Source: Candidatus Portnoybacteria bacterium
GTDB lineage: Bacteria > Patescibacteriota > Minisyncoccia > Portnoybacterales > GWB1-42-6
DNA length: 64,000 nucleotides
Direction of reading: 5' to 3'
Assembly (NCBI GenBank): GCA_028688325.1
Contig: JAQTYI010000001.1
Coordinates: forward strand, 168,820 to 232,819
Shown: piece after piece, positions 1 to 64,000 of the stretch
How the letters are laid out: every line of letters starts with the position of its first letter
Numbering within the stretch: the stretch's first letter is position 1
Notes under the pieces: model-generated
Seen by the model: the letters and a program-made list of their open reading frames with translations, nothing else
What the model was told of the DNA's origin: nothing
Databases searched by the model: none
Made by a program: the position numbers and the translations under genes

Positions 1-3000
1 GTGGAAGTGCCGAGTTTGAAAACATTATCCAAAGACGGATTGATGTCTCCGGCAAAAACCGCCGTGCCGCCATTTAAGATGCTCAAAAAAGTCGAGGTGG
101 CCGAAAGCGCGTCGGAAGAAGTGCCGATGTAAAAATTACCGCCTTGAGAGCTCAAAAACCAATGCTTGTCGTCGGCACCGGCCGAGTAGTCCGAAAGAAC
201 AAGCGAGGGACGCGTGCCGGAAATTTGCAATTTCCAATTGGGAGTGCTCGTGCCAATCCCCACATTCCCGTTGGCCGAAACCGTCAAAGTTGAAGTGGCC
301 TGCCAAGCCGAGTCCTGATAGGTCAAGGTCTGGCCTTGGGTGCCGACGGGCAAGGTGTCCACTCCTATTGTGAATAAAGTTGAGGTGCTCACCCATTCGG
401 TGGCCGAGCCGGTGGATTTGAGAATGTAGCCGTTGGCGCCGGCCGAAGACAAGCTGTCGTAGAGGCCGCCGGTCAGGGCGAAGTTGCCCGAGACCGAGAA
501 CTTCTGGTAAGGCGAGGAGGTGGCAACGCCGATGTTGCCGGTGTTGTTTATCGTCAGATAAGTTGAAGTGGCATTAAGCGCATCGGTGGAGGTGCCTATG
601 AAAAGATTGCCACCCATGGAAGAAAACAGCCAGTGCTTGTCGTTAATTCCGGCGGACATATCGGATAAAGCAAAAAATGTTTTGGTGGAAGAAGCGACCT
701 GAAAATTCCAGGCCGGAGTCGTTGTGCCAATCCCGATCGCTCCGGAAACATCAATTCTCATCCGCTCGGAGCCGCCGGTGAAAAACTTTAATTGGTCGTT
801 GTCCGCGCCGGCCGAATCTTCAGCCGTGATTTTTGTGTCCTGGTCAACATCAATCACTCCGCCCAGAGATCCCCAGGAGGAAGCGCCGTAGCCCTCAAAT
901 TGCTGGGTCTGTGAATTATAGCGAATAATGCCGCTGGTCAAAGAACCGGGCCGCTGGGCGGTGGTGCCCACGGGAATGACAAGGCCGTCTGTGGCGTCAA
1001 TATGCAAAGCGGTCTTGGGGGTGGTCGTGCCAACACCCAGATTTCCGCCGATAAGCGTTAAGTTTCCCCCCGACACCGCCAAGCCGGCTTTGGCCGAGAG
1101 CAGGCCAGAAAAAGAGCCGCCGGTGGCGGCAATGGAACCGGCGAAGGTGGAATCGGTGATGGTGGCGCCGGAGATAGCAACGCCGCTCAACTGATCAATT
1201 TTTTGCGACGACGACCAAGAATAAAAATTATTGGTGGTGTAAGAATTGCTCTGGGAGACGGCGGAACTTTGGCTGCTGCTGACCAGAGCCAAAATTTTTG
1301 TCTCCAGCGAAGCCATGTCGCTCGCCTTGGCATAGTCGCCGGGCGGCAAAACTTGCGTAATTTTTTCTATGCGCTGGACATACTGGATCGTTTGGCCATC
1401 CGGGCTGCCGACGATAATCGGCGGAAAACTCGGCTGCAACGCTTGCAATTTTTGCAAAGCGTTAATTTCGTCGTTCAAAGAAATGCTGAACTGCAATTCG
1501 TTCATTGTCACTTTTAGCTTATTGACTTCCCGGCGCATATCGTCGATGGCGATAAAATATTCTTTGTCGCCCGGCGACAAAGAGGGCATTGGCGGCGCAA
1601 CGGCGATGTGCCTGTAAAACAACGGGTCTATTTCCCGCGCCAATTGTCCGTAGTGGGTTAAATTATAAAAAACAAGAATGGCTTGGCGGCCCGCGCTGGT
1701 CGCGCTGTCGCCGGCGAATGCCAGGCCTTTGTTGATAATGCCGCCGAGATAATCCATCGCGTCCACCAAAACTTCGCCGGCGGCTTGCGGCCAAGAAACA
1801 ACCGGCTTCACCCCGTTCCAAACCGCCAGGCCGGTGTTGTTTATCGCGTCCCCGGATTTCTGGCTGATAACTAAATATTTGTCGTATGCCAGCGACGGCC
1901 ATTCCGTTATGCCGCCAAAAAAATTCCTGGCGGCCGAAGCTATTTTCAAGCTGGCGCGCGAAAAAATTTCTCCCAGATTATCTTTTGCCTGCTCGTTCTT
2001 TCTGTCCAAATTTAAATATGCGTCTTTCACGAAGGCCGGCCAGGCGGCGGCTCTGATTTCGATGTCGGCGATTTTATTTTGCGCGCCCTGGCCGGCCGAT
2101 GCGGTAAAGCCGGAAATGCTCCGTCCGGCTTCCTGAGCAAATTCAACTGCGGCCAAAGGCGCGTTCAAAATGTCGTTCAACAATAAATCCTGATTTTCAA
2201 CCGAACTGATGGAAACGGTCAATCGGCCAAACCGATGAACTGATGAATTGATGAACTGATGAATTGACTCGCCTGTTTGCTCCACCTGCCATGCTAATTC
2301 TTCTCCCGCGCCGGCCAAAGAATCGATTGCGCTCGCGCCGCCATCAACTAAAATCTCCGCTGAATTTTTTATTTCATTCTTAAATTTTTCTCCTTCTTTT
2401 TCATAAAGGCCCGCTTCGTTCTGTTCCTCCCTTTCGTAAAGGGAGGTTAGGAGGGATTTAGTATTCCATAAAACGCCGCTGATTTTTTCCGGTCCATCAA
2501 TAATTATCCTTCCCGCATTTTCCAGAACGGCTGCCGTCTTTTGAGTTATTGCTTCCTGCGCCTGCGGCAGAAACCAGGCGCCCGCCATCAGCAAAACCGT
2601 CAGCATTGCCAGCCGCAACGGCCTTAATTCCTCGCGGACCAGATGCGGCGCCACGCGCGCAATTTTCAACGCTTCTTCAAGCGCCTTGCATCTTAAATAA
2701 AATTTTATACAGGCCTCGCGCGATGCACCGGCGATTTTTTCAAAACCGGCGCCCAGCGCGGCCAGCGGCCAAAGCAGCGCCGCCAAGACCGCGAAGAAAA
2801 CTTTTCCACCCCCCTCCTTTAAATAAAGGAGGGGGGTGGAGGATTTAATTTCCTCCCTCCCCTGCAAAGGGTTCGCCTCGCTCTCGCGCAAGCGAGACGA
2901 GGAGGGTGGGGTGAGATTTAATTCTTGAACTTCCGCCGCTTCAATCTTTTTTTCACTGCCGCGTTTCTGCTCTTTGAAGTTTTGCACCCTCGCCAAATAT

Positions 3001-3356
3001 TCGTCCACCCAATCATTGGTGGTCATCCAGTTGCGGCCGATTTTTTTGGCTCGAAGTTTGCCTTGGCGCACGCGCAAGCTCAAATACTCCTGTGAATATT
3101 TAGCGCGCCTTGACGCTTCCTGCAAAGAAATGAGGCCGCCTTTCTTTTCTTTTTTGTTTTTTGCAGAAAACTGCGATTGGACCTTCGCCGAATATTCGTC
3201 CAGCCATTCCCGGGTGGTCATCCAATCCCGTCCGATCTTTTTGGCTTTTAATTTTCCCCTCCTGGCGCGCAAACTCAAATACTCCTGCGAATAAGGAGTT
3301 AACTCGCTGGCTTCCGCCAAAGAAAGGTAATTATTTTTTTGATCCGCTTGTTCCAT
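1..3356 (-). CDS. Giant partial ORF (more than 1118 aa) that continues past the window start. It has two tandem excisionase/MerR-like HTH domains at the N-terminus, hydrophobic segments, and a long extracellular-looking region with tail-fibre-like GIGTTTP/GNVGIGT repeats.
   Basis: The minus-strand frame was checked codon by codon and is open from position 3431 down to 1. The ATG at 3356..3354 gives MEQADQKNNYLSLAEASELTPYSQEYLSLRARRGKLKAKKIGRDWMTTREWLDEY; this HTH unit is duplicated about 70 aa later. Hydrophobic stretches follow (VFFAVLAALLWPLAALGAGF and LAMLTVLLMAGAWFLP). Downstream there are Ser/Thr/Gly-rich repeats such as GNLGVGTTTPKTALHIDATDGL, GAIGIGTTTPAWNFQVASS and GNVGIGTSTPNWKLQISG. 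The six-frame track missed this ORF because it runs off the window edge. Confidence 0.6.
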   Translation of the reverse strand, partial: MEQADQKNNYLSLAEASELTPYSQEYLSLRARRGKLKAKKIGRDWMTTREWLDEYSAKVQSQFSAKNKKEKKGGLISLQEASRRAKYSQEYLSLRVRQGKLRAKKIGRNWMTTNDWVDEYLARVQNFKEQKRGSEKKIEAAEVQELNLTPPSSSRLRESEANPLQGREEIKSSTPLLYLKEGGGKVFFAVLAALLWPLAALGAGFEKIAGASREACIKFYLRCKALEEALKIARVAPHLVREELRPLRLAMLTVLLMAGAWFLPQAQEAITQKTAAVLENAGRIIIDGPEKISGVLWNTKSLLTSLYEREEQNEAGLYEKEGEKFKNEIKNSAEILVDGGASAIDSLAGAGEELAWQVEQTGESIHQFINSSVHRFGRLTVSISSVENQDLLLNDILNAPLAAVEFAQEAGRSISGFTASAGQGAQNKIADIEIRAAAWPAFVKDAYLNLDRKNEQAKDNLGEIFSRASLKIASAARNFFGGITEWPSLAYDKYLVISQKSGDAINNTGLAVWNGVKPVVSWPQAAGEVLVDAMDYLGGIINKGLAFAGDSATSAGRQAILVFYNLTHYGQLAREIDPLFYRHIAVAPPMPSLSPGDKEYFIAIDDMRREVNKLKVTMNELQFSISLNDEINALQKLQALQPSFPPIIVGSPDGQTIQYVQRIEKITQVLPPGDYAKASDMASLETKILALVSSSQSSAVSQSNSYTTNNFYSWSSSQKIDQLSGVAISGATITDSTFAGSIAATGGSFSGLLSAKAGLAVSGGNLTLIGGNLGVGTTTPKTALHIDATDGLVIPVGTTAQRPGSLTSGIIRYNSQTQQFEGYGASSWGSLGGVIDVDQDTKITAEDSAGADNDQLKFFTGGSERMRIDVSGAIGIGTTTPAWNFQVASSTKTFFALSDMSAGINDKHWLFSSMGGNLFIGTSTDALNATSTYLTINNTGNIGVATSSPYQKFSVSGNFALTGGLYDSLSSAGANGYILKSTGSATEWVSTSTLFTIGVDTLPVGTQGQTLTYQDSAWQATSTLTVSANGNVGIGTSTPNWKLQISGTRPSLVLSDYSAGADDKHWFLSSQGGNFYIGTSSDALSATSTFLSILNGGTAVFAGDINPSLDNVFKLGTS

Positions 3357-3701
3357 CTGCCTTTTCTGATATCCGATATCCCGAATATTTAGAATTTTTG
3401 AGTTCGGATGTCGGATATCGCCGAATTTGATTTAATTAATTTTTACAAAATAAAAAACCCGCGAGACGATTAGTCCCCTTCGGGTTTTTCGCGAAATACC
3501 GGTTGTTTTTTTCTGTCTTTATTGTATGCTTTTTTCGAAATAGGTGTCAATGCGGATATATTGTGCGCGCAGCATATCCGATATATGCGCATCCATACAA
3601 CCGATATGATACTGAAAAATCCCCAAAACAAGCCAAAAAACGCATATTGCGACATTCGTGCATTTTTTATCTTTTTTATTCATAGAAACCTCTTCTTTAA
3701 C

Positions 3702-3710
3702 TTATCCACA
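3702..3710 (+). promoter_or_regulatory. Perfect DnaA box TTATCCACA.
   Basis: Exact 9-mer consensus. Confidence 0.5.
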
Positions 3711-3746
3711 AGCGCTTTAAAAAAATAAATATTTTTTTGCTTTGCC

Positions 3747-3755
3747 TGTGGATAA
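3747..3755 (-). promoter_or_regulatory. Perfect DnaA box (TGTGGATAA on the plus strand).
   Basis: Exact reverse-complement consensus. Confidence 0.5.
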
Positions 3756-4018
3756 AAAAATGCTTTTCTTGATAAACCGATATGCCGTTTTTTGGCTTAA
3801 AATAAGCATTTTTCGCTGTATCGGTTTTTTTATGATTTTTTATCCGATACGCCGGGCTTGACAAGATTTTAAAAAAACCTAAAATGAAAGCAGGACAATA
3901 AGTCCGGATTTCTAACAGACGGCCCCGCTTCGGCGGGGTTTTCTGTTTCACCGCGCCGAAGCTCGCAGCAATAACGGAGATGCGGAGGCGGGTTTTTCTA
4001 TTTCCGGTAAAAGTATCC

Positions 4019-4070
4019 GATGTCCGACATCCCGGATATTAAGGATCCCAAACCCCGGATGTCGGACATC
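4019..4070. repeat. GATGTCCGACATC-type hairpin repeat.
   Basis: GATGTCCGACATC-CCGGATATTAAGGATCCCAAACCCCG-GATGTCGGACATC. Confidence 0.7.
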
Positions 4071-4205
4071 ATAGAATGATACCGCTTACTTAAGATGACG
4101 CACCTCGCCGCCCTACAAATCTATCGCTTAACTATTTTCTATTGATTATAAAAACCCGCCTAATGGCGGGTTTTTGATTCTCAATTTATCGCTCTATTCT
4201 CTTTT

Positions 4206-4451
4206 TTAAAAGATATCTATCTTTCTTGCGGCCTTCTTGGCCCTGCTGCCTTCAAGCTGCCTCAGAAATGCTTCTATTTGGTCTAAGCGGTAAACTCTGT
4301 AGTTATTGCTTGGATGGCGGTATGCTTTCAACTTTCCCGCCTTATCCCAGTTGCGCAATGTCAAAGGAGTCACATGAAGAAGCTTTGCCGCATTATTTAT
4401 CATTAAATATTTCTGCATCTTTATTTTTTTCCGTTTTTTATTGATTATCAA
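4206..4451 (-). CDS. Small excisionase/MerR-like helix-turn-helix DNA-binding protein.
   Basis: The 81-aa ORF contains AAKLLHVTPLTLRNWDKAGKLKAYRHPSNNYRVYRLDQIEAFL, an HTH_17/excisionase-type motif. It sits inside the AT-rich non-coding block that carries DnaA boxes. Confidence 0.55.
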   Translation of the reverse strand: MIINKKRKKIKMQKYLMINNAAKLLHVTPLTLRNWDKAGKLKAYRHPSNNYRVYRLDQIEAFLRQLEGSRAKKAARKIDIF

Positions 4452-4508
4452 TGTTTATCAATGTTGTTTACTCTTATTTTATCTTTTTTATGATAACTGT
4501 CAATACCG

Positions 4509-4517
4509 TTATCCACA
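4509..4517 (+). promoter_or_regulatory. Perfect DnaA box TTATCCACA.
   Basis: Exact 9-mer consensus. Confidence 0.5.
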
Positions 4518-4613
4518 AAAAATACCCAAACAGCCATTCTATGCCCACACTATAAACATTGATAAAACATTTTTTAAACAACCATAAACATTCATACCAT
4601 TTTATCCTATTTT

Positions 4614-4697
4614 GATGTCCGACATCCCCCGCCTACGCCATACGGCTACGGCGGACAGGCAAATATTAATAATTTCTGATTTCGGATGTCGGACATC
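4614..4697. repeat. GATGTCCGACATC-type hairpin repeat (long loop).
   Basis: GATGTCCGACATC at 4614..4626 and GATGTCGGACATC at 4685..4697. Confidence 0.65.
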
Positions 4698-4867
4698 ATT
4701 AAATTATTCCCGCGGTTTTACCGCTCTTACCCCGCAAACCACCGTCTCGTATAACTTTGGACGCCCATTTTTTGACATTGAGTCATTGGGCATTCATTGG
4801 AAATTAGCCATTTGCCATTGGGATTTAAAAGCAAGAACGCGGGTTATTTTTATGATACTATTATACT

Positions 4868-5623
4868 ATGAGTCGCGCATCAAAACATCTCAAAGCTATT
4901 CTCAGCTGGTGCCTTGACCTTATCTTCCCCCGCTCGTGCCTGGGCTGCGGCCAAGACGGCTCCTACCTATGCCGAGATTGCCGCGACTCTCTGCCGATTG
5001 CCAGCTGCGCCAATTGCCCTTTTTGCGGCCGCCGCTCGCCCTTGGGATACGCCTGCCAAAAATGCCGCCGGCAGCATCATTCTTCTATCTCGGGAATTCT
5101 GATCGCCTCCGACTGGAATAATTTATTGCTTCGGCAAATAATTTACGAATACAAATACCGATTCGTCAAAGAGCTGGCCGATCCGCTTTCAAACCTGGCG
5201 ACAAATTTTTTAGAACGGATTGATTTTATTAAAACGCTGAGGTGCTCCGAAACCGAGATAATCGTCATTCCCGTTCCGCTGCATAAAAAACGCTTTGCTT
5301 GGCGGGGGTTCAACCAATCAGAACTGCTGGCGCAACAAATCAGTAGAAAATTTAATACGGCCGTAAATAACGACATTTTAATTCGCTCCCGCCACGCGCT
5401 TCCCCAAAGAGAGGTGGCGGATAAAAAAGCTCGGGCTGCCAACATCAAAAACGCTTTCGCGCTGTCGCCAAAATTAAATTTGAATGATGATGCCATAAAA
5501 AATAAAATTATTATTCTGGTCGACGACATCTGCACCACCGGCTCAACCTTTCAAGATTGCGCGCGGGCGCTGGCGCCGCTTAAACCCAAAGAAATCTGGG
5601 GGCTGGTCATCGCCAGAGGATAG
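4868..5623 (+). CDS. comF: ComF family protein: double zinc-ribbon followed by a phosphoribosyltransferase-like domain.
   Basis: The N-terminus has CLGCGQDGSYLCRDC...CANCPFCGRR...CQKC. The C-terminus has the PRTase motif IILVDDICTTGST. Confidence 0.75.
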   Translation: MSRASKHLKAILSWCLDLIFPRSCLGCGQDGSYLCRDCRDSLPIASCANCPFCGRRSPLGYACQKCRRQHHSSISGILIASDWNNLLLRQIIYEYKYRFVKELADPLSNLATNFLERIDFIKTLRCSETEIIVIPVPLHKKRFAWRGFNQSELLAQQISRKFNTAVNNDILIRSRHALPQREVADKKARAANIKNAFALSPKLNLNDDAIKNKIIILVDDICTTGSTFQDCARALAPLKPKEIWGLVIARG

Positions 5624-5727
5624 GGATAGCTCCGGCGCCGCGGTTGGATTATCTTCTTTTTATTTGCTATCATGCCTATGAAAGGCCGGATGAAAAATCC
5701 GCACTAAATGCATCCGGCGCAAAAATT

Positions 5728-6051
5728 ATGAAAAAGATAAAAAGGAATCCCGAAATCGCCTGGAGAGAAGAAGAAGAGATGAGAAATAAAGTGGAAGAGA
5801 TTTTAAAACAGGGAGGAGAAACAGAAGAAGTGAGCAAAAAAGGGACCGTAACGCTTGTTTACTCTGGAGCGATGCATCAGTTGAATCTCTTGGGAGGAGA
5901 AATCTGGAAGCTATGCGACGGAACTCGGACGGAGGAAGAAATCGGAGAAGAATTATTAAAAACATTCGATGCCGAACGGGATATTATCTTAAAAGATCTC
6001 AAAGAATTCATCCTGGACCTTCAAAATAAGAAATGGCTTTTTTATGAATAA
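5728..6051 (+). CDS. PqqD-family peptide chaperone (RiPP recognition element).
   Basis: The stretch VTLVYSGAMHQLNLLGGEIWKLCDGTRTEEEIGEELLKTFDAERDIILKDLKEFILDLQNKKWL matches the PqqD fold pattern. Its stop overlaps the start of the next gene (ATGAATAA). The track ORF begins at a TTG at 5644; the ATG at 5728 is preferred. Confidence 0.65.
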   Translation: MKKIKRNPEIAWREEEEMRNKVEEILKQGGETEEVSKKGTVTLVYSGAMHQLNLLGGEIWKLCDGTRTEEEIGEELLKTFDAERDIILKDLKEFILDLQNKKWLFYE

Positions 6052-7054
6052 AAACACTCCCGCCATGATGCCATTGGCGGCCAATTGGGCGCTAACCGTA
6101 AGATGCAATTTCAACTGCAACCACTGCTACTCTCGGACGGATAGCAGCCCCGAATTGGCTTTGAAAGAGATAAAAGTCATCGTTGACAAATTAGTCCGTT
6201 CCCGTGTTCTTTTTGTGAACTTTGGCGGAGGCGAACCGCTGCTGCGAAAAGACTTGTTTGAAATTGCAAACTACGCGAAACGCCGAGGATTGCACATCTC
6301 TATGAACTCGAACGGATCTTTAATAACGAAAGCGGCGGCGAAAAATATAAAAGAATCCGGTTTTCGCCAGGTCGGAATAAGCATGGATAGCCATCTGTCC
6401 GGGATACACGATAAATTCAGAAACGCTCCGGGAAGCCATAAAAAAGCGATCGCAGCAATAGGCCGCCTGAAAAAGGCCGGCATCGAAGTCAGCGTTTCAT
6501 CGGTGATATGCAAGATCAATCACACTAATTTCGAAAAGATCATCGCTCTCGCCAAGAAATTAAAAGTTAATAAGATAAATCTGCACAACTACAAGTGCGG
6601 CGGCCGGGAGTTCGCCAATCGCGACAACCTTGATCTGTCGCCAGAGGAATGGCGCGATTTTTACGGCAAAGTCCTCGAGATAAAAAGCCGAGAAAAAGAA
6701 ATGGATATTTCCCTGGACGACCCGATAATCGCCTCGCTGAAAAATACGGAAAATAAATCTTTGGTGCAAGGGAGCATCTGCGGAAAGCTGTCTTTTTATA
6801 TCAAGTCCAACGGAGATATGACTCCGTGCGGCTTCATTCCTACAAAGATAGGAAATATTCTGACGGACTCCTTTAAAGAAGCATGGGAGAGCTCGCCGAT
6901 ATTACATACAATGAGAAACAAAGAGCCGAAAGGCAAATGCAAGAAATGCAAATTTTTCACTTCTTGCATCGGAGGTTGCACCGCAAGGGCGTATGCCATA
7001 AGCGGCGACTTCAACTCACCTGACCCTCATTGCTGGTATGAGCCGAAAAATTAG
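6044..7054 (+). CDS. Radical SAM protein with a C-terminal SPASM domain (PqqE/MftC/AlbA-like peptide maturase).
   Basis: CNFNCNHC is the CxxxCxxC SAM-cluster motif. GGGEPLL is present. The C-terminus has the Cys-rich SPASM region CGKLSF...CGFIP...CKKCKFFTSCIGGCTARAY...CW. Confidence 0.85.
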   Translation: MNKNTPAMMPLAANWALTVRCNFNCNHCYSRTDSSPELALKEIKVIVDKLVRSRVLFVNFGGGEPLLRKDLFEIANYAKRRGLHISMNSNGSLITKAAAKNIKESGFRQVGISMDSHLSGIHDKFRNAPGSHKKAIAAIGRLKKAGIEVSVSSVICKINHTNFEKIIALAKKLKVNKINLHNYKCGGREFANRDNLDLSPEEWRDFYGKVLEIKSREKEMDISLDDPIIASLKNTENKSLVQGSICGKLSFYIKSNGDMTPCGFIPTKIGNILTDSFKEAWESSPILHTMRNKEPKGKCKKCKFFTSCIGGCTARAYAISGDFNSPDPHCWYEPKN

Positions 7055-7133
7055 GCGTTCGCCGATTTAATGACGCTGCGGTTGAAGAAAAAGGTCCCAT
7101 GGATTATAATATCAATGAAAGGAGGTGCGTTTT

Positions 7134-7193
7134 ATGAAGATAAAATATATTCAACCGAAAATAGTCGGGAGTTCCAGTATTCATCCTTGCTGA
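7134..7193 (+). CDS. Candidate 19-aa precursor peptide MKIKYIQPKIVGSSSIHPC.
   Basis: The ATG at 7134 is preceded by AAAGGAGGTG at a 7-nt spacing, a consensus Shine-Dalgarno. The ORF lies in the 163-nt gap between the two SPASM genes and ends with a single C-terminal Cys. There is no other support. Confidence 0.3.
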   Translation: MKIKYIQPKIVGSSSIHPC

Positions 7194-7217
7194 TGATATC
7201 CTGCTGAACGAACAATT

Positions 7218-8156
7218 ATGCCAATGAATTTGAGCGCGCCCATTCGGGTGTATTGGGATGTGCGCGCCGATATTAATACTGAAAAACCGGCAAGCGGCGC
7301 CGAAAAAACCGTTATCGCCATTTTGGAAAGATTAACGCGGGAAAAAATATTCTATTTATCGATTTCGGGATGGGAGAATATATCCTATGAGGCGTTGCGC
7401 GAAATGCTGCCCGGCTTGGATAAAAACGGCATCTCGGTCTCGTTGATGCTTTCGGGCGGAAAAACACTCCCCGAAAACGAATTACTTTTACACGCAAGTT
7501 ATGCAAAAGAATTCGTTTTTGAAATAGATTCTGAAAAAGATTTGACGAAGTTATCTTCGCTTCAGAAAATATTAAAAAAAACACCGGCAAGAATAAGCGT
7601 TTCCATATATCCGCATGAAGGAAATTACGGCCGAATCCCTTCGATCATCGAATATTACGCAAAAAATGGAGTCCAAAATTTCATTATTCCGGCTCCCGGG
7701 ATCGCCGACAAGTCCAAAATCTCCGCACGCGACCATTCCCTCAGGGAGAAAATAGCACGCGCTATTAACAGCTCCCCTTCCTCGCGGAACGGTACCCTGA
7801 ATTTTATCGTCCACGATCCCTTTTTGTGGAAGCTGCTCGACCCAAGGTGTTTTGAAAATAAAAAGATGACTTTTGAAGGATGCCAAGCGGCTGATTCGAT
7901 AGCTTATATTGATTTTAAGGGCGATGTCTTTCCCTGCTTGTTGCTGCCAATAAGATTGGGCAATCTGCTCCAAGACAGTTTAAAGGAAATATGGTCGTCG
8001 AAAGAAAGGAAAGCTGTCAGAAAAAAGATAGAAGACATTCCTGAAAATTGTAAAAAATGTTCCCGGCTCTCGGAATGCAACGGCGGGTGCAGGGGCTTAT
8101 CATTATTGATCAACAATAATATCTGTTCGAAAGACCCAACCTGTCCCGTTTGTTGA
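7218..8156 (+). CDS. SPASM-domain protein related to radical SAM enzymes but lacking the CxxxCxxC SAM-cluster motif (degenerate rSAM paralog).
   Basis: The C-terminus carries CQAADSIAYIDFKGDVFPC...CKKCSRLSECNGGCRG...CSKDPTCPVC, a 7-Cys SPASM-like motif. The N-terminal barrel region (VYWDVRADINTEK, LSISGWEN) has no Cys triad. Confidence 0.6.
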   Translation: MPMNLSAPIRVYWDVRADINTEKPASGAEKTVIAILERLTREKIFYLSISGWENISYEALREMLPGLDKNGISVSLMLSGGKTLPENELLLHASYAKEFVFEIDSEKDLTKLSSLQKILKKTPARISVSIYPHEGNYGRIPSIIEYYAKNGVQNFIIPAPGIADKSKISARDHSLREKIARAINSSPSSRNGTLNFIVHDPFLWKLLDPRCFENKKMTFEGCQAADSIAYIDFKGDVFPCLLLPIRLGNLLQDSLKEIWSSKERKAVRKKIEDIPENCKKCSRLSECNGGCRGLSLLINNNICSKDPTCPVC

Positions 8157-8192
8157 GCGCCCATAAATCATAATTGAAACAATAAATAAAAT

Positions 8193-15712: not shown

Positions 15713-16882
15713 ATGAAAATCTTAGCCATAGAAACTTCCTGCGACGACACGGGAATCGCCATTCTCGAATACGGCAAAACCGGCCAACCGAAAATTTCGG
15801 CTGATTTAATATCTTCTCAAACCAAGATCCACGCGCCATGGGGCGGAGTAGTTCCGATGCTGGCCAAACGGGAGCACCAGCGCAATTTAGTGCCATTATT
15901 GATCAAAGCCCTGAAAAAATCGGCTCTTCTCAAAACTAAAAGTTTGAAACTAAAAACTAAAAACCAAAAACCAAAAACTTTAGGGTCGATCCTGGAGCGC
16001 GAACCGGAGCTCCTAAAAAAACTACTGCCACTACTGAAAAAATACCAAAAGCCGGATATCAATTATATCGCCGTAACCGTCGGCCCGGGCTTGGAGCCGG
16101 CACTATGGGTGGGCATAAACTTCGCCCGGGCGTTGAGTTATTTTTGGGAGATACCGATAATTCCTATTAACCATATCGAGGGGCATCTTTGCGCTAACTT
16201 CGCCGACGGCGAAGTTAGCGCCTACTATAAGCTACTTTTTCCCGCCATCTCCCTTGTTGTTTCCGGCGGCCACACCCAGCTTATCCTGATAAAAAGCGTC
16301 GGCCGATACAAAATTATCGGCGAAACGCGCGATGATGCGGCCGGTGAAGCGTTCGATAAGGTCGCCAAAATGCTGAACCTGGGCTATCCCGGCGGCCCGA
16401 TTATTTCTGAGCTCGCTATAAGCTATAAGCTAAAAGCTATAAGCTCTAAGTTCTCCCTCCCCCGGCCCATGATAAACTCGGGCGATTTTGATTTTTCCTT
16501 TTCGGGATTGAAAACCGCAGTGCTTTACGCCTTGCAAAAAATGACGCCCGCGCAGATAAAAAAACAAACGCCGGCCATCGCGGCGGAATTCCAACAGGCG
16601 GTTATTGATGTTTTAACCGCTAAAGCCATATCGACAGCCAAAAAATACAAAGCAAAAACCATTATGCTGGCCGGCGGCGTCGCCTCAAATCAATCCTTGC
16701 GCCAAGCGCTGGCCGAAAAGGCAAAAGAATCGGACATTGCCTTTTCCGTTCCCGATGCGCATCTTTGCACAGACAACGCCGCCATGATAGGATTGGCCGC
16801 TTTCTATAATTTAAAGATCTCTCGCGCTAAAAAAGCCGACTGGCGCGCCCTCAAAGCGCAAGCGAATCTGAGAGTTTCATAA
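15713..16882 (+). CDS. tsaD: tRNA N6-adenosine threonylcarbamoyltransferase TsaD, carrying an in-frame low-complexity insertion.
   Basis: MKILAIETSCDDTGIAI, GPG, HIEGH, SGGHTQL and GGVASN motifs are present. The insertion is LKTKSLKLKTKNQKPKTLGSILEREPELLKKLLPLLKKY. Confidence 0.9.
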   Translation: MKILAIETSCDDTGIAILEYGKTGQPKISADLISSQTKIHAPWGGVVPMLAKREHQRNLVPLLIKALKKSALLKTKSLKLKTKNQKPKTLGSILEREPELLKKLLPLLKKYQKPDINYIAVTVGPGLEPALWVGINFARALSYFWEIPIIPINHIEGHLCANFADGEVSAYYKLLFPAISLVVSGGHTQLILIKSVGRYKIIGETRDDAAGEAFDKVAKMLNLGYPGGPIISELAISYKLKAISSKFSLPRPMINSGDFDFSFSGLKTAVLYALQKMTPAQIKKQTPAIAAEFQQAVIDVLTAKAISTAKKYKAKTIMLAGGVASNQSLRQALAEKAKESDIAFSVPDAHLCTDNAAMIGLAAFYNLKISRAKKADWRALKAQANLRVS

Positions 16883-16898
16883 AAATTACTTTAATAAC

Positions 16899-17052
16899 CG
16901 CGCATGGCAAAAATTTTATCAGAAAATAAAGTTGAGCCGAGTGTAAAATTTGCGTGCCGTGGTGGGGCCCCGACCGTCAGGTCGGGGCGTTGCGGATAGC
17001 AAATTTAGTGAGGCGAAACTTATATTTTCTTAAAATTTTATGCCCGCGCGGG
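16899..17052 (+). mobile_element. MITE-like repeat, family A, copy 1.
   Basis: About 150 bp with imperfect terminal inverted repeats CGCGCATGGCAAAAATTTT ... AAAATTTTATGCCCGCGCGG. The core hairpin is GGGGCCCCGACCGTCAGGTCGGGGCG. Highly similar to 44298..44448 and 56341..56492. Confidence 0.6.
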
Positions 17053-17134
17053 GCTTTTTTTGTTACTTTTTTGTGCCCACAAAAAAGTAGATAAAGCATT
17101 CTATAAAAGACGGTTCTTTGTTATAATAGCATCA

Positions 17135-17875
17135 ATGAACTACTTGCTCTACGCAATCTTGGGCATCGCACCCAGCATTATTTGGTTGCTGTTTTATTTG
17201 CACAAAGACCTGAACCCGGAACCCAAGCGCACGGTTTTGCTGGTCTTTTTGGGCGGCGCCTTTATGGGACCAGTGGCCATATTGGCGCAATTTTTAGCTA
17301 TGGCAGCACTCACCTCCTCCGCTCAATGGCCGCATTTTTTTGAAACGCTGAGTCAAAACCGTTACTTGTTCTTTATCAATGTCGTCCTTTTTGCTCCGCT
17401 CAGCGAAGAATTCCTGAAATACCTGGTTGTTAAGTGGCAAGTGCTCAAAAATCCCGATTTTGACGAGCCGCTTGACGCCATGATATACTTGATAATAAGC
17501 GCGCTGGGTTTTGCGGCAACTGAAAATTTGCTAAACATCTTTTTAATGCCCGGCGTCACGCTTCAGCTCGCTTTTTCCCAAGCGCTGGCCAGATTCCTGA
17601 GCGCCACCTTCCTTCACGCTCTCACTTCCGGAATTTTGGGATATTTCATCGCCCGCTCGTTGTTCCTTTTTAAACGCAAAAATGTCATTTTTATTTCCGG
17701 TTTCCTGCTGGCTGTCGCGCTTCACAGTTTCTACAATTATCTGGCCTGGCTTTTCAACGCGGAAAAAATCATCGCGCTGGCCATAGCGCTGCTACTGGCT
17801 GCAATGGGAGGAGTCGTCGGCTGGCAATTCCGCCGGCTGAAAAAACAATTGGCGGTTTGTAAAATAAAATATTGA
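17135..17875 (+). CDS. PrsW-family intramembrane protease.
   Basis: Multiple transmembrane helices and the conserved EEFLK, FAATEN and HSFYN motifs. The start was chosen at the ATG downstream of the repeat element. Confidence 0.6.
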   Translation: MNYLLYAILGIAPSIIWLLFYLHKDLNPEPKRTVLLVFLGGAFMGPVAILAQFLAMAALTSSAQWPHFFETLSQNRYLFFINVVLFAPLSEEFLKYLVVKWQVLKNPDFDEPLDAMIYLIISALGFAATENLLNIFLMPGVTLQLAFSQALARFLSATFLHALTSGILGYFIARSLFLFKRKNVIFISGFLLAVALHSFYNYLAWLFNAEKIIALAIALLLAAMGGVVGWQFRRLKKQLAVCKIKY

Positions 17876-17974
17876 CCCGAATTAGAAATCCGGTCTCATA
17901 AAAAATTGCATTACTGATTTTACGCTGCTCCCGCACAAGGATAAGCGGCAAAATCCGCATTTGTGAACAAACTT

Positions 17975-18580
17975 ATGAATAAAAAACCGTCATTTTTGGA
18001 ACGGCTGACCGGAGTATTAGAAGAAGAGGAGGAAGAAAAAAATATTCCGATAAACGATTCCGATGAAGAGAAAACAGAAGAAGGGGCCGCGGAAAAAATA
18101 AAGCCCGTCCAACGCGTTCGCGAGAACGAAACGGCTCCGGCTAGGCAAAATCCGCCCCGAAAAAGCGAAGGCGAGCCGATAAAAAAGGAGAAGAAATTTT
18201 CCCTTCCCGCCTCGTCGGAAAAAACCGCCGAGGATTGGCTGCCCGACTCCGAGGGCCAGTTGACGATTGATGTATACCAGACACCAAGCGAAATCGTCAT
18301 AAAATCCACCATCGCCGGCGTGAGCCCGGAGGACTTGGACATCACTATCACCAACGACATGGTGACCATCAAGGGCCGGAGAGAAAAAGACGAAACAATT
18401 TCCAGCGGCGATTATTATTACCAAGAATGCTACTGGGGCGCTTTTTCCCGCTCGGTTATTTTGCCGGTGGATGTGGAAGCGGAAAGAGCCGATGCTTCAA
18501 TGAAAAACGGCATCCTGACCATCCGCCTGCCTAAAATTGAAAAAGTTAAAACCAAAAAGATTCGCGTTGTTTCAAATTAA
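17975..18580 (+). CDS. Hsp20/alpha-crystallin small heat-shock protein with an acidic N-terminal extension.
   Basis: The C-terminal alpha-crystallin domain reads TIDVYQTPSEIVIKSTIAGVSPEDLDITI...GAFSRSVILPV...NGILTIRLPK. Confidence 0.8.
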   Translation: MNKKPSFLERLTGVLEEEEEEKNIPINDSDEEKTEEGAAEKIKPVQRVRENETAPARQNPPRKSEGEPIKKEKKFSLPASSEKTAEDWLPDSEGQLTIDVYQTPSEIVIKSTIAGVSPEDLDITITNDMVTIKGRREKDETISSGDYYYQECYWGAFSRSVILPVDVEAERADASMKNGILTIRLPKIEKVKTKKIRVVSN

Positions 18581-18674
18581 GCCAGATTTTTGACAACGGA
18601 AGCATTCGTTATCAAGCAACTTTGCTGCGGTCGTCTGGCAAGGTTGCTTTTTTGTCAACTGGCCTCGGCTTTTT

Positions 18675-20405
18675 ATGCACATTAAGCTCCACCGAAAATT
18701 CTATAAGGTCTTCGGGCTGGCCGCGCTGGCCGCGCTTTTTATCGTTTGTCTATCGCTATCTGCGCTGGCTGCGGCAAATTATGAAAAAGCCATCGCCGGT
18801 TTGACAGTAAGCGGATTTAGGGTCGGCGGAACCGATAAGAACAAATTAAAAGAATTACTGGCCGCGCAAATTGTTGAATTCAACGACCAAAAATTTTCTC
18901 TTATTTACGGGGGGGAAACCTGGAATTTATCGCCGGACGACTTTGGCGTCAAAATAGATGCCGGCAAAACCGCCGCGGAGGCCTTAGCCGCCGGCCGGGG
19001 CCCCGCATTGACAGCGATGGCCGAGCAGATAAAAACGCTTTTTGCCGGCCGAGATCTGCCGCTCGCCTACTTCGTCAATTCGCCCAAATTTGACAGCGCC
19101 CTGGACATTTTTGCCAAGATAGAAACGCCGGTAAAAAATTCTTCTTTGAAATATGACGCTCAAAAAAATGATTTTGTCGTCTTGCCGGCCCAAAATGGAG
19201 TCGTTGTTGATAAAGAAAAGCTCCTTGCCGATATTTTAACGGCTTTCGGCAAACCGACGCAGAACATTTATCTGTCGCTAACAGAACAAAAAGCTTCGGT
19301 CAGCGAAAAAGAGATGGCGCAAATCGTTGCGCAAGCCGTAAAGATTGTTGATAACGCGCCGTATTTTTTGCAAAGCGCCGATTCCACCTGGCGCATAGAT
19401 AAATCCAACTTGACCGGTTGGATATCGGCCGCCCCTTCAAGCGATAACTCCGAAAAAGCGCTGCTGACTCTTGATACCGAACAAATAAGCGATTTCCTGA
19501 TACCTCTTTCGGCCTCCGTCAACCGCGAGCCGACAGACGCCAAGCTAACACTGGAAAACGGCGAATTGAAGTTTGCCATACTTTCCCGGGACGGCCAGAA
19601 ACTCAACATCGAAACCAGCGCCAAAAAAATAGCGGACGACATATTGGCTGGGAAAAAAAATATCTACCTGATAACCGATTCTGTTGAACCGAAAATTTCC
19701 AATTTTAATACCAAAGAGCTGGGACTGCTCACGCTGATAGGCAAGGGCGAATCAAATTTTTCCGGGTCCCCCGCCAACCGCCGCATTAACATAAAAGTGG
19801 GCGCCACCAAGCTCAACGGCTTCCTGATAAAACCGGGCGAGGAATTTTCTTTCTCGCAAAATATCGGCGACATCGACGCGCCAAACGGCTGGGTGCCGGA
19901 GTTAGTCATAAAAAACAGACAAACCATCCCGGAGTATGGCGGAGGTCTTTGCCAGATTTCCACCACTCTGTTTCGCGCCGCGATAAATTCCGGCCTGAAA
20001 ATAACCGAACGGCATCCGCATGCTTATCCTGTACACTATTACGATCCTCCGGGTTTTGACGCCACGGTCTATCCGCCAAACCCGGATCTGAAATTATTGA
20101 ACGACACGCCCGGTCATCTTCTTTTGCAGACCAAGATAGAGGGCAACAAATTAACTTTTGAAATATACGGCACGAACGACGGCCGGCAAGTCAAGGTCAA
20201 GGGGCCCTTCGCCACGCAGAAAAATCCCGACGGCTCCCTCAAGGCCACCCTGACCCAGGAGATCTGGCGCGACGGGCAACTGGAACGAAAACAAATATTC
20301 AATTCCAGCTACAACTCGCCCGCGCTTTACCCCAACCCCAACGCAACGCCGGCGCCAAGTCCGGCCCCGTCTTCTTCCCCTTCTATTCCGCCGGCCGCCA
20401 ATTGA
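18675..20405 (+). CDS. VanW family protein.
   Basis: N-terminal signal/transmembrane segment, followed by GGGLCQISTTLFRAAINSGLKITERHPHAYPVHYYDPPGFDATV. Confidence 0.8.
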   Translation: MHIKLHRKFYKVFGLAALAALFIVCLSLSALAAANYEKAIAGLTVSGFRVGGTDKNKLKELLAAQIVEFNDQKFSLIYGGETWNLSPDDFGVKIDAGKTAAEALAAGRGPALTAMAEQIKTLFAGRDLPLAYFVNSPKFDSALDIFAKIETPVKNSSLKYDAQKNDFVVLPAQNGVVVDKEKLLADILTAFGKPTQNIYLSLTEQKASVSEKEMAQIVAQAVKIVDNAPYFLQSADSTWRIDKSNLTGWISAAPSSDNSEKALLTLDTEQISDFLIPLSASVNREPTDAKLTLENGELKFAILSRDGQKLNIETSAKKIADDILAGKKNIYLITDSVEPKISNFNTKELGLLTLIGKGESNFSGSPANRRINIKVGATKLNGFLIKPGEEFSFSQNIGDIDAPNGWVPELVIKNRQTIPEYGGGLCQISTTLFRAAINSGLKITERHPHAYPVHYYDPPGFDATVYPPNPDLKLLNDTPGHLLLQTKIEGNKLTFEIYGTNDGRQVKVKGPFATQKNPDGSLKATLTQEIWRDGQLERKQIFNSSYNSPALYPNPNATPAPSPAPSSSPSIPPAAN

Positions 20406-20546
20406 TTTTTTTAAGCATACCGGGCGCTAAAAAACACCGTAATTTGCGGTGTTTTTTAGCGCTGTTGTGCCGAGGGGGAGATTTGCCCCGTAGAAATTTG
20501 CCACGCAAATTAACGGGGTAAAAACTCCTCGTACAAAAAATAAACT

Positions 20547-20631
20547 TGGTGGGGACGGAGAGAGTCGAACTCTCATGGATTGCTCCACATGGTCCTAAGC
20601 CATGCGCGTCTGCCAGTTCCGCCACATCCCC
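20547..20631 (-). tRNA. tRNA-Leu (anticodon TAG).
   Basis: Acceptor stem GGGGATG/CGTCCCC with an encoded CCA, anticodon stem-loop CATGG-CTTAGGA-CCATG, long variable arm. Confidence 0.8.
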
Positions 20632-20896
20632 GCACTTTGTGCGATTGCCAACTTGTCCCGTGATTGCGCAAAGCGCAATTTTACGGGATTTCGCCACCTC
20701 GGCCTCTTCTAAATTTAACCTTTTATGACCTCGAAAAGCAAGATGCTAAAGCCCCTGCCCCGTTAGAAGTTTTTAACTGGACGCTATTTTAGAACATGTA
20801 AAGCCGCCCACTTCGCTCTCGCTTCAACGAGGCGAGCAGGCGAAATCGCGCAGTTTTTTGGATAAAAACAGCATACAGAGGAACTTCTCTACGGGG

Positions 20897-20925
20897 TTGA
20901 CAGCATATTGTCAAAGGTGTATAAT
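20897..20925 (+). promoter_or_regulatory. Consensus sigma-70 promoter (TTGACA, 17-nt spacer, TATAAT).
   Basis: Exact -35 and -10 hexamers with a 17-nt spacer. Confidence 0.7.
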
Positions 20926-20954
20926 ATATAATCCTGACAATGGCTCTATCTAAG

Positions 20955-21063
20955 CCCCCACACCCGATCCAGCAATATTTCCTGATTTTCAGAAAGGCAA
21001 GGCGAAGCCGTTTTACTTGGCTTGCGCGCCCTTGGAGGTGCATTATTTGATCGGGTGTGGGGG
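20955..21063 (+). ncRNA. 109-nt structured leader or small RNA closed by a perfect 15-bp stem.
   Basis: CCCCCACACCCGATC ... GATCGGGTGTGGGGG encloses about 80 nt that contain an internal imperfect hairpin. It lies just downstream of the consensus promoter and about 145 nt upstream of the SPFH gene. Confidence 0.4.
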
Positions 21064-21207
21064 TAAACCAAAATCGGATCTTGGACAGAACTTTAAAAAT
21101 CGAAAAGGGACATAATCCCCTTTCTCAACATATATACCAATTGAGTATGCACTTTTTAGTGCTCAAGAATATACAACTAAAATGATTATATTGAAAAAGG
21201 AGGAGTT

Positions 21208-22296
21208 ATGAAAAAAATTAGGGTCTTTTTATCAAGGATTGATTACTGTCTTAGAAGTATCCCGGGGTGGCTCGGGATGGCCAAGCAATCTTTTCAAGGA
21301 ATATTCCCGAGGGAAAAAAAGCATTATGCCATCGAATTGATCTTTATCTCAATTCTTATTTTTTGCTCTTGGCGATTCGTTGAATTAAGATGGGGGTTTG
21401 CAGCATTAGGTGCTGCCTGGGCGGTTTTCTGCATAAAGATTATCGGGCCGACGGAAAAAGCCATCGGCATTTTCCTGGGCGAACCGTCGCGAGAACTCAC
21501 CTCCGGAATAAGATTTATCTTTTGGCCGCTGGAAAAATTAGCGATCTATCCGACCAAACAACAAGAAGTGGAACTGAATCTTATCGAGGTCATCACCAAA
21601 AAAGTAGGAAGAGCACATAGCTCGGCGGCAATAACGATAAAGCCGACTTTCTATTTCTTTTGGCCGGACAAATTTGAGAAGTTAAAACAAGCGCTGGAAA
21701 AAGGCGCCAATCCCGATAAAGATTCCGTCAAAGACCTCTTCCAAGAAGCAATCTTTAATGCCTTGCGTTCCGTGATTATCCAATATGATTGGGAAACCTG
21801 TTATTCGGAAAGAGATAAAATCACGCAAGAGGTGTTAGGGATTCTTTGCTGTTCGGGCCCCATTCAGGCGGCCGGCATAGAGAAAGAGCAAATGTTTCTG
21901 GCTATAGAAGTTTTTTTACCAAAAGACCTGGTTGCAAACATCAACGCCCCGGAAATTGCTGCGCTTAAAGCCGCCGCCAAAAAAGAAGAAGCTGAAGGAG
22001 AAAAAGCGTTCGCCATCGCCCAAAAACAAGCGGAGGCGGAAGGGCGTAAACTGGTTTTTGCCAGCATCGGAGACGAAATGGCCAAAGAAGCGTTATTTAC
22101 GCTTCGCGAAATGGCCAAGGGCACCAGCAATACGATCCTGTTCGGACTGCCGCCGGAACTCTATGAAACGGTCAAGGCGGCTACGCGCGGTGCGGACATA
22201 GATGTTGATCATCTGCTTAAAGTACTCACGAAAGAGCAAAAAAAGAAAATCGTTGAGGCGATAGCCAATCTCGGAAAGAAAGGAGATACGACATGA
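21208..22296 (+). CDS. SPFH/band-7 domain protein.
   Basis: N-terminal transmembrane segment, a band-7-like core, and a C-terminal Ala/Glu-rich coiled coil. GGAGG precedes the start. Confidence 0.55.
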   Translation: MKKIRVFLSRIDYCLRSIPGWLGMAKQSFQGIFPREKKHYAIELIFISILIFCSWRFVELRWGFAALGAAWAVFCIKIIGPTEKAIGIFLGEPSRELTSGIRFIFWPLEKLAIYPTKQQEVELNLIEVITKKVGRAHSSAAITIKPTFYFFWPDKFEKLKQALEKGANPDKDSVKDLFQEAIFNALRSVIIQYDWETCYSERDKITQEVLGILCCSGPIQAAGIEKEQMFLAIEVFLPKDLVANINAPEIAALKAAAKKEEAEGEKAFAIAQKQAEAEGRKLVFASIGDEMAKEALFTLREMAKGTSNTILFGLPPELYETVKAATRGADIDVDHLLKVLTKEQKKKIVEAIANLGKKGDTT

Positions 22297-23048
22297 ACGA
22301 GCTGTTAAATTATGCATTGATAACACTGGCTATGATAGTGATAGCCGCCAAAGTCATCCAGGCGGTAAAGGTCAAGATTCCCAGCGTTAACTGGAAATGG
22401 AGCATACCGGTTCAGGCCGCCGCCGCCATCTCCTTGATGACAATCATCTGCTTATTCACTTTTCAAAAAGAATTGGTAGAACTTTGGCATAGCAGTAAAT
22501 CGACAATAGTCGTGATAATTGCCGCGGCCATAGGATTGCTTATCGGGGGCGACTCGCTAAAAACCATAAATGTGTGCAGAAAAATCGCGCTTATCGTTCT
22601 TATTGTGACGATCGCCTACTTCGGAGCGAAGCCCAAGTGGTTTAGCCCCGCCAACCCGCCTCCCAACCTGTCCTCTGCCGCCGCTCAAGGCCAAATATCG
22701 GCGAGGATAACCGGCTTCAACACGGAGCTGCCGGCCGAAGCCAAGTTGGCCGCGAAAGTGACACCAGGCCAGATCGTCTGGGCCATCAGAGAACGGATGG
22801 AGCTGCCGGCGCCGGAACTCTGGATAAAAAATCTTAACTCCGGCGAAGTCAGACAGCAGAAAGCGTGGCCCGACGGACTGAAAAACCGCGAGCTGCAAAA
22901 CACGATCGGCAACAATGTAGAGATCTACGCCGTTCCGCTGCCGGACGGACAAAATGTTCCGATAATTTCTTACACCCGGCCAACGGTTAACCGGCTGGCA
23001 CAAACAGAAAATGAGCAGCCGCATCTGCTGCTCAATGTAGTGAATTAG
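22293..23048 (+). CDS. Hypothetical membrane protein, translationally coupled to the SPFH gene.
   Basis: ATGA start/stop overlap with the upstream gene; several transmembrane helices. Confidence 0.5.
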   Translation: MNELLNYALITLAMIVIAAKVIQAVKVKIPSVNWKWSIPVQAAAAISLMTIICLFTFQKELVELWHSSKSTIVVIIAAAIGLLIGGDSLKTINVCRKIALIVLIVTIAYFGAKPKWFSPANPPPNLSSAAAQGQISARITGFNTELPAEAKLAAKVTPGQIVWAIRERMELPAPELWIKNLNSGEVRQQKAWPDGLKNRELQNTIGNNVEIYAVPLPDGQNVPIISYTRPTVNRLAQTENEQPHLLLNVVN

Positions 23049-23066
23049 TTCCACACAACCAAAAGC

Positions 23067-23112
23067 CCCCTCTTCCAAAAAACGGAAGACGGGGGCTCTT
23101 TTTTTTGATTCA
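23067..23112. terminator. Strong bidirectional rho-independent terminator.
   Basis: GCCCCC-TCTTCC-AAAAAAC-GGAAGA-CGGGGGC followed by TCTTTTTTTT. Confidence 0.7.
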
Positions 23113-23136
23113 AACTTTGCAAAATTCAAATTCTGC

Positions 23137-23493
23137 TTAGTATCCTTGCGGACCTGACGGAATATTGGCATTGCCAACGCCGAAAGTATTAAGCAAGATA
23201 TTGACCAATCCCCACGCGCCAGCCATCACGGCCATGCCGACGATGCCCCAAATCATATGTTCCTTGCCCAATTTAAGCTTTGCGTCCTCGCCGCCGGCCG
23301 AAACATACTGCACGACGCCCCAGACGAAATATAAAGTGACCAGAACAAACAGAAGGCCAATCACTCCATTCAAGATGACTTTCAGTTGATTTATGGTTCC
23401 GGTCAGGTCAGAAGCGGCTAAAACCATCATAGGCATAAGCAATGTCGCAGAAACTATTGCCGCTTTCTCTAACATCTTTTCGATTTTTCTCAT
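23137..23493 (-). CDS. VirB2/TrbC-like pilin-family small membrane protein (paralog 1).
   Basis: Signal-like N-terminus, two hydrophobic segments, and the conserved LGKEHMIWGIVGMAVMAGAWGLV. AAAGGAGG sits 9 nt before the ATG. Confidence 0.5.
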   Translation of the reverse strand: MRKIEKMLEKAAIVSATLLMPMMVLAASDLTGTINQLKVILNGVIGLLFVLVTLYFVWGVVQYVSAGGEDAKLKLGKEHMIWGIVGMAVMAGAWGLVNILLNTFGVGNANIPSGPQGY

Positions 23494-23661
23494 TATGCTC
23501 ACCTCCTTTCGTTACCGCGGATTCTCGCTGATTTACACACGGATTCACGCGGATTTTTTATTAATTTTCAATTGTCCGTTTTCTAATTATCAATAATTTA
23601 AGAATTGATTGATAATTTGTGGCTGGTTGGTTCGGTGTTCTGTTCCTCTTGGTTCCGCGGT

Positions 23662-24438
23662 TTATGCGAAATAAAGCTGTATCATCTGCACTATCCCCCA
23701 GGCGCCGAGCATCACGGCCATGCCGATGATTCCCCAAATCATATGCCTTTTGCCTTCTTCCAATTTTGCTGATTCTCCGCTGGCGCTATAGCGCACATAC
23801 TCTGCCACTCCCCAGAAAAAATAGACCGTCACCAGAATAAAAAGCAAACCAATAATCTGATTCAATGTGTCTTTGATTTTTGCCACCAGCGCACTGCCTT
23901 GGCCAGAGCCGCCGCCCAAAATATCCGTGATATAAGTGACTATCGCCTGGCTGGCCATGATAACCGCGATGCCCGCGATGGTCCAAATAAAATTTTTCTT
24001 GGCCGCGGTTAATTTGTTTTCATTTCCTTGCGCCGTGGCAAATTGGAAACCCGCCCAGATAAGCATGAACACCGCAAAAATTGTCGCCAAAGGAATCAGA
24101 AAATTGATGATCTTAATAATGAGTTCACTGACGCTTTTGGCGCCGATAAAATTGGGCAAACTGACGCTATTCGGGCCGGGAGCATAGTTGCCGGCATTTA
24201 AGGGCTCGGCTGAGGGCAAAGCCGCATTTCCCGCTCCGGCGCCATAGCTATTTAAAAAACAATTGCCCTGGCCCGTATCAGGATCCGTTATGCAACTTTC
24301 CCCGCTTGGACAAGAAGAATCACCATATCCCCCGCAACTTTGTCCGCTGCTGGTCGCCGCCAATCCCGCTTCCGCCAAAACAAAAAACCCGCCGATCATT
24401 AAAAAAGCGATAAAAAATGTTTTATATGATTTTTGCAT
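23662..24438 (-). CDS. VirB2/TrbC-like pilin-family protein with an internal domain duplication and a Cys/Gly-rich N-terminal region (paralog 2).
   Basis: The C-terminal 100 aa is about 60% identical to paralog 1. An internal repeat reads IINFLIPLATIFAVFMLIWAGFQF. GGAGG precedes the start. Confidence 0.5.
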   Translation of the reverse strand: MQKSYKTFFIAFLMIGGFFVLAEAGLAATSSGQSCGGYGDSSCPSGESCITDPDTGQGNCFLNSYGAGAGNAALPSAEPLNAGNYAPGPNSVSLPNFIGAKSVSELIIKIINFLIPLATIFAVFMLIWAGFQFATAQGNENKLTAAKKNFIWTIAGIAVIMASQAIVTYITDILGGGSGQGSALVAKIKDTLNQIIGLLFILVTVYFFWGVAEYVRYSASGESAKLEEGKRHMIWGIIGMAVMLGAWGIVQMIQLYFA

Positions 24439-24522
24439 TTATTTCTCCTCCCTTTTTAAAGGGAGGCAGGGAGGGATTTTAATCCCTCTTAATCCTCCTT
24501 TGCACAGGAGGAAAATTATAAT

Positions 24523-24924
24523 TTATCTGCAATTGACCGTCCACCAGTTGCCCGGAACAAATCCCGCGACGCTGGTGCCGAAAGTCGTAATCAAGGTGTT
24601 TACGATGGCCCAAGAAGCCAAAACTATCAAAACGCCGATAGCGGTGCTCTTGAATGTGTCTTTGCCTTTTTTATAACGCGTTTCGTCCCCTCCCGCCCAT
24701 ATCATCATTATACCACCAATCAAAAAAAGCAGTCCAGCCAGTGGCGCTGTCACATCGCGCACTAAAAACATCACGATATTGCTGATGAGCTGCAAAAAAT
24801 TACAGGGAGTGCAGCTGGCGCCCCGGCAAGCAGGCACCAAGGCGGCATAGACGGGCCAGGCGGCCAATAGCGAATAGCCAATAGCGAATAACCCGACAAA
24901 TTTATTAAAATTAATTTTCATCAT
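24523..24924 (-). CDS. VirB2/TrbC-like pilin-family protein (paralog 3).
   Basis: LAGLLFLIGGIMMIWAGGDETRYKKGKDTFKSTAIGVLIVLASWAIV is the same architecture. Confidence 0.45.
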   Translation of the reverse strand: MMKINFNKFVGLFAIGYSLLAAWPVYAALVPACRGASCTPCNFLQLISNIVMFLVRDVTAPLAGLLFLIGGIMMIWAGGDETRYKKGKDTFKSTAIGVLIVLASWAIVNTLITTFGTSVAGFVPGNWWTVNCR

Positions 24925-24939
24925 AAATTGTGCTTTGAT

Positions 24940-26289
24940 TTATTGCTTTTGCTGTTTATCAAACGCTTCCCGCATAAGAAGTGTTGTTTGGGAATTGGCC
25001 TGCGTCAGAGCATCATCGGCCGCGGCTTTTCCCGCTACCACTGATTCTATCATATCGGCAAAAATCCGCTCAATGGCCAAATTGTCAATTTCCCACCAGG
25101 AAGAAGCGTAAAGCGCTTGCTCCGCAAAAACCCCAAGGCCGACATCTGATTTTTGCTCTTCTATCAAATCGCGCCGCGCGGCCGGCTTTTTGGCCGTTTT
25201 AAGATACGCGCGGCTGCTTTCCTGCGACGACAACCAGGTGACAAATTGCCAGGCGGCGGTAATATTTTTTGAGCCCTTCCCCACGGTTTGCGCCCAGTAA
25301 TTTCCCAATGTGACCTTTTTGCTGTTTTGGGATATCTGCGGCAAGGGCGCCACGCCGAAATTCAAATGCGGCGCGCGCGCCGCGATTACCGGCGCCTGGT
25401 AAGCGTAATTCAACATCATAGCCGCATTTCCTTCCACGAAAGCGTCTATGGAATAATGCTGCAGCGAATTCCAGGTGTAAACTTTAAGAGAAGGAATGGC
25501 AAAGTTGGTATAAAATATTAAGGCCTGCTTGCCGGGATTGAAAGTTTCGCTGCCCGAAAGAAATGACTGGTCAAATGTCGCGCTTCGCTTGTCGTCGGCT
25601 GTCATTTTGGCTCCGCTTTGCAGCATCAGCGCCGCCAAAATATCGGTTGAGCGATTGACATTTCTGGCCGTGCCCAAAGCCGCGCCGACTTGCAAAATAT
25701 TGTTTTTGTCATCGCGTTTGGTGAGTGTTTCCACCGCCGAGTTAAATTCCGGCCAGGTCTTGGGCGGGCTTGATATGCCGGCCGAATTCAACAAGTCCTT
25801 GTTGTAAAAAAGCGCCAGCGAGTCAACAGACAAAGGAAAGGCGTAAATTTTATTATCGTCTACAAAATCCCGGGCGGCCGCGTCAACAAAAAGAGAGCTG
25901 TATTTTTTCACATCGCCCGGGTCTTCCGATGCCGGCGCCAACTTGTCTTTGTGCTTCGGCAGCCAGCTGTTATGAATGGAAAAAATATCCGGTCCCCGGC
26001 CGGTGGCCAAAGCGTCCACCAGATCGTTTTCGTAAGAAGCGATATTTTTTTTGTAATAGTTTATCGTGACATTGGGATACAATTTTTGGTATTGCTGGAT
26101 CAGCGGCTGATAGATCTGCGAATCGTCAAACACGCTCCAGAATTCCAAAGTGACGAGAGGCGGCGCCGCTTCTTTAAAAGGATTGGCTAAAATAACCGCG
26201 CCGGTAACGACAACGATAATTCCAATAACGGCAAAGATTATTATTTTGGTTTTATCCATAAGAAATAAATCAAAAAATTTAAAAATCAA
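24940..26289 (-). CDS. ABC transporter substrate-binding protein (family 1, sugar-type).
   Basis: N-terminal transmembrane/signal segment and a periplasmic solute-binding fold of about 420 aa. The true start may be the internal MDKTKII. Confidence 0.75.
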   Translation of the reverse strand: MIFKFFDLFLMDKTKIIIFAVIGIIVVVTGAVILANPFKEAAPPLVTLEFWSVFDDSQIYQPLIQQYQKLYPNVTINYYKKNIASYENDLVDALATGRGPDIFSIHNSWLPKHKDKLAPASEDPGDVKKYSSLFVDAAARDFVDDNKIYAFPLSVDSLALFYNKDLLNSAGISSPPKTWPEFNSAVETLTKRDDKNNILQVGAALGTARNVNRSTDILAALMLQSGAKMTADDKRSATFDQSFLSGSETFNPGKQALIFYTNFAIPSLKVYTWNSLQHYSIDAFVEGNAAMMLNYAYQAPVIAARAPHLNFGVAPLPQISQNSKKVTLGNYWAQTVGKGSKNITAAWQFVTWLSSQESSRAYLKTAKKPAARRDLIEEQKSDVGLGVFAEQALYASSWWEIDNLAIERIFADMIESVVAGKAAADDALTQANSQTTLLMREAFDKQQKQ

Positions 26290-26379
26290 AGATAAAAAAT
26301 CGGATATCCCGCTGCGTGAAACTTGTTACTATGCCGCTCAGCGACGCCAAAATTTTGCTTTTTGATATTTTATTTTTAT

Positions 26380-26940
26380 TTACTGCGCCTTAAAGAATGT
26401 CAGCCCGAAATGATACCGGCCGGCATCAAAAACCCTGTTAAAAACAAATCCCGCTTCCTGCCCCAGGGCGCGGGCCTCGTCAAAAGACAAACGCCCGCCG
26501 TCACGCGGTCCGATAGCGGCCACTTCTTTTTTCCAGTCAATCAAAACAAAAGTTCCGCCCCGTTTCAGGGTTCTTCTGGCTTCTTTGATTATTTCCAATT
26601 TTTTTTGCGTCTGGAATAGAACATTGTGGAGTAAAACCAAATCCACGGAATTGTCGGGAAGGCGGGAGCCGTTGGCCGCCTCCAAATTTCCCCGCACGGT
26701 TTCTATGTTGGGTGCGTTCTCAAGCTGGGCGCGCGAACGCACAGCTTCCAGCGCCTCAAGCAGAATGTCTACCGCGTAGACCTTGCCTTCCTTGCCGACA
26801 AGTTTCGCCACGGGAATTGTAAAATAGCCGTGGCCGCAGCCAAAATCGGCCACTTTCGCGCCCTCTTTGAGGCCTATCTGTTCAATTACCTTTTGGGGAT
26901 TGATGAAACCCCCTGTTCCCGACGGCAATTTTTCCTCCAT
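26380..26940 (-). CDS. Class I SAM-dependent methyltransferase.
   Basis: VADFGCGHGYFT is motif I; VDLVLLHNVL is motif II. Confidence 0.8.
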   Translation of the reverse strand: MEEKLPSGTGGFINPQKVIEQIGLKEGAKVADFGCGHGYFTIPVAKLVGKEGKVYAVDILLEALEAVRSRAQLENAPNIETVRGNLEAANGSRLPDNSVDLVLLHNVLFQTQKKLEIIKEARRTLKRGGTFVLIDWKKEVAAIGPRDGGRLSFDEARALGQEAGFVFNRVFDAGRYHFGLTFFKAQ

Positions 26941-27216
26941 AAGAATTTTATTAATCTCAAGTGAGGATTCACTTTTCTGAAACGCTCAGTTTTGCGAGCG
27001 GGCATGGTTCCGCCATAGGCGGAGAGCGAGCAAAACTGGCGAGTGAAATTTTCCACGCCGGGGAAAATTTCACGATTTCAGGAAGTTAATCCGAGCGAAT
27101 ATTTTATCGTCGCGCGGCGGTTTTTCTGGTTCTCTGGCGTCTACCCCGTAATTTATACGGGGCCCGGGCAAAAGAGAACGAAACAATTTCACGATTTTAA
27201 AAAGTAAATCCGAGTG

Positions 27217-29727
27217 TTATATGCATGTCACCGACGCCACCTTGTCTCCCGCCTCCAGCTTCATTATCCGAACGCCCTGCGTGGCTCGGCCCAAAGATGG
27301 AATTGAACCCAAAGATGTCCTGATGACCTGGCCGCGCTGAGAAATTGCAATAATGTCTTCCAGCCCCGCCTCTAAAATTTCGGCTGCCACGATGGGACCG
27401 GTCTTTGGCGTTACCTGCGCCGCTTTGATGCCCGACCCCCCGCGGCGCTGAATTTTGAATTGTTTTAAATCCGTCTTTTTCCCGTAGCCGTTCTCCATAA
27501 CAACCAGTAATTCTTGGCTTCCTGTTTTTTCCGAATTTTCATTTTGACTTTTGAGTTTTGAGTTTTGAGTTTTAACTATATCCATACCGACTACCATATC
27601 GCCTTTTTTCAGGCGCAAACCGCGCACGCCACCGGCTCCGCGTCCCATGGGCCGGGCGTCTTTTTCCTTAAAGCGCACGCTCTGGCCTTTGGCCGTGACC
27701 AAAATTATCTCATCGCTGCCCGATGACAGCTTAACCCAGCGCAGAAAATCATCCTTGCCCAACTTTATGGCGATAAGCCCCGAACGGCGAACATTGGAAA
27801 AGTCCTCAATGTGCGTTTTCTTTATTATACCATCTTTCGTGGTCATCACCAGATAATTTTCATCCCCATTGGTTCCGGTCGTTTTTGCCTCGCCCTTTTT
27901 CTTGTTTTTGAGATTTTCTTTCAACGCCACCAGCGCGTTGACTTCTTCTTTGGGCGCCAATTCCAAAAAGTTGACGATGGCTTGCCCGCGCGCCACGCGG
28001 CTGGCTTCGGGAATTTCGTAGGCCTTGGTCTGGAAGACCCGGCCGGTGTTGGTGAAAAACAGCAAATTATCGTGCGTGTTCACGCAAGCCAGATATTTCA
28101 CCATATCCTCTTCGCGCGTGGTGATGCCCGATACCCCCTTGCCGCCCCGGTGCTGGGGCTTGTAATTTTTGGGGCTCATTCGCTTAACATATCCCCCATC
28201 GGTAAGAGCGATAATGCAATCTTCTTCCGGAATAAGGTCCTCTTCCTTGAATTCTCCGACCGGTGAAATGAAGACCTTGGTGCGCCGCTCGTCGCCGAAT
28301 TTGGCTTTCAGATACGCCAGTTCGTCCTTGATGACGCCCAAGATTTTTTTGGGCGATTTCAACAATTCTTCCAATTCGGCGATTATCTGTTTTTTCTCTT
28401 TCAATTCATCCTCTATCTTTTTGCGCTCCAGGCCCGCCAGGGTCTGCAACTTCATTTCCAAGATGGCGGTGGATTGCAAATCGCTCAATTTGAATTTTTT
28501 GCAAAGTTCGCTATGCGCTTCTTCCTTGTTGGCGGATTTCTTGATGGTGGAAATTATCGCATCGATATGATCCAGCGCTTTTTTCAGGCCTTCCAATATA
28601 TGCGCCCGATCCTTGGCGCGTTGCAGGTCGAATTTGGTGCGCCGCGTAACGACATTATAGCGATGTTCCACATACTGCTCCAAAAATGATTTGAGCGACA
28701 AAACCTGCGGCTGCAGGCCGTCAACTAAAGCCAGCATATTCAAGTGGAATGTTTTTTGCAGATCCGTCAGTTTGTAAAGGCGGTTCAGTGTTTTTTGCGG
28801 ATAGGCCTCGCTCTTAAGATCAATGACGATGCGCACGCCGTCTTTGTCCGATTCATCGCGAATATCTTTGATGCCGTCAACTTTTTTCTCTTTAACGAGT
28901 TCCGCCATCGTTTCCAGCAACGACGATTTGTTTACCTGATAAGGAATTTCCGAAACAACTATCTGCTTGGCGCCTTTTTTATCTTCAATGATTTCGGCGA
29001 TGGCGCGGTTGACTATCGCTCCTTTGCCGGTTGAATATGATTGCACGATTGCCTGACGATCATAAATGGCTCCGCCGGTCGGAAAATCCGGCCCCTTGAT
29101 AAATTTTGTCAGATCCTCGGAGGTGGCTTTGGGATTTTCAATAAGATAGTTTATGCCATCCACCAGTTCCCCCAGGTTATGGGGCGGGATTGAAGTGGCC
29201 ATACCCACGGCGATGCCCAAAGAGCCGTTCAGCAAAAGCTGCGGCAATTTTGAAGGCAAAACCAAGGGCTCTTTGCGGGTGCCATCATAATTATCCGTCC
29301 AAGCAATCGTATCCTTATCTATGTCCAGCATCATCTCTTCGGCCAGCGCAGTCATGCGGCACTCGGTATAACGCATAGCCGCGGCGCCGTCGCCATCGAG
29401 CGAGCCGAAATTTCCCTGCCCTTGAACGAGCGGATATCTCATGGAAAAATCCTGCGCCATGCGCACCATACTTTCATAAACCGCGCTGTCGCCATGAGGA
29501 TGGTATTTTCCCAGCACTTCGCCGACGACCAGGGCTGATTTTCTGAGCTTGGCGCTGGAGCGCAGGCCCATATCCCACATCGCGTACAAAATCCGGCGAT
29601 GCACCGGCTTTAACCCGTCTCGGACATCCGGCAGCGCCCGGCCCACGATAACGCTCATGGCGTAGTCCAAATAACAGGTTTGCATTTCCTGGACTATTTC
29701 CTGGGGTTTGACATTTCCTATTTCCAT
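27217..29727 (-). CDS. gyrA: DNA gyrase subunit A.
   Basis: [23 protein letters not shown], the active-site Tyr region and the C-terminal beta-pinwheel repeats are present. [17 protein letters not shown] low-complexity insertion is also present. Confidence 0.95.
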
Positions 29728-29839
29728 AGTATCGCTGAACCACGCAGAACAGTACGCTGAACTGCGCAGAACTTAATTATTATAATATCATTTTTCACTC
29801 CGCGTTTTTCCGCGTGGTGTTCCGCTTGGTTCCGCGGTT

Positions 29840-30187
29840 TTATTCCAATGGCAATTTTTCCGTCGACTGCTGCGCTGGGCTATCTTGCGGCGCGGGGTTG
29901 GGACTTACGGCCACATCGCTTTTCACCGTATCGATAACGCTGCCGACGCCGGCGCTCAAGCTCTGCCAAAGCCCGGGCATTTCCTTTTTTATCTCGCCCA
30001 ATTTTTTCAACTGGTCGTTGCCGGCGTTATTTTGCGGTGCCGTTTGCGCCAATAACGCGCTCAGAGACCAAAGCCAAAAACCGAAAATAATGACCGCGCC
30101 GACGGTCGCGCTCGCCCACATTATCTGCACCCTGATATGGCGGGGCTTTTTTTGCAATTTTTCTATGAAATCAATAACGGACACCAT
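29840..30187 (-). CDS. Hypothetical single-pass membrane protein.
   Basis: 115-aa ORF between gyrA and the MBL-fold gene, with one transmembrane helix. Confidence 0.4.
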   Translation of the reverse strand: MVSVIDFIEKLQKKPRHIRVQIMWASATVGAVIIFGFWLWSLSALLAQTAPQNNAGNDQLKKLGEIKKEMPGLWQSLSAGVGSVIDTVKSDVAVSPNPAPQDSPAQQSTEKLPLE

Positions 30188-30248
30188 TATATGCGAATTT
30201 CAGCGAATTTAAAACGAATAAATTCGCTTTAAATTAGTTAAAATTCGT

Positions 30249-30887
30249 TTATATGCGCATTGTAATCACTTGCATATCCCCTTCCGGCAAGTCCTTTTTT
30301 TTCAAGGTTAATTTATCCACCGTTTCTTTTTTGGCAACGCCCATTTCTTTCAAAAACGCGTCAACGCCTTCAATCTTGGAAGTCAGTCCGGGAATTTTAT
30401 AATGCATAGGAATCACGATCCTGGGTTCGATCTGATTGATTATCTCGGCCGCCATTTCTTCGTCTATGGTATAGGTGCCGCCCACAGGAATCATCAGAAT
30501 ATCGACTCCGTCTATTTTTTCCACCTGCTCGGCCGTCAACTTTGCCTGCCCCAAATCCCCCAAATGGCAGATCTTCATGCCTTCCATATCAATTATATAT
30601 ATGGTATTGGTGCCCCGCTCTTTTCCTTCTTTATCATCATGGAAGGACAGGATGCCCTTGATATCCACACCTTTGGACTCATATTCCCCCGGCTCGTCAA
30701 TGACCAGCGAGCCGCCGTTTATCGCCTCGCTGTTGTTGTGGTCGAAATGATTGTGGGAAATGGTGACGATATTGGCTTGCCCGCGCGGCGGCGTCAAACC
30801 AATCTCCTTGGCAAAAGGGTCGGTAAAAAGCACCGTCTCCCCGCTTTGAATTTTGAAACAAGATTGTCCGTACCAGGTGATTACCAT
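30249..30887 (-). CDS. MBL-fold metallo-hydrolase.
   Basis: HNHFDHN and the downstream His/Asp ligands are present. Confidence 0.8.
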   Translation of the reverse strand: MVITWYGQSCFKIQSGETVLFTDPFAKEIGLTPPRGQANIVTISHNHFDHNNSEAINGGSLVIDEPGEYESKGVDIKGILSFHDDKEGKERGTNTIYIIDMEGMKICHLGDLGQAKLTAEQVEKIDGVDILMIPVGGTYTIDEEMAAEIINQIEPRIVIPMHYKIPGLTSKIEGVDAFLKEMGVAKKETVDKLTLKKKDLPEGDMQVITMRI

Positions 30888-31180
30888 AGTGTTCGCGAAT
30901 AACGCTAATTAAAGGCGAATAATCCTAATGGATATTATTCGCATCATTAGTTATTTAATTCGCATTATTGGCGATTACTATTCAATTTTATCATAAAAAT
31001 TTTATCTTGCCAACACCCGATTTTGTCATTCCGGCCTCCCGCCTCTTCCCGTGCTCAAAAAATTATCCAAATAAAAAAAACCGGCAGGCGGTATCCATTT
31101 TTTGGAGACAAACCTGCCGGGGAAAATACTGCTTTTTAACAAGACGCCGATATCGCCCTCGGCAACGGGATACAGGGAGA

Positions 31181-31846
31181 TCAGCTCATCAGAAAGGCAA
31201 TCAAACTCGCCACCATTAACAAGAAATACACCGAGGAAAAAACTTTAAAAACTTTCTTACTCCATTCGACGGCGGCGGCGAAGGCGGCGAAGGCGAAGGC
31301 GGCGAAAGCGAAGGCGGTGGCGGCGGTGGCGGGGGCGGCGGCGGCGATGGCGGCGAAAGCGAAGGCGGTGGCGGCGGTGGCGGGGGCGGCGATGGCGGCG
31401 GCGGCATTGAATTTTCTAAAAAATACCGACATCCCCATCAGAACGACCGACAACACCCACAACACCAGATAGGGGCTAAACTTAATCTTCGGCTCCCCCT
31501 CAACGCCGCGCACCAGATGTATGCCTTGGGCATCGTAGATGATGCCTACAACCACGACAGGAGTATTCTTGATATGGAATAATCCTTCACGGGCAAACCG
31601 CACCTCTTCTGGCTTAACCGGCACGACGACGCCCGGTTTGGCATACGCCTGTTTCCAGGCGTCGCCGTAGGCGAGGACATCGTCGGCAATAACAACCCTC
31701 GTCTGCTTCCACTGTTCCGGCGGGCGGGAAGCCCGCAATCCGCCATTGCTCCCCACCTCAACGGTGGCGGCGCCGGCGATACCAACAAACACGATAACGG
31801 CAATGGCGATAAACATCATCACAACAGCTCTTCGCGCTTTCTTCAT
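31181..31846 (-). CDS. Hypothetical membrane protein with an Ala-rich tandem-repeat tail.
   Basis: N-terminal signal/transmembrane segment. AAIAAPATAATAFAFA repeats are encoded by a GC-rich tandem DNA repeat at 31262..31400. Confidence 0.5.
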   Translation of the reverse strand: MKKARRAVVMMFIAIAVIVFVGIAGAATVEVGSNGGLRASRPPEQWKQTRVVIADDVLAYGDAWKQAYAKPGVVVPVKPEEVRFAREGLFHIKNTPVVVVGIIYDAQGIHLVRGVEGEPKIKFSPYLVLWVLSVVLMGMSVFFRKFNAAAAIAAPATAATAFAFAAIAAAAPATAATAFAFAAFAFAAFAAAVEWSKKVFKVFSSVYFLLMVASLIAFLMS

Positions 31847-32010
31847 CTCATTCTCCTTTCTCTCTGTTTTTCCAGTCCGTTCCTTATTAGTGCTCTAAAA
31901 TAGAGCTTTTTAAGTTGCTACCCGTTAGCTTTTTCTGTTTTTTTATTTTAACATACCTGACCTATATTTGTCAATAGTTGAACTGGAATTCCCGAAATCC
32001 GCGCCTCTTG

Positions 32011-32080
32011 CCAGGAAGTAGAAATTCGGCCCTATACTGATTTTGTCGCCTACGGCGACAGCTGAATTTTCACTTCCTGG
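32011..32080 (+). promoter_or_regulatory. Conserved inverted-repeat element upstream of rpsA (copy 1 of 2).
   Basis: CCAGGAAGTAGAAATTCGGC ... GCTGAATTTTCACTTCCTGG with an inner hairpin GTCGCCTACGGCGAC. Homologous to 39448..39516 upstream of hup. Confidence 0.45.
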
Positions 32081-32328
32081 CTTGCCAAAAATTCTCTTTT
32101 ACCTTATACTAACCGAGTATTAAGCGCCGAAAAAACATTGCGAATAAGAAATAACAAGGTGATTTTCTCCTCCTCTTAATTTAAGAGGAGGCCGGGAGGA
32201 GTTATAATCTGCAATCTTTTAATTTATAACTCACCCTAACCCTCTCTTAACTTAAGAGAGGGAATAATTCCCTTTTAATCAAATTCGTATATTATAATAA
32301 TTAAAAAACGGCGTTATTATCGTTTTAA

Positions 32329-33516
32329 ATGACAGCTAAATCAAAAGTTAAAACAAAAGCAGCGGAGGAACCGAAAAAATCAGTTATGACCGGGCTTCTG
32401 GCCCAGTCCCCCAAAACCCCCAAGTTGGGCGAAATCGTTACCGGCAAAGTTTTAGAGGTCAGCCGGAGCACAGTTTTCATCGATCTGGGAGCGGCGGGCA
32501 CCGGCGTGCTGCTGGGCCGCGAAATAAAAGAAAACCGCAATTTAATCAAGTCCTTAAAGCCCGGCGACGAGATATCGGCCATGGTGCTTGAGGCAGAAAA
32601 TGAGAACGGCTTTGTTGAGCTTTCCTTGCAGGCGGCTCATCGGGAGCAGTCATGGGATGTGCTCAGAAAAATATCGGCTAGCCAAGAAATCGTCAAAGCC
32701 AGAGTCACCGCAGCCAATCGAGGCGGTTTGATGATAGAACTCAGCGGAGTGGCCGGGTTTTTGCCGGTTTCGCAATTATCCCACGAACATTATCCGAGAG
32801 TGGAAGACGGAGACAAAAACAAGATCCTGCAGGAATTGAACAAATTCATCAACAAAGAAATGGAAGTCCGCATCCTTGATGTCGACCCCAGCCAGCAAAA
32901 ATTGATAGTTTCCGAAAAAGCCGTTGGAGAAGAAAAAGTCCGCCAGGCGCTTTCGCAATACCAGATGGGCGAACTGGTGGAAGGAACGATTTCCGGCGTA
33001 GTGGACTTTGGCGCTTTCGTGCGCTTCCCTCTTAAAGGAACCGAGGCGCAGGCCAAACCGGAAATGATAGAAGGCCTCATCCATATTTCCGAAATTGATT
33101 GGCAGCTGATAGAAGATCCGCGCCAGCTTTTGCACGCGGGCCAGAAAGTTACCGCCAAAATAATCGGCATAGAAAAAGACCGGCTGTCGCTTTCTCTCAA
33201 GGCCCTGAAAAAAGACCCGTGGCAAAACATTGAAGGCAGATACGCCAAAGACCAGATCGTTAAAGGCGAAGTCACCAAGATAAACACCTTCGGCGCTTTT
33301 GTTCAATTGGATAAAGATATCCACGGACTCGTGCATGTTTCGGATTTCGGCTCTCCTGACATCATGAACAAGCAGCTCCAGAGCGGCCAAAAATACGACT
33401 TCAAGATCGTTTCTATCGAACCGGCCGTCCATAAAATGGCGTTGTCGCTGGTCAGGCCGGAAAGCGCGGCCAAAGCGGAATCGGCCGCGGAAACCGAAAC
33501 TCCAAAAACCGAATAA
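32329..33516 (+). CDS. rpsA: 30S ribosomal protein S1.
   Basis: Four S1 domains. Confidence 0.85.
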   Translation: MTAKSKVKTKAAEEPKKSVMTGLLAQSPKTPKLGEIVTGKVLEVSRSTVFIDLGAAGTGVLLGREIKENRNLIKSLKPGDEISAMVLEAENENGFVELSLQAAHREQSWDVLRKISASQEIVKARVTAANRGGLMIELSGVAGFLPVSQLSHEHYPRVEDGDKNKILQELNKFINKEMEVRILDVDPSQQKLIVSEKAVGEEKVRQALSQYQMGELVEGTISGVVDFGAFVRFPLKGTEAQAKPEMIEGLIHISEIDWQLIEDPRQLLHAGQKVTAKIIGIEKDRLSLSLKALKKDPWQNIEGRYAKDQIVKGEVTKINTFGAFVQLDKDIHGLVHVSDFGSPDIMNKQLQSGQKYDFKIVSIEPAVHKMALSLVRPESAAKAESAAETETPKTE

Positions 33517-33620
33517 ATAAATTAACTACTAAATACTAATTTTTTACGAATATACGAAAACCGCTAATTTTTTATTGCAGATTTAGTATATTCGTATAGT
33601 TTCGTATTTGGTAGTGCACC

Positions 33621-35444
33621 ATGAAGAACCTTCTCAAAAATTTCTTCATCATCCTGGTTTTGTTCATCCTGATCTCAGGCGTTTTTTCGATGCTGGGCAA
33701 CCCCAAGAACACCCCTAAAATCGTTTCGCTGACCGAACTCGCCCAGCAGATAAACAACGGCCAGATCGATAAAATCACGGTCAACGATCAGGATCTGGCC
33801 GTATCACTTAAAAATTCCACCACCACCGAGGCCTCAACCAAAGAGCTGGAATCGGGGCTCACCGAATCGTTGAAAAATTACGGCGTCGACCCGGCCAAGC
33901 TCCAGCAAGTGCAAATCGACATCCAGCAAGCCAGCGGCTGGAAATACTGGCTCAGCAACATCATTTTCCCCTTCGTGCTTCCGCTGGCGCTGATGGGCTT
34001 GTTTTTATGGTTCATGATGCGCCAGGCCAAACAAGGCGCGGGCCAGAATTTCGGCTTCACCAAATCTTTGGCGCGGCTGATAATGCCCGAGGATAAAAAA
34101 CAGCAGACCAGCTTTGCCGATGTGGCCGGGCTCAAAGAAGCCAAGCAAGAATTGGACGAAGTGGTTGACTTCCTAAAAAGCCCCGGCAAATTCATCGAAA
34201 TAGGCGCCAAAATTCCCAAAGGTGTTTTGCTCATCGGCCCCCCGGGCTGCGGCAAGACATTGCTGGCGCGCGCGGTTTCCGGCGAAGCCAATGTGCCCTT
34301 CTTCCATATTTCTGGCTCGGAATTTGTGGAGCTTTTCGTGGGCGTTGGCAGCGCGCGGGTGCGCGATCTTTTTCAGAACGCCAAAAAGAACAGCCCGTGT
34401 ATAATTTTCATCGATGAGCTGGATGCCATCGGCAGGCAACGCGGCGCCGGCCTTGGCGGCGGACACGACGAAAGAGAGCAGACGCTAAATCAAATACTGG
34501 TGGAAATGGACGGATTTGAAGCAAACAACGGCGTGGTGGTTTTGGCCGCCACCAACCGGCCGGATATTCTGGACTCGGCCCTGTTGCGCCCCGGCCGTTT
34601 TGACCGGCGCGTGATGCTGGACTTGCCGGATATCAACGACCGCGAAGACATTCTGAAAATCCACGCCAAAAACAAACCTTTAACACCCGATGTTAATTTG
34701 CGCCAGATCGCCGAGCGCACACCCGGATTTTCCGGCGCCGACTTGGCCAATTTGGTCAACGAGGCCTCAATTTCCGCGGCCCGGCAGAACAAGAAAGAAG
34801 TGCATATGTCGGACTTGATCGATTCCATTGAAAAGGTCTTGTTGGGCCCCGAGAGGAAAAGCCATATTCTCTCAATTGATGAGAAAAAAATCGCGGCCTA
34901 TCATGAAGCCGGCCACGCGTTGGTGGCCGCCTCCCTCCCCCACACTGACCCCGTGCGCAAGGTCTCTATCATCGCCCGCGGACAGGCCGCCGGCTACACT
35001 TTGAAATTGCCGGAAATTGACAAGCATTTGCACAGTAAAACGGAATTTATTGAAGAGCTATCAGTCCTTTTGGGCGGCTACTACGCCGAGAAACTGGTCT
35101 TTGACGAGATAACCACCGGCGCGGGCAACGATTTGGAAAAAACCACGGACCTGGCCAGACGCTTGGTTATGCGCTACGGGATGTCGGAAAAACTCGGACC
35201 CCGGACTTTCGGAGAAACAGAGGATATGGTATTTTTGGGCAAAGAGATAACCACGGAAAAAAATTACTCCGAGCATGTGGCTCAGGAAATCGACAGTGAA
35301 GTCCATGCGTTCATTGATAACGCCGCCAAGGCCGCGCAAAAGATACTGACGGAAAAACGCGCCCTGTTGGATAAGATAGCCAACCGGCTGATCGAAAAAG
35401 AAACAATAGAGAAAGAGGAGTTTGAAGAGTTGATGAAAGGATAA
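33621..35444 (+). CDS. ftsH: ATP-dependent zinc metalloprotease FtsH.
   Basis: Two transmembrane helices, AAA Walker A (GPPGCGKT), SRH, and the HEAGHA zinc motif. Confidence 0.95.
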
Positions 35445-35472
35445 TTAACTCAACTTTGACCCGCTATCTTTT

Positions 35473-35544
35473 GGGCGTGTAGCTCAATGGTAGAGCACGA
35501 AGCTTATACCTTCGCGGTTCTAGGTTCGAATCCTAGCGCGCCCA
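35473..35544 (+). tRNA. tRNA with anticodon TAT (Ile-UAU type), flanked by a perfect 15-bp leader/trailer inverted repeat.
   Basis: Acceptor stem GGGCGTG/CGCGCCC, anticodon stem-loop CGAAG-CTTATAC-CTTCG, T-loop TTCGAAT. The flanks are GACCCGCTATCTTTT and AAAAGATAGCGGGTC. Confidence 0.6.
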
Positions 35545-35774
35545 CCCCAAAAGATAGCGGGTCAAAGCATAGCGCTGGTTCTGGGCCCGCCCTGTTAGAA
35601 ATTATTGAATAGCTTATTTTCACGCTAAAATTTATTCTGGAAATAGCTTGTTTTATTAGATTAGAAATTACTTTATAATTTCTAACAGGGTGAAAATCAT
35701 AGCGCGCGCACCGCGTAAAACCCCGCCTTAGCGGGGTCACGCAGCGCAGCCCCGTAAAAAATTAACAAAAATTT

Positions 35775-36092
35775 ATGAAAAATATGAATCTCCCCTTCCG
35801 CGCCCTATTAAATTCTCTTGGCGTTTTAGCTTATACCTCGCTTATCGCCGCGTTTTTATCCAACGGAGAAAGGATCTTCGGCAGCCAGGATAACCACTTC
35901 TTGATTCCGGCGGTCATGCTGATGCTCTTGGTGCTTTCCGCGACAATCACCGGCGCGCTGGTGCTAGGCAAGCCCGTTCTGCTGTATATGGAAAACAAGA
36001 AATCGGAAGCGCTGAAATTATTTTTTTATACCATCGGTTTTATGGCCGCAATAATGGTTATTGCCATGGGATGTTTGGCGTTGCTCAGGTAG
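35775..36092 (+). CDS. Hypothetical small membrane protein.
   Basis: 105-aa ORF with three hydrophobic helices. Confidence 0.4.
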   Translation: MKNMNLPFRALLNSLGVLAYTSLIAAFLSNGERIFGSQDNHFLIPAVMLMLLVLSATITGALVLGKPVLLYMENKKSEALKLFFYTIGFMAAIMVIAMGCLALLR

Positions 36093-36164
36093 GCGTCTTT
36101 TCGCTGTAAAAAAGATGTCAGAATTTTTTTAGTTCTTACCAACATTATGAGAGGAGATTGATTT

Positions 36165-36614
36165 ATGAAGATGAAGATTCTGCACCTAAAGGATGAGCCG
36201 GAAAAAAGCATAATATTCAATGAAGGCGCGACCGTCCTCGTAGCCGACCTGCCTTCCGGTTTAAAAAAATCTCTGCTTAATTCTTTGCGGAAGATGCCAG
36301 AAATAAAAAGGATCCTGCCGATTTTTAACGGAAAAAAGATATCGGAAATAGTGGTCGACCTGCCCCAGAAACTCGCCACCCTGCCGAAGGTGCACGGATT
36401 GAGCAAAAACGACAGGGGAAAAATTGCAGAGACGCTGGAACTGCTCTTATGGCATTTTTCGCCGCACTGGCATTATGTCGGTTCCGGTGCTCATGAATTG
36501 GCCAGACATTGCGTTGACTGCGAGGCAACAGCAAAATCCATCGCCTCCAAATGCGATAATGGGGCGTGTCCATCGCACGAAAAATACCGGCTGCTTTCAG
36601 GCGAGGAAACCTAA
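36165..36614 (+). CDS. Hypothetical protein with a Cys/His-rich C-terminus.
   Basis: GAGAGGAG sits upstream of the ATG. The C-terminus has HWHYVGSGAHELARHCVDCEAT...CDNGACPSH. Confidence 0.4.
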   Translation: MKMKILHLKDEPEKSIIFNEGATVLVADLPSGLKKSLLNSLRKMPEIKRILPIFNGKKISEIVVDLPQKLATLPKVHGLSKNDRGKIAETLELLLWHFSPHWHYVGSGAHELARHCVDCEATAKSIASKCDNGACPSHEKYRLLSGEET

Positions 36615-36671
36615 CTCCTTTCACATTTCGCATTCTCGGGCTTGGCAAAAAACCGCCAAGCCCGACGATTT

Positions 36672-36748
36672 GGGTCTATAGCTCAGTTGGCTAGAGCGCG
36701 TCGTTGACATCGACGAGGTCAGTGGTTCGAGTCCACTTAGACCCACCA
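36672..36748 (+). tRNA. tRNA-Val (anticodon GAC).
   Basis: Acceptor stem GGGTCTA/TAGACCC with an encoded CCA, anticodon stem-loop CGTCG-TTGACAT-CGACG. Confidence 0.8.
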
Positions 36749-36767
36749 AATGAAACTGCTTAAAATA

Positions 36768-37817
36768 ATGTCCGCCCAGCGGCTGGACAAATTTTTACAA
36801 GAAAAGTTTCCGCAATATTCCCGCGCCTTTATCAAGGAACAGATAAAGCTCGGGAATTTTTTGGTTTACCCCGAGCAGAGCCGAGGGGTTAATGGAGAAA
36901 AAGTTAAGCCCTCTTATATTTTGCGCCAAGGCGACCAAGTCGCCTTGGCGCCGGGATTTAATTTACCCGACGCCGCGCAAATTTTACCCAATCCCGCCAT
37001 CAAGTTGGATATCATTTTTGAAAATGACGATGTTATCGTCATCAATAAACCGGCGGGATTATCAGTCCATCCGCGGCAAGACAAAAACGGCTTGCCCCTG
37101 CTTCAGGAAATAAATACGGCACTCGTTAGCGGATTGCTGGCATATTATCCGGCGATTACGGATGCGGGAGATATATTAAATCCTCCCCGGTCCTCCCTAA
37201 AGGGAGGGAGTAAAATCAGTTCCCCTCCTTTAGGAGGGGTTAGGCCAAAGGTCCTGGAAGGAGGAGATTTTTATCCTGCTAATATCCGTCCCGGCATCGT
37301 GCACCGCCTGGACAAAGACACTTCCGGCGTGATGATAATCGCCAAAAACCAAGCAAGTTTTGACTGGCTCAAAAAACAATTCAAAGAACGGCAGACAACA
37401 AAAAAATATCTGGCACTGGTCCATGGCTTGCTGAAGATTAAAGAAGGAGAGATTAAAACGCTGCTACACCGCGCAGTCTCCGACCCGACCAAACAGAAAG
37501 TCTCAAAGAACGAAGGAAAGGAAGCAATAACAGGATACAAGGTCATTAAGGAATTTAAGGGCTATTCACTGATTGAAGCCAGCCCCAAAACCGGCCGTTT
37601 GCACCAGATACGCGTGCATCTGGCGCACCTGAGCCACCCCGTGGCCGGCGATGCCAAATACGGCGATAAACGCCTGCCTATTTTGCCTGGCTTAGACCAC
37701 CAGTTCCTGCATGCCCAAGAGCTGAAAATAACCCTTCCCGGCGGCTCAAAAAAGACATTTTTTGCGCCTCTGCCGGCCGATCTGCAAGCCACTTTAGACA
37801 CCCTTGCCGGGAAGTGA
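36768..37817 (+). CDS. rluD: RluA-family 23S rRNA pseudouridine synthase (RluD-like), carrying an in-frame palindromic-element insertion.
   Basis: S4 domain (MSAQRLDKFLQEKF), VINKPAGLSVHP, and RPGIVHRLDKDTSG. An approximately 33-aa insert NPPRSSLKGGSKISSPPLGGVRPKVLEGG lies before the HRLD motif. Confidence 0.85.
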   Translation: MSAQRLDKFLQEKFPQYSRAFIKEQIKLGNFLVYPEQSRGVNGEKVKPSYILRQGDQVALAPGFNLPDAAQILPNPAIKLDIIFENDDVIVINKPAGLSVHPRQDKNGLPLLQEINTALVSGLLAYYPAITDAGDILNPPRSSLKGGSKISSPPLGGVRPKVLEGGDFYPANIRPGIVHRLDKDTSGVMIIAKNQASFDWLKKQFKERQTTKKYLALVHGLLKIKEGEIKTLLHRAVSDPTKQKVSKNEGKEAITGYKVIKEFKGYSLIEASPKTGRLHQIRVHLAHLSHPVAGDAKYGDKRLPILPGLDHQFLHAQELKITLPGGSKKTFFAPLPADLQATLDTLAGK

Positions 37818-37932
37818 AAGTTTGGCTGCCGTCCGCGGCGGCAAATTATTGGGTGGCCAAACTTCTACTTCCCGGCTTGAAAGAATATAAATAATATGAT
37901 AATATCTATTCGTAATTAGAGGCAACCCAAAT

Positions 37933-38355
37933 ATGACCAACATCATTCAAGATCAACTGAAAAGCGTGCCCGTACTCAAGTCGGGCCAGACCATCCGGGT
38001 GCATCAGCGCATCAAGGAAGGGAATAAAGAAAGAATCCAGCCGTTTGAAGGACTGGTTATTGCGGTTAAGCACGGCCGAGGCCTGGACGGCTCGTTTACC
38101 GTACGCAAGATTTCCGAAGGCGTGGGCGTGGAAAGGATCTATCCCTTGCATTCCCCGACCATCGATAAGATTGAGATACTGAAAACCGCCAAAGTCAGAC
38201 AGGCCAAACTTTACTATATGCGCGAACGCTCCGGCAAAAGAGCCCGGATGAAAAGTGGAGCCCCGCTAATAAATGATGCTGTTGGTCTTAACAGCGAGGC
38301 GGAATCCCGCACCGAAGACCAAGACAGCAATTTTTCTGCAACCGACAAAAAATAA
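37933..38355 (+). CDS. rplS: 50S ribosomal protein L19.
   Basis: GQTIRVHQRIKEGNKERIQPFEGLVIAVKHGRGLDGSFTVRKIS is present. Confidence 0.9.
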   Translation: MTNIIQDQLKSVPVLKSGQTIRVHQRIKEGNKERIQPFEGLVIAVKHGRGLDGSFTVRKISEGVGVERIYPLHSPTIDKIEILKTAKVRQAKLYYMRERSGKRARMKSGAPLINDAVGLNSEAESRTEDQDSNFSATDKK

Positions 38356-38440
38356 TGGTCTTCCGGTGCGCGGACAAGAATGCAGTTGCCGTGCCAGTTG
38401 AAAATAAAACCAGCGAAGAGGTCTCCGAGGAATAATTTTT

Positions 38441-38522
38441 GCGCGGGTGCTGTAATTGGTAGCCAGGCACGCTTGAGGTGCGTGTGCCGTAAGGCGTGGA
38501 GGTTCGAGTCCTCTCCCGCGCA
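38441..38522 (+). tRNA. tRNA-Leu (anticodon GAG).
   Basis: Anticodon stem-loop CACGC-TTGAGGT-GCGTG, long variable arm. Confidence 0.8.
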
Positions 38523-38528
38523 CAATCG

Positions 38529-38602
38529 GCGCGCGTAGCTCAGCTGGTCAGAGCGTCTCGCTTACACCGAGAAGGCCCCTGGTTCGAGTCCAGGCGCGCG
38601 CA
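38529..38602 (+). tRNA. tRNA-Val (anticodon TAC).
   Basis: Acceptor stem GCGCGCG/CGCGCGC, anticodon loop CTTACAC. Confidence 0.8.
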
Positions 38603-38621
38603 CTGGTTCATATTGATTCCG

Positions 38622-38694
38622 GCCGGGATAGCCAAGTTGGTCACGGCGGAGGTTTGAAAAACCTTTCATGTCAGTTCGATTCTGACTCCCGGCA
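38622..38694 (+). tRNA. tRNA-Phe (anticodon GAA).
   Basis: Acceptor stem GCCGGGA/TCCCGGC, anticodon loop TTGAAAA. Confidence 0.8.
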
Positions 38695-38802
38695 CCGCGT
38701 AAAATGATGAGCGAAGCGAATAATTTTACGCGCGCCGTGATAGCGAGCGTAGCGAGCTATTTTACGGGGCCGACATTATTTTTCCGCTCATCACCACGCG
38801 GC
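38695..38802 (+). ncRNA. Conserved nested-hairpin element 3' of tRNA-Phe (homologous to 9521..9625).
   Basis: CCGCGTAAAATGATGAGCG ... CGCTCATCACCACGCGG forms the outer stem; an inner stem ends in ATTTTACGGGG. Confidence 0.4.
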
Positions 38803-38884
38803 GCAGCCCCAAACTAATTGGGCGTAGCGCCGAAAATAATTTGTTATCGCCCTGGCGGGCTTGCCCGCCGAAGCTTTAGCGCAG

Positions 38885-38960
38885 GCGGGTGTAGTTCAGC
38901 AGCTAGAACGTCTCGTTGCCAACGAGAAGGTCGTGGGTGCGAATCCCATCACCCGCTCCA
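38885..38960 (+). tRNA. tRNA-Gly (anticodon GCC).
   Basis: Acceptor stem GCGGGTG/CACCCGC with an encoded CCA, anticodon loop TTGCCAA. Confidence 0.8.
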
Positions 38961-39085
38961 TGTAAAATATTCGCTGCGTTCATATCACATGGCGCCGCCA
39001 CAAAAAAACAAGGATTGATTCTCGCCCCGCGATTCCGCCGGAGCGGAATCGCGGGGTCACCCGCTACAATTTACAACAAAACAAA

Positions 39086-39110
39086 AGACCCCTTCCTCGG
39101 GGGTTTTTTG
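39086..39110. terminator. Bidirectional rho-independent terminator between the tRNA cluster and hup.
   Basis: GACCCC-TTCCTC-GGGGGT followed by TTTTTTG; the stem is also T-flanked on the other strand. Confidence 0.6.
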
Positions 39111-39134
39111 TTTGCGCAAAATTTTACTTGCAGC

Positions 39135-39407
39135 TTATCTGACGGCTTCTTTCAATGCCTTGCCGGCGCGGAATTTAGGAACTTTCATCGCCGGAATGTT
39201 GATTTTGGCGCCGGTTTTCGGATTCACGCCTTTTCGCGCTTTGCGATTAGAAATGACAAACGCGCCAAAGCCGGTAAAGGCCACTTTATCGCCCTTCTGC
39301 AAAGCTTTAGTGATATTGTCCAAAACCGACTCTAAAACTTCGTCGGTCTGCTTTTTAGACAAATTGCATTTGGCGGATACCGCTTCAATGATTTGATCTT
39401 TGGTCAT
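39135..39407 (-). CDS. hup: HU-family DNA-binding protein.
   Basis: The 90-aa ORF has the GFGAF arm motif and RKARKGVNPKTG. Confidence 0.9.
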   Translation of the reverse strand: MTKDQIIEAVSAKCNLSKKQTDEVLESVLDNITKALQKGDKVAFTGFGAFVISNRKARKGVNPKTGAKINIPAMKVPKFRAGKALKEAVR

Positions 39408-39447
39408 AAATAAAAAATGGAATATTTAATGTTTTACCTCGACCTTT

Positions 39448-39516
39448 CCAGGCAGTAGAAATTCGGCTGGCGCTTGCAGCGCCAAAATCCAAATAAGCCG
39501 AATTTTCACTGCCTGG
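39448..39516 (+). promoter_or_regulatory. Conserved inverted-repeat element upstream of hup (copy 2 of 2).
   Basis: CCAGGCAGTAGAAATTCGGC ... GCCGAATTTTCACTGCCTGG with an inner hairpin GGCGCTTGCAGCGCC. Confidence 0.45.
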
Positions 39517-39659
39517 CTTTCCCCTCCAAATTTATATGTATATTATAACGCAGGGATTACTCCAGCACAACCCGTCCTTCGCCAATGCTACGGAACGGCG
39601 CGGCACAAATATTAGCGCCAGATATTCTTGCGGTCTTCCGTAGTTTTAACGAAGGAGAC

Positions 39660-40478
39660 CTATTCTAACACAACCATCCTTCGCAACCTGGATATGTTTT
39701 CAGCCAGACCCGTCTTATCATTGATTTCCAGCAGCACTCCGTTGACTTCGGCTTTCTTGCCCTCCGCCGGCTCTATCTTGAATAAACGCTGAGTTAAAAA
39801 CCTTTTAATGACGATATCTTTGTCCGCACCCAGCACCGAATCCAAAACCCCCGCCATGCCAACATCGGAAATAAAAGCCGTGCCCTGCGGCAGTATTTTC
39901 TCGTCGGCAGTCGGCACATGCGTATGAGTGCCCAAAAGTGCGGATATCTTGCCATCCAAGAACCAAGCCAGCGCGGCTTTTTCCGAAGTGGCCTCGGCGT
40001 GAAAATCAACGATTATCGCACTCACCGCCTCGCTCCCCTGCTCTTTGCCCGCCAAAGAATAGTCATCCAGCAATTCTTTGATTTTGACGAACGGATCGTC
40101 AAAATCATGCTTCATAAAAATACGGCCGATTAAATTAACGAACAACACGCGCTTAGCGCCGATATCGATCGTCGTAAAACCCCGTCCGGCCGCGTGGCCC
40201 GGCCAATTCAACGGCCGCAAAATGGGATTTTTATCATCCGCCAAAATCTGCTCGCTTCCGCCCAAAGCGAACGAATGGTCGCCGTTGGTCAGATAATCAA
40301 CGCCGGCGTCCAGCACTTCCTTCAATGCTTCCTCGGTCACGCCCTGGCCGTGGGCCATATTTTCGCCGTTGGCCAAAACCAAATCCGGCTCAAAGGCCTT
40401 TTTAAGTTCAGGCAAGACCTTTTTCAAGGCCTGCCGGCCGATTTTGCCGGTAATGTCGCCGAAAAATAGTATTTTCAT
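39660..40478 (-). CDS. ymdB: YmdB-family metallophosphoesterase (2',3'-cyclic-nucleotide phosphodiesterase-like).
   Basis: MKILFFGDITGKIGRQAL, GENMAHG and GTHTHV are present. The gene sits downstream of rny, as in the Firmicutes rny-ymdB pairing. Confidence 0.8.
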   Translation of the reverse strand: MKILFFGDITGKIGRQALKKVLPELKKAFEPDLVLANGENMAHGQGVTEEALKEVLDAGVDYLTNGDHSFALGGSEQILADDKNPILRPLNWPGHAAGRGFTTIDIGAKRVLFVNLIGRIFMKHDFDDPFVKIKELLDDYSLAGKEQGSEAVSAIIVDFHAEATSEKAALAWFLDGKISALLGTHTHVPTADEKILPQGTAFISDVGMAGVLDSVLGADKDIVIKRFLTQRLFKIEPAEGKKAEVNGVLLEINDKTGLAENISRLRRMVVLE

Positions 40479-40504
40479 TATATGATTATTATTGCTTCCT
40501 AGAC

Positions 40505-40666
40505 CGCCCATACGAAAAATGACAATTTATTGTCATCCCGAACGAAGTGAGGGATCTCTGGCGAATGCCAGACCTGTTGCGCGGATCTCCGCCTAACGGC
40601 GGATCCCACGAGATCCCTCGCTACGCTCGGGACGACACTTCATGTCGACTTTATCATCGCGCGAGG
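40505..40666 (+). mobile_element. MITE-like repeat, family B, copy 1.
   Basis: About 160 bp, bounded by CCGCCCATACGAAAAAT ... TTTATCATCGCGCGAGG. The internal long hairpin is TCCCGAACGAAGTGAGGGATCTC / GAGATCCCTCGCTACGCTCGGGA. It is 90% identical to 61126..61286. The track ORF MRDLWRMPDLLRGSPP here is a translation of the repeat. Confidence 0.6.
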
Positions 40667-40711
40667 GTTTTTCTGGTTCTCTTTTGCCCGGGCGAAAGAG
40701 AACGAAACATT

Positions 40712-42244
40712 CTATCTTGCGTACTCTATAGTTCTCATCTCCCTTATCACCGTAACTTTAATATCGCCCGGATATTGCAATTCCTGCTGGATGCGGTCGG
40801 CCACATCGCGCGCCAGCTTCCTGGCCGAAATATCGTCAATCTTATCCGGTTGCACAAACACCCTGATCTCGCGGCCGGCCTGAATGGCATAGGACTTTTC
40901 AACGCCCTCAAAAGAGTTCGCCACTCGCTCCAATTCCTCCAAGCGTTTCAGATAGGCCTCCAAGGTGTCTTTTCTCGCGCCGGGGCGGGCACCGGAAATT
41001 TGGTCGGCTACCTGAACGATAACGCCCTCTAATGATTCGTAAGGATATTCTTCATGGTGCGACTGCATGGCCTTGATGACCTCTTCGGGCATATTGAATT
41101 TTTGCAGAATCATCTTGCCGATCTCAACATGAGAACCCTGGACTTCGTGGGTCACGGCCTTGCCGATATCGTGCAGCAGCCCCGCTTTTTTGGCCAGATT
41201 GACATCCGCGCCGACTTCCGCGGCGATGGAAGCGGCCAGATGCGCCACTTCAAGAGAGTGAAGCAAAACATTCTGGCCATAGCTGGTCCTCATGCTCAAG
41301 CGGCCCAAAATTCTGACCAGCTTGGGATCCAGCCCAGCCACGCCGGTATCATACACCGCGGCTTGTCCGGCCTGGGCGATCTTTTCACCAATTTCTTCTT
41401 TGGCTTTTTCCACCGCCTCTTCTATCCTGGCGGGCTGAATGCGGCCGTCGCTCATAAGTTTTTCCAGTGCTACTTTGGCGATCTGGCGGCGTACCGGATC
41501 AAATGCCGAAAGAATGATGGCGCCCGGAGTATCGTCTACTATAATCTCAACGCCAGTCAGTTTTTCCAGGGTCTTGATGTTGCGGCCTTCCTTGCCGATA
41601 ATGCGGCCCTTTAGCTCCTCGGACGGCAAGGCCACCGAAGAGGTCGTTATTTCAGCGCTTTGCGAAGCCGCATAGCGCTGCATCGCGTAAGTTAGGATGT
41701 TGCGTGCTTTCTTCTCCAACTCCTCTTTTCCTTCCTGCTCCAATTTTTGCACACGCTCCATCAAGATGGCGCCCTGTTCTTTTTCAATTTGAACAAGCAG
41801 TTCATCTTTGGCCTGCTCCTGGCTTAATTTGGCTACCCGTTCCAATTCCGTCAGTTTTTTCACCTGGATATTCAGCAGTTCCTCTTTTATCTCTTTCGCT
41901 TTTTCGGCGCGTTCGGCCACCTCGGCAAATTTCTTATCCAATTCATGCGACTTGCCTTCCAGCGCCTGCTCTTTTCGTTCCAAACGGTCTTCCAGACGCA
42001 TTATCTGTTGCTCTCGGTCCTTTTGTTCTCGCTTGGCTTCTTCCAATATTTGCATGGCCTTGTCTTTGGCCTGAATGACCGTCTCTTTGGCTTCGCGCTT
42101 GGCCTCCTCGGTCATTTTGCCAAGTTTGGCCTCAATGGAACCGGCCTGATTTTTGGCAATGCTTTGGCGCGACAAATAACCCAAAATAACGCCGGTAGCT
42201 AACCCGCCGACCCCGATAATAATGAGAATTAAATTAGAATCCAT
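40712..42244 (-). CDS. rny: Ribonuclease Y.
   Basis: N-terminal transmembrane helix, coiled coil, a KH domain, and an HD domain (HSLEVAHLA...LLHDIGK). Confidence 0.9.
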   Translation of the reverse strand: MDSNLILIIIGVGGLATGVILGYLSRQSIAKNQAGSIEAKLGKMTEEAKREAKETVIQAKDKAMQILEEAKREQKDREQQIMRLEDRLERKEQALEGKSHELDKKFAEVAERAEKAKEIKEELLNIQVKKLTELERVAKLSQEQAKDELLVQIEKEQGAILMERVQKLEQEGKEELEKKARNILTYAMQRYAASQSAEITTSSVALPSEELKGRIIGKEGRNIKTLEKLTGVEIIVDDTPGAIILSAFDPVRRQIAKVALEKLMSDGRIQPARIEEAVEKAKEEIGEKIAQAGQAAVYDTGVAGLDPKLVRILGRLSMRTSYGQNVLLHSLEVAHLAASIAAEVGADVNLAKKAGLLHDIGKAVTHEVQGSHVEIGKMILQKFNMPEEVIKAMQSHHEEYPYESLEGVIVQVADQISGARPGARKDTLEAYLKRLEELERVANSFEGVEKSYAIQAGREIRVFVQPDKIDDISARKLARDVADRIQQELQYPGDIKVTVIREMRTIEYAR

Positions 42245-42289
42245 ATGATTAAAGCAATAGCTTTAATCATTTAAGAGTTTGACCGGGCG

Positions 42290-42874
42290 TTAAGCCGCCT
42301 TTTTCAGGATCTTGTCTATAACGCCGTAGTTTTTGGCCTCCTCCGCCGACATAAAAAAATCCCTGTCCGTGTCCTTTTCTATCTGCTTGATATCCCGGTC
42401 CGTGTGTTTGGCCAGAAGATGATTCAAGCGATCTTTCACTTTCAGGATTTGCCTGGCGGCGATATCAATGTCAACGGCCTGACCCTCGGCTCCGCCCATC
42501 ACTTGATGCAACAGGACTTCGGAGTTGGGCAAAATGAACCTCTTGCCCTTGGCGCCGGCCGTCAGCAAAACCGCTCCCATGGAAGCGGCAATGCCGATGC
42601 AAATGGTTGAAACATCGGCTTTGACATACTGCATGGTGTCATAGATTGCCAATCCCGCCGTCACCACTCCCCCGGGGCTGTTGATATACAGCTGGATATC
42701 TTTTTTAGGATCTTGCGAATCCAAAAAAAGAAGCTGGGCGATAACCGAATTCGCCAGAACATCGGATATCGGCCCGCCCAAAAAAATTATCCGCTCTTTC
42801 AAAAGCCGCGAATAAATATCGTAGGCGCGCTCGCCGTAGGGCGATTTTTCAATGACAGTAGGAATCAAATTCAT
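42290..42874 (-). CDS. clpP: ATP-dependent Clp protease proteolytic subunit.
   Basis: [19 protein letters not shown], a catalytic Ser in the GIAASMGA context, and a catalytic His (LLHQ). The start was trimmed to MNLIPTV. Confidence 0.9.
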
Positions 42875-42988
42875 AAATGATTTGCCTATGCTGTTTTGTT
42901 TAAATGATTTATGTATTTCTATGCTATTTTCTGCATCATTAGACAATTATGTTATCCAACGGGGCAGAAAAAGGCGCGGAATTACGCC

Positions 42989-44275
42989 TTAAATCTTCTC
43001 CAAAAACTCAAAAACTTTCTCATTTTTCAATCTGTTTTTAGTATATTCCGCTAACTGGTCCATGTCAATTTTTTCTTTGACCGCGTCCCAATCCGGATAA
43101 TGTTTGATGATATGATTCACTTCCTCTTCGGCCTCCTGAGCTGTCACTTCCAGCTTCTCCTGGTCGGCAATGGCGCGCAGAATGAGCCCGGCCTGGGCGC
43201 GTTCCACGGCCTTGGGGAGCCAATCCTTTTTCATCTCTTCCTCCGTCTTTTTGATGTTTTTCAAGTACTGCTGATATTCTAAACCCATCTGCATTAAATT
43301 CTCCTTAAATTCTTCGGCCATCTTGGCGACCTCGGCCTGAATCAAAATTTCCGGCATTTCCATGGATGATTTTTTGACTATCTCCTGCAACACCTTGGCG
43401 CGCCAGATATCTTTCTCTTTATTCTCTTTTTCAATGGCCATCCCTTCTTTGATATTGGCCTTGAGCGCGTCGATGGTATCAAATTTACCCAGCGACTTGG
43501 CAAACTTGTCGTTTAATTCCGGCATCTGCGGCTCCTGCACCAAATTCATTTTTACCTCAAATTCAATAAGCTTGCCGGCCAGATCTTTTTGGGCAAAATT
43601 TTCCGGAAAAACCAAACTGAAGCTTTTTGTCTCGTTTTCTTTCAAGCCGACCAGCTGATCTTCAAAACCCGGCACGAATTTACCCTCGCCTATCACCAGC
43701 GGATGATTTTTGCTTTCGCCGTTGGCAATCATCTTGCCGTCCTGCTTGGCGATAAAATCGACTTCCACCCTGTCCCCCTTCTGCGCGGGACGCACGACGG
43801 TTGCGTATTTGGTACGCGATTTTTTAAGCCAATTCAACGAATCCTGAATTTCTTTTTCTTCAACTTTTATTTTATCTTTTGTTTTGGGTTTGTCGGACTT
43901 GGCGATCTTTTTGTAATCGGCTAACTTTATCGGCGGCAAAACCGCCGTTTTTATCTTGAATTCAAAGGGATTGCCCATCGCCACTTTCAGAACATGCACT
44001 TCGGGGCGGCCGATAGCGTCGATATTTTTTTCTTCCAGGACTTTAATGTATGTCTTGCGCACGGCTATGCCCGCGGCCGCCTCCAGGATGTGCCCCTGGC
44101 CTATTTTCTGTTCCACCATTTCTTTTGGCGCATTGCCCGGCCTAAAACCCTCGATCTTAACATCCCTGGCCAAAGTCCGCGTGGCCTCATCAACAAACTT
44201 GCCCCATTCTGTGGGGTCAAGTTCGATCAATATTTCAACTTCTGATTTTGGTAGTTGTTTAATTTCTGTTTTCAT
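42989..44275 (-). CDS. tig: Trigger factor.
   Basis: N-terminal ribosome-binding domain (GFRPGNAPK), a PPIase-like middle domain, and a C-terminal domain. Confidence 0.9.
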   Translation of the reverse strand: MKTEIKQLPKSEVEILIELDPTEWGKFVDEATRTLARDVKIEGFRPGNAPKEMVEQKIGQGHILEAAAGIAVRKTYIKVLEEKNIDAIGRPEVHVLKVAMGNPFEFKIKTAVLPPIKLADYKKIAKSDKPKTKDKIKVEEKEIQDSLNWLKKSRTKYATVVRPAQKGDRVEVDFIAKQDGKMIANGESKNHPLVIGEGKFVPGFEDQLVGLKENETKSFSLVFPENFAQKDLAGKLIEFEVKMNLVQEPQMPELNDKFAKSLGKFDTIDALKANIKEGMAIEKENKEKDIWRAKVLQEIVKKSSMEMPEILIQAEVAKMAEEFKENLMQMGLEYQQYLKNIKKTEEEMKKDWLPKAVERAQAGLILRAIADQEKLEVTAQEAEEEVNHIIKHYPDWDAVKEKIDMDQLAEYTKNRLKNEKVFEFLEKI

Positions 44276-44297
44276 AACGAGTTGTGCTTTAATTTAC

Positions 44298-44448
44298 CGC
44301 GCATACGAAAAATTTTGATAGAAAATAGCAATGAGCCGAGCGTCTAAATTTGCGTGCTGTGGCGGGGCCCCGACCGTCAGGTCGGGGCGTTGAGGATAGC
44401 AAATTTAGCGAGGCGAGTTCTATTTTCTCAAAATTTTATCGTCGCGCG
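44298..44448 (+). mobile_element. MITE-like repeat, family A, copy 2.
   Basis: CGCGCATACGAAAAATTTT ... AAAATTTTATCGTCGCGCGG with the core hairpin GGGGCCCCGACCGTCAGGTCGGGGCG. Confidence 0.6.
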
Positions 44449-44623
44449 GGAACTCTTTTGCTACTTTTCTGGTTACAGAAAAGTAGATGAGATAATACTA
44501 TGCGAATTGAACCTGGATTCCCGCTTTCGCGGGAATGACAAATCAAGCTATAAACTATACCAAGAAGCTCACCATCAACCCCGTAAAATCCCGCTACGCG
44601 GGACCACGGGGCAAGCAACGCCG

Positions 44624-46624
44624 CTAAACCAAGAATGATACCATCAATAGTGCAACTATGTTTATGATTTTTATCACGGGGTTGATAGCCGGGCCGGCTG
44701 TGTCTTTATACGGATCCCCCACCGTGTCGCCTGTCACCGCCGCCTGATGAGCCGGAGAACCCTTGCCGCCGTAGTGTCCTTCTTCAATATATTTTTTCGC
44801 GTTGTCCCAAGCCGCGCCGCCCGATGTCATCGAGATGGCGACAAATAAGCCCGTGATAATAGAACCAACCAGTAAACCGCCCACGGCTTTTGGGCCAAGA
44901 AGCAAGCCGACAATGATTGGCGCCAACACCGGAATCAACGCCGGCAATATCATGGCGCGAATCGCCGCTTTGGTAACAATATCGACGCACAAACCGTATT
45001 GCGGTTTTCCCGTGCCCTCCATGATGCCTTTGATTTCCTTGAACTGCCTGCGCACTTCCGTGACCACCGCCGCGCCGGCCTTGCCCACCGCCTGCATTGC
45101 CAATGAACTGAAAAGATATGGCAAAAGTCCGCCAATGAACAAACCGATAATGACTCTCGGATCGCTCAATTCAAACGCGATGCCCATGCCGCCGATGTCG
45201 GAAACCTCTTGGGCAAAAGATGCAAACAGCACCAGCGCCGCCAGCCCCGCCGAAGCGATGGCATAACCCTTTGTTACGGCCTTGGTCGTGTTACCGACAG
45301 AATCCAGAGCGTCGGTAATTTTACGCACACTTTCCGGCAGATCCGCCATCTCGGCGATGCCGCCGGCGTTATCCGTGATGGGTCCGAACGCGTCCACCGC
45401 CACCACTATTCCGGCCATTGAAAGCATACTCATCGCGGCCAGCGCCACGCCATAGATTCCGGCCAGATAAAATGCCGTAAATATGCCGGCGCAGATCAAA
45501 ATGACTGGCAACGAGGTCGATTGCATGGAAACCGCCAACCCCGTAATGATGTTGGTTCCGTGTCCCGTGATTGAGGCCTCAGCGATTGATTTTACGGGCT
45601 TAAAGTTTTTTGAAGTATAATATTCCGTGATCAGCACAACGCCAAATGTCACGACCAGCCCCACTATGGTTGAAAGATATAACGGCCAAAATGTGAAAGC
45701 AGCATCCACGACATTTTTGGTCAAAAATTTAATGGCCGGATAAAAACCAATGGCCGCAAAGATTGCCGAAGCCGCCAGGCCTTTATACAATGCGCCCATA
45801 ATATATTGCTTCTTGCCCAAACGCACGAAGAAAAATCCGGTAATTGACGCGAAAATGGAAATCGCGCCCAGCATCAACGGCAGCATAATCGCGTTGCTAA
45901 ATCCCGGAAACAGCAAATTGCCCAGGATCATGGCGGCAATGGCAGTCACCGCGTAGGTTTCAAAAAGGTCCGCGGCCATGCCGGCGCAGTCGCCCACATT
46001 ATCGCCCACATTGTCGGCGATAACCGCCGGGTTGCGCGGATCGTCTTCCGGAATGCCCGCTTCTACTTTGCCAACCAAGTCCGCGCCCACATCTGCGCCT
46101 TTGGTAAAAATGCCGCCGCCAAGCCGAGCGAAAACCGAGATCAAACTGCCGCCAAAACCCAAAGCCACCAAGGCCTTAAGGTCGCCGGTCAACCAATAAA
46201 AAATTGTAACGGAAAAAAGCCCCAGACCCACCACTAAAAGCCCGGTCACCGTTCCGCCTTCAAAAGCCACGGCCAAGGCCTTGGCCAGGCCTGTTTTGGC
46301 CGCCTGGGCGGTGCGGGAATTGGCGCGCACGGAGATATTCATGCCGACATATCCGGCCACTGCCGAAGCTATCGCGCCCAGAAGAAACCCGAGCATGGTC
46401 GTCAAATTGAAAAAATAAAACATCGCCGCCGCGATAACCACCGCCACCATAGCCACGGTGCGATATTGCCTGTTCATATAGGCCTTGGCGCCTTCGCGGA
46501 TGGCTTGGCTGATTTCCAGCATCTTGCCCTCGCCGGCCGGATACTTCATTATCCTGGCAGCCAGATAAGCGGTAAAAGCCACGGAGACCAAACTGGCGAT
46601 GATTGAGAAAAGCTGTATAGACAT
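44624..46624 (-). CDS. hppA: Membrane-bound proton/sodium-translocating pyrophosphatase.
   Basis: [19 protein letters not shown] and [21 protein letters not shown] are present, with about 15 transmembrane helices. Confidence 0.9.
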
Positions 46625-46793
46625 AGTATAAATTATATTTTATTAATTATATTTTTTATTGTTATCCAGAACGAAGCTAAAAATTATATTTTTAATGACA
46701 AATGACGAATGTCTAATCAATGACAAAATCCAAATTGGACATTGGTCATTGAGATTTTATTTTTCATTTGTCATTGGAAATTTGTCATTGATC

Positions 46794-48104
46794 TTATGCT
46801 TCCGCTTTCTTCTTCCTCCCCCGCTTACCTTTGGGCTTGGCTTCTTCTTTTTCCGCGATGCCTTCGTCTTTTTTGTCCGTTTTTATTTCGCCCTCATGTT
46901 CTTTGACTCCTTCGTTATTCTTCTCTCCTTCCTCTTCTTCGCCACCTTCAACTTTTCCGCCGGCCACATCAATTTTCCATTCGCTCAATTTGGCCGCCAG
47001 GCGCACATTCTGGCCGCGCTTGCCGATAGCCAGTGACAATTGGTCTTCCGGCACTTCAACCTTAGCCACTTTCTGTTCTTTGTTTGTTTCCACGCTCAGA
47101 ACTTTGGCCGGCGCCAAAGCATTGGCGATAAATTTTGCGATATCTTCATTCCATTCGATAATATCTATCTTTTCTCCGCCAAGTTCATTGATAATCGCCT
47201 GAACCCTCGTGCCTTTTTGGCCCACACAGCTCCCTATCGGGTCAACGCCCGGCTCAGTGGCAGCCACCGCTATTTTTGAGCGCGAACCCGCTTCGCGGGC
47301 GATGGCCTTAATCTGCACCGCCCCGGAAGCGATTTCCGGCACTTCTAATTCAAATAATTTCGCCAGCATCTTGGAATGGGCGCGCGATAAAATGATGTTG
47401 GGGCCGCGCACTTCCTTTTGCACTTCCAGTATCAAAACGCGCAATCGTTGGCCCAGGCGATAGCGCTCGCCCTGAATTTGCTCTTCCGGAAACAGCACGC
47501 CCGCGGTTTTGCCGATGTCAACGAACACCGCGCCCCGCTCAATGCGCTGCACGATGCCCGAAACCACCTGGCCTTCTTTGTCTTTATATTCTTCAAAAAT
47601 CGTTTCCCGTTCCGCTTCGCGGATTCGCTGGATGATGACCTGCTTGGCGGTTTGGGCCGCGATGCGGCCAAAGTCCGTCTTTGATTCCAGCCCTATCAAC
47701 AGCTCCTCGCCGACCTTAATTTTTTTCTCTATTTTCTTGGCGTCTTCTATCATAATATGTTTTTCTTCGTTGAAGCGGACTTTTTTTTCACCTTCCGCTT
47801 CATCTTCCCTCGCTTCCCTTATTTCTTCGCCCCGCTCCCGTGCGGCCTCAGCCGCCAGCCGCTCGGCTTCTATTTCCTCTTCTGTCTTGACCATGCTCTC
47901 GTCCAGCACCTGTTTGACCTGAAAAATCTTCACTCCGCCCGTGGCCAAGTCAAAAACTGCCCGAATGTTCTGGCCCTTGTGGCCGAAGTCCTTTTTATAG
48001 GCCGCGGCGATAGCAACTTCTATGGTTTCCAAAACCTTTTCCCTGGAGATGCCTTTTTCCTCGCAAATCTGGTCAATCGCCGAAGCGAATTGATGTGAGT
48101 CCAT
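46794..48104 (-). CDS. nusA: Transcription termination/antitermination factor NusA with an acidic insertion and a Lys/Glu-rich C-terminal tail.
   Basis: N-terminal domain, S1 domain, two KH domains (GSCVGQKGTRVQAIINELGGEKIDII), then a C-terminal KKDEGIAEKEEAKPKGKRGRKKK tail. Confidence 0.85.
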   Translation of the reverse strand: MDSHQFASAIDQICEEKGISREKVLETIEVAIAAAYKKDFGHKGQNIRAVFDLATGGVKIFQVKQVLDESMVKTEEEIEAERLAAEAARERGEEIREAREDEAEGEKKVRFNEEKHIMIEDAKKIEKKIKVGEELLIGLESKTDFGRIAAQTAKQVIIQRIREAERETIFEEYKDKEGQVVSGIVQRIERGAVFVDIGKTAGVLFPEEQIQGERYRLGQRLRVLILEVQKEVRGPNIILSRAHSKMLAKLFELEVPEIASGAVQIKAIAREAGSRSKIAVAATEPGVDPIGSCVGQKGTRVQAIINELGGEKIDIIEWNEDIAKFIANALAPAKVLSVETNKEQKVAKVEVPEDQLSLAIGKRGQNVRLAAKLSEWKIDVAGGKVEGGEEEEGEKNNEGVKEHEGEIKTDKKDEGIAEKEEAKPKGKRGRKKKAEA

Positions 48105-48303
48105 ATGTATGTTTTAACTTATAAAATAAGGCCCGTTTTCACGGACCCGTAAACTGCCTTATCCACACTTGGCTTTATATTATCACCCCGACTACCCGTT
48201 TGTCAATGCGTAAAATGAATAAATTCCCACACCTATGCATAGGTGTGGGAATAAAAAAGGCCCGCAATCGCGCCGCGAGCCGTAATAATACCCCTCTTCT
48301 TTG

Positions 48304-48579
48304 CTACCGGGCGGTAAAATTCTTTTCAAAGAATTTTTTCACCGCTAACTCAGCTTCATTGAAATGACGCCAGGTTACGGGAGCCATCTTCCCATATTCC
48401 CCGGATGCCATTATGATCGTCGCCTTTTCACCCGATGTCCTGGAAGGAACGCGTAAATATATGCCGCATATTTCATGCCCGCCGTGGCAAAATCCATATT
48501 CATCGGAATCGCCGCGAGACACCAATGCGCCGCAATTGGGACATTTGTCATAATCCCTTAAAACCGCTTTTTCCGCCAT
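48304..48579 (-). CDS. Hypothetical small zinc-ribbon protein.
   Basis: CPNCGALVSRGDSDEYGFCHGGHEIC. Confidence 0.4.
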   Translation of the reverse strand: MAEKAVLRDYDKCPNCGALVSRGDSDEYGFCHGGHEICGIYLRVPSRTSGEKATIIMASGEYGKMAPVTWRHFNEAELAVKKFFEKNFTAR

Positions 48580-48723
48580 AAATCCTCCTTTCCAATTCGC
48601 GATAATGATTCGTGTTCTGAAAATCTCCCCTTTTTACGCCGCTAAAAATTTATTAGGAACTACTTTTTTCTGTCTATAAAAATACCACAAAACTACCATT
48701 CGGTCAATTCCGCTGCCCTCTTC

Positions 48724-49185
48724 TTATCGGTTGTCTTTTTTCTGGTATTTTTCCACCAGCCAGGAGCTGGACTGAATTTTTCCTTTTTTGCCGACATTAT
48801 AAATTATTTCAATTCCGAGCTTCTTGCAAAGCTCAACTTCAGGAACCGGATTGCCCTCGGGGTGGCGGTCGCCGCCATTGGCGAAAATATCCGGCCTCAA
48901 TTCTTCAAGCGCCCGGCAAACACTAACATCACTGTCGCCGGGCTTGTGCTTGGTCAAAATAACCCTGTCCACCGGCCTTAACGCTTCGATTATTTCCTTG
49001 CGCTCCTGCTGGGGCATAAAAATGTGCCCTTTCTTTTTTTGGAGCCAGTTATCGTTATTTAATATCACGACCAATTCGTCGCCCAACGATTTGGCTTCAA
49101 AGAACATATCAATATGCCCGATATGTATCGGATCGAATCCCCCGCTCACGGCCACTATTATTTTTTTGCTTTTTTGTTTTGGCAT
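48724..49185 (-). CDS. Cytidylyl/adenylyltransferase-family nucleotidyltransferase (TagD/HldE domain II-like).
   Basis: IIVAVSGGFDPIHIGHIDMFFEAK matches the HxGH nucleotidyltransferase motif. Confidence 0.7.
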   Translation of the reverse strand: MPKQKSKKIIVAVSGGFDPIHIGHIDMFFEAKSLGDELVVILNNDNWLQKKKGHIFMPQQERKEIIEALRPVDRVILTKHKPGDSDVSVCRALEELRPDIFANGGDRHPEGNPVPEVELCKKLGIEIIYNVGKKGKIQSSSWLVEKYQKKDNR

Positions 49186-49204
49186 ATCATTTAAAAAAGT
49201 TTAT

Positions 49205-49337
49205 TCCGACATCCGATGTCCCAAATATTGGGCATTTTGCACCCAGGACATCGGATGTCGGAATATTGAATTTAATCTGTCGACATCCGACGACCTAAAA
49301 TTCAGAATTCTTTAATATTCGGGTTGTCGGATGTCGA
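49205..49337. repeat. Two tandem copies of the GATGTCCGACATC-type hairpin repeat.
   Basis: CCGACATCCGATGTCC-(24 nt)-GGACATCGGATGTCGG, followed by TCGACATCCGACGACC-(31 nt)-TTGTCGGATGTCGA. The first loop contains CAAATATTGGGCATT. Confidence 0.7.
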
Positions 49338-49343
49338 AAAGTT

Positions 49344-50033
49344 TTATTTGAAAAAATTTATTATTTTCTCTCCCTCCGCCAAATCCTCCTTGTGACCGTT
49401 GGGATGCCAGAAGTCCGCCTCCACTGCTTTAATTTTATACTTATCCGCCATTTGCGCCAAGGTCTGAGGCAAGCCGAACTCCTTGTCTGAAACCAGCACA
49501 AATGGATAGTCAAAAAAATCCTTGCTCATAAGATACGCGCCGATGTTCACTAGATTGCCGCCCTTCCTGTCTTTTAGAAATTTAAATTCCACCACTTGTT
49601 TTAGATTCCCTTCGCTGTCTTTTTCCACCACGCCAAAACGCGTGTTGTTTTCTATTTTTTTTACCAACAAAGCCAGATCGTGTCGCAAGAGCTTTTTAAG
49701 ATCTTTTTTATGATAAAGATCGTCGCCCATCAGCACCAGGAATCTGTCGGCCAGCATATCCTTGGCCAGGCAGATGGCACCGGCCGTGCCGTTAAAATCC
49801 GTCTGCTCGCAATAGCTAATCTTTCTGCCTTTATGCTCTCCGCCAAAATATTTACGGATCATATCGCCCTTGTAGCCCACGATAAAAATAATTTCCGAAA
49901 TTTCTTCCGGAAGGTTGTCTAAGGCATATTCGACTATGGGCCGGCCGCCGATTTTCAGCAGGGGCTTGGGGATTTCGTCAGTCAGCTCCCCCATCCTTGT
50001 GCCCCGCCCAGCGGCCAAAATTACTGCTTGCAT
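49344..50033 (-). CDS. Sugar-phosphate nucleotidyltransferase (NTP_transferase family).
   Basis: MQAVILAAGRGTRMG...PKPLL is present. The start was trimmed to avoid overlapping tRNA-Ala. Confidence 0.8.
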   Translation of the reverse strand: MQAVILAAGRGTRMGELTDEIPKPLLKIGGRPIVEYALDNLPEEISEIIFIVGYKGDMIRKYFGGEHKGRKISYCEQTDFNGTAGAICLAKDMLADRFLVLMGDDLYHKKDLKKLLRHDLALLVKKIENNTRFGVVEKDSEGNLKQVVEFKFLKDRKGGNLVNIGAYLMSKDFFDYPFVLVSDKEFGLPQTLAQMADKYKIKAVEADFWHPNGHKEDLAEGEKIINFFK

Positions 50034-50043
50034 TTTTTTAGTG

Positions 50044-50114
50044 TGGACCCGGGGAGAATCGAACTCCCGTCTCAGCAATGCGAATGCCGCGTATTACCAC
50101 TATACTACGGGCCC
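50044..50114 (-). tRNA. tRNA-Ala (anticodon CGC).
   Basis: Acceptor stem GGGCCCG with the G3:U70 identity pair, anticodon loop TTCGCAT. Confidence 0.75.
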
Positions 50115-50247
50115 TCTACTTCAAGATTTCTTCAAAATCTTGAATGGGCCGTTCAAAAGTCGCACTGCGACTTTTGAAATAGGCCTCAACCAATTTTCTT
50201 CAAATATTCTATTTTTAACTTCTGTTTAAATCTGGCCACTTAAACTA

Positions 50248-50553
50248 TCAGATGAACTCTTTCTTAATCATCTCCGCTTCCTGTTCCAACCATTTATTAT
50301 CATTATTATATTCGCCACTATGCGCCGTTGTCCCTTCATACGACGCCTTTTTCTGGTCCAAATGCAGATTGACTTCAATGCTGCCCCTGGGCGAAGTTCT
50401 CGTATATATATGGAAACGCGGATAATCAGCGTTTCCGATCCGCTTGGTAAAAGACATCTCCCCCGTTTGTTCGTCCTTGCGCAAAAAACTGTATCCGGCC
50501 CGGCGCAAGGCATTTACGGCGTTCTCTCTCGGTTTGTCAAAAATCAGTTTCAT
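50248..50553 (-). CDS. Hypothetical protein.
   Basis: 101-aa ORF with a plausible coding composition. Confidence 0.35.
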   Translation of the reverse strand: MKLIFDKPRENAVNALRRAGYSFLRKDEQTGEMSFTKRIGNADYPRFHIYTRTSPRGSIEVNLHLDQKKASYEGTTAHSGEYNNDNKWLEQEAEMIKKEFI

Positions 50554-50560
50554 AAAAATT

Positions 50561-50977
50561 TTATTCTTTCTGCCGACGCCTTTTTTGATAGTATATCGCC
50601 CGAGAGCGGCGCGTTACGGCGAGGACCGAAAGCACCGCGATATAGGCAGCCACCACATCGCTGGTCAGGCCGCCCGGCTTGTTAAAAATGAACTGGCAAG
50701 CGCCGATGGCCATTATCAATATCGTCCAGAAAAATACGAACACCTCGCCCGGATGGCGACCCGAATGATGGTCGTGCCAGCGTTCAAATTCCTTATCGCC
50801 CGCATAAATAGCCAGCATCGCGATATAGATAACCAGCAATGCGTCCAGCTCTTTATCGTATATGCCGCTTTTTACGAAATTGAAGATTATGGCGGCATAA
50901 ACCGCGACTGTCCAAAAAGACACCAGCCGCCACCAAAACCTGGAATTTTTCGCGGTATTGTTGAAAAATTTGAACAT
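50561..50977 (-). CDS. Hypothetical membrane protein.
   Basis: Three hydrophobic helices. Confidence 0.4.
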   Translation of the reverse strand: MFKFFNNTAKNSRFWWRLVSFWTVAVYAAIIFNFVKSGIYDKELDALLVIYIAMLAIYAGDKEFERWHDHHSGRHPGEVFVFFWTILIMAIGACQFIFNKPGGLTSDVVAAYIAVLSVLAVTRRSRAIYYQKRRRQKE

Positions 50978-50993
50978 AATTTTGGTATTTAAA

Positions 50994-51575
50994 TCAGTTA
51001 GGGCGCTGCGAGCCCTTGGCTAAGGCCTCGTCCAATAAATTCTCTTCGCCCGGCGCCAATTCACACAAAGCGATAGTTGCGTCATCGCCCAATTTTATTG
51101 GTTGGCTATTTTTTATTGCTAATGCGATTGCCGTAGCCCGATGATGGCCCTCTACACAAATAATTTTATTATTATCTATTCGAACAATTCCAATAAATTG
51201 AGCCCCGATTGGAAAGTTTTTCATCATGCCCACAACTTTATCGTTTTTACTTAACGCTTCGTAGTTTTCCGGAATTTCCAGCATTTGCGCAAACGACAAA
51301 ACATTTTTAACGGGCAACCGGTTTTGCCAGCCGATATACGGCCCAACCAGCATGGCTGGCACAATCTTGTTTATATCGGCTATCCGGTAAATTTTCCATT
51401 CGCGCTTATCAGCTCTAAGCTGCGCTGCGGTATAATTGCGCCAACTTTCCCAATCCGGCCAACCTTTGATTTTAGTGGCAGCATTAATCCAACCAGGATC
51501 ATTCCCTTCTCGGCTTTTCCAGTCCTCAAAAACTTCCTGCCAGGCCGCATTTTTTATAAAAATTAAGTCATCCAT
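50994..51575 (-). CDS. Hypothetical protein with a ParB/sulfiredoxin-like GHHR motif.
   Basis: IICVEGHHRATAIALA is present. Confidence 0.4.
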   Translation of the reverse strand: MDDLIFIKNAAWQEVFEDWKSREGNDPGWINAATKIKGWPDWESWRNYTAAQLRADKREWKIYRIADINKIVPAMLVGPYIGWQNRLPVKNVLSFAQMLEIPENYEALSKNDKVVGMMKNFPIGAQFIGIVRIDNNKIICVEGHHRATAIALAIKNSQPIKLGDDATIALCELAPGEENLLDEALAKGSQRPN

Positions 51576-51616
51576 GATTTTTTACTATTTGCTATAAGAC
51601 ATCAAATAGCTACTAT

Positions 51617-51838
51617 TGGTCGGGCCGCGGGGACTCGAACCCCGACTAAATCCCCCCGCCCCGCACCAAAAATTTACTGTCGGGGCACTGGGAATTGAAC
51701 CCAGTCTACATCCTCCCGAAGGATGCGTACTACCGGTATACGATGCCCCGGTGATTTTGGTGCGGGGTAAAAAGGACTCGCCTGCCCCGTTGTCGCCAAG
51801 GGCGACTTTTCGGGGTGCTACCATTACACTACGGCCCG
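51617..51838 (-). other. Split tRNA-like sequence: a tRNA 5' half (acceptor and D arm) and a tRNA 3' half (T arm, acceptor, CCA) whose acceptor strands pair with each other, separated by about 170 nt that contain a complete tRNA-Pro.
   Basis: The 5' part, CGGGCCGTAGTGTAATGGTAGCAC, lies at 51815..51838 on the minus strand. The 3' part, GTCGGGGTTCGAGTCCCCGCGGCCCGACCA, lies at 51617..51646. The acceptor strands CGGGCCG and CGGCCCG are complementary. Confidence 0.4.
51680..51750 (-). tRNA. tRNA-Pro (anticodon CGG), flanked by a 14-bp leader/trailer stem.
   Basis: Acceptor stem CGGGGCA/TGCCCCG with the C1:G72 pair, anticodon stem-loop CATCC-TTCGGGA-GGATG, T-loop TTCAATT. The flanks are CCCCGCACCAAAAT and ATTTTGGTGCGGGG. 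Confidence 0.75.
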
Positions 51839-51992
51839 ATAACTTATTTACCCTGAGTTCATCGAAGGGCTTCTCCTATTTCATCATAAATCCATAAAAA
51901 AATCAACTATTGACAAATATATTAATAAGATGTATTCTTATTAATATTCCGAGTAGTTCATTTTAGCCATTATTCAGAAAAGGAGGAAGTAT

Positions 51993-52193
51993 ATGGAATT
52001 TTTAACCGCAGAGATCGTAGAGGGCCTCAAAAAGAAGGGCTGGGAAAAGACAGAAAGGGAAGGCAAAGTCATTCTGCGCCACCCCGATTTGATGGGAAGT
52101 TATAGCGTATTTGACGCTATAAGGACCCAAAAGATGCTGGATAGCCCGGCGCCCTCACCACGCGCTTCAACCAGGCGCACCTCTCCCGTCTAA
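51993..52193 (+). CDS. Hypothetical small protein.
   Basis: AAAGGAGGAAG lies 6 nt before the ATG. The 66-aa ORF is followed by a terminator. Confidence 0.4.
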   Translation: MEFLTAEIVEGLKKKGWEKTEREGKVILRHPDLMGSYSVFDAIRTQKMLDSPAPSPRASTRRTSPV

Positions 52194-52224
52194 AACGCCG
52201 GCCAAAACAGCCGGTCCCACCAAA

Positions 52225-52262
52225 ATAAAAAGCCCTATCCAAAAAAGATAGCGGCTTTTTTC
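52225..52262. terminator. Bidirectional rho-independent terminator (leuS and the small plus-strand ORF).
   Basis: GCCCTATC-CAAAAAA-GATAGCGGC followed by TTTTTTC; the stem is also T/A-flanked on the other strand. Confidence 0.55.
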
Positions 52263-52272
52263 TTATACAATC

Positions 52273-54906
52273 CTACACCACAATATTCACCAGCTTCCCC
52301 TTCACAAAAATCACTTTCTTGGGCTCTTTGCCTTCCAGCCACTTAATAATATTGATGTCAGACATCGATAGTTTCTTGGCTTCGTCTTCCGAGATATCGG
52401 CCGGCACAGTCAAGATGGCCCGGACTTTGCCGTTGATTTGCACGGGCATCTGGATAGTTTCATCTTTCACCATCGCGGGATTGAATTTCGGCCAGGACTG
52501 CTTAAAAATTGACTCGCTATCTTTTTCCTCGGATTTATCCTCCGAAGCATTCTTGCCCGCCGAAGCTTTAGCGGAGGCGGGAGCGAAGGAGGACCAAAGC
52601 TCTTCCGCCATATGCGGGGCAAAAGGCGCCAGCAATATCAAAAAGGCCTGGGCCGCGCCACGGGGCATAACATTAAATCGTATAATGAAGTTTATAAAAA
52701 TCATCATTTGCGAAATTGCGGTGTTAAAGCGCAGATTCTCAATGTCTTCCGTGACTTTCTTGATGGTTTTGTGCAAAAGCTGAGGCATGCCTTCGGGCAC
52801 ATCCTTGCATCCCTCGCCGCAGTCCGTCAGATCGGCTTTATGGTATAAATTCCAAACCCGCTCCAAGAAGCGAACGATGCCGACAATTCCCTTGGTGTTC
52901 CAGGGCTTCATATCTTCCAGCGGGCCCATAAACATCTCAAACATGCGCAGGGCGTCAGCGCCGTATTCTTTAACCACATCATCGGGATTTACGACATTTC
53001 CCTTGGACTTGCTCATCTTGGTGCCGTCCTCCGCCAAAATTATTCCCTGGTGGCGCAACTTCAAAAATGGCTCGTCAAAATTGATATAGCCGAGTTTATG
53101 CAGAACTTTGGTGAAAAAGCGCGCGTAAAGCAGATGCAAAACGACATGCTCCGCCCCGCCGATATACAGATCCACGGGGAGCCATTTTTTGAGCATTTCC
53201 TTGGAAGCGAATTCCTTGTCATTTTTGTTGTCGGAGTAACGCAAATAATACCAGGAAGAGCAAACGAAAGTATCCATAGTGTCCGCTTCCCTACGGGCCG
53301 GCCCGCCGCATTCGGGACATTTAACATCCTGAAATTTTTTGGACTTGGCCAGAGGCGATTCGCCCGTGGGCATAAAATCCACATCATCGGGCAAGCGCAC
53401 GGGCAGATCTTCTTCCGGCACGGGAATCTCTCCACACTTATCGCAATAAATTATGGGAATCGGCGCACCCCAATATCGTTGGCGCGAAACCAGCCAATCG
53501 CGGAGCTTATAATTGATAACCTTTTTCCCTATTCCCTCTTTTTCCAGCCACTTTGCTATTTTTTCACGCGCCTTTTCCGAGGTTAGACCGTCGTATTCGC
53601 CGGAATTGGTCAAAATACCATCTTCAACAAAAGCTTCGTCATCCTGAGCGCCAGCGAAGGATCTATTTTTAGATTCTTCGTTCCGCTTCGCTTCATTCAG
53701 AATGACAAAATTGATAGGTAGTTTGAATTTCTTCGCAAACTCAAAATCCCGCTCATCATGCGCCGGGACGGCCATCACAGCTCCCGTGCCGTAATGCGCC
53801 AAAACAAAATCGCTCGCAAAAAGCGGAATGGCCTGCTTGGTGAAGGGATTTTTAACTTTCACGCCTTCCAATTCCACGCCGGTTTTTTCTTTAGCCTCGG
53901 TTTGGCGCTGCAAATCGGTTTTCTTTTTGGCCAGGGCAATATATTTTTCCACTTCGCTCCAATTGCTAATTTGAGATTTTAATTTTTGCACCAGTTCGTG
54001 TTCAGGCGCTATCAGCGCGAACGACATGCCAAAAACCGTGTCCAGACGGGTGGTAAAGACCTCAAGAAAAAGATTGTCATCCTGAGCGCCAGCGAAGGAT
54101 CTTTTAGATTCTTCGCCCTTCGGGCTCAGAATGACGGGAAGACGAAATTGCGCTCCCTCGCTTTTGCCTATCCAATTTTTCTGCGCCGCTTTGGTAGAAT
54201 CGGGCCAATCAAGTTTTTCCAGGCCTTCAAGCAGACCGGAAGTTATTCGCCCGTCCTTCGCATCTCCGCATCTTCGCTGTCGCTCCGAGCTACGAGCTTC
54301 GGAGGGCTCAATAAACTTCGTTATCGAGAAATACCACTGTTCCAAATCCTTTTGTACGACCTCGTTGCTGCAGCGGTCGCACACTCCCCCTTCGGCCTGC
54401 TCGTTGGCCAGCACGGTCTGGCAATTATCGCACCAGTTCACTTTCCCTTTCTTTTTATACGCCAAGCCGTTTTTGTAAAGCAGCAAAAAAAACCATTGCG
54501 TCCATTTGTAATATTCCGGGTCGGAAGAATTCACCTCGCGCGACCAATCATAAGAAAAGCCCAGCATATTCATCTGCTTTTTAAAGGTTGCGATGGCTTT
54601 TTTGGTGGTGGCGGCGGGATGCACTTTTGTTTTGATGGCGAAATTTTCCGCGGGCAAACCGAAAGCGTCCCAACCCTGCGGATGCAGAACATTTTTGCCG
54701 CAAAGTCGCGCGTAGCGCGACATAATATCGGAAGCCGTGTAGCCCTCAACATGGCCGATATGCAAGCCGTCGCCGGAGGGATATGGGAACATATCCAAGA
54801 TGTATTGCTTGGGCTTATCACTTTTATCGTCCGCCGCGCAAAGTTCCGGGTGCTTGGTCCATTCTTTCTGCCACTTTTTTTCTATTTTGGCGTGGTCATA
54901 TTTCAT
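52273..54906 (-). CDS. leuS: Leucine--tRNA ligase, carrying two in-frame copies of a palindromic element that encode SFAGAQDD.
   Basis: HIGH (PYPSGDGLHIGH) and KMSKS motifs and an editing domain. The inserted elements are at 53638..53710 and 54074..54138. Confidence 0.95.
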   Translation of the reverse strand: MKYDHAKIEKKWQKEWTKHPELCAADDKSDKPKQYILDMFPYPSGDGLHIGHVEGYTASDIMSRYARLCGKNVLHPQGWDAFGLPAENFAIKTKVHPAATTKKAIATFKKQMNMLGFSYDWSREVNSSDPEYYKWTQWFFLLLYKNGLAYKKKGKVNWCDNCQTVLANEQAEGGVCDRCSNEVVQKDLEQWYFSITKFIEPSEARSSERQRRCGDAKDGRITSGLLEGLEKLDWPDSTKAAQKNWIGKSEGAQFRLPVILSPKGEESKRSFAGAQDDNLFLEVFTTRLDTVFGMSFALIAPEHELVQKLKSQISNWSEVEKYIALAKKKTDLQRQTEAKEKTGVELEGVKVKNPFTKQAIPLFASDFVLAHYGTGAVMAVPAHDERDFEFAKKFKLPINFVILNEAKRNEESKNRSFAGAQDDEAFVEDGILTNSGEYDGLTSEKAREKIAKWLEKEGIGKKVINYKLRDWLVSRQRYWGAPIPIIYCDKCGEIPVPEEDLPVRLPDDVDFMPTGESPLAKSKKFQDVKCPECGGPARREADTMDTFVCSSWYYLRYSDNKNDKEFASKEMLKKWLPVDLYIGGAEHVVLHLLYARFFTKVLHKLGYINFDEPFLKLRHQGIILAEDGTKMSKSKGNVVNPDDVVKEYGADALRMFEMFMGPLEDMKPWNTKGIVGIVRFLERVWNLYHKADLTDCGEGCKDVPEGMPQLLHKTIKKVTEDIENLRFNTAISQMMIFINFIIRFNVMPRGAAQAFLILLAPFAPHMAEELWSSFAPASAKASAGKNASEDKSEEKDSESIFKQSWPKFNPAMVKDETIQMPVQINGKVRAILTVPADISEDEAKKLSMSDINIIKWLEGKEPKKVIFVKGKLVNIVV

Positions 54907-54959
54907 AATATTTACTCTAACCCCTTTTTACCTTTTTTTCAATCTTGCTTTATGTTATT

Positions 54960-55781
54960 ATGACTCCAATGTTAAAGGAGTGGCTGAAAAAATATTATCT
55001 GTTATTCGTCATCATCGCCGTTATCGCGGCGGTTTTTGCGCTGGCTAATTTCCAGCCGGCTAAGAATTTGGCCAACGCCTGCCAGATGGGATTTGAGTCA
55101 TTGAACCTGACGCCCATAGCCGTTATAAGCGGCGCGGCGGTGGACGCCATAAATCCCTGCGCGCTGTCCATCTTAATACTGCTGATGGCTTCCGCGCTAA
55201 TAAGCAACGATAAAAAAAGAGCCCTTAAAACCGGTTTGGCTTTTATCGCCGCGATCTATCTGGCTTATTTTGTCATGGGTATCGGCGTGCTCACGGTCAT
55301 CCGTTCCTACACCTTGTCGTTTTCCTCGCTATTTTACAAAGTAGTGGGCGCCGTCGCTTTAATATTCGGTCTGCTCAACATCAAAGATTATTTCTGGTAC
55401 GGCAAAGGAATTTTGATGGAAGTGCCGCTTAGATGGCGCCCAAAAATGCAAAAGCTGATCCTGGAGGTAACCAGCCCTTGGGGTGCGTTCGTTATTGGCC
55501 TGGTCGTAAGTTTATTTTTGCTCCCCTGCCTGTCGGGGCCTTATGCCATTATTTTAGCGATGCTGGCCGCCAAAAAAACTTTTGCCAAAGCGCTGCTTTA
55601 TATGGTTGTTTATAATATCGTTTTTATCTTGCCGATGACGGCGGTGGCTTTATTTATTTACTTCGGCCTGCCGGCCGAAAAAGCCGAGGCCTGGAGAAAA
55701 GAAAAACTCCGGCTGCTCCATTTGATTGCCGGAGTTATTTTGATAGGATTGGGGGTTGTAATTTTGGGCGGGTGGTTATAA
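54960..55781 (+). CDS. Cytochrome c biogenesis CcdA/DsbD-family transmembrane thiol-disulfide protein.
   Basis: NPCALS and LPCLSGP Cys pairs within transmembrane helices. The track start at 54945 is a TTG. Confidence 0.7.
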   Translation: MTPMLKEWLKKYYLLFVIIAVIAAVFALANFQPAKNLANACQMGFESLNLTPIAVISGAAVDAINPCALSILILLMASALISNDKKRALKTGLAFIAAIYLAYFVMGIGVLTVIRSYTLSFSSLFYKVVGAVALIFGLLNIKDYFWYGKGILMEVPLRWRPKMQKLILEVTSPWGAFVIGLVVSLFLLPCLSGPYAIILAMLAAKKTFAKALLYMVVYNIVFILPMTAVALFIYFGLPAEKAEAWRKEKLRLLHLIAGVILIGLGVVILGGWL

Positions 55782-55824
55782 ACAAAAATGGTAGGGCGAA
55801 AATAAAAAGGGCAAAAAGCCCTTT

Positions 55825-56325
55825 TTATTTTCGCCCCGCGTATTCTCTTTTTATTTTTCTTTTAATCTTCAGCCGCTTGAGCAGCGGTAACCTGTCCAGC
55901 ATGGTCTTGCCCGCCAGATGGTCTGTTTCGTGGCAAATTATCCGAGCCAGCAATTCGCCGGCTTTTATTTTTTGTTTCTGCCCGCGCTTGTCCATATATT
56001 CAACCTCTATTTTTTCGGGTCGCTTTATCTCAAATTCCACCCCCGGCAAACTCAAACAACCTTCGACCATTATCGAGGCGCCTTTTTTGCGGATAATTCT
56101 CGGATTTATCATCACCCTGACATTCCCTTCGCCCCGGCTGTCGTCGACTATAATTATCTGCTTTGACACGCCGACCTGGTTGGCCGCCAATCCCGCTCCG
56201 CGTTTGGCATAGAGCGTTTCCATCATATCATTGATAAGTTTTTTCGTTTCAGCGTCAACAACCCCAACTTTTTTGGTTTTTTTGGTCAGAATCTTATCGG
56301 GATAGATTTTGATGTCGAGTATCAT
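55825..56325 (-). CDS. def: Peptide deformylase.
   Basis: GAGLAANQVG, EGCLSLPG and HETDHLAG are present. Confidence 0.9.
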   Translation of the reverse strand: MILDIKIYPDKILTKKTKKVGVVDAETKKLINDMMETLYAKRGAGLAANQVGVSKQIIIVDDSRGEGNVRVMINPRIIRKKGASIMVEGCLSLPGVEFEIKRPEKIEVEYMDKRGQKQKIKAGELLARIICHETDHLAGKTMLDRLPLLKRLKIKRKIKREYAGRK

Positions 56326-56340
56326 GGATTGTATTTAACA

Positions 56341-56492
56341 CGCGCATACGAAAAATTTTGCCAGAAAATAGCAACGAGCCGAGCGTCTAAATTTGCGTGC
56401 TGTGGTGGGGCCCCGATCGTCAGGTCGGGGCGTTGCGGATAGCAAATTTAGTGAGACGAGTTCTATTTTCTCAAAATTTTATCGTCGCGCGG
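56341..56492 (+). mobile_element. MITE-like repeat, family A, copy 3.
   Basis: CGCGCATACGAAAAATTTT ... AAAATTTTATCGTCGCGCGG with the same core as the other two copies. Confidence 0.6.
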
Positions 56493-56539
56493 CGGTTTTT
56501 TACGCCGCTTTTTTGGCGGCAAAAAAGCGGCAAACTATT

Positions 56540-57361
56540 TTATATTCCAAATAACTTTTTGGCATTAGCCGTCGTCGCTTCCGCCACTTCTTCCAAACTG
56601 ATGCCGCGCAATTCCGCTACCTTTTGCGCCACATATTTCACATAACTCGGTTCGTTTCTTTTACCACGGAACGGCTCCGGGGTCAAATACGGGCAGTCGG
56701 TTTCCAGCAAGAGCCGCTCCAGCGGCATTTCTTTGACCGCGCGGTCATAATCGCGCGCAAAAGTGATGATGCCGTTAAAGCCCAGGTAAAAACCCATATT
56801 CAAATACTGCTCCGCCTGGTTCCACCGACCGGAAAAACTATGAATAACTCCCCGCAGGGGCTTATTGCCGACCATCGTCCAGGTTTTTAAGATTTTCAGC
56901 AGATCATCGTGCGCTTCGCGGCAATGCAGCATCACGGGCTTTTGCAAGCACTCAGCCAAACCTAATTGTTCCAACAGAACTTCTTTTTGCAATTCTGGCT
57001 TAGCTATATTTCTATAATAATCCAAACCGATCTCTCCTATCGCCACGACCATATCCTGCTGCGCCAGATTCTTATAATGCTCGTAATCAAATTCCTCCGC
57101 TTCCATTTTAAAATTCACGGTTTCTTGGTCATCCACCTTCGTTTCAATTTCCTGCGCGCGCAAAGAGCCGGGGTGCAGGCCGACGGCCGCAAAAACCCCG
57201 CGGCCGTATTTTTGAGCGTATTCAACCGCTCGTTGGCTCGTCTTCCTTTCCGAACCGACATTTATCAGCCAAGTATTTTCTTTTAGCGCGCGCCTGACTA
57301 CCTCGTCGCCATCGTCTTTATAGGCGCTGAAATTTATATGGGCGTGAGTATCAATAAGCAC
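56540..57361 (-). CDS. tatD: TatD-family hydrolase.
   Basis: IDTHAHINF, and GLHP...EIGLDY on a TIM-barrel metal-dependent hydrolase fold. The start is a GTG. Confidence 0.85.
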   Translation of the reverse strand: MLIDTHAHINFSAYKDDGDEVVRRALKENTWLINVGSERKTSQRAVEYAQKYGRGVFAAVGLHPGSLRAQEIETKVDDQETVNFKMEAEEFDYEHYKNLAQQDMVVAIGEIGLDYYRNIAKPELQKEVLLEQLGLAECLQKPVMLHCREAHDDLLKILKTWTMVGNKPLRGVIHSFSGRWNQAEQYLNMGFYLGFNGIITFARDYDRAVKEMPLERLLLETDCPYLTPEPFRGKRNEPSYVKYVAQKVAELRGISLEEVAEATTANAKKLFGI

Positions 57362-57370
57362 TTAAATGGC

Positions 57371-57423
57371 GATGTCCGACATCCAAAGATTAAAACGCAT
57401 TAATATTCGGGATGTCGGACATC
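57371..57423. repeat. GATGTCCGACATC-type hairpin repeat.
   Basis: GATGTCCGACATC-(27 nt, containing AATATTCGG)-GATGTCGGACATC. Confidence 0.7.
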
Positions 57424-57435
57424 GTAAAATTGGTA

Positions 57436-58854
57436 TTATTTGATCCTCGGAAACAGCCCTTCCCTCTTCTGTATCTTTTCCGCCTTAGCCGCGGCCAAAA
57501 TTTTTCCGGCGGTCTCGGGCATAAACGGCGCTAAGGCCTCCCCTATCGCAATGATGGCGCCCAAAAGTTCGGCCAGGGTTTTTTGCGCTTCGCCCTTGTT
57601 TGTTTTTACTAATTCCCAAAGTTTCGTTTCGTCTATTTTTTTATTGGCCCAGTCGATTTTCGCGATTATTTTTTCCAGGGCCTGATAAAGCTTAAAATTT
57701 TCCATTTCCGCGGCAATATCTATTTTATCCTTTTTCGCTTTTATCTTGCCGTCAAAATTTTTTTCAATAATATTGAAAACCCGGCTTACTAAATTTCCCA
57801 GCCCATTAGCCAGATCCGCGTTGTATTTTTCCGTCAGTTTTTCCCAGGAAATATCGCCGTCGTGGCCAAAAGGCGTTGAAGCGGCCAAAAGGTATCGGCT
57901 GGCATCCGCACTAAATTTCGCGACCATTTCCTCAGGCCATATCACATTGCCCAGTGATTTTGACATTTTTTGCCCGTTTATCGTAAAAAATCCATGCACA
58001 AAAAATCTCTTGGGTAATTTAAATCCCTGATTCAGCGCCAATAGCAGTCCCGGCCAGATGGTGGAATGCACCCGAACAATGTCTTTGGCCATCAACTGGG
58101 CATCTGCGGGCCAAAATTTCAGCTCTTTTTCATTATCGCCATCCCAACCAAGTCCGGTCAGATAATTCAACAAGGCATCCACCCAAACATAGGTCGTGTG
58201 CTCCTTGTCAAAAGGCAAAGGAATCCCCCATTTGACATTCTTGCGGGAGATGGAAATATCATTTAACCCGCTGCGGATAAAATTTAAAACCTCGCTCTTG
58301 CGCTCTTTGGGCTCGATCAAGAGTTCATCGTTTGAAATCCTTTTGGCCAGCTCTCTGCCAAAAAATGACAGTTTAAAAAAATAGCTTTCCTCTTTCATCA
58401 ATTGCGGCTCAACCTGGTGCTCCGGGCATTTGCCGTCGATTAGATCATCAGCAATTTTATACTGCTCGCAACCCGTGCAATAAAGCCCTTCGTATGTTCC
58501 CTGATAAATAAAATCCCGCTCATACATCCTTTGCAAGGCACGCTTGATGGCCGCTTCGTGCGCAGCGTCCGTAGTGCGGATGAATTTATCATATTTAACA
58601 TTAAAAAGTTTCCAGGCATCCTGGAAATCCTGCGCTCGATTGTCGCAAAAGTCCTTCGGGGATTGACCCGCCTTTTCGGCCGCCTGCGCCACCTTGGCGC
58701 CATGCTCATCTGTGCCGGTCAGAAAGAAGACCTCCTCGCCTTGTGATTTGTGCCAGCGCGCCAAAATATCCGCCGCCACGCTGGTATAGGCATGGCCGAT
58801 ATGCGGCTTGTCGTTTACATAATAAATGGGAGTGGTGATATAAAATTTATTCAT
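57436..58854 (-). CDS. metG: Methionine--tRNA ligase (short form).
   Basis: HIGH (PHIGHAYT) and KMSKS motifs, and the anticodon-binding domain. Confidence 0.9.
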   Translation of the reverse strand: MNKFYITTPIYYVNDKPHIGHAYTSVAADILARWHKSQGEEVFFLTGTDEHGAKVAQAAEKAGQSPKDFCDNRAQDFQDAWKLFNVKYDKFIRTTDAAHEAAIKRALQRMYERDFIYQGTYEGLYCTGCEQYKIADDLIDGKCPEHQVEPQLMKEESYFFKLSFFGRELAKRISNDELLIEPKERKSEVLNFIRSGLNDISISRKNVKWGIPLPFDKEHTTYVWVDALLNYLTGLGWDGDNEKELKFWPADAQLMAKDIVRVHSTIWPGLLLALNQGFKLPKRFFVHGFFTINGQKMSKSLGNVIWPEEMVAKFSADASRYLLAASTPFGHDGDISWEKLTEKYNADLANGLGNLVSRVFNIIEKNFDGKIKAKKDKIDIAAEMENFKLYQALEKIIAKIDWANKKIDETKLWELVKTNKGEAQKTLAELLGAIIAIGEALAPFMPETAGKILAAAKAEKIQKREGLFPRIK

Positions 58855-59533
58855 TTTTTACGATTATAACAAATTCCCCTTTCAAATTATTTTTATCCTC
58901 ATTCAACTTGTCTAAAATCTCTCCCGCCGTGCCGCGGTATACGCTTTCAAACATCTTGGTCAGCTCGCGCGCCGCGACGATCTGCCGCTCCGGCGCCAGA
59001 CCCTTCAGCTGTTCCATCGCCTTCAATATCCGGTGCGTGGATTCATAGAACACGACAACATAACCAGCCCTCGCCACTTCTTCAAAAAATTTATTACGCC
59101 CTTTTTTATGCGGCGGGAAGCCCATAAAAATGAATTTGTCGGTCGGAAAACCGGAAATGCTTAATGCCGCCATAACAGCGGATGGTCCAGGGATTGGGAC
59201 TATCCTGATGCCGGCATCTTGTTTCATGTTATTTGTTATATGTTCTATGATTTTTCCGCCCGGATCGGAAATTCCAGGAGTTCCCGCGTCCGTAACCAGG
59301 GCGACATTTTTACCCTCGGCCAGCTGCCCGGCAATATATTCAATTTTGGACAATTTGCTGTGCTGAAAATAACTCACCAGTGGTTTTGAGATCTGATAGT
59401 GGTTCAATAATTTCAAGGTCTGGCGCGTATCTTCGCACGCCACCAGATCCACGGATTTTAAAACCTCAAGCGCCCGCAGAGTAATATCTTTCAGATTGCC
59501 AATTGGAGTCGCGATGATATATAATGTTCCCAT
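58847..59533 (-). CDS. rsmI: 16S rRNA (cytidine1402-2'-O)-methyltransferase RsmI.
   Basis: LYIIATPIGNLKDIT...ACEDTR and the tetrapyrrole-methylase fold. Confidence 0.9.
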   Translation of the reverse strand: MGTLYIIATPIGNLKDITLRALEVLKSVDLVACEDTRQTLKLLNHYQISKPLVSYFQHSKLSKIEYIAGQLAEGKNVALVTDAGTPGISDPGGKIIEHITNNMKQDAGIRIVPIPGPSAVMAALSISGFPTDKFIFMGFPPHKKGRNKFFEEVARAGYVVVFYESTHRILKAMEQLKGLAPERQIVAARELTKMFESVYRGTAGEILDKLNEDKNNLKGEFVIIVKNE

Positions 59534-59574
59534 AACACCATCTTAAAGGAAAAACTCCGAAGTTTCAAATTTTT

Positions 59575-60030
59575 ATGATTCTTTTGCCCCATTTGCTGAT
59601 AGGCGCCGCGATCGGCTTTAAAATCCATAACGCCTGGGCCGTTTTTGCTCTGTCGCTGGTTTCGCATTTCATTGCCGACAAGATCCCCCACTGGGATTAC
59701 ATCGACGAGCAGATCGGCGATATGAATAAAAAAGAATTCATGGCGTTTCTGTATAAAGCCGCGGCTGACGCCGGCATCGGCGGCGTTCTGCTTCTCATAC
59801 TTTTGTGGCAGCAAAATGCCTGGCCTTATGCCATATTCGGCGCCGCTATTTCTATTTTACCTGATTTTTTAATATTTCTTCGTAAATTTTTCCCGAAAAC
59901 AAAATGGCTTTTTTCGTATCAAAAACTTCACAACTCTAATCACCTGGACAAAAAACCCGGCGGAAAAATTCTTTTCCCGCTCATCAGCGAACTGTTAATA
60001 ACGGCGATAGCGATATTTTTTCTCTTGTAG
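59575..60030 (+). CDS. Hypothetical membrane protein.
   Basis: Four hydrophobic helices. The ORF is followed by a bidirectional terminator at 60035..60070. Confidence 0.45.
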   Translation: MILLPHLLIGAAIGFKIHNAWAVFALSLVSHFIADKIPHWDYIDEQIGDMNKKEFMAFLYKAAADAGIGGVLLLILLWQQNAWPYAIFGAAISILPDFLIFLRKFFPKTKWLFSYQKLHNSNHLDKKPGGKILFPLISELLITAIAIFFLL

Positions 60031-60034
60031 ATCA

Positions 60035-60070
60035 TAATGAAACAAAAATCCCGCTCACGCGGGATTTTTG
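60035..60070. terminator. Bidirectional rho-independent terminator.
   Basis: AAAAATCCCGC-TCAC-GCGGGATTTTTG. Confidence 0.65.
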
Positions 60071-60092
60071 TTTTCCTCACCTAACCGCTTAA

Positions 60093-61106
60093 TCACTTTT
60101 CATTTTCTTCCTTCAAAAAAATATCTCCCAGGAAGACCGATATTATCGCCACGATGGGAACCGCCACCACCACGCCCAAAATTCCCATCAACTTGGCGCC
60201 CACTATCATGGAGATGATGACCACCAAAGGATTCAAACCCACCGCCCGCTTCATAACCATCGGCACCAGCACATAACCTTCTACTTGATGGACGACAAGA
60301 AATAATATCAAGACCAAAAAACCGAGAAACGGTGATTGCAAAAAAGCCAAAGAGACCGCGGCCGAACCTGCCAGAACCGGTCCGATATACGGCACAATTT
60401 CCAAAAGACCGGCCAACAAGGCCAGCATCAAGGCAAAATCGACCCTTAAGGAAAACAATCCCGCAAAAACCATCACCGCGATTGCCAGCATAATTATCAG
60501 CTGGCCGCGCATCCAACGACCGAGTTTTGTCTGGATGCGCTCGGCCAGGTTGACAACATACGGCCGGTGTTCTGCTGGAGTTACGCTGGAAATGAACATT
60601 TTTATGCCCTTATCTTGCACCACCAAGTAGAAAGAAATGACCACAATGACGATGGCGGAAAATATCCCGCCGAAAATATTGACCGCCGTGCCAAAAATCC
60701 CTGAAGTGGTGCCGTAAATCTGGCTGCTGAGATTTTCCAGGATTTTCTGGCCGTAGCCCGGAGCGAATTTATATTGAAAAACGGAAACATTAACGCCAAA
60801 TTTATTCAAATAATCCGGCAAAGAGACGGCTAGTGATTTCATCTGCCCGGCCAGCAATGGCAAGGCCCAATAAACAAAAGCCGCCAGAAGTCCGGCAACG
60901 AAAAGATATATCATCAAGGCGCCGAGCGTCCGGCGCACACGGTGCTTGGCCATCCAATCCACCGGGCCATCAATGGCAGCAGCGATGATAAGGGCGATAA
61001 AAACCATCAGCAAAACATCCCGGACAAGATAGATAAAAACCAGCCCCAGAACTATCAGGACGGAACGAAAGATCGTTGAAGTTGAAATGTCTATTTTTTG
61101 GATCAT
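60093..61106 (-). CDS. AI-2E family transporter (PerM/UPF0118).
   Basis: Eight transmembrane helices with the typical AI-2E topology and length. Confidence 0.75.
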   Translation of the reverse strand: MIQKIDISTSTIFRSVLIVLGLVFIYLVRDVLLMVFIALIIAAAIDGPVDWMAKHRVRRTLGALMIYLFVAGLLAAFVYWALPLLAGQMKSLAVSLPDYLNKFGVNVSVFQYKFAPGYGQKILENLSSQIYGTTSGIFGTAVNIFGGIFSAIVIVVISFYLVVQDKGIKMFISSVTPAEHRPYVVNLAERIQTKLGRWMRGQLIIMLAIAVMVFAGLFSLRVDFALMLALLAGLLEIVPYIGPVLAGSAAVSLAFLQSPFLGFLVLILFLVVHQVEGYVLVPMVMKRAVGLNPLVVIISMIVGAKLMGILGVVVAVPIVAIISVFLGDIFLKEENEK

Positions 61107-61125
61107 CTATTTTTATCAAACCTTT

Positions 61126-61286
61126 CCGCCCATACGAAAAATAACAATTTATTGTCCTCCCGAACGAAGTGAGAGATCTCTGGCGAATGCCAGACCCGTT
61201 GCGCGGATCTCCGCCTGATGGCGGATCCCGCGAGATCCCTCGCTACGCTCGGGACGACACTTCGTGTCGATTTTATCGTCGGGCGG
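61126..61286 (+). mobile_element. MITE-like repeat, family B, copy 2.
   Basis: CCGCCCATACGAAAAAT ... TTTTATCGTCGGGCGG; the interior is 90% identical to 40505..40666. Confidence 0.6.
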
Positions 61287-61352
61287 CGGTTTTTTCCGCC
61301 GCTTTGGCGTTTACCCCGTTCTGCGGGGCCGGCAAAAAAGCGGCAAAAGAAT

Positions 61353-62615
61353 CTATATTTTTAAAAACTTCTCAAACTTCTCTTTTTCTTTGAACGGCCC
61401 TATCAGCGCCAGATTGAGTTTCTCGGGCCTGAAGATGTCTTTGGCGACCCTCGCCAGGTCCGACTGGCTTACCGCCTTTATTTTACTAAAAATCTGCTCG
61501 GGCGTCAAAACCCCTTTGCGCAAAAGTTCCTGCAAGCCGACCCACGAAGCCATTTCATCCGATGTTTCAAGGCCCAGGCGCAACGAACCCTGGAGCCATT
61601 CTTTGGCTTTTTTTATCTCCGCGGCGCCCACCTTTATATCGCGGATTTTTTTATATTCCGTTAAGATCGCTTCTATCGCCTCTTCCGCTTTCTCATTGGC
61701 CACGCCCGCCTGCGTCACAAAATATCCGCAGTCGGTGTAATTTTCCGCGGCCGAACGCACATAATAAGCCAGGCCTCTTTTTTCACGCACGGAAATGAAA
61801 AGGCGCGAGCTCATCATGCCGCCCAAAATCGCCGCCAGCACCATCAGCGCATAGCGGTCTTTGTGGAACATATCGTAGGCGCGCACACCCAGGCGCAAAT
61901 GCGTCTGATCTGTGGCCTTATGATAAACCATGACCTCCGGCTTTGACTGCGCTTCGCGCACCGCCGATTTAGTTTGCCCTTCCCCTTTTTTCAAGCCGCC
62001 AAAATATTTCAAAACCTTCTTTTCCATATCCTTGTCGATTTTTCCAGCCAAACATACCACCGCGTTCTTTGTCCGGTAATGCGTATTGAAATAATCAACA
62101 AATTGCGTCCGCGCCATTTTGGAAATATTCTCTTTGGTGCCGATTATCTGCCAGCCGGCCGGCTGATCGCCGTAAAGCAATTCCTCCCACAGGTCGCCCA
62201 AATAACGCATCGGGTTATCCAACGACATATTTATTTCTTCCGTGATAACACCCCGCTCTTTGTCTATTTCCTTGGCGTCAAATTTGGAATTGAGCAAAAT
62301 ATCACTCACCCAATCCAGCGCCATATCAGCATATTCGGGCGCCACTTTGGCGTAGTAGCCCGTCATTTCCTGGCTCGTGAACGCGTTAAATTCCCCGCCC
62401 ACCCTGTCCAGATACTCGCTCAGCGCCAGAGTCGTGGGCCGTTTTTTGGTGCCCTTAAAAAACATATGCTCCAAAAAATGCGAGATGCCGTTGTTCTCTT
62501 TGCTCTCGTATTTTGAACCCGCGGCAAAAAACACCAGCACCGTGGTTGATTGGCTCCCCGCCATCGGCGCGGTAATTAATCTTAAGCCGTTTGGTAAAAT
62601 GGTTTTTTTAAACAT
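61353..62615 (-). CDS. M16-family zinc peptidase (insulinase-like).
   Basis: The inverted zinc motif HFLEHMFF and a downstream Glu, with both M16 domains. The ATG at 62615 is preferred over the GTG at 62627. Confidence 0.85.
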   Translation of the reverse strand: MFKKTILPNGLRLITAPMAGSQSTTVLVFFAAGSKYESKENNGISHFLEHMFFKGTKKRPTTLALSEYLDRVGGEFNAFTSQEMTGYYAKVAPEYADMALDWVSDILLNSKFDAKEIDKERGVITEEINMSLDNPMRYLGDLWEELLYGDQPAGWQIIGTKENISKMARTQFVDYFNTHYRTKNAVVCLAGKIDKDMEKKVLKYFGGLKKGEGQTKSAVREAQSKPEVMVYHKATDQTHLRLGVRAYDMFHKDRYALMVLAAILGGMMSSRLFISVREKRGLAYYVRSAAENYTDCGYFVTQAGVANEKAEEAIEAILTEYKKIRDIKVGAAEIKKAKEWLQGSLRLGLETSDEMASWVGLQELLRKGVLTPEQIFSKIKAVSQSDLARVAKDIFRPEKLNLALIGPFKEKEKFEKFLKI

Positions 62616-62818
62616 TATTTTTCCCACTTATACGCCACTTTGGCGTTGACCTTAAATTCAAAGATCTTTCCCTCTTTCACTTCAGCGGTCTGATTGATAA
62701 CATGCACGCCGGTCACATTCTTGCCGGCCTCAACTTCGTGGTTGACGATATTTTGCATGGCGTCTTCAAAGTTCTTGGTTGAAGTGCCGATGAGTTCGCG
62801 TATTTTGACTATGGCCAT
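62615..62818 (-). CDS. Dodecin-family flavin-binding protein.
   Basis: 67-aa ORF with the beta-alpha-beta-beta pattern. Low confidence. Confidence 0.5.
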   Translation of the reverse strand: MAIVKIRELIGTSTKNFEDAMQNIVNHEVEAGKNVTGVHVINQTAEVKEGKIFEFKVNAKVAYKWEK

Positions 62819-62835
62819 ATGTTTTATAATTTATT

Positions 62836-62880
62836 TGGTTAATTCTTAAAAACTGGCGTCATTCCGCGGCCGCAGGCCGA
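62836..62880 (-). terminator. Rho-independent terminator for the Nif3-like gene.
   Basis: GGCGTCATTCC-GCGGCCGCAGGCCGAG-GAATGACGCC, with a T-run on the minus strand. Confidence 0.55.
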
Positions 62881-62899
62881 GGAATGACGCCAAGCTAAA

Positions 62900-63844
62900 T
62901 TACTTTTTGCCTCTCTTTATTCTGATTAGTCCTCCGTACGAAATAACTTCTATCCCCTTCTTCTCCAACTCATCCAAAAACAAATTCATCCCCAGAGAAT
63001 CGGAAGCGATATGCGAAGCCACCACGACATTCAAATGCGCCTCTTCCGCGTTCTTGCGATGTTCCTCGGATAAATGCATCGCCACGACCGTGCCGATGCC
63101 TGCGTTGGCCATCTCGCGATAGATATTTTTGGCGCCTTCCGTGCCGCCGGTAATTTCCGTCAAAACAATTTTGCCCGCGCGCCGGTCTTCCGACCCAGCA
63201 AATATTTTCACGGGTGAGCCGCGCCTAGCCGACTCCTTGTATTCGTCAACCCCGGCAATCAACTCAACCAGTTCGCTAACATATTCCGGCTGTTTTTTGT
63301 CAATAATCTTTTTCAAAAAATCCGCCACCAGGTTATCGGCCGGAGTGTGCACATTCATTAGATTAACCTTGGCCAGCTTGGCCGCGTCTATGGTTTTATA
63401 GGAATTACTGGCGTGCACCCCGCGGCCAACCTCGGAGATGCGCACTTTCATCAGCGACTCGGCGATGTTTATGGGCACGCCGCACAAAGCCAAAACATCG
63501 GCCTGCAAATGCATCCCCCCATCCAACATGGCCAGACCCTTGCCGAGCGGATGATGGTTGATGATGGTATCCACGCCCAAACTCTTTGCCAACATTATAT
63601 CGCCGGATGTGACATCAATTCCGGCCATGGCTTTTTTCACCGGCTTACCGCTATCATTCCAAACGCCGGAATCCATATAAGGATTTACCAGCCGCTCTTT
63701 ATCAAAATCCGCCTGCTTTTTGGCGGAAAGCCCCTCAAACTTCTTTTTTTGCCTGACCAGATATTTTGCCACCGCTTCCACCCCTCTCAGGTCGGCTTTG
63801 GTTCCCATCTTTATAGCTAGCTCCAGAATTTGTTGTTGAGTCAT
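62900..63844 (-). CDS. Nif3-family dinuclear metal-centre protein.
   Basis: IINHHPL and ASHIASDSLGMN motifs. The start was trimmed to MTQQQILE. Confidence 0.55.
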   Translation of the reverse strand: MTQQQILELAIKMGTKADLRGVEAVAKYLVRQKKKFEGLSAKKQADFDKERLVNPYMDSGVWNDSGKPVKKAMAGIDVTSGDIMLAKSLGVDTIINHHPLGKGLAMLDGGMHLQADVLALCGVPINIAESLMKVRISEVGRGVHASNSYKTIDAAKLAKVNLMNVHTPADNLVADFLKKIIDKKQPEYVSELVELIAGVDEYKESARRGSPVKIFAGSEDRRAGKIVLTEITGGTEGAKNIYREMANAGIGTVVAMHLSEEHRKNAEEAHLNVVVASHIASDSLGMNLFLDELEKKGIEVISYGGLIRIKRGKK

Positions 63845-64000
63845 AAATAAAAACCCAATCATCAAGATACAAGATACAAACAAGTTGCAATAATCAAATT
63901 CCAAAAATTCAAACCGGTTTGATTATTGAATTTTGGGATTTGAAATTTGTTTGGTTATTGTTTCTTGGTTATTGTATCTTACCGGTTAAATATTTTTTTA

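Follow-up and report, generated by a model that had tools for sequence, protein, structure and literature searches.

A composite repeat of triplex-type architecture, very probably inserted in frame into rluD of a Candidatus Portnoybacteria bacterium

For about 30 years, to our knowledge, neither a function nor a way of spreading has been assigned to the BoxC/PIT/TM repeats. A REP family is usually confined to one species, and REP and REPIN sequences are mobilised by RAYT transposases. In-frame palindromic repeats in housekeeping proteins are found chiefly in Rickettsia. Intrastrand triplex repeats were described by Hoyne et al. 2000 and Holder et al. 2015 (PMC4666352). In the triplex motif, a homopyrimidine stem is separated by at most about 6 nt from a complementary homopurine stem, after which come a short second loop and another homopurine stem that mirrors the first; the TM_ECO consensus is CCCTCNCCC N3-6 GGGNGAGGG N3 GGGNGAGGG (PMC4666352). 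In BoxC/PIT/TM elements, the second loop is TTA (type A) or CCG (type B), and inverted pairs join an A to a B unit (PMC4666352). TM_ECO oligonucleotides formed a stable triplex in vitro and stopped the polymerase in primer extension, while no promoter, terminator, or regulatory activity and no linked transposase have been found for PIT/TM elements (PMC4666352). In E. coli MG1655, TM_ECO is reported to be "always located intergenically" (PMC4666352). The Rickettsia palindromic elements (RPEs) are about 150 bp long and encode a conserved peptide (Ogata et al. 2000, 2002, summarised in PMC10969869). For MITEs, the comparison set consisted of the IS630/Tc1-type TA-flanked MITEs, intragenic ERIC, and the MITEs of Anabaena (PMC10969869). 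In the literature library searched, nothing turned up that links such elements with CPR genomes or coding regions.

The window analysed here, a stretch of 64,000 nucleotides from a Candidatus Portnoybacteria bacterium, carries an rluD gene into which a triplex-type composite repeat of about 95 nt, a member of a dispersed family, has very probably been inserted in frame. The features in and around this gene are as follows.

36750-37817, plus strand: rluD, intact, coding for an RluA-family 23S rRNA pseudouridine synthase of 355 aa with an S4 domain and the catalytic HRLD motif
36867-36890, plus strand: another palindromic insert, in frame within the S4 domain and unrelated to the one at 37176-37274, TACCCCGAGCAGAGCCGAGGGGTT (YPEQSRGV)
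37176-37274, plus strand: in-frame insert of 33 codons (99 nt, aa 143-175), LNPPRSSLKGGSKISSPPLGGVRPKVLEGGDFY, just upstream of the catalytic HRLD strand
37178-37207, minus strand: triplex-motif unit 1 (match to covariance model R1 at 37177-37208, minus strand, 22.7 bits, E 1e-5)
37208-37221, plus strand: spacer GAGTAAAATCAGTT between units 1 and 2, the same in the copy on contig L212
37222-37272, plus strand: triplex-motif unit 2 (R1 match 37222-37244, 12.4 bits, ending at model position 26)
37245-37262, plus strand: secondary insertion of 18 nt, CCAAAGGTCCTGGAAGGA, in the tail of unit 2, missing from the L001, L207, and L212 copies
37806-37876, plus strand: 72-nt palindromic repeat of a third family, overlapping the rluD stop codon (37815-37817)

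The gene product is 100% identical to an NCBI Candidatus Portnoybacteria RluA-family protein. Pfam assigned it a PseudoU_synth_2 domain (7.9e-34) in addition to the S4 domain, and among solved structures its closest relative is that of E. coli RluD (1v9f, 5e-37). The codon of Asp188, in the catalytic HRLD, lies at 37311, and all residues of the catalytic motif are invariant. Other orthologs have longer inserts with terminal inverted repeats at the S4-domain site 36867-36890, and the insert found there in the window is a short relative of these.

The original prediction placed two palindromes inside the pseudouridine synthase gene, adding about 33 residues just upstream of HRLD in a region that is short in E. 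coli RluD. All of this was borne out: the palindromes lie in frame at 37192-37207 and 37222-37239, the additional residues are aa 143-175, and only 2 residues of E. coli RluD face aa 139-179 of the query. The peptide NPPRSSLKGGSKISSPPLGGVRPKVLEGG makes up aa 144-172, and the excess of 34 aa over close orthologs with an empty site corresponds to the 33-codon insert plus one extra codon, Asn178. The predicted extent, 37178-37262, was right at its start, where the tail of unit 1 occupies 37178-37188, and too short at its end, the right tail reaching 37272.

The composite of about 95 nt consists of two units in inverted orientation with their tails pointing outward. Unit 1 comprises the tail AAATCCTCCCC (37178-37188), a 3-nt linker GGT (37189-37191), and the hairpin CCTCCCT-AA-AGGGAGG (37192-37207); it fits the triplex anatomy at 5-6 of 7 positions, which is as far as its tail mirrors its arm, and then only with a longer linker. 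In unit 2, the hairpin CCCCTCCT-TT-AGGAGGGG (37222-37239) is followed by the linker TTA (37240-37242) and a mirror tail GG...GGAGATTTTT that is interrupted by the 18-nt extra piece. An uninterrupted TTA-GGGGAGATTTT is present in the orthologous copies and in that of L212, and unit 2 fits the triplex anatomy in L001, L207, and L212. The window rluD copy is thus partly eroded, and its ability to form a triplex is doubtful because of the split tail in unit 2 and the imperfect mirror in unit 1. Terminal inverted repeats, AAATCCTCCCC (37178-37188) and GGAGGAGATTT (about 37260-37271), are predicted to pair as an outer stem, and the ends of the L212 copy are cleaner. For the insert region, a fold of -43.7 kcal/mol (z = -2.4) was predicted.

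The AlphaFold model of the protein has a mean pLDDT of 84.9, with values below 50 at aa 145-177 and residues 1-3 only, and matches RluD 2ist (E 2e-28); as modelled, the RluD fold is confident despite the insert. The insert is probably a disordered surface loop rich in Pro, Gly, and Ser, with which the low pLDDT is consistent, and it would be translated without harm to the enzyme.

The element is a member of a dispersed multi-copy repeat and not a feature of the protein. The pattern CCTCCYTWWAGGRAGG has five matches in the window against 0.37 expected, a number that no shuffle attained. Pure pyrimidine/purine hairpins occur eight times at five loci (Markov-1 simulations gave a mean of 1.07 and a maximum of 3), and covariance model R1 found nine units at five loci in the 64-kb window, against three weak matches in 760 kb of unrelated contigs. 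At gathering thresholds, Rfam reported only tRNAs in the window. The loci outside rluD are the following.

3-3356, minus strand: giant ORF extending beyond the start of the window, with two in-frame unit loci
2426-2460, plus strand: top-scoring triplex-motif unit, CCTCCCTTTCGTAAAGGGAGG-TTA-GGAGGGATTT, in frame in the giant ORF (R1, 49.8 bits)
2797-2847, no strand assigned: hairpin CCCCCCTCCTTTAAATAAAGGAGGGGGG flanked by a tail on either side, lying in frame within the giant ORF (R1)
24447-24512, no strand assigned: intergenic pair of units, tail to tail (R1)
32169-32260, no strand assigned: intergenic inverted pair of units upstream of rpsA (R1)

Palindromes of the same type had been predicted at each of these places, and R1 recovers units at all four (2426-2460, 2797-2847, 24447-24512, and 32169-32260). 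Translation showed that both palindromes of the giant ORF, which belong to this same family, are in frame; these copies are likewise multiples of three and free of stop codons. Positions 2426-2456 read CCTCCCTTTCGTAAAGGGAGGTTAGGAGGGA, and the giant-ORF homolog P0122 is without about 20 aa at this site. In the linker at about 2797-2920, the homologues are too divergent for presence or absence to be read, so that a clear gap is seen at the 2426 site only. Weaker unit-like matches extend from the 2797 locus out to 2920. At 24447-24512, the complement of the left arm contains GGAGG. The minus-strand ORF 23662-24438 has its ATG 8 nt downstream of this GGAGG, which may act as its Shine-Dalgarno sequence.

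Outside the window, near-identical units were seen at different loci within L001, and the same composite is present in an unrelated GIY-YIG gene on contig L212, where 64 of 67 nt are identical and the spacer is identical as well. An exhaustive HMMER search with the insert peptide gave a single match, P0172, whereas in a word-based peptide search with 43 aa no candidate had any word triple in common with the query. One copy of the full composite was recovered outside the rluD locus, and a scan of viral contigs with the composite pattern gave no match. The unit family recurs across phyla, and Nitrospirota carry TA-flanked MITEs of about 150 bp whose core consists of such units. A TA flanks both ends of the window rluD copy, of the L212 copy, and of eight Nitrospirota MITE copies. 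These dinucleotides no more than hint at a target-site duplication, as the ends are AT-rich and TA could occur there by chance; the element is called mobile by inference, because the members of its family are dispersed.

Judged by their sequence, the window units have the architecture of the BoxC/PIT/TM repeats and belong to the triplex class, as a stem subfamily distinct from that of E. coli. The three-block anatomy fits exactly at 2426-2460, 24447-24480, 32169-32205, and 32226-32260. The tail mirrored the arm at 6 or more of the 7 positions in 126 hairpin sides, against 50.9 ± 6.0 in re-paired controls; the hairpin sides of this test had not been chosen by the search pattern, which makes it unbiased. 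The column tables of the mirror are descriptive only, because the units in them were pre-selected for a mirror tail. In the pair upstream of rpsA, the plus-strand unit (32169-32205) has the linker CCG of type B and the minus-strand unit (32226-32260) the linker TTA of type A. The second loop of rluD unit 2 is also TTA, while that of unit 1 is ACC (GTT in L212), so that the A/B linker rule is not universal in the window subfamily. An assignment to TM_ECO proper was considered and rejected: the stems differ, and R1 scored only 6.6 and 5.7 bits on the TM_ECO pair of E. coli hrpB-mrcB, for which reason the window elements are not filed under that name.

A second part of the original prediction concerned orthologs, among which the insert was expected to be lineage-specific and to span the palindromes. 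The site is empty, with the form VGD-xPx-[IL]RPG, in 31 of 50 close orthologs, and the remaining 19 have some insert, of several kinds. The order rpsA-ftsH-rluD-rplS is conserved around orthologous rluD genes, and in the ortholog DNA, which was obtained by exact-protein look-ups, the junctions of the insert are visible. Orthologous inserts were present in independent assemblies, namely L001 and L002 (from two samples) and L207; another member of the same repeat family, with hairpin and mirror tail kept, occupies the rluD site of L208. The copies seen inside rluD differ in length (81-114 nt); each length is divisible by three, and none of the copies contains a stop codon. When the set was widened to 120 orthologs, 82 had at least one insert of at least 6 aa somewhere. 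A metagenome scan with the RluD alignment brought up mostly distant homologues of about 35% identity; the only close one, L127, has an empty site. The insert is lineage-specific, being absent from the 31 syntenic orthologs and from E. coli RluD, and it spans the palindromes in the ortholog alignment; the repeat family, found across phyla, is not lineage-specific. An ortholog containing the segment without palindromic DNA, as would be expected of an ancestral domain feature, was looked for and not found. A neighbour-joining tree of the 50 orthologs is compatible both with one old insertion followed by losses and with repeated insertion.

The insert was shown to be conserved as a nucleotide sequence rather than as a peptide. 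Among identical residues, identical codons were used in 21/21 and 18/19 cases in the insert, while the flanks gave 128/225 and 130/223 (Fisher p = 2e-5 and 1e-3), and third-position identity was 0.85-0.89 versus 0.56-0.57. We infer that the structure maintained is that of the DNA and not of the RNA. Recent gene conversion or re-insertion, instead of selection, could be the source of the synonymous conservation.

It is in connection with this conservation that the best surviving alternative arises, namely that the element has been domesticated: its triplex or hairpin would slow replication or transcription, or its mRNA hairpins, with internal GGAGG and anti-SD-like CCUCC runs, would pause ribosomes, and thereby tune the expression or folding of RluD. 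The retention of hairpins and synonymous sites next to flanks whose third positions are only 56-57% identical would agree with this, as would the predicted fold of the insert region, the arm complement at the expected Shine-Dalgarno place in one intergenic copy, and the polymerase-stopping triplex of TM_ECO (PMC4666352). Yet the tail is broken in the window copy, 31 of 50 orthologs do without the insert and others have unrelated elements at the same spot, PIT/TM elements lack promoter, terminator, and regulatory activity in published work (PMC4666352), and recent spread or gene conversion accounts equally well for the conservation. Domestication is regarded as unlikely.

Far less probable is an ordinary lineage-specific expansion of the RluD loop, of ancestral origin or through slippage, in which the palindromes would be incidental. 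The site is indeed a general indel hot spot, as the various inserts in 19/50 orthologs and the inserts of 6 aa or more in 82/120 indicate, and the loop is predicted to be disordered. This explanation is nevertheless largely refuted already by the match of the covariance model of a dispersed repeat (E 1e-5), by the 64/67-identical copy in an unrelated gene, by the conservation of synonymous sites above that of the flanks, where the opposite would be expected of a free loop, and by orthologs such as L208 in which a different family member with its hairpin and mirror tail sits at the same site.

Translational bypassing elements are known from some mitochondria and from gene 60 of phage T4, and the rluD insert might similarly be bypassed or removed at the RNA level instead of being translated. 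Strong local RNA structure is predicted, and conservation of nucleotides rather than of the peptide is what would be expected of an untranslated element, but neither a pair of take-off and landing codons nor an intron signature was seen in the insert. All rluD copies (81-114 nt) and the giant-ORF copies are multiples of three without stops, an argument weakened by survivorship bias because only intact ORFs were retrieved. The chance that bypassing applies here is considered slight.

Under the preferred explanation, an in-frame insertion of a dispersed triplex-type repeat, one copy of the family would have entered rluD in a lineage of Portnoybacteria, at a hot spot coding for the loop that joins a short strand (aa 140-142) to the catalytic one. 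The insert would have survived because it was a multiple of three and free of stops, and it would be translated into a loop that leaves the enzyme intact. The units would spread as a non-autonomous element, possibly with duplication of a TA target.

More broadly, it is conceivable, though we would not call it probable, that Portnoybacteria, and perhaps the CPR widely, are a second Rickettsia-like case. Here, triplex repeats would act as TA-flanked non-autonomous elements that, together with at least two other palindromic families, repeatedly hit loop hot spots in rluD (at least three sites) and are kept by selection on DNA structure, by re-insertion, or by gene conversion. If true, the enigmatic class of triplex repeats would have a way of moving that can be demonstrated, and a part in how proteins evolve. 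The rluD insert links two phenomena that have been treated separately, intrastrand-triplex repeats and the colonisation of proteins by in-frame palindromes. The in-frame units in CPR genes, the L212 copy, and the synonymous conservation offer handles on the movement of the repeat and the constraint on it. For annotation, repeat-derived loops in CPR proteins inflate protein lengths, disturb alignments, and can pass for lineage-specific domains. Such loops often carry the recurring motifs SPPLGGV, PSLKGG, and GEGWG.

With the RPEs, the element shares the occurrence of a palindromic repeat in frame in unrelated conserved genes of a reduced genome, with the ORF intact and the predicted fold compatible. 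The original prediction of a mobile, RPE-like in-frame element holds, given the dispersal, the empty sites, and the L212 copy, with the refinement that the units are of the triplex type and very probably unrelated to the RPEs. That a true RPE or RPE homologue was acquired horizontally is the least probable explanation of all: the behaviour is the same, that of an in-frame palindromic repeat in unrelated housekeeping genes of a small-genome bacterium, but the host is a CPR bacterium, the length about 80-95 nt instead of about 150 bp, the homopyrimidine/homopurine hairpin with mirror tail does not figure in the description of RPEs, and conservation beyond coding needs lies in nucleotides and structure, not in an encoded peptide.

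MITEs resemble the element in being short, in folding into a long hairpin, in having terminal inverted repeats (here AAATCCTCCCC ... GGGGAGATTT) and, as in the copies examined here, TA at both ends, and in fusing occasionally in frame with host ORFs; the internal triplex-type mirror symmetry of the window units is not a MITE feature. Like REP and REPIN sequences, the units are short and palindromic, occur in many copies, mostly intergenic, and stand singly or in inverted pairs that recall REPIN doublets. They differ in recurring across phyla; in unit alignment A2 no GTAG-type 5' tetranucleotide is conserved beside the palindrome, and no RAYT gene was seen in the 64 kb of the window.

The closest likeness in architecture is to BoxC/PIT/TM, with which the units share the three-block mirror architecture, the TTA and CCG loops, the inverted pairs, the many copies, and the wide taxonomic spread. 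The window stems CCTCCCT/AGGGAGG, with AT-rich loops and ATTT ends, differ from the CCCTCNCCC/GGGNGAGGG of TM_ECO. Further differences are the CPR host, the outward tails of the rluD copy, and the location of the Nitrospirota units inside TA-flanked MITEs of about 150 bp. The mirror-tail or triplex reading is not claimed as new because it was published in 2000 and 2015. What is new, and separates the window units from BoxC/PIT/TM, is that triplex-type units lie in frame inside genes, in rluD and the giant ORF as well as in the GIY-YIG gene of L212.

The rluD gene (36750-37817, plus strand) encodes a 355-aa RluA-family 23S rRNA pseudouridine synthase with a PseudoU_synth_2 domain (7.9e-34) and an S4 domain in Pfam. 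Its product is 100% identical to a synthase of the RluA family from 'Candidatus Portnoybacteria' in NCBI, which places the window in a CPR/Patescibacteria genome, and has E. coli RluD (1v9f, 5e-37) as best solved relative. Orthology with the genes compared here is supported by the rpsA-ftsH-...-rluD-rplS order, which was kept at every fetched locus. When 50 close orthologs (60-77% identity) were aligned, the empty site VGD-xPx-[IL]RPGIVHR was found in 31, and various inserts occupied this position in 18 others; relative to the empty site, the window protein has 34 additional residues. Comparison of the empty DNA of the related locus L005 (GGC GAT ATT / CCA GCT ATT CGC) with the filled site of the window (GAT ATA [TTA AAT CCT CCC ... 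GAT TTT TAT] CCT GCT AAT ATC CGT) shows that the insert consists of 33 codons, 37176-37274, plus one extra Asn codon. The original prediction is borne out in that both palindromes lie in rluD at 37192-37207 and 37222-37239, that the region is short in E. coli RluD (two residues opposite query residues 139-179), and that the in-frame insert is lineage-specific. An assembly artefact is discounted because the orthologous insert was found again in the independent assemblies L001 and L002 (two samples) and L207. In an NJ tree, the window RluD adjoins the proteins P0002 and P0007, whose same-site insert is of the other family, and the clade P0013/P0003/P0005, which shares the element of the window, has an empty ortholog as its sister. 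This patchy distribution fits one old insertion followed by losses or replacements as well as repeated insertion, and the tree separates neither.

All residues of the catalytic motif are invariant in the 50-ortholog alignment, window RluD included. In an AlphaFold2 model built on this alignment (mean pLDDT 84.9, pTM 0.76), residues 145-177 form the sole internal segment with pLDDT below 50; it has no predicted secondary structure and sits between the strand 140-142 and the catalytic strand starting at 179. Superposed on RluD structures, the model matches 2ist at E 2e-28, with the catalytic modules at 2.7-3.1 A, and the insert is consistent with a tolerated loop.

With regard to the surroundings of the gene, tRNA-Val(GAC) ends at 36748, directly before the rluD ATG at 36750 (window 36672-36750). 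At orthologous loci, the rluD start is instead immediately preceded by a T run and, before that, by a terminator-like hairpin of CCTC/GAGG type (L001 6239-6264; L004 9968-9989; L005 9965-9988). A large serine recombinase gene (Resolvase/Recombinase/Zn_ribbon_recom; L001 8061-9605), located just 3' of rplS and adjoining the rluD locus, is absent from the other syntenic rluD loci.

Comparison of the window copies reveals a five-part repeat unit, in which two arms, the first of pyrimidines and the second of purines, enclose an AT-rich loop, and a 3-nt linker leads on to a purine tail that ends with ATTT. Two such units, separated by a 14-nt spacer, are contained in the rluD insert, with the palindromes CCTCCCT-AA-AGGGAGG (37192-37207) and CCCCTCCT-TT-AGGAGGGG (37222-37239) as their hairpins. 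The insert RNA is predicted to adopt a three-way structure (-43.7 kcal/mol, z = -2.4). A covariance model of the unit, R1, made from 82 units of many genomes, was run over the window with filters off and returned nine units at five loci:

Repeat units in the window
2426-2460: one unit, inside the giant ORF
2797-2831 and 2812-2847: two units, inside the giant ORF
24447-24480 and 24479-24512: two units
32169-32205 and 32226-32260: two units
rluD unit 1, minus strand: tail AAATCCTCCCC 37178-37188, linker 37189-37191, hairpin 37192-37207
rluD unit 2, plus strand: hairpin 37222-37239, linker TTA, then tail
(R1 scores in rluD: 22.7 bits, E 1e-5, and 12.4 bits, truncated)

In unrelated metagenomic contigs totalling 760 kb, R1 gave only three weak hits. 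The palindromes are more frequent than chance predicts: a degenerate palindrome pattern matched the window five times against 0.37 expected, and eight pure pyrimidine-arm/purine-arm hairpins lie at five loci, where simulated windows average 1.07 and reach 3 at most. Since R1 finds units in the giant ORF, at 24447 and upstream of rpsA, the previously listed sites of the same palindrome type were correct. In the giant ORF (3-3356, minus strand), both unit sites keep the reading frame, and a homologue, P0122, is missing about 20 residues precisely where the 2426 unit lies. A TATAAT-like hexamer often directly follows the unit tail (window 32201-32207 and 24513-24520; GGGATTTTATAAT in Nitrospirota copies), and the arm complement at 24445-24452 reads GGAGG and precedes, by 8 nt, the ATG at which ORF 23662-24438 (minus strand) starts. 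Units may in this way donate promoter or ribosome-binding-site signals.

The tail pattern AAGGGAGGNNNGGAGGGATTT gave at least 120 matches in 185,579 species genomes, with about 17 expected by chance according to our own estimate. Among the matches listed, nearly all had the upstream pyrimidine arm, which the search did not require, and they came from Nitrospirota, Desulfobacterota/Syntrophaceae, Acinetobacter isolates, Cellvibrio, Burkholderiales and CPR lineages. The repeat family is spread across phyla. In hairpins not selected by the search pattern, the tail mirrors the arm next to it and does not repeat it directly (AGAGGGG to GGGGAGA, AGGGAGG to GGAGGGA, GAGGAGG to GGAGGAG); 126 cases mirrored at least six of seven positions, compared with 50.9 +/- 6.0 in re-paired controls. 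An intramolecular triplex requires just such a strictly homopyrimidine/homopurine hairpin and a mirror-repeat third block. The window rluD copy is partly decayed: its unit 2 tail is interrupted by 18 extra nt (37245-37262), which the L001, L207 and L212 copies do not have, and its unit 1 mirror is imperfect, making its triplex-forming ability doubtful.

An origin of the insert at the protein level is opposed by three observations. Near-identical units lie at different loci of a genome whose proteins are just 66-74% or so identical: the unit at window 24447-24480 has a close match at L001 282-325, and the one at 2426-2460 at L001 4748-4790. An exhaustive HMMER search with residues 140-180 returned one protein, the 163-aa GIY-YIG/UvrC-N-like P0172. 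Its DNA on contig L212 contains AAATCCTCCCCAACCCTCCCTAAAGGGAGGGAGTAAAATCAGTTCCCCTCCTTTAGGAGGGGTTAGGGGAGATTTTTA, identical to window 37178-37244 at 64 of 67 positions, so that the same composite lies inside an unrelated gene; the linker of 3 nt accounts for all three differences, no change falls in the spacer, and beyond the window's 18-nt extra piece the match picks up again. Finally, when the window is compared with its L001 and L207 orthologs, residues of the insert that are identical use identical codons in 18/19 (L001) and 21/21 cases (L207), against 130/223 and 128/225 in the flanks (Fisher p = 1e-3 and 2e-5). At third positions, identity to these two is 0.85-0.89 in the insert and 0.56-0.57 in the flanks, with amino-acid identity no higher in the insert. 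Some process acts on the insert at the nucleotide level, which could be selection for a structure of the nucleic acid, a recent renewed insertion, or gene conversion from other copies.

The same rluD site holds a different pair of the class in L208, TCCTCTCCTTTAAAAGGAGAGGA ... TCTCCCCCTTTTGAAGGGGGAGA-AAA-AGAGGGGGTTAT, with hairpins and mirror tail retained despite another sequence, and an unrelated palindromic family ('PSTSSGQA') in L209 and L210; L209 rluD also has a GC-rich TM pair at a third site, after DPTKQK. A second in-frame palindromic insert, unrelated to the main one, lies in the S4 domain of window rluD (36867-36890, 24 nt encoding YPEQSRGV). Its longer 16-48-aa relatives at this position in other orthologs (L004 and L210 rluD), starting VYP/IYP and ending SNGV/NRV, are translated terminal inverted repeats, and an apparently full-length intergenic copy of what seems to be this family is present on L212 (983-1100, CCCCGTTAGAAATTATTG...CAATAATTTCTAACGGGG). 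In 120 RluD orthologs, 82 carried at least one insert of at least 6 aa, clustered at few positions: after residue 38 (22 sequences), in three adjacent blocks of 141-177 (17, 9 and 12), after 251 (40) and after 329 (11). The intergenic spot upstream of rpsA (32085-32330) is an insertion hot spot mirroring rluD, with differing TM pairs in the window, L001 and L209, another element in L210 and none in L004, between conserved blocks. The window contains further repeats and a tRNA gene:

Other palindromic repeats and tRNA
32010-32081, 37806-37876 and 39448-39516: 72-nt palindromic repeat in three copies, CTTGCCAGGAAGTAGAAATTCGGC ... GCCGAATTTTCACTTCCTGGCTTG, enclosing an inner hairpin
4005-4084, 49202-49348 and 57346-57448: copies of a further palindromic family with GGATGTCGGACATCC-like cores, arms partly nested
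40531-40637: 28-nt inverted repeat, TGTCATCCCGAACGAAGTGAGGGATCTC / GAGATCCCTCGCTACGCTCGGGACGACA, arms 51 nt apart
35472-35547: tRNA-Ile, anticodon TAT (UAU), ARAGORN

As the copy at 37806-37876 overlaps the rluD stop, the last RluD residues (..AGK*) are read from the repeat. The element at 40531-40637 presumably resembles those translated into spurious ORFs in many bacteria. A tRNA-Ile(UAU) is uncommon in bacteria, where AUA is usually read by a lysidine-modified CAU tRNA.

In rluD, a dispersed, structured DNA repeat holds a loop-coding position in frame; elsewhere in CPR loci, units are mostly intergenic pairs. Gene-borne copies would persist only when a multiple of three in length, stop-free and in a permissive loop. 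The hairpins would each be open in two of three frames, and where intergenic space is scarce, as in a compact CPR genome, such a filter would leave in-frame survivors visible. TA occurs at both ends of the window and L212 copies. In Nitrospirota, pairs form the core of MITE-like elements of about 150 bp with extra outer inverted repeats (L025 3100-3245, minus strand), in two subfamilies, CTAAGGAGTTCATAAGTA... and TTAAGAGTCTCATAATTG..., and TA flanks both ends in 8/8 copies inspected (L025, L013, L033, L039, L043, L050, L051, L098). An IS630/Tc1-like TA duplication could explain these flanks, albeit at AT-rich ends, and the elements hint at a mode of mobility missed by published work on these motifs. 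Alternatively, a polymerase that stalls at the triplex or hairpin may set off copy-choice or recombination and so spread the units, which would fit a published link to local genome instability. Phages may carry units, as 13 stretches of predicted viral contigs (L213-L225, IMG/VR) match the tail pattern, most of them with a matching pyrimidine arm.

The mirror-tail/triplex architecture itself is not a new idea, as it has been published as BoxC in E. coli, as 'PIT' elements (Hoyne/Maher 2000) and as TM/TM_ECO (Holder et al. 2015, PMC4666352). In the literature searched, no paper links such repeats with CPR genomes or coding regions, and for this reason their in-frame, presumably translated occurrence appears to be new within a class that is known. 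TM, of pattern CCCTCNCCC N3-6 GGGNGAGGG N3 GGGNGAGGG, has 3,610 copies in 262 proteobacterial genomes, forms triplexes in vitro, has no linked transposase and in E. coli MG1655 is 'always located intergenically' (PMC4666352). Its second loops are TTA (type A) or CCG (type B), and inverted pairs always combine A and B (PMC4666352), exactly as in the window pair 32169-32260, a type B unit with an inverted type A unit. R1 gives the E. coli hrpB-mrcB pair just 6.6 and 5.7 bits; the sequence subfamily differs, and the element is therefore placed in the architectural class and not in TM_ECO proper. RPEs are Rickettsia elements of about 150 bp defined by conserved peptides (PMC10969869). The proposed RPE-like insertion of a dispersed repeat in frame in rluD has stood in substance, with mobility inferred from dispersal; the element belongs to the triplex-motif class, is probably unrelated to RPEs and resembles them in behaviour only.

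Follow-up and report, generated by a model that had tools for sequence, protein, structure and literature searches.

The window, by which we mean the whole 64-kb stretch of DNA analysed here, carries five repeats between the genes of a Portnoybacteria-like (CPR/Patescibacteria) genome. Three of these belong to a family A and two to a family B; a preliminary description, made from the letters alone, had located all five correctly to within 1-2 nt, and all lie on the + strand. Gaps occupied by the repeats or by a remnant of one include hppA-tig, rny-ymdB, tatD-def, M16-perM and gyrA-methyltransferase. It had been stated that the copies stand directly after the stop codons of tsaD, tig, def, ymdB and perM. 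This is right for tsaD, whose copy is the only one to follow a stop codon of its own strand, and wrong for the other four: tig, def, ymdB and perM are minus-strand genes, and their copies sit 14-25 nt upstream of the start codons, in antisense, and downstream of the stops of the genes for H+-PPase, TatD, RNase Y and an M16 peptidase. The features of the window are as follows, where R1 is a covariance model of family A and H2 is a second hairpin that follows each copy.

16898..17051, + strand: family A copy between tsaD (stop 16882) and prsW; R1 150.8 bits; the sole window copy in sense with its neighbours, with three compensatory pair changes in its terminal stem
17052..17103, + strand: T-tract and H2 of the TTAC-T6-GTG / CAC-A6-GTAG type, with the conserved tail AAAGCATTCTA
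26955..27100, + strand: family C branched hairpin (-61 kcal/mol, z = -5.5), adjoining the solo remnant
27101..27185, + strand: solo remnant, made up of a 3' terminus (27101-27117), a T-tract and an H2 of the GTTCTC type, which contains a nested hairpin
40504..40664, + strand: family B copy lying 25 nt ahead of ymdB (start 40478, minus); R1 20.3 bits
40531..40637, arms on opposite strands: core of the B interior, two TGTC-tagged REP-like hairpins head to head
40665..40711, + strand: T-tract and H2 of the GTTCTC-TTTTG / CGAAAG-AGAAC type, abutting the RNase Y stop (40712)
44297..44449, + strand: family A copy lying 21 nt ahead of tig (start 44275, minus) and antisense to both tig and hppA; R1 168.2 bits
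44450..44491, + strand: T-tract and H2 of the CTAC-TTTTCTG / CAGAAAA-GTAG type
44513..44540, - strand: canonical small REP, TGTC + ATTCCCGC + GAAA + GCGGGAAT + CCA, adjoining the family A copy
56340..56492, + strand: family A copy lying 14 nt ahead of def (start 56325, minus); R1 161.3 bits; its L033 ortholog is 95.4% identical
56493..56536, + strand: T-tract and H2 of the GCCGC-T6 / A6-GCGGC type, abutting the tatD stop (56540)
61126..61286, + strand: family B copy, 19 nt upstream of the start of perM, an AI-2E transporter gene (61106, minus)
61287..61352, + strand: T-tract and GCCGC-type H2, abutting the M16 peptidase stop (61353)

Both the repeats and the termini that they share are real and not due to chance, as CCGCSCATACGAAAAAT and ATTTTATCGTCGSGCGG each occur 7 times at <=3 mismatches against expectations of 2.1 and 0.8, and none of 100 shuffles had 7 occurrences. 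The two termini pair with each other, in keeping with the imperfect inverted repeats that they had been taken for. They are also common to both families, but the consensus first given for them does not hold for A_16898, with termini CATGGCA / TGCCCG that carry three compensatory pair changes, nor for B_40504, with the 3' end ACTTTATCATCGCGCGA. Sequence comparison bears out that the A and B interiors are unrelated, and the 20.3-bit R1 match of 40504..40664 comes through its termini only, A-type termini there flanking an unrelated interior. An ORF starting in the B interior (40547..41032) had rightly been called spurious, because it runs antisense to RNase Y. The recurring fragment seen near 27101 is a genuine solo 3' terminus at 27101-27117; the remnant to which it belongs lies between the gyrA stop and the start of the methyltransferase gene and lacks the 5' half.

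A search with model R1 brought up no additional, diverged copies in the window, nor in the flanking 10 kb on the right and 5 kb on the left. Two-terminus pattern scans of other sequences gave 5 real loci in genome contigs and 27 in metagenome contigs, from Patescibacteria and groundwater-type samples (loci of other contigs bear the prefix L below). The elements are non-coding, multi-copy and dispersed, as had been proposed, and extend beyond the window. Viral contigs were devoid of the A/B scaffold, and a phage vector is therefore not indicated.

The unit had been taken to end at the 3' terminus and is in fact longer. A T-tract and H2 follow every copy, the solo fragment included, so that the unit runs ~45-65 nt past the 3' terminus with no inverted counterpart at the 5' end. 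H2 has the general form N5-U(4-6)...A(4-6)-N'5 and falls into 5-6 covarying, discrete sequence types that are common to families A and B and to several genomes; it was never seen without a 3' terminus, with one possible exception at the end of contig L037. The type at 44450..44491 is found too at the orthologous hppA-tig junction of L013, and the H2 at 61287..61352 has a nested CCCCG...CGGGG hairpin inserted in its loop. The constant scaffold consists of a terminal stem (CCGCGC-AU-ACGA-A5U4 pairing with A4U4-A-UCGU-C-GCGCGG), the T-tract, H2 and a short AAAGYATT tail, which adjoins the neighbouring gene's stop codon. The 3' terminus lies 41-51 nt from the stop of the adjacent upstream gene in 18 of the 26 copies with a right-hand neighbour, which is about the length of T-tract and H2, and the next ATG is mostly 9-45 nt from the 5' terminus.

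Analysis of a near-identical strain, L020 (perM 98% identical in amino acids), clarified the relationship between the two families, as it has an A-type interior at the site where the window has the B copy 61126..61286. Its sequence equals that of the window through ...CCGCCCATACGAAAAAT and identity is regained at ATTTTATCGTCGGGCGG, and the interior between these points is unrelated. It follows that family B is the common scaffold with two TGTC-tagged REP hairpins, arranged head to head, as its insert, and the 'two families sharing TIRs' are one scaffold with exchangeable interiors.

Each window element forms a single long hairpin with a folding energy of -66 to -90 kcal/mol. This hairpin measures ~150 nt, and the 'TIRs' are its basal stem. 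In an alignment of 28 family A copies (3 from the window and 25 from other Patescibacteria contigs), pairing is kept in 98.6% of cells, against 91.2% in shuffles, and 18 of the 40 pairs show both-sided, compensatory changes. Shuffles gave 8.3 such pairs on average and 0 of 500 reached 18; slid controls gave 1-6. The covariation extends inside the 'TIR', where ACGA/TCGT has become GGCA/TGCC in A_16898 with the AU/C bulge kept despite three adjacent compensatory changes. The A-type interior has a covarying helix, a conserved tandem G·A motif (CCGAG/CGAGG) that is strand-flipped in L026 and L030, and at least 4 alternative apical modules. A K-turn was considered for the internal motif and rejected, as the order of bulge and G·A pairs misfits and the tandem G·A is symmetric within a GC helix. 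The hairpin is thus kept up by compensatory change. Such covariation is selection on pairing in a single strand, and fits RNA or single-stranded DNA, and a function or a need of propagation, alike.

The two strands are not equivalent. The + strand, that of the T-tract, folds more stably in 27 of the 28 copies with a mean advantage of 8 kcal/mol, and over the alignment it has 100 G·U pairs against 43 on the - strand; several of the differences between the copy at 56340 and its L033 ortholog produce G·U pairs on +. The strand with the better fold does not correspond to the neighbours' mRNA, nor, judged by GC skew, to the lagging-strand template, which a simple IS200/REP-type single-strand DNA model does not predict.

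These results bear on the origin first suggested for the repeats, which was that two MITE families are mobilised by one transposase recognising the shared TIRs. In its classical form this would make them two non-autonomous deletion derivatives, cut and pasted by one DDE transposase that binds double-stranded TIRs, and a DDE-type IS with ends matching CCGCGCATACGAAAAAT and short target-site duplications (TSDs) would be expected. The elements are small, non-coding, multi-copy and dispersed in several Patescibacteria genomes, and have imperfect inverted termini over 17-20 nt in 5 of 5 copies. Presence or absence varies at orthologous sites, L036 and L038 having empty spacers of 9-30 nt, and contig ends frequently fall at or beside the elements, as repeats would cause. 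However, TSDs are absent. Direct repeats of k = 2-4 are not enriched at any offset, whether the boundary is set at the TIR (32 copies) or at H2 (23 copies), a result that, like the insertion boundaries, comes from comparisons at 20-35% protein divergence and from statistics over copies, and the best k = 4 count of 4-5 copies is accounted for by T-runs. A Pfam scan found no transposase among the 30 annotated ORFs of the window, and no pair of termini at IS distance occurs in ~330 kb of window and loci. The three adjacent changes in the A_16898 'TIR', with its bulge retained, point to selection on pairing and not on a duplex binding site, and the termini are the base of a full-length covarying hairpin rather than free-standing transposase sites. 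Furthermore, the conserved unit passes ~45-65 nt beyond one 'TIR' with nothing corresponding at the other, the orientation bias is 28:2, and interior replacement within one scaffold accounts better for the shared termini than two MITE families served by a single transposase would. Both observations named in advance as evidence against mobilisation, the lack of TSDs and the presence of compensatory rather than random substitutions, were thus made. The MITE/transposase reading is thus supported only in part, and the repeats are very unlikely to be mini-transposons of the classical cut-and-paste kind.

A RAYT-type (Y1/HUH) gene was likewise not found in ~79 kb of the 789-kb genome, which takes in the window with 10 kb on its right and 5 kb on its left. 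The transposase search brought up only two small GIY-YIG ORFs, next to tRNA genes and not linked to the elements. Duplication of a neighbouring stop codon (TAA/TAG) at the other end was also considered and rejected, as such a codon is adjacent in only 4-5 of ~25 copies. Analogies with attC sites, IS200/IS605 ends and bridge RNAs are disfavoured in that the termini lack R'/R'' cores, the two hairpins are mutually dissimilar and there is no recombinase nearby.

The orientation of the elements raises the possibility of a role in transcription. In 28 of 30 copies, from the window and other contigs together, every determinable neighbour is encoded on the other strand. As in an intrinsic (Rho-independent) terminator, the + strand unit is a GC-closed hairpin followed by a T-tract, and the GCCGC-type H2 holds a textbook GCGGCGG-T6-CCGCCGC-T6 hairpin. 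A consensus scan of the + strand put terminator-like sites in the 56493..56536 region (stems 56489-56508 and 56504-56531), and at the same place as the GCCGC-type H2 site L024 and L034 have an extra, clean CCCCGC...GCGGGG-T6 terminator. Unlike ordinary terminators, however, this strand is antisense to both neighbours in the 28 copies, where the neighbours' own strand has hairpins followed by A-runs, and the elements are dispersed repeats of 94-96% identity, not gene-specific hairpins. Only the tsaD copy places hairpin and U-tract on the strand of the upstream gene. This sense copy, at 16898, stands exactly at the end of tsaD and of its operon, before a promoter-like TGTTATAAT of prsW.

It is conceivable, although rather unlikely, that the element is a selected strand-specific RNA, either a portable intrinsic terminator or insulator against antisense or read-in transcription or a small RNA, which is kept because it is useful. 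The covariation is far above controls, and the conserved non-Watson-Crick features and strict orientation fit a selected RNA function equally well. The G·U asymmetry favours the U-tract-bearing strand, and the terminator-like + strand sites in the GCCGC-type H2, the additional terminators of L024 and L034 and the position of the sense copy are in agreement with this idea. Between the window and L033, element and H2 are also 95-100% conserved compared with ~90% in flanking coding DNA, and the same junctions are occupied in divergent genomes. What speaks against such a function is the turnover at these junctions, together with the decayed remnant at 27101 and the lack of a conserved promoter for a + strand RNA in the 5' flanks, which are themselves not conserved. 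Neither family in the window matched Rfam at gathering threshold. At E up to 10 a single 20-bit match of one B copy to Chloroflexi-1 RNA (gathering score 80) was obtained, and it was discounted since the second B copy had no match.

The comparison of relatives that had been proposed showed orthologous junctions to be empty in some and filled in others. The rny-ymdB junction is empty in L036 (9-nt spacer; tig 80% amino acid identity) and L038 (21 nt). It is filled by B in the window, by A in L013 and L017, by family C in L035 (tig 91%) and L056, and by other hairpins in L039 and L055. The hppA-tig junction is empty in L038 (30 nt). No terminus matches were found in the syntenic 12-21 kb of L035-L039, and no R1 matches in the syntenic loci of L035-L039, L055 and L056. 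Some of the relatives with empty junctions are closer than genomes that carry an element, which suggests that the element is dispensable, and a selected RNA would equally not be expected to give way to unrelated hairpin families at one junction in different genomes or to have its interior replaced wholesale. The copies show a concerted pattern, in that paralogues are 94% (window) and 86% (L013) identical, while the identity between window and L013 for copies that share a junction is 64%.

Taken together, we consider that the five repeats probably constitute one new, previously undescribed family of modular intergenic palindromes, REP/BIME/ERIC-like and mosaic in nature, that occupies short gaps between genes of one direction, has spread as single-strand hairpins and been reshuffled by recombination. 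The elements may be selfish or semi-domesticated DNA. Copying and recombination as single-strand hairpins could proceed by a non-DDE route, candidates for which are a REP-type (Y1-like) enzyme or a transposase-independent process as with CGTC REPs. The conserved scaffold might then allow homologous recombination or gene conversion to shuffle interiors and homogenise the copies within a genome. Orientation would probably be filtered by selection through the + strand terminators; we propose that, as the + strand provides a hairpin and U-tract, only antisense insertions are tolerated inside co-transcribed gene pairs.

Some features of this family could also arise by local hairpin growth and recombination, that is, by template switching or gene conversion among native terminators, with no transposition-like step or dedicated element. 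The architecture is mosaic and nested, with hairpins in H2 loops and variable apical modules; direct repeats of 24 and 36 nt flank the hairpin modules at 44555-44647 and 27066-27221; and the breakpoints of the interior swap fall within the shared termini. Such an origin is nevertheless highly improbable, as units of 150-200 nt that are 94-96% identical occur at non-homologous loci, in genomes and samples with proteins 20-40% different, which requires copying to new sites or horizontal transfer, and empty orthologous sites have no proto-hairpin. A more radical idea, which we regard as quite unlikely, is that the scaffold of terminal stem, T-tract and H2 serves as a docking site. Modules (A apices, REP dimers and nested CCCCG hairpins) would enter or replace one another site-specifically, at the AAAAAT|...|ATTTT boundary or in hairpin loops, through a loop-targeted mechanism, either transposase-independent or relying on a novel enzyme. 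The host would keep the scaffold as a strand-specific antisense terminator between the operon genes of a minimal CPR genome. If this were true the family would represent a new class of cassette-bearing intergenic element and not another REP or MITE.

The palindromic family that we favour has most in common with REP, REPIN and BIME sequences (PMC3733652, PMC3116915), which are extragenic, mostly between unidirectional genes and beside stop codons, form hairpins that tolerate G·T pairs, and as inverted pairs fold into one larger stem-loop. They too are mosaics with other motifs, occur as several families per genome and have no TSD, and the CGTC-type REPs are likewise without a known transposase. 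CGTC/TGTC-tagged REPs are defined by a terminal CGTC (or TGTC/CCTC) tag, an AT-starting stem of 8-9 bp, a 4-5-nt loop and a CCA-like tail, and exist mainly as head-to-head dimers with a 20-100-bp spacer, often with small stem-loops (PMC3733652). The small REP at 44513..44540 conforms to the published tag, stem and loop (PMC3733652). In the B interior the arms (40531-40558 on + and 40610-40637 on -) read TGTC-ATCCCGAA-CGAAG-TGAGGGAT-CTC, each with an 8-bp stem starting AT, a 5-nt loop and tandem G·A, and so agree in tag, stem and loop with a tail of CTC, not CCA. Their tags face outward and the 51-nt spacer between them has two small stem-loops. This head-to-head arrangement is confined to the B interior, and family A and the scaffold, at ~150 nt plus ~45 nt, are far longer than a 20-40-nt REP and do not have the canonical tag followed by an AT-starting 8-9-bp stem. 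The constant terminal stem with T-tract and second hairpin is a further difference. A 2013 survey of REPs by Di Nocera, De Gregorio and Rocco names several other phyla and does not mention CPR/Patescibacteria (PMC3733652), whereas the present host is a CPR bacterium. Literature searches on CPR MITEs and structured repeats, and on the REP motif sequence, returned nothing relevant.

Long imperfect palindromes between genes are also a point of likeness with the ERIC and Correia elements. ERIC/IRU of enterobacteria and Correia/NEMIS of Neisseria are MITE-like imperfect palindromes of 100-160 nt in transcribed intergenic regions, with size variants formed by internal insertion, orientation-dependent effects on transcripts, and roles as terminators or RNase substrates. 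Both are reportedly flanked by a duplicated TA, and Correia has 26-bp TIRs and an IHF site; the present elements lack a TSD and carry one more hairpin module beyond their inverted termini. Pneumococcal BOX elements are modular, in the order boxA-boxB-boxC. There is a resemblance in the constant terminal modules, variable inner module, stable hairpin, intergenic position and lack of a known transposase for either. BOX is however unrelated in sequence, has no T-tract/H2 module, and varies in its interior by module copy number, where the interiors here are mutually unrelated.

CPR/Patescibacteria genomes are tiny and usually called streamlined, and yet in this one the gaps between housekeeping genes hold several palindromic repeat families of fast turnover. 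No categorically new kind of system is opened by the family. Its constraint on single-strand structure is unusually clear and its orientation follows a strict rule, and with its strain-level interior swaps and clear empty sites it is a tractable case for the spread of transposase-less REP-type repeats. Whether repeats of this sort have been co-opted as terminators or insulators is a further question that the family poses. Of practical concern, the elements break assemblies, make spurious ORFs and may mislead the annotation of CPR MAGs.

Other hairpin sequences are associated with these elements. The family C element at 26955..27100 ends in AATCCGAGCGAAT and has the CCGAG motif in common with family A; its homologs are those that fill the rny-ymdB junction of L035 and L056. 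The REP motif of the B interior also occurs in 12 unrelated viral-labelled contigs. A sigma-70 promoter at either terminus was considered and rejected, as the conserved CGATAAAAT has no -35 partner. At the H2-side end, with no consistent -35 or TG extension, a TA(A/G)AAT box is common and overlaps stop codons.

The repeats reported in the preliminary description are present at five loci in the window, accompanied by a solitary 3' terminus and, beside one of the family A copies, a separate small repeat:

16898-17051, + strand, family A
44297-44449, + strand, family A
56340-56492, + strand, family A
40504-40664, + strand, family B
61126-61286, + strand, family B
27101-27117, solo 3' terminus
44513-44540, beside a family A copy, canonical unit of the CGTC/TGTC REP superfamily (TGTC-ATTCCCGC-GAAA-GCGGGAAT-CCA)

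Each terminus pattern gave seven matches at no more than three mismatches (2.1 and 0.8 expected), and none of 100 shuffles reached seven. The interiors of the two families are unrelated, as had been stated. The extent first assigned to the unit was too short, as all copies and the solo fragment run on through a T-tract to a second hairpin, H2, of the form N5-T(4-6)...A(4-6)-N'5. H2 occurs as discrete, covarying types (GCCGC/GCGGC, CTAC/GTAG, GTTCTC/GAGAAC, GCCAC/GTGGC and TTAC/GTAG) that are common to families A and B and also to different genomes. Some copies have an extra CCCCG...CGGGG hairpin inside the H2 loop, and 3' of H2 there is a semi-conserved AAAGYATT tail directly adjoining the neighbouring gene's stop codon. 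The described terminal inverted repeats do exist, but they are actually the base of an element-long hairpin of -66 to -90 kcal/mol. On its own strand the element presents a hairpin and U-tract, to which the GCCGC type adds a second clean terminator, GCGGCGG-T6-CCGCCGC-T6, while on the gene strand A-runs, not a U-tract, lie behind the hairpins.

Scanning with the two-terminus pattern returned 27 loci in metagenome contigs, none in viral contigs and six in genome contigs. Of these six, one on an Acidobacteriaceae contig is a chance match, and the other five are genuine family A copies from MAGs of other Patescibacteria. Our alignment comprises 28 unique copies, including the three from the window. 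Because the pattern used to collect the set prescribes 22 terminal bases, the invariance of these bases carries no evidential weight, and it is mainly the unconstrained interior helices that support the covariation statistics. The copies have in common a terminal stem, a variable helix, a conserved GCCGAGC/GCGAGGC segment in which a GC helix encloses a tandem G·A mismatch (the strands of the segment swapped in loci L026 and L030), and a second helix, and are capped by at least four mutually unrelated apical modules. Cells assigned to pairs are paired in 98.6% of cases, against 91.2% in shuffles, and two-sided pair changes number 18 of 40, against 8.3 in shuffles, a value equalled by none of 500 shuffles and compared with 1-6 in slid controls. 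Covariation in family A is strong, its evolution has preserved structure, and in the copy at 16898 this extends into the terminus, where ACGA/TCGT has become GGCA/TGCC with the AU/C bulge kept. The two strands are not equivalent: the + fold is the stabler in 27 of the 28 copies, by a mean of 8 kcal/mol, with 100 G·U pairs on + and 43 on -. Family B has the opposite asymmetry, since a different element forms its interior.

That interior consists of a + arm, TGTC-ATCCCGAA-CGAAG-TGAGGGAT, and a - arm, TGTC-GTCCCGAG-CGTAG-CGAGGGAT, placed head to head with their tags outward around a 51-nt spacer containing two small hairpins. This agrees with the published description of CGTC/TGTC-tagged REPs, which have the tag, an 8-9-bp stem starting AT and a 4-5-nt loop, form mostly head-to-head dimers, and have no known dedicated transposase (PMC3733652). 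The motif TCCCGAGCGAAGCGAGGGATC was found in 12 unrelated viral-labelled contigs and so represents a widespread REP type. The CCGAG/CGAGG tandem-GA core of the B arms recurs in the family A mid-helix, and this resemblance in sequence hints at a common origin of the two. In these 12 contigs (IMG/VR loci L040-L051), most of them high in GC, the REP motif TGTCATCCCGAGCGAAGCGAGGGATC often occurs as inverted pairs and yields spurious 'VIPSEARDL'-like ORFs.

The clearest single observation is an interior swap in a near-identical strain (locus L020; perM 98% identical in amino acids, flanks about 95% in nucleotides). This locus equals the window in the flank, in the 5' terminus through GAAAAAT, in the 3' terminus from ATTTTATCG and in H2, and has an A-type interior where that of the window is B. 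The supposed two families sharing terminal repeats are therefore one scaffold, made up of terminal stem, T-tract, H2 and tail, with exchangeable interiors. The shared termini had been taken to indicate MITE-like families mobilised by one transposase. No target-site duplication is present at either candidate boundary, a finding that the preliminary description had itself held to count against its model; the 30 window ORFs include no transposase, and about 330 kb of window and compared loci contain no IS-spaced terminus pairs. The classical MITE model is weakened by the missing duplications and by the compensatory substitutions, a second outcome that the preliminary description had set against it.

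Copies were said to follow directly the stop codons of tsaD, tig, def, ymdB and perM, which is true of the tsaD copy (16898), the only one in the window behind a same-strand stop codon. Pfam places tig, def, ymdB and AI-2E/perM all on the minus strand, so that the other four copies lie 14-25 nt 5' of the start codons of these genes and follow the stop codons of the genes for H+-pyrophosphatase, TatD, RNase Y and an M16 peptidase. The same rule holds more widely: 28 of 30 copies are antisense to all their determinable neighbour genes. Among the 26 copies with a right-hand gene, 18 have its stop 41-51 nt from the 3' terminus, approximately the length of T-tract plus H2, and at the other end the next start codon is usually 9-45 nt away. 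The exceptions are a copy in a divergent gap (L005) and that at 16898, which has the same orientation as tsaD, lies at the end of that gene and precedes a TGTTATAAT box; 7 nt separate this box from the ATG of prsW. Both exceptions and the bias itself fit a filter in which sense copies would be polar within co-transcribed gene pairs. GC skew of the + strand is negative over the entire window, and the six window copies are therefore also co-oriented relative to the inferred direction of replication; from these copies, gene direction and replication direction may equally explain the orientation. The box upstream of prsW (17110-17138) is an apparent extended -10 box, and its position points to an mRNA without a leader. 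A Shine-Dalgarno sequence is missing from most genes that lie downstream of elements.

Relatives obtained via trigger-factor homologues, with the conserved synteny nusA-hppA-tig-clpP-rny-ymdB-hup, show presence and absence at orthologous junctions and the substitution of one family for another. The rny-ymdB spacer is only 9 nt in L036 (tig 80% identical in amino acids) and 21 nt in L038, and the hppA-tig spacer of L038 is 30 nt. At rny-ymdB the window has a B element, L013 (tig 65%) and L017 have A-type elements, L035 (tig 91%) and L056 have a branched hairpin of a family C, homologous to window 26955-27100, and L039 and L055 have yet other palindromes. Across their syntenic 12-21 kb, L035-L039 have no shared-terminus matches, and a covariance-model scan of these loci, L055 and L056 found no family A copy; the sole trace of the family in them is H2-like and lies at the extreme end of contig L037. 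Copies are 94% identical within the window and 86% within L013, against 64% between both genomes at the same junction, and same-subfamily copies are 94-96% identical between different contigs and samples. Strong covariation might point to a purely functional RNA, a reading weakened by the empty sites in close relatives (for family A insertions the comparison is between relatives, not at strain level), by unrelated hairpins as replacements and by the existence of a decayed remnant. Such a role may nevertheless exist, and it would be compatible with selfish repeats having been domesticated.

The best-supported reading is that the elements are a new modular REP/BIME/ERIC-like repeat family. Rfam has no family that matches them, and our literature search found no paper describing them. 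We infer that the element would spread and persist as a single-strand hairpin, that recombination via the conserved scaffold would reshuffle interiors, and that operon gaps would tolerate mainly copies so oriented that transcription of the genes is not terminated; any benefit to the host is likewise conjectural.

Family C (window 26955-27100; L035:4221-4363; L056:13795-13980; L032:2074-2166) folds as a branched hairpin of -61 kcal/mol (z = -5.5), and its sub-modules are solitary in L002, L022, L024 and L031. Its end in the window is the first copy of a 36-nt direct repeat (27066-27101 / 27185-27221, 27/36 identical) around the solo 3' terminus and H2. This suggests either that two C copies recombined or that an insertion was accompanied by a long duplication. 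The final 24 nt of hppA, stop codon included, are duplicated (44555-44578 / 44624-44647, minus strand, 19/24 identical) around a 45-nt GC hairpin, which looks as if it had been inserted into the 3' end of the gene with a long duplication; by eye, L056:8550-8660 has apparently the same arrangement. At 63850-63995, 5' of a NIF3-like gene, lies a long hairpin rich in AT (CAAGATACAAGATACAAACAAG... / ...CTTGGTTATTGTATCTT, z = -4.9); L008 and L009 have family A copies at this junction, and a similar AT-rich palindrome occupies rny-ymdB in L039.

Positions 1-3356 (minus strand) lie within a 4577-aa ORF extending past the left end of the window, and a GGC/GAA-rich tandem repeat (31261-31410, period 9-15 nt) lies in a 221-aa minus-strand ORF; neither ORF has a Pfam hit. 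GIY-YIG nuclease-domain ORFs of 82-84 aa (8451-8705 and 15195-15443, both minus) adjoin tRNA-Ser and tRNA-Glu, with no connection to the repeats seen. A small palindrome family built on GGATGTCGGACATCC occurs at about 3366-4710, 12522-12552, 49202-49348 and 57346-57448, spaced by some 630-650 nt at 3.4-4.7 kb, and three related intergenic hairpins with 21-nt arms (e.g. CCAGGCAGTAGAAATTCGGCT / AGCCGAATTTTCACTGCCTGG) lie at 39448-39516, 37806-37876 and 32010-32081. Inverted repeats of 22 nt flank tRNA-Ile(TAT) (35454-35567; perfect, CTTTGACCCGCTATCTTTTGGG / CCCAAAAGATAGCGGGTCAAAG) and tRNA-Ser(TGA) (8261-8376; 91% complementary), and have the look of long processing stems, each enclosing a single tRNA.

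Follow-up and report, generated by a model that had tools for sequence, protein, structure and literature searches.

Nested tRNA-Pro genes and small palindromic elements at one locus of a Candidatus Portnoybacteria bacterium

Integrase-borne islands and plasmids residing in tRNA genes show sublocation preferences for the anticodon loop and the T loop. Bacterial genomes also contain small non-autonomous palindromes, including REP/BIME sequences, MITEs, Correia elements and Rickettsia palindromic elements. In archaea, an arrangement of a tRNA-Thr fragment, a recombinase element and a tRNA has been described (PMC3293823), and archaeal tRNA genes may be split or hold multiple introns of the bulge-helix-bulge type (PMC4390854, PMC4090602). 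The free-standing GIY-YIG enzyme SegB, located in the tRNA cluster of phage T4, drives inheritance of the tRNA region (PMC2330249). Group I introns in the tRNA genes of Patescibacteria occupy anticodon-loop sites, including 33/34 and 35/36, and their host tRNAs are missed by standard annotation tools (PMC13011429). Elements that target tRNA genes and bring a replacement, GIY-YIG-associated inheritance of tRNA regions, small palindromic repeats and the group I introns of Patescibacteria are all already known; our full-text literature search returned no description of a hairpin of ~110 nt that carries a whole tRNA and is lodged in the loops of another tRNA sharing its isotype.

Here we analyze such an arrangement in a Candidatus Portnoybacteria bacterium, within a 64-kb stretch of DNA that is referred to throughout as the window. 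A preliminary description of the locus had reported a whole tRNA-Pro(CGG) nested between two halves of an outer tRNA, and both ARAGORN and Rfam do call the inner gene. The individual sequence elements, checked on the sequence, all lie where they had been placed on the minus strand (51838-51617). The best explanation, to which we assign a probability of about 0.65, is that insertion at the DNA level brought in a replacement tRNA and that the outer copy is a young pseudogene. Related loci and assemblies are designated by L numbers.

Structure of the nested tRNA-Pro locus

The nest consists of an outer tRNA-Pro gene in three pieces, two inserts and the inner gene carried by the second insert (Table 1). 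The other window genes that were checked are ordinary Patescibacteria chromosome genes, namely those for gyrA, RNase Y, ClpP, trigger factor, LeuRS and NusA.

Table 1. Window positions of the features that make up the nested tRNA-Pro locus
Feature	Position	Strand	Description
Promoter-like motif	51878..51906	minus	TTGATT, 17 nt, TGAAAT; ~40 nt upstream of the outer 5' end
Outer piece 1	51816..51838	minus	23 nt: acceptor 5' strand CGGGCCG, U8 A9, D stem and loop to A24; assigned by homology
Insert 1	51781..51815	minus	35-nt REP-like hairpin in the D-stem 3' strand, between A24 and C25
Outer piece 2	51772..51780	minus	C25, G26, anticodon-stem 5' strand AGTCC, U32 U33; assigned by homology to intact genes
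Insert 2	51659..51771	plus (polarity)	113-nt palindrome, CCCCGCACCAAAAAT...GGTGCGGGG-TAAA, between outer U33 and C34
Insert 2 arms	51754-51768 and 51659-51673		14-15-bp inverted terminal arms
Inner (cargo) gene	51680..51750	minus	tRNA-Pro(CGG), type B, whole, without encoded CCA; called by ARAGORN and Rfam
Outer piece 3, 5' portion	51617..51658 overall	minus	C34 G35 G36 G37 G38, anticodon-stem 3' strand GGATT, variable loop TAGT
Outer piece 3, 3' portion	51617..51658 overall	minus	T arm CGGGG-TTCGAGT-CCCCG, acceptor 3' strand CGGCCCG, A73, encoded CCA

ARAGORN places the inner tRNA-Pro(cgg) at 51679-51750, and the Rfam tRNA family (RF00005) matches 51680-51750 with 54.1 bits, above its threshold of 29. 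A lineage-specific covariance model for tRNA-Pro, built from 15 intact genes, scores the same gene at 77.5 bits. By inspection of the printed sequences, it is identical at 71/71 positions to the stand-alone tRNA-Pro that L028 and L033 have at the syntenic locus, and likewise to the inner copies in L031, L034 and L035. The predicted fold of the 241-nt region comprises the acceptor, D arm, hairpin, a long helix around the cloverleaf and the T arm, with a free energy of -110.1 kcal/mol (z = -4.98; none of 200 shuffled sequences folded equally well). Upstream of the locus, the TTGATT-17-TGAAAT motif is a putative promoter; it was not flagged in a generic promoter/terminator scan, and a near-identical motif, TTGATTTTTTAGCGGAAATATGATGAAAT, lies upstream of the tRNA-Pro locus in L020, L023, L028, L029, L031, L033 and L034.

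The outer gene as it stands forms no continuous four-arm cloverleaf and is called by neither ARAGORN nor Rfam. Scoring of the outer halves with a covariance model had been set beforehand as a test capable of refuting their tRNA nature, and the halves score as tRNA-Pro in two separate matches, the 3' part at 51620-51663 (31.2 bits, E 5.5e-8) and the 5' part at 51778-51838 (17.6 bits, E 2e-4). When both inserts are removed in silico and the three pieces are joined, the result is a 74-nt sequence that ARAGORN identifies as tRNA-Pro(cgg), with all stems paired and a CCA end, and that differs from its closest intact homologs at 3 of 71 positions. Its four stems are perfect, and the conserved D- and T-loop bases and the encoded CCA are kept; the sole oddity is G38, where the intact homologs have A or U (15/15). 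The junctions then read ...GGTAGCA / CGAGTCCTT / CGGGGGGATT..., and intact homologs of the gene read GCAC G AGTCC TTCGGGA GGATT. The preliminary description was right, by homology to these intact genes, to regard the outer pieces as tRNA elements, and mistaken in finding no recognizable anticodon arm among them: the arm is there, split by insert 2 between U33 and C34 (AGTCC-TT / CGGGG-GGATT). The 24-nt outer 5' half CGGGCCGTAGTGTAATGGTAGCAC, which is piece 1 plus the next C, has exact matches in 12 Patescibacteria species representatives (Wolfe-, Nomura-, Jorgensen- and Harrisonbacteria, Paceibacterota, and MAGs labelled Saccharibacteria), and in all 12 it makes up the 5' half of a tRNA-Pro that has no interruption and whose anticodon is TGG, CGG or GGG. 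On sequence grounds, the outer gene is a true homolog of tRNA-Pro, the resemblance of its halves going far beyond chance.

Insert 1 reads CCCCG-AAAA-GTCGCC-CTT-GGCGAC-AA-CGGGG followed by CAGG. Its stem and hairpin had been noticed in the preliminary description, where they were not recognized as a separate 35-nt insertion at the end of the D stem. The same motif occurs at the equivalent tRNA position in L026, L034, L035 and L008, where the hairpin shows compensatory changes; the window and L034 share insert 1 itself, and L031 has the same gene without it. Dispersed copies of this type are found elsewhere in the window (44579-44615, 9554-9590 and 20652-20688), and together they form a REP-like set of the pattern CCCCG-TAAAA-stem-loop-stem-CA-CGGGG with a tail of CAGG or CAAG. 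A metagenome scan with the insert-1 motif, a narrow query, returned a near-copy of L008 only. Insert 2 is inverted relative to the tRNAs, its TAAA tail lying on the plus strand and the tRNAs on the minus strand. An element scan found 0 mismatches across its outer 12-nt arms, which are thus terminal inverted repeats and resemble the arms in L012, L031 and L008. The 113-nt insert contains no ORF and no integrase, and its repeats are inverted, not direct. Its excision by the rule of the family described below yields the 7-nt loop TTCGGGG.

The locus in relatives and a family of palindromic elements

Syntenic loci were fetched from upstream of homologs of the adjacent 193-aa gene. With the outer gene of the window taken as type A and the inner gene as type B, these loci range from single genes to nests of either polarity. 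Type A stands alone in L020 and L023-25, which supplies the uninterrupted outer tRNA that the preliminary description had proposed to look for, and type B stands alone in L028 and L033. Type B lies inside type A in the window and in L031/32; the L031/32 nest has no insert 1 and has lost the 3' arm and the outer 3' half between two CCCGAC repeats. The closest relative, L034 (80% protein identity), retains only the type-A 5' piece, insert 1 and a full type B; L035 has a type-A remnant, a type-B remnant and then a full type B; and L029/30 have a type-B 5' remnant followed by a full type A. The reverse nest, type A inside type B, occurs in L026/27, where the outer gene carries three inserts (D stem, position 35/36 and T loop), and in L017-19, with inserts at 10/11 and 35/36 and one of ~300 nt in the T arm.

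Nests were also found beyond these loci. In L012 (Harrisonbacteria), a type B-like gene is split at 35/36 by an arm-flanked type-A gene, and in L008 and L016 three tRNA-Pro genes are nested one in another, the outermost with an insert of the 35-nt type. At a second locus of L023 and L031, a tRNA-Ala(CGC) is nested in a gene of Ala identity (G3:U70), and in the window a tRNA-Ser(TGA) lies inside a Ser-like gene whose T arm has been lost; the junctions of this Ser nest do not cleanly fit the excision rule, with a tail of either TAAC or CGTGAA. The outer genes differ in their state of preservation. That of L026 is fully intact once its three inserts are removed, and its 5' arm has been replaced. 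The outer gene of L017 has acceptor-stem mismatches and is chimeric, with a type-A 3' end on a type-B body, and in both L017 and L026 the anticodon is UGG in the outer gene and CGG in the inner one. The outer gene of L012 has a C5-A68 mismatch and A33, and the outer Ala gene of L023/L031 is decayed, with an anticodon loop of TTCGAGT and a T loop of TCCGATT (U55C). The 23-nt type-A 5' fragment is identical at 23/23 positions in the dead remnants of L034 and L035, and the adjoining insert 1 diverges. How well a sequence is preserved thus says little about function here, because this fragment is unchanged even where the gene is clearly dead. In a brute-force screen, each CCC...GGG hairpin was excised with variable trimming of the ends and ARAGORN was rerun (12,516 constructs). 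Matches spanning an internal junction came from the L012 and L023/L031 nests only, the others that were checked being existing tRNAs in which the junction fell at an end, and among these constructs there was no hairpin-interrupted tRNA without an intact copy nearby.

The larger inserts obey a common rule: they start with CCCC(G) and end with (C)GGGG plus a 4-nt tail T[G/A]AA, which is present in most of the family and on one side only. Taking them out in silico leaves anticodon or T loops of 7 nt, or a restored D stem; the tRNA is recovered exactly, and no target-site duplication was seen at any junction examined. Insert 1 shares its ends with the larger elements and has CAGG as its tail instead, which assigns it to a related REP-like set. 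Elements occur in either orientation with respect to the host tRNA, a distinction that rests on the 4-nt tail and on the need to restore a 7-nt loop: insert 2 of the window and the Ala case are inverted, and the inserts of L008, L012, L017 and L026 are co-oriented. Related elements also lie outside tRNA genes (window 20955-21067, L011 and L017:160-259), and a recurrent end, CCCCGTTAGA...TCTAACGGGGTRAA, is common to elements with unrelated interiors. With MITEs the family shares its terminal inverted repeats, multiple related copies, at several sites in the window and many loci, and presence and absence at orthologous sites, but not a target-site duplication. Such palindromic elements are common in this Portnoybacteria/Patescibacteria lineage.

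An element may carry a tRNA, a GIY-YIG nuclease ORF or no cargo at all, and the isotype of a tRNA cargo equals that of its host in every case. The T-arm insert of L017 is a CCCC...GGGG element with a GIY-YIG ORF of 86 aa (Pfam E 1.5e-15). Two homologous GIY-YIG ORFs are present in the window, one, at 15443-15258, flanked by the full tRNA-Glu and by an exact 35-nt copy of its 5' half (15520-15119 in all), the other between tRNA-Ser(GCT) and the Ser nest, beside a Ser-like 3' remnant (8705-8226). These ORFs consist of the catalytic domain only, and in NCBIfam they have sub-threshold similarity to group I intron endonucleases only. A Pfam search of 40 window ORFs found housekeeping genes and no transposase, ligase or splicing endonuclease; neither a Y1 (HUH) transposase nor an EndA-family splicing endonuclease or RNA ligase is among these 40 ORFs of the 64-kb window. 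To our knowledge, no splicing endonuclease is known for this bacterial group. In permissive Rfam searches (window region to E = 10; L008, L012, L017 and L026 to E = 1), the inserts matched no family and only the inner tRNAs were hit.

Helices of at least 12 bp joining leader and trailer surround 8 of the 66 tRNAs scanned. At least seven of these 8 are cargo tRNAs, the eighth being the tRNA-Phe of L006 (12 bp), so the helices are arms of the elements and not a general feature of tRNA precursors. The same scan bears out the earlier remark that similar helices bracket tRNA-Ser(TGA) and tRNA-Ile(TAT).

Two described classes of intron were considered for the inserts and rejected. Group I introns are ruled out by the length of the inserts (35-115 nt), by the lack of a P3-P9 core in Rfam searches and by the wrong end nucleotides: in sense-oriented copies the 5' exon ends in G and the insert in A (CTTG / CCCC...GGGGTGAA / GGA), contrary to the rule by which the 5' exon of a group I intron ends in a U that pairs with G and the intron itself in G. 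For bulge-helix-bulge introns, inspection of the junctions allowed no placement of the 3-4-3 geometry, in which a 4-bp helix separates two 3-nt bulges containing the splice sites, and showed no symmetric bulges; one junction of an insert lies at the foot of the long helix and the other 4 nt beyond it.

Proposed insertion with replacement and competing explanations

The preliminary description had offered, as one of two readings, a Pro-like gene interrupted at the anticodon region by a tRNA-carrying element, and this reading gains from the intact homologs, syntenic ones included, and from the palindromic family found both inside and outside tRNAs. We propose that two small palindromic elements inserted into the DNA of a type-A tRNA-Pro(CGG) gene and broke it. 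The locus would be transcribed from the conserved upstream motif TTGATT-17-TGAAAT, the arms of insert 2 would pair into a leader/trailer helix, ordinary 5' and 3' tRNA processing would free the inner tRNA, and the outer pieces would be discarded as leader and trailer. The cargo tRNA may functionally replace the host gene, after which the outer copy would be free to decay; the window's own outer copy is probably non-functional already. Such an insertion could be tolerated because the cargo replaces the function that is destroyed. The homology of the outer gene, inserts that are present in some relatives and absent from others, elements in both orientations, a family with common ends and the decay of outer copies in relatives are directly observed, and the pseudogene reading is supported by this decay in L031, L034, L017 and the Ala and Ser nests, as well as by the inverted orientation of insert 2. 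Mobility may depend on break repair triggered by the GIY-YIG nuclease or on single-strand hairpin transposition of the IS200/REP type, and the leading suspect is the small nuclease, which is itself a cargo of the elements and adjoins other broken tRNA copies.

The hairpin inserts might instead be new bacterial tRNA introns, cut and ligated by an endonuclease and an RtcB-type ligase or processed by themselves, with both tRNA-Pro species made from one transcript. One excision rule yields anticodon and T loops of exactly 7 nt and an intact D stem in the window, L026 and L012; the outer genes of the window and L026 keep all their stems, the former with its encoded CCA; several inserts have built up in a single gene, as homing introns do (three in both L026 and L017); and the outer UGG differs from the inner CGG in L017 and L026, genomes in which the outer copy would be indispensable should there be no other UGG gene. 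Patescibacteria are, moreover, known for many tRNA and rRNA introns (PMC13011429). Against splicing, the inserts match no Rfam model, those of group I introns and self-cleaving ribozymes included, and no bulge-helix-bulge geometry could be fitted at the junctions. Elements in both orientations would present differing RNA substrates, and a splicing signal is hard to reconcile with an insert 2 that is inverted relative to its tRNA. In L031, L034, L029, L035, L023 and the window Ser locus, the outer copy has been cut short or mutated, and every interrupted tRNA sampled either contains or adjoins an intact one of its own isotype. We therefore consider splicing quite unlikely, and the suggestion of an intron-containing or split tRNA processed via the flanking helices finds no positive support in the Rfam and bulge-helix-bulge comparisons, the inverted element or the deleted and mutated outer copies of relatives. 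The broader proposition that CCCC...GGGG inserts form a third class of bacterial tRNA intervening sequence, taken out of the RNA by cutting and ligation that depend on a protein or on structure, with nests as co-transcribed units yielding two functional tRNA-Pro (three in L008), is similarly improbable.

Insertion of a dedicated element also has to be weighed against illegitimate or homologous recombination between paralogous tRNA-Pro genes, for example through double-strand-break repair following cleavage by a free-standing GIY-YIG homing endonuclease, in which the arms would be incidental flanks that were copied together with the incoming gene. The two window GIY-YIG ORFs do adjoin partial tRNA duplicates (Glu and Ser), some outer genes show chimerism (L017 at its 3' end, L026 in its 5' arm), cargo and host isotypes always agree as homology-driven repair would yield, and a precedent exists in T4, where the GIY-YIG enzyme SegB drives inheritance of the tRNA region (PMC2330249). 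Yet the CCCC...GGGG and tail boundaries are sharp despite unrelated interiors, varied positions in the tRNA and sites in non-tRNA DNA; the window and L012 have closely similar arms despite cargo of different types; and the 113-nt element encodes no nuclease, all of which leaves recombination without an element unlikely. It is less plausible still that the composite is a functional structured RNA in which the outer halves act as a scaffold, for instance as RNase P or RNase III handles controlling maturation of the inner tRNA. The strong and specific fold, the type-A 5' fragment preserved in L034 and L035 beside a diverging insert 1, and the conserved predicted promoter upstream of the whole unit would suit such a role, but the same inner tRNA is found in relatives with no outer pieces (L028, L033) or with a 5' stub only (L031, L034). 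The outer 3' half and the helix thus appear dispensable, since relatives carry the inner tRNA without them. That the nest is a chimera of assembly or binning is hardly credible even for a source that is a metagenome-assembled genome: an independent Logan assembly from another sequencing run (L003) has an identical junction of inner tRNA, 3' arm and outer 3' half, which argues against an artifact, and analogous nests come from NCBI, ENA, JGI and Logan assemblies (L017-19, L026/27, L031/32, L008/L016).

Implications and comparison with described systems

If insertion with replacement is correct, the locus illustrates how compact selfish DNA may survive in very small genomes, a palindrome of ~110 nt landing in a gene of an essential class and bringing a working copy with it. 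The result would be a nest of genes and a site at which the two types of tRNA-Pro repeatedly supplant each other. The outer copies, fragments and hairpins are missed by standard tools, and tRNA counts for Patescibacteria, as well as claims of missing tRNAs, could be affected. The elements would further provide a bacterial case for a long-standing view in which mobile elements that target tRNA genes give rise to interrupted and split tRNA genes as by-products. Under the splicing alternative, the exons of the outer gene, its junctions and its expected product are defined to the nucleotide, making that alternative directly testable.

Archaeal interrupted tRNAs resemble the outer genes in having several interruptions at non-canonical positions (D stem, anticodon loop, T loop) and exons that rejoin on paper; unlike archaeal bulge-helix-bulge introns, the inserts reside in a bacterium and no bulge-helix-bulge motif was found at them. 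We know of no archaeal intron or split tRNA with a whole tRNA of the same isotype inside an intervening sequence. The group I introns of Patescibacteria share with the present inserts the phylum, the anticodon-loop sites and an unannotated host tRNA, but they are at least 200 nt long, whereas the inserts measure 35-115 nt, have no core and no Rfam match, end in A rather than G at the 3' end when sense-oriented, and occur in inverted copies. As with GIY-YIG homing endonucleases such as T4 SegB, a nuclease ORF accompanies tRNA genes, and the partial duplications and chimeric flanks fit break repair with co-conversion; the predicted ORFs here are, however, ~85 aa with the catalytic domain only, and the 113-nt element has no ORF.

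Also similar in form are REP/BIME sequences, MITEs, Correia elements and Rickettsia palindromes, which are likewise short, dispersed, non-coding, genic as well as intergenic, and bounded by inverted ends that form a hairpin. The present elements depart from these types in having no target duplication, an asymmetric 4-nt tail, a pronounced preference for tRNA loops, and a functional tRNA gene or GIY-YIG ORF in the hairpin tip. Compared with IS200/IS605 or REP/RAYT systems, they again show no duplication, the 4-nt tail is one-sided, the left flank usually ends in YG, and the two element ends pair together, not as separate hairpins. Integrase islands offer a parallel in outcome: the target is a tRNA gene, the sites are in the anticodon or T loop, a working copy is supplied and fragments of the old gene remain. 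The palindromic element is not an integrase island, being ~110 nt long with no integrase and with inverted rather than direct repeats. Integrase islands bring a replacement 3' segment, in the order tRNA, island, 3' fragment, whereas here a whole tRNA is placed inside the old gene.

Nested tRNA genes in other genomes

Two of the loci compared from other assemblies, L008 and L016, hold a triple nest in which the acceptor stem of the outermost tRNA-Pro has decayed and the D-stem insert itself carries an extra hairpin. These loci differ past the innermost tRNA-Pro, the 3' arm (the inverted element end flanking the cargo tRNA) being replaced by other sequence in L016. At a second locus, apart from tRNA-Pro, L023 and L031 contain an Ala nest, where the element is inverted and stands at 33/34 of an outer gene whose loop now reads TTCGAGT and whose T loop reads TCCGATT. 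In L020, a plain tRNA-Ala(CGC) stands at a roughly equal distance 3' of the homologous gene.

Broken tRNA genes and palindromic elements in the window

In the minus-strand region 8226-8842, tRNA-Ser(GCT) is followed by a small hairpin, a GIY-YIG ORF, and a Ser-like 3' remnant. In the adjoining interrupted Ser-like gene, the place of the T-arm is taken by a terminator hairpin. A PqqD-like protein and two radical SAM/SPASM proteins are encoded at 5644-8153, probably a peptide-modification cluster. The minus-strand stretch 15119-15520 looks like a further tRNA gene that was broken in its anticodon loop and then replaced.

The plus-strand region 35454-35712 holds tRNA-Ile(TAT), whose anticodon is rare in bacteria, and immediately 3' of it a decayed Val-like tRNA 3' remnant; the element in the T loop of this remnant and the one inserted in the T loop at another compared locus (L026) are homologous. 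The four dispersed REP-like hairpins follow the pattern CCCCG-TA(A/G)AA-stem-loop-stem-(C)A-CGGGG, then a 4-nt tail, with conserved ends and a centre that varies from copy to copy and is self-complementary in all; several adjoin tRNA genes. The interior of the 113-nt palindromic element at 20955-21067 is without tRNA or ORF. Three type IV secretion pilin-like genes stand in tandem at 23140-24924.

Coordinates of tRNA genes, remnants, elements and motifs (window positions unless a locus is named)
Feature	Position	Strand
tRNA-Pro in tRNA-Pro in tRNA-Pro	L008:4640-4919; L016:2190-2499	
tRNA-Ala(CGC) inside Ala-identity (G3:U70) gene	L023:3916-4110; L031:~4245-4440	
GIY-YIG ORF (Ser region)	8705-8478	minus
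Decayed Ser-like 3' remnant	8444-8422	minus
Ser-like 5' half, interrupted by arm-flanked tRNA-Ser(TGA)	8411-8377	minus
Complete tRNA-Ser(TGA) with flanking arms, inside Ser-like gene	8376-8261	minus
Anticodon 3' strand and variable arm, outer Ser-like gene	8260-8226	minus
tRNA-Glu(TTC) 5' half, exact 35-nt duplicate	15520-15486	minus
Small CCC...GGG hairpin with TGAA tail, after duplicate	15486-15459	minus
GIY-YIG ORF, after that hairpin	15443-15258	minus
Complete tRNA-Glu, 3' of ORF	15191-15119	minus
REP-like hairpin	9554-9590	minus
REP-like hairpin	20486-20522	plus
REP-like hairpin	20652-20688	minus
REP-like hairpin	44579-44615	plus
113-nt palindromic element, CCCCCACACCCGATC...GATCGGGTGTGGGGG-TAAA, 16-bp arms	20955-21067	plus
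tRNA-Ile(TAT) between 19-bp arms	arms 35454-35472, 35549-35567	plus
105-nt palindromic element in T loop of Val-like remnant	35590-35694	plus
Leader motif GGCGGGCTTGCCCGCC-GAAGCTTTAGCG-(C/A)AGG	38854-38884	plus
Promoter-like motif TTGATT-17-TGAAAT	51878-51906	minus

Flanking motifs and integration signature

The leader motif recurs in different genomes, abutting several tRNA genes on their 5' side; in the compared loci L010 and L012 it lies immediately 5' of tRNA-Pro. The promoter-like motif 5' of the tRNA-Pro locus is conserved almost base for base at the syntenic loci of all relatives, irrespective of which tRNA or remnant stands first. In two other compared loci (L006:5515-5800 and L015:1512-1900), the tRNA-Pro 3' end and its downstream flank form direct repeats around 100-300 nt of unrelated sequence, the arrangement classically left when DNA integrates into a tRNA gene at its 3' end.

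Follow-up and report, generated by a model that had tools for sequence, protein, structure and literature searches.

Two segments of the leucyl-tRNA synthetase gene (leuS) of a Candidatus Portnoybacteria bacterium are insertions of short elements, each built from two inverted hairpins. We consider it likely, with a probability of about 70%, that they are ORF-less members of a widespread selfish family of hairpin pairs associated with GIY-YIG nuclease genes, tolerated within the synthetase (LeuRS). The host gene lies on the minus strand at 52273..54906 of the 64-kb stretch of DNA that was analyzed (the window) and is an intact 877-aa ORF. Its product matched Pfam families PF13603, PF00133, and PF08264, had its best PDB match in Thermus thermophilus LeuRS (1h3n, full-length, E 1e-222), and was 100% identical to a Candidatus Portnoybacteria LeuRS. 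The HIGH, KMSKS, and TTRLDT motifs are all intact, in agreement with the initial annotation, which had described the LeuRS sequence flanking the segments as undisturbed. Judging from these matches, the protein is a bacterial-type LeuRS with a class I core, a CP1 editing domain, and an anticodon-binding domain.

Both elements, to which no strand is assigned, lie within the Pfam editing domain (residues 243-455), and the gaps in the alignment with T. thermophilus LeuRS fall exactly at the two segments. Copy B (54076..54135; 60 nt) corresponds to aa 258-277 (VILSPKGEESKRSFAGAQDD, translated VILS…SFAGAQDD) and lies some 10 residues ahead of TTRLDT, where the first beta-hairpin of the domain turns. 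Copy A (53638..53706; 69 nt) corresponds to aa 401-423 (VILNEAKRNEESKNRSFAGAQDD, VILN…SFAGAQDD) and replaces a variable loop of 13 residues (VIKSxDGKSSIEK) toward the end of the domain. The initial annotation had correctly noticed that each copy encodes SFAGAQDD and had placed the start of copy A at 53638, which holds; its ends at 53710 and 54138 move to 53706 and 54135, and its start of copy B moves from 54074 to 54076, giving lengths of 69 and 60 nt. In the AlphaFold model, pLDDT is below 50 at residues 264-277 of copy B, between strands 250-260 and 280-285, and at residues 409-420 of copy A, so that both inserts are predicted to be disordered loops. The model is poor overall (mean pLDDT 58); it was therefore left out of the fold searches and relied upon only for the well-modeled editing domain. 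Extra inserts and whole domains are common in LeuRS proteins of the CPR. Two other lineage-specific inserts in this LeuRS, at aa 201-223 and aa 782-802, fold no better than shuffled sequences and were placed outside the hairpin-pair family.

An exact 26-mer, GTCATCCTGAGCGCCAGCGAAGGATC, occurs twice in the window, at 53638-53663 and 54076-54101, still only twice with three mismatches allowed, and is absent from shuffled sequence. Both copies are bounded by GTCATYCTGA...TCAGRATGAC and, on either strand, fold with energies of -25 to -33.5 kcal/mol (z -4.1 to -6.3), matched by none of 200 shuffles. What had been reported as a palindrome thus has the inverted ends and the strong folding, but rather than a simple palindrome it is a pair of self-folding, inverted hairpin modules. 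In copy B, the first arm (54076..54101, plus strand) reads GTC-ATCCT-GA-GCGCCAGC-GA-AGGAT-C, and the second (54107..54135, minus strand and read on it) GTC-ATTCT-GA-GCCC GAA GGGC-GA-AGAAT-C. The first arm of copy A (53638..53663, plus strand) is identical to that of copy B in 26 of 26 nt, and its second arm (53672..53706, minus strand and likewise read on it) is GTC-ATTCT-GA-ATGAAGCGAAGCGGAAC-GA-AGAAT-C. Each strand of the element has only one stop-free frame, in which GTC ATY CTG AGC encodes V-I-L-S. Neither leuS copy is flanked by a target-site duplication. A covariance scan of 53400-54400 against Rfam, with E up to 10, returned only chance-level matches (E of at least 3). A likeness to the 5' end of 16S rRNA (GCTCAGGATGA) was set aside as probably coincidental.

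The two copies have one arm and part of the center in common, and both members of the exact leuS subfamily found in the window, which covers 64 kb of a contig of about 789 kb, reside in this one gene. This arrangement could reflect derivation of copy A from copy B inside leuS by ectopic recombination or gene conversion. We regard such an origin as unlikely: the tips of the second arms differ (GCCCGAAGGGC in copy B vs AATGAAGCGAAGCGGAAC in copy A), tips resembling that of copy A are present in two unrelated metagenome loci (L272 and L279), the spacers differ by 3 nt, and the flanks show no homology. The exact arm variant of copy A was absent from the fetched loci and from viral contigs, and the sole match to that of copy B was its second arm in the ortholog P0015. 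Two independent insertions, as initially proposed, are the reading that these differences favor.

The insertion status of the segments was assessed with an alignment of 25 LeuRS orthologs that are 69-83% identical. Most of these lack the extra residues at both sites, and both segments are therefore insertions; the empty site in P0008 reads ...ATGTTGATTGAAGGGAGTGATGAAAGA.... For the same reason, an ancient internal duplication shared across the phylum, the scenario named beforehand as the one that would undo the insertion reading, is excluded. Similarly, although both segments encode SFAGAQDD within a single domain, an internal duplication or chance similarity has a negligible probability, given also the lack of matches in shuffled sequence and the presence of the same DNA motif outside genes and across phyla. 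Copy B has counterparts at the same site in the related Portnoybacteria-type LeuRS genes P0004, P0012, P0014, and P0015, and copy A is found only in this LeuRS among the 25 aligned; the insertion of copy B is old. In P0005, junctions identical to those of copy B enclose a different subfamily (ATTGC/GCAAT). At the shared site, the left arm and center group P0001 with P0015 and P0012 with P0014, and the right arm and host flank group P0001 with P0012 and P0004 with P0014 and P0015, which points to modular exchange. The mobile character ascribed to the elements earlier is deduced from their distribution and from the coexistence of filled and empty sites.

The persistence of the insert at the copy B site in several lineages, the strong hairpins in the mRNA, and the frequency of additional inserts and domains in CPR LeuRS could all be taken as signs of co-option. 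In that case either the peptides would serve LeuRS, for instance by contacting tRNA or the editing domain, or hairpins in the transcript would control the translation or stability of leuS. This is improbable, considering that the hairpin is conserved but the peptide is not: P0001 has AGAQDD and P0015 has VNTQDD, owing to a compensatory GC to TA change in the arm tip. Furthermore, unrelated palindromes occupy the same LeuRS sites in other lineages, the inserts are predicted to be disordered, and elsewhere the family is mostly intergenic.

Across the family, the hairpin module conforms to the pattern (T)GTC-X5-GA-tip-GA-X5'-C(T), in which X5 is a 5-nt stem, X5' is its complement, and the tip is short and has a GNA loop. 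Modules are 25-35 nt long, and an element consists of two of them in inverted orientation with a variable spacer. The tip variants include GC-GNA-GC, AC-GNA-GT, and CC-GNA-GG. The generalized arm finder by itself is no proof of covariation because it demands 5/5 stem complementarity; the unbiased tests are a count at one position inside the arm and an alignment made independently of the arms. The Y:R position was complementary in 407 of 420 arms, in a search that had allowed every combination. A MAFFT alignment of the regions upstream of nuclease genes, chosen via the protein only, recovered the arm, and within its pairs there were 96 double-change cells vs 42.5±7, with none of 500 shuffles scoring as high. 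Nested tip pairs likewise stood at 1.49 compared with 0.39 in shuffles. Covariation within the arm is thus strong, and every arm forms a hairpin by itself. In 40 of the 70 complete elements, one arm differs in type from the other, so that pairing between the arms is mismatched; both leuS copies are likewise mixed.

The initial annotation had suggested searching the genome for additional copies; in the window, the exact 26-mer is confined to leuS, and related elements are intergenic. A sister element of 107 nt (40531..40637; no strand assigned) lies inside a 169-nt repeat, D3, whose second copy, 92% identical, contains another such element (61152..61258; likewise unstranded). The arms at 40531..40637 comprise one perfect ATCCC/GGGAT stem and one imperfect GTCCC/GGGAT stem, and the center holds two more small hairpins. 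Beyond the window, the pattern GTCATYCTGAGYGYYAGCGAAGRATC, which admits only 32 possible sequences, matched at least 120 stretches in species-representative genomes, with Acidobacteriota, Chloroflexota, several CPR groups, Clostridia, Bacteroidales, Cyanobacteria, Omnitrophota, and Nitrospinota among those represented. With a looser pattern, at least 120 stretches of viral contigs were matched. A perfect 59-nt element had no match among the cultured plasmids and phages of PLSDB and INPHARED. Elements span 45-140 bp, with unconserved centers of 5 to 80 nt, and conservation ends at (T)GTCA...TGAC(A), with none beyond. Long open frames contain only 12% of the genomic arms, compared with 76% of random positions. 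The hairpin-pair family is accordingly not lineage-specific; it spans many phyla and is mostly intergenic. In-frame copies outside leuS were found in a Micavibrio MurB, a Bacteroidales DcuC, and the portal protein of a phage. Searches of the open-access literature by sequence and by peptide, on GIY-YIG in connection with repeats or MITEs, and under the names UPF0213/YhbQ/COG2827 turned up no description of this family.

A scan between distant arm pairs found no transposase and instead revealed GIY-YIG ORFs. These were gathered with phmmer, a stricter regular expression having given a single ORF. Longer units of about 380 bp, assembled from the same hairpins, contain a very small gene for a GIY-YIG nuclease. 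Among 80 metagenome loci, which were found via the nuclease, 72 have an arm within 150 nt of a UPF0213-type gene of about 90 aa, against a local background of one arm per ~6 kb, and in 53 the nearest arm is a plus arm at most 120 nt upstream of the start. In 25 of the 80 loci, the arms cleanly bracket the gene (plus arm, ORF, minus arm), with a median gap of 26 nt before the start and a median unit of 379 nt; the layouts in the remaining loci vary. The nuclease matches PF01541 (E 1e-12 to 3e-18), and its closest solved structures are the UPF0213 proteins 1zg2 (E 4e-8) and 1ywl. It has the GIY...YIG motifs together with the catalytic Arg, His, Glu, and Asn; its invariant residues are Y7, Y18, G20, R28, H32, E65, and N84, all of which except G20 correspond to the catalytic set of I-TevI. 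The protein is a bare catalytic domain of about 90 aa devoid of a DNA-binding domain. Neither the window nor the related Portnoybacteria contigs yielded the canonical nuclease unit. Their GIY-YIG ORFs are only distant relatives (27-31% identity, hhalign about 95%) that have no canonical arms; the two in the window adjoin tRNA genes.

The nuclease gene could instead be a free-standing homing-endonuclease parasite that targets, or lodges in, pre-existing palindromic repeats, which would provide it with many landing sites and would be spread by another agent, for example an undetected transposase or the replication and repair machinery of the host. Such a relationship would fit locus L156, where the gene is flanked by two complete short elements and contained in neither, the varying layouts of arms and gene, the occurrence of a gene beside an arm in only 4 of the 120 arm-pattern genome stretches listed, and the presence of the leuS elements in Portnoybacteria-type DNA in which no canonical nuclease unit was seen. 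However, the unconserved centers of 5 to 80 nt offer no obvious homing site, the lack of a DNA-binding domain favors recognition of structure over sequence, and no transposase gene was found between the distant arm pairs. We therefore rate a parasite of repeats as a minority possibility, somewhat less remote than gene conversion within leuS.

Under the preferred reading, that of ORF-less members of a nuclease-associated family, a first element would have entered leuS at the first beta-hairpin turn of the editing domain before several Portnoybacteria-type lineages split. A second, different family member would have inserted later, and solely in this lineage, into the variable loop toward the end of the domain. 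The elements are probably tolerated because they provide one open frame, have lengths (60 and 69 nt) divisible by three, and occupy loop sites, where they would persist as short hydrophilic loops at the surface; the host loop residues beside the inserts may have been trimmed afterwards. The gene-carrying form of the family would be the ~380-bp unit, with the same arms around the ~90-aa UPF0213/SLX1-like nuclease. We infer that the nuclease drives mobility: it might recognize and cut extruded or single-stranded hairpins, and repair from other copies might then spread the arms and swap them among copies. GIY-YIG enzymes are hydrolytic nucleases that are not known to have strand-transfer activity, so that they offer no explanation for a "paste" step. 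We tentatively propose, at somewhat less than even odds, a minimal selfish class across phyla, resembling REPIN-RAYT, in which a ~380-bp unit has only a UPF0213-type GIY-YIG nuclease between GNA-triloop arms and is accompanied by far commoner gene-less pairs, the nuclease cutting the hairpins and recombinational repair copying and shuffling the arms. This would account for a 26-mer conserved between phyla, for elements with mixed arms, and for the subfamily replacement at identical leuS junctions.

Palindromic insertions that preserve the frame of essential genes have classically been regarded as peculiar to Rickettsia. Ogata et al. (2000) reportedly described the Rickettsia palindromic elements (RPEs) as short palindromic repeats lying in frame in protein genes, essential ones included. 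RPEs are about 100-150 bp long, are known only from Rickettsia and relatives, and have no known associated enzyme gene. The present family resembles them in combining genic and non-genic copies and an in-frame palindromic repeat in an essential gene of a small-genome bacterium; like RPEs, the leuS inserts would be translated as surface loops, to judge from the intact ORF. In contrast to RPEs (discussed in PMC3184786), the family is set apart by size and host taxon, with elements of 45-140 bp (leuS copies 60-69 nt) in many phyla, and by its two GNA-loop hairpin modules and linked GIY-YIG gene. REP/REPIN elements with their RAYT transposase (PMC3116915, PMC2817692, PMC3733652) share with the hairpin pairs a short imperfect palindromic unit (20-40 nt) with an inverted doublet as the mobile form, numerous, mostly extragenic copies, a small enzyme gene flanked by repeats, and hairpins that are likely recognized as structure. 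However, the partner here is a GIY-YIG nuclease (PF01541) in place of an HUH/Y1 transposase, (T)GTCA takes the position of the GTAG or CGTC tag (PMC3733652) at the outer end, the motif is conserved across phyla and not per species, and there are in-frame genic copies.

MITEs (PMC10969869, PMC11602168) are similar in being small, ORF-less, multi-copy, and mostly intergenic, with terminal inverted repeats and ends shared with a longer, gene-carrying relative. Unlike in MITEs, no flanking direct repeat that would represent a target-site duplication was found for 105 of 116 elements, and each terminal repeat is a self-folding hairpin with within-arm covariation. Moreover, instead of an autonomous IS with the same ends and a DDE or other transposase, the longer units encode only the ~90-aa nuclease. 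I-TevI/Seg-type homing genes and UPF0213/SLX1-like nucleases have in common with the gene described here a catalytic core with the full set of conserved residues and a selfish-gene context. The differences are the size of ~90 aa without a DNA-binding domain, the location outside introns and phage gene clusters, and the flanking conserved hairpins, which are abundant without the gene.

The in-frame insertions in CPR LeuRS, in MurB, in a transporter, and in the portal protein of a phage all stem from a single element family, and hairpin pairs of this kind would quite generally supply conserved proteins with loop insertions that can be dated. If the link with the GIY-YIG gene is causal, the ~380-bp unit would rank as the smallest bacterial mobile unit of autonomous appearance and as a second, independent enzyme-plus-hairpin-doublet system alongside REPIN-RAYT. 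The arm motifs also account for a large class of spurious peptides in metagenome protein sets, for example VILSEAKDL, HPERSEGS, and SLRMT.

The intact 877-aa ORF on the minus strand (52273..54906) that contains both palindromic copies is identified as LeuRS by Pfam matches to the LeuRS editing, catalytic, and anticodon-binding domains, a closest PDB match to Thermus thermophilus LeuRS (1h3n, E 1e-222), and 100% identity to a Candidatus Portnoybacteria LeuRS. The 26-mer GTCATCCTGAGCGCCAGCGAAGGATC occurs exactly twice, at 53638 and 54076, with no further occurrence at up to three mismatches in the 64-kb window and none in shuffled sequence. The boundaries GTCATYCTGA...TCAGRATGAC delimit copy A (53638-53706, 69 nt), encoding aa 401-423 (VILNEAKRNEESKNRSFAGAQDD), and copy B (54076-54135, 60 nt), encoding aa 258-277 (VILSPKGEESKRSFAGAQDD). 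Both fold far better than shuffles on either strand (z -4.1 to -6.3). The initial annotation of two in-frame palindromic copies holds for sequence, folding, and ORF; only its ends needed correction, the true limits being slightly tighter.

In the alignment with T. thermophilus LeuRS, both copies fall within gaps, and most of 25 orthologs (69-83% identity) lack extra residues at either site; the segments are thus insertions, as earlier proposed. Typical uninserted sequences are AQFKMxI-EGSDxxxEVFTTR at site B, where the editing domain's first beta-hairpin turns, some ten residues N-terminal to the TTRLDT motif, and LPIxEVIKSxDGKSSIEKEAYTEDG at site A, a variable loop in the late part of that domain. 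AlphaFold modeling of LeuRS was poor overall (mean pLDDT 58), with the editing domain at 80-89; residues 264-277 of the copy B region, flanked by predicted strands 250-260 and 280-285, and residues 409-420 of the copy A region were modeled with pLDDT below 50.

Comparison of leuS DNA with seven retrieved orthologous genes showed that site A is filled by this element family in the window genome only. Site B is also filled in four orthologs (P0004, P0012, P0014, and P0015) besides the window LeuRS (P0001). A short, 60-nt form with a common left arm and center occurs in P0001 and P0015, whereas P0012 and P0014 have a long, 93-nt form whose left arm is ATTCC/GGAAT; the right arm and adjoining host codons instead place P0001 beside P0012, and P0004 together with P0014 and P0015. 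In P0005, site B holds a different subfamily (GTCATTGCGAGCGAAGCGAAGCAATC...) with exactly the junctions of P0001. This mosaic argues for recombination or conversion among copies of the element over plain vertical inheritance. Some lineages have lost host loop codons beside the element, so that the net gain in length is less than the element length: P0014 lacks the 18-nt stretch ATTGTTACAAAAGATTCT of P0015, P0001 and P0012 likewise lack the equivalent codons, and at site A 13 host residues are gone. The inserted peptide is not the conserved feature: P0001 reads AGAQDD where P0015 reads VNTQDD, the outcome of a compensatory GC to TA change within the stem of the arm tip.

Each arm, that is, one hairpin module, has the layout GTC, X5, GA, tip, GA, complement of X5, C, and an element comprises two arms in inverted orientation. 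The bases of the Y:R position inside the arm complement each other in 407 of 420 arms under search patterns that permitted all four combinations, and 40 of 70 complete elements combine arms of unlike type, with mismatched arm-to-arm pairing at those positions. Both leuS copies are mixed in this way (ATCCT/AGGAT in one arm, ATTCT/AGAAT in the other). As read from these pairings, the element is two hairpin modules rather than one long palindrome. X5 also occurs as ATTGC, ATTTC, ATTCC, ATCCC, ATGCT, ATCTC, and ACCCT, although the finder requires a complementary partner and these counts are no covariation test. The tips are mini-hairpins (GC-GNA-GC, AC-GNA-GT, CC-GNA-GG, and GCCC-GAA-GGGC) with 1.49 nested pairs per tip versus 0.39 in shuffles. 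Independently of the arm finder, covariation was assessed in 75-nt segments directly preceding 78 GIY-YIG nuclease genes selected by protein alone, where MAFFT alignment recovered TGTCATTCCGAnCGnAGnGAnGAATCTT. Double-change cells at the named pairs numbered 96 versus 42.5±7, and the covariation score was 0.356 versus 0.202 (slid controls ≤0.162), neither value being matched in 500 shuffles; this alignment establishes the arms as covarying hairpins. Flanked by sheared G·A pairs, d(GCGAAGC) forms a DNA hairpin of unusual stability, which hints that the arms are recognized as DNA structure.

An arm pattern standing for only 32 sequences matched at least 120 stretches in species-representative genomes, some on megabase chromosomes; the matches listed come from Acidobacteriota, Deltaproteobacteria, Chloroflexota, several CPR groups, Clostridia, Bacteroidales, Synergistota, Cyanobacteria, Omnitrophota, Nitrospinota, Elusimicrobiota, Coxiellaceae, and Pirellulales. 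A looser pattern matched at least 120 stretches in viral contigs, and a perfect 59-nt element had no match in cultured-plasmid and cultured-phage collections. The genome and viral matches place the leuS copies in a repeat family distributed across many phyla, not in a lineage-specific one. Across 240 loci, conservation ends at (T)GTCA...TGAC(A), element centers are not conserved, and lengths range from 45 to 139 nt, multiples of three not being favored; target-site duplication is absent in 105 of 116 elements. Long open frames contain 12% of genomic arms versus 76% of random positions; in-frame copies outside leuS were found in MurB (a Micavibrio), DcuC (a Bacteroidales), and an SPP1-type portal protein. 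Two 107-nt sister elements are intergenic in the window (40531-40637 and 61152-61258). The near-perfect hairpin at 62854-62892 (TGGCGTCATTCCGCGGCC...GGCCGAGGAATGACGCCA), which carries the GTCATTCC/GGAATGAC motif in single-hairpin form, may be a solo arm or an arm variant. The situation in leuS resembles that of Rickettsia palindromic elements, and the hairpin-pair architecture that of REPIN-RAYT; however, unlike REPs, the family has no GTAG or CGTC tag and flanks a GIY-YIG gene instead of a RAYT, and, unlike MITEs, it has no target-site duplication or transposase partner. No Rfam family matches the elements, and no description of the family was found in the searchable literature.

A search for an autonomous partner found no transposase between distant arm pairs. 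Small arm-flanked GIY-YIG ORFs were detected in a Saccharibacteria, a Ruminococcaceae, a Rubricoccaceae, and one more genome. A search of metagenome contigs with an alignment of these four proteins gave 600 candidate stretches, of which 592 encoded relatives. The best 80 loci include 72 with an arm no more than 150 nt from the gene; in 53 of the 80 the nearest upstream arm is in "+" orientation, and 25 show a clean + / ORF / - bracket (median gap to the start codon 26 nt, median unit 379 nt), against a background of about one arm per 6 kb beyond 400 nt from the gene. These counts show a tight association of arms with the nuclease gene. The family has invariant residues Y7, Y18, G20, R28, H32, E65, and N84; its closest solved relatives are UPF0213 proteins (1zg2 and 1ywl), and SLX1 matches are weak. 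Two metagenome homologs (L318, 2001-2273, and L321, 2001-2276) each contain one in-frame stop at an otherwise conserved position and may be decaying copies or reflect a variant genetic code. Among the arm-pattern genome matches listed, only 4 of 120 adjoin a GIY-YIG gene; thus, gene-less elements far outnumber gene-carrying ones.

We infer both the mobility of the elements, from their distribution and from filled versus empty sites, and the role of the nuclease: the enzyme would recognize and cut arm hairpins, and repair from other copies would spread and shuffle the arms. In the chief alternative, the nuclease gene would be a parasite of the repeats and not their driver. Counting against nuclease-driven spread, no movement was seen, no DNA-joining activity is known for GIY-YIG enzymes, and the window (8% of the genome) and related contigs yielded only distant GIY-YIG relatives, without canonical arms. 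Persistence in leuS probably reflects filtering for an open frame, lengths in threes, and loop sites. The 60- and 69-nt lengths are multiples of three, and each strand offers a single open frame, frame 1, since TGA, TAG, or TAA interrupts the other two.

Both window GIY-YIG ORFs, on the minus strand, adjoin tRNA genes. The ORF at 15198-15470 (PF01541, E 9e-12) lies next to tRNA-Glu (15119-15191) and is followed by a partial tRNA-Glu duplicate of about 38 nt (about 15486-15523) and a CCACCC-GAA-GGGTGG hairpin; 15119-15523 looks like an insertion into or beside the tRNA gene with partial target duplication. The ORF at 8454-8786 (PF01541, E 1.5e-13) abuts tRNA-Ser(gct) (8750-8842), and a GC-rich hairpin (GGCGCCCCGAACCG...CGGTTCGGGGCGG) lies between the two.

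Two further in-frame inserts in LeuRS, PSEARSSERQRRCGDAKDGRITS (54238-54306, aa 201-223) and ASAKASAGKNASEDKSEEKDS (52501-52563, aa 782-802), are lineage specific by comparison with T. thermophilus and most orthologs; they fold no better than shuffles and do not belong to the GTCA-arm family. Positions 54264-54294 are 81% complementary to 3957-3987. In other orthologs, both positions hold short GC-rich inserts of different sequence (e.g., SFAKATDGR, SFAKASEDK, and PSTTLRAG). Five orthologs (P0002, P0018, P0032, P0038, and P0013) contain unrelated short palindrome-derived peptides in frame, such as SPSKGKG...EGEGEGG, LLKGGEGG, PAFGHPSSSEEG, ARLRQGFGGQ directly after the conserved cysteine pair (CxKC), and SFDGLRTKM near the N-terminus. 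Small repeats of several kinds seem to have lodged repeatedly in LeuRS of this clade. Many CPR homologs reach 950-1285 aa (P0003, P0006, P0007, P0020, P0022, P0036, P0037, P0064-P0068, and others), with whole extra domains in such long forms (alpha/beta hydrolase PF00561/PF12697, NUDIX PF00293, Ham1 PF01725, and PF06821).

Elsewhere in the window, a different palindromic family based on GGATGTCGGACATCC has at least seven copies (3363-3404, 4005-4084, 12522-12552, 49202-49340, and 57400-57431), and the CCAGGCAGTAGAAATTCGGC family forms inverted pairs 27-29 nt apart (15582, 32007-32081, 37803-37876, and 39444-39516). A 152-nt repeat is present in three copies, 66-95% identical (16898-17049, 44298-44449, and 56341-56492), and a shorter TTTATCGTCGCGCGG(C/G)GGTTTTT motif in seven, some flanking the intergenic sister elements; further positions for this repeat and motif, which could be a promoter or terminator, are 27103, 40650, and 61272. 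A GGC/GAA-rich tandem repeat with periods of 9, 12, and 15 nt (31261-31410) probably encodes a Gly/Glu-rich or Ala/Pro-rich low-complexity stretch.
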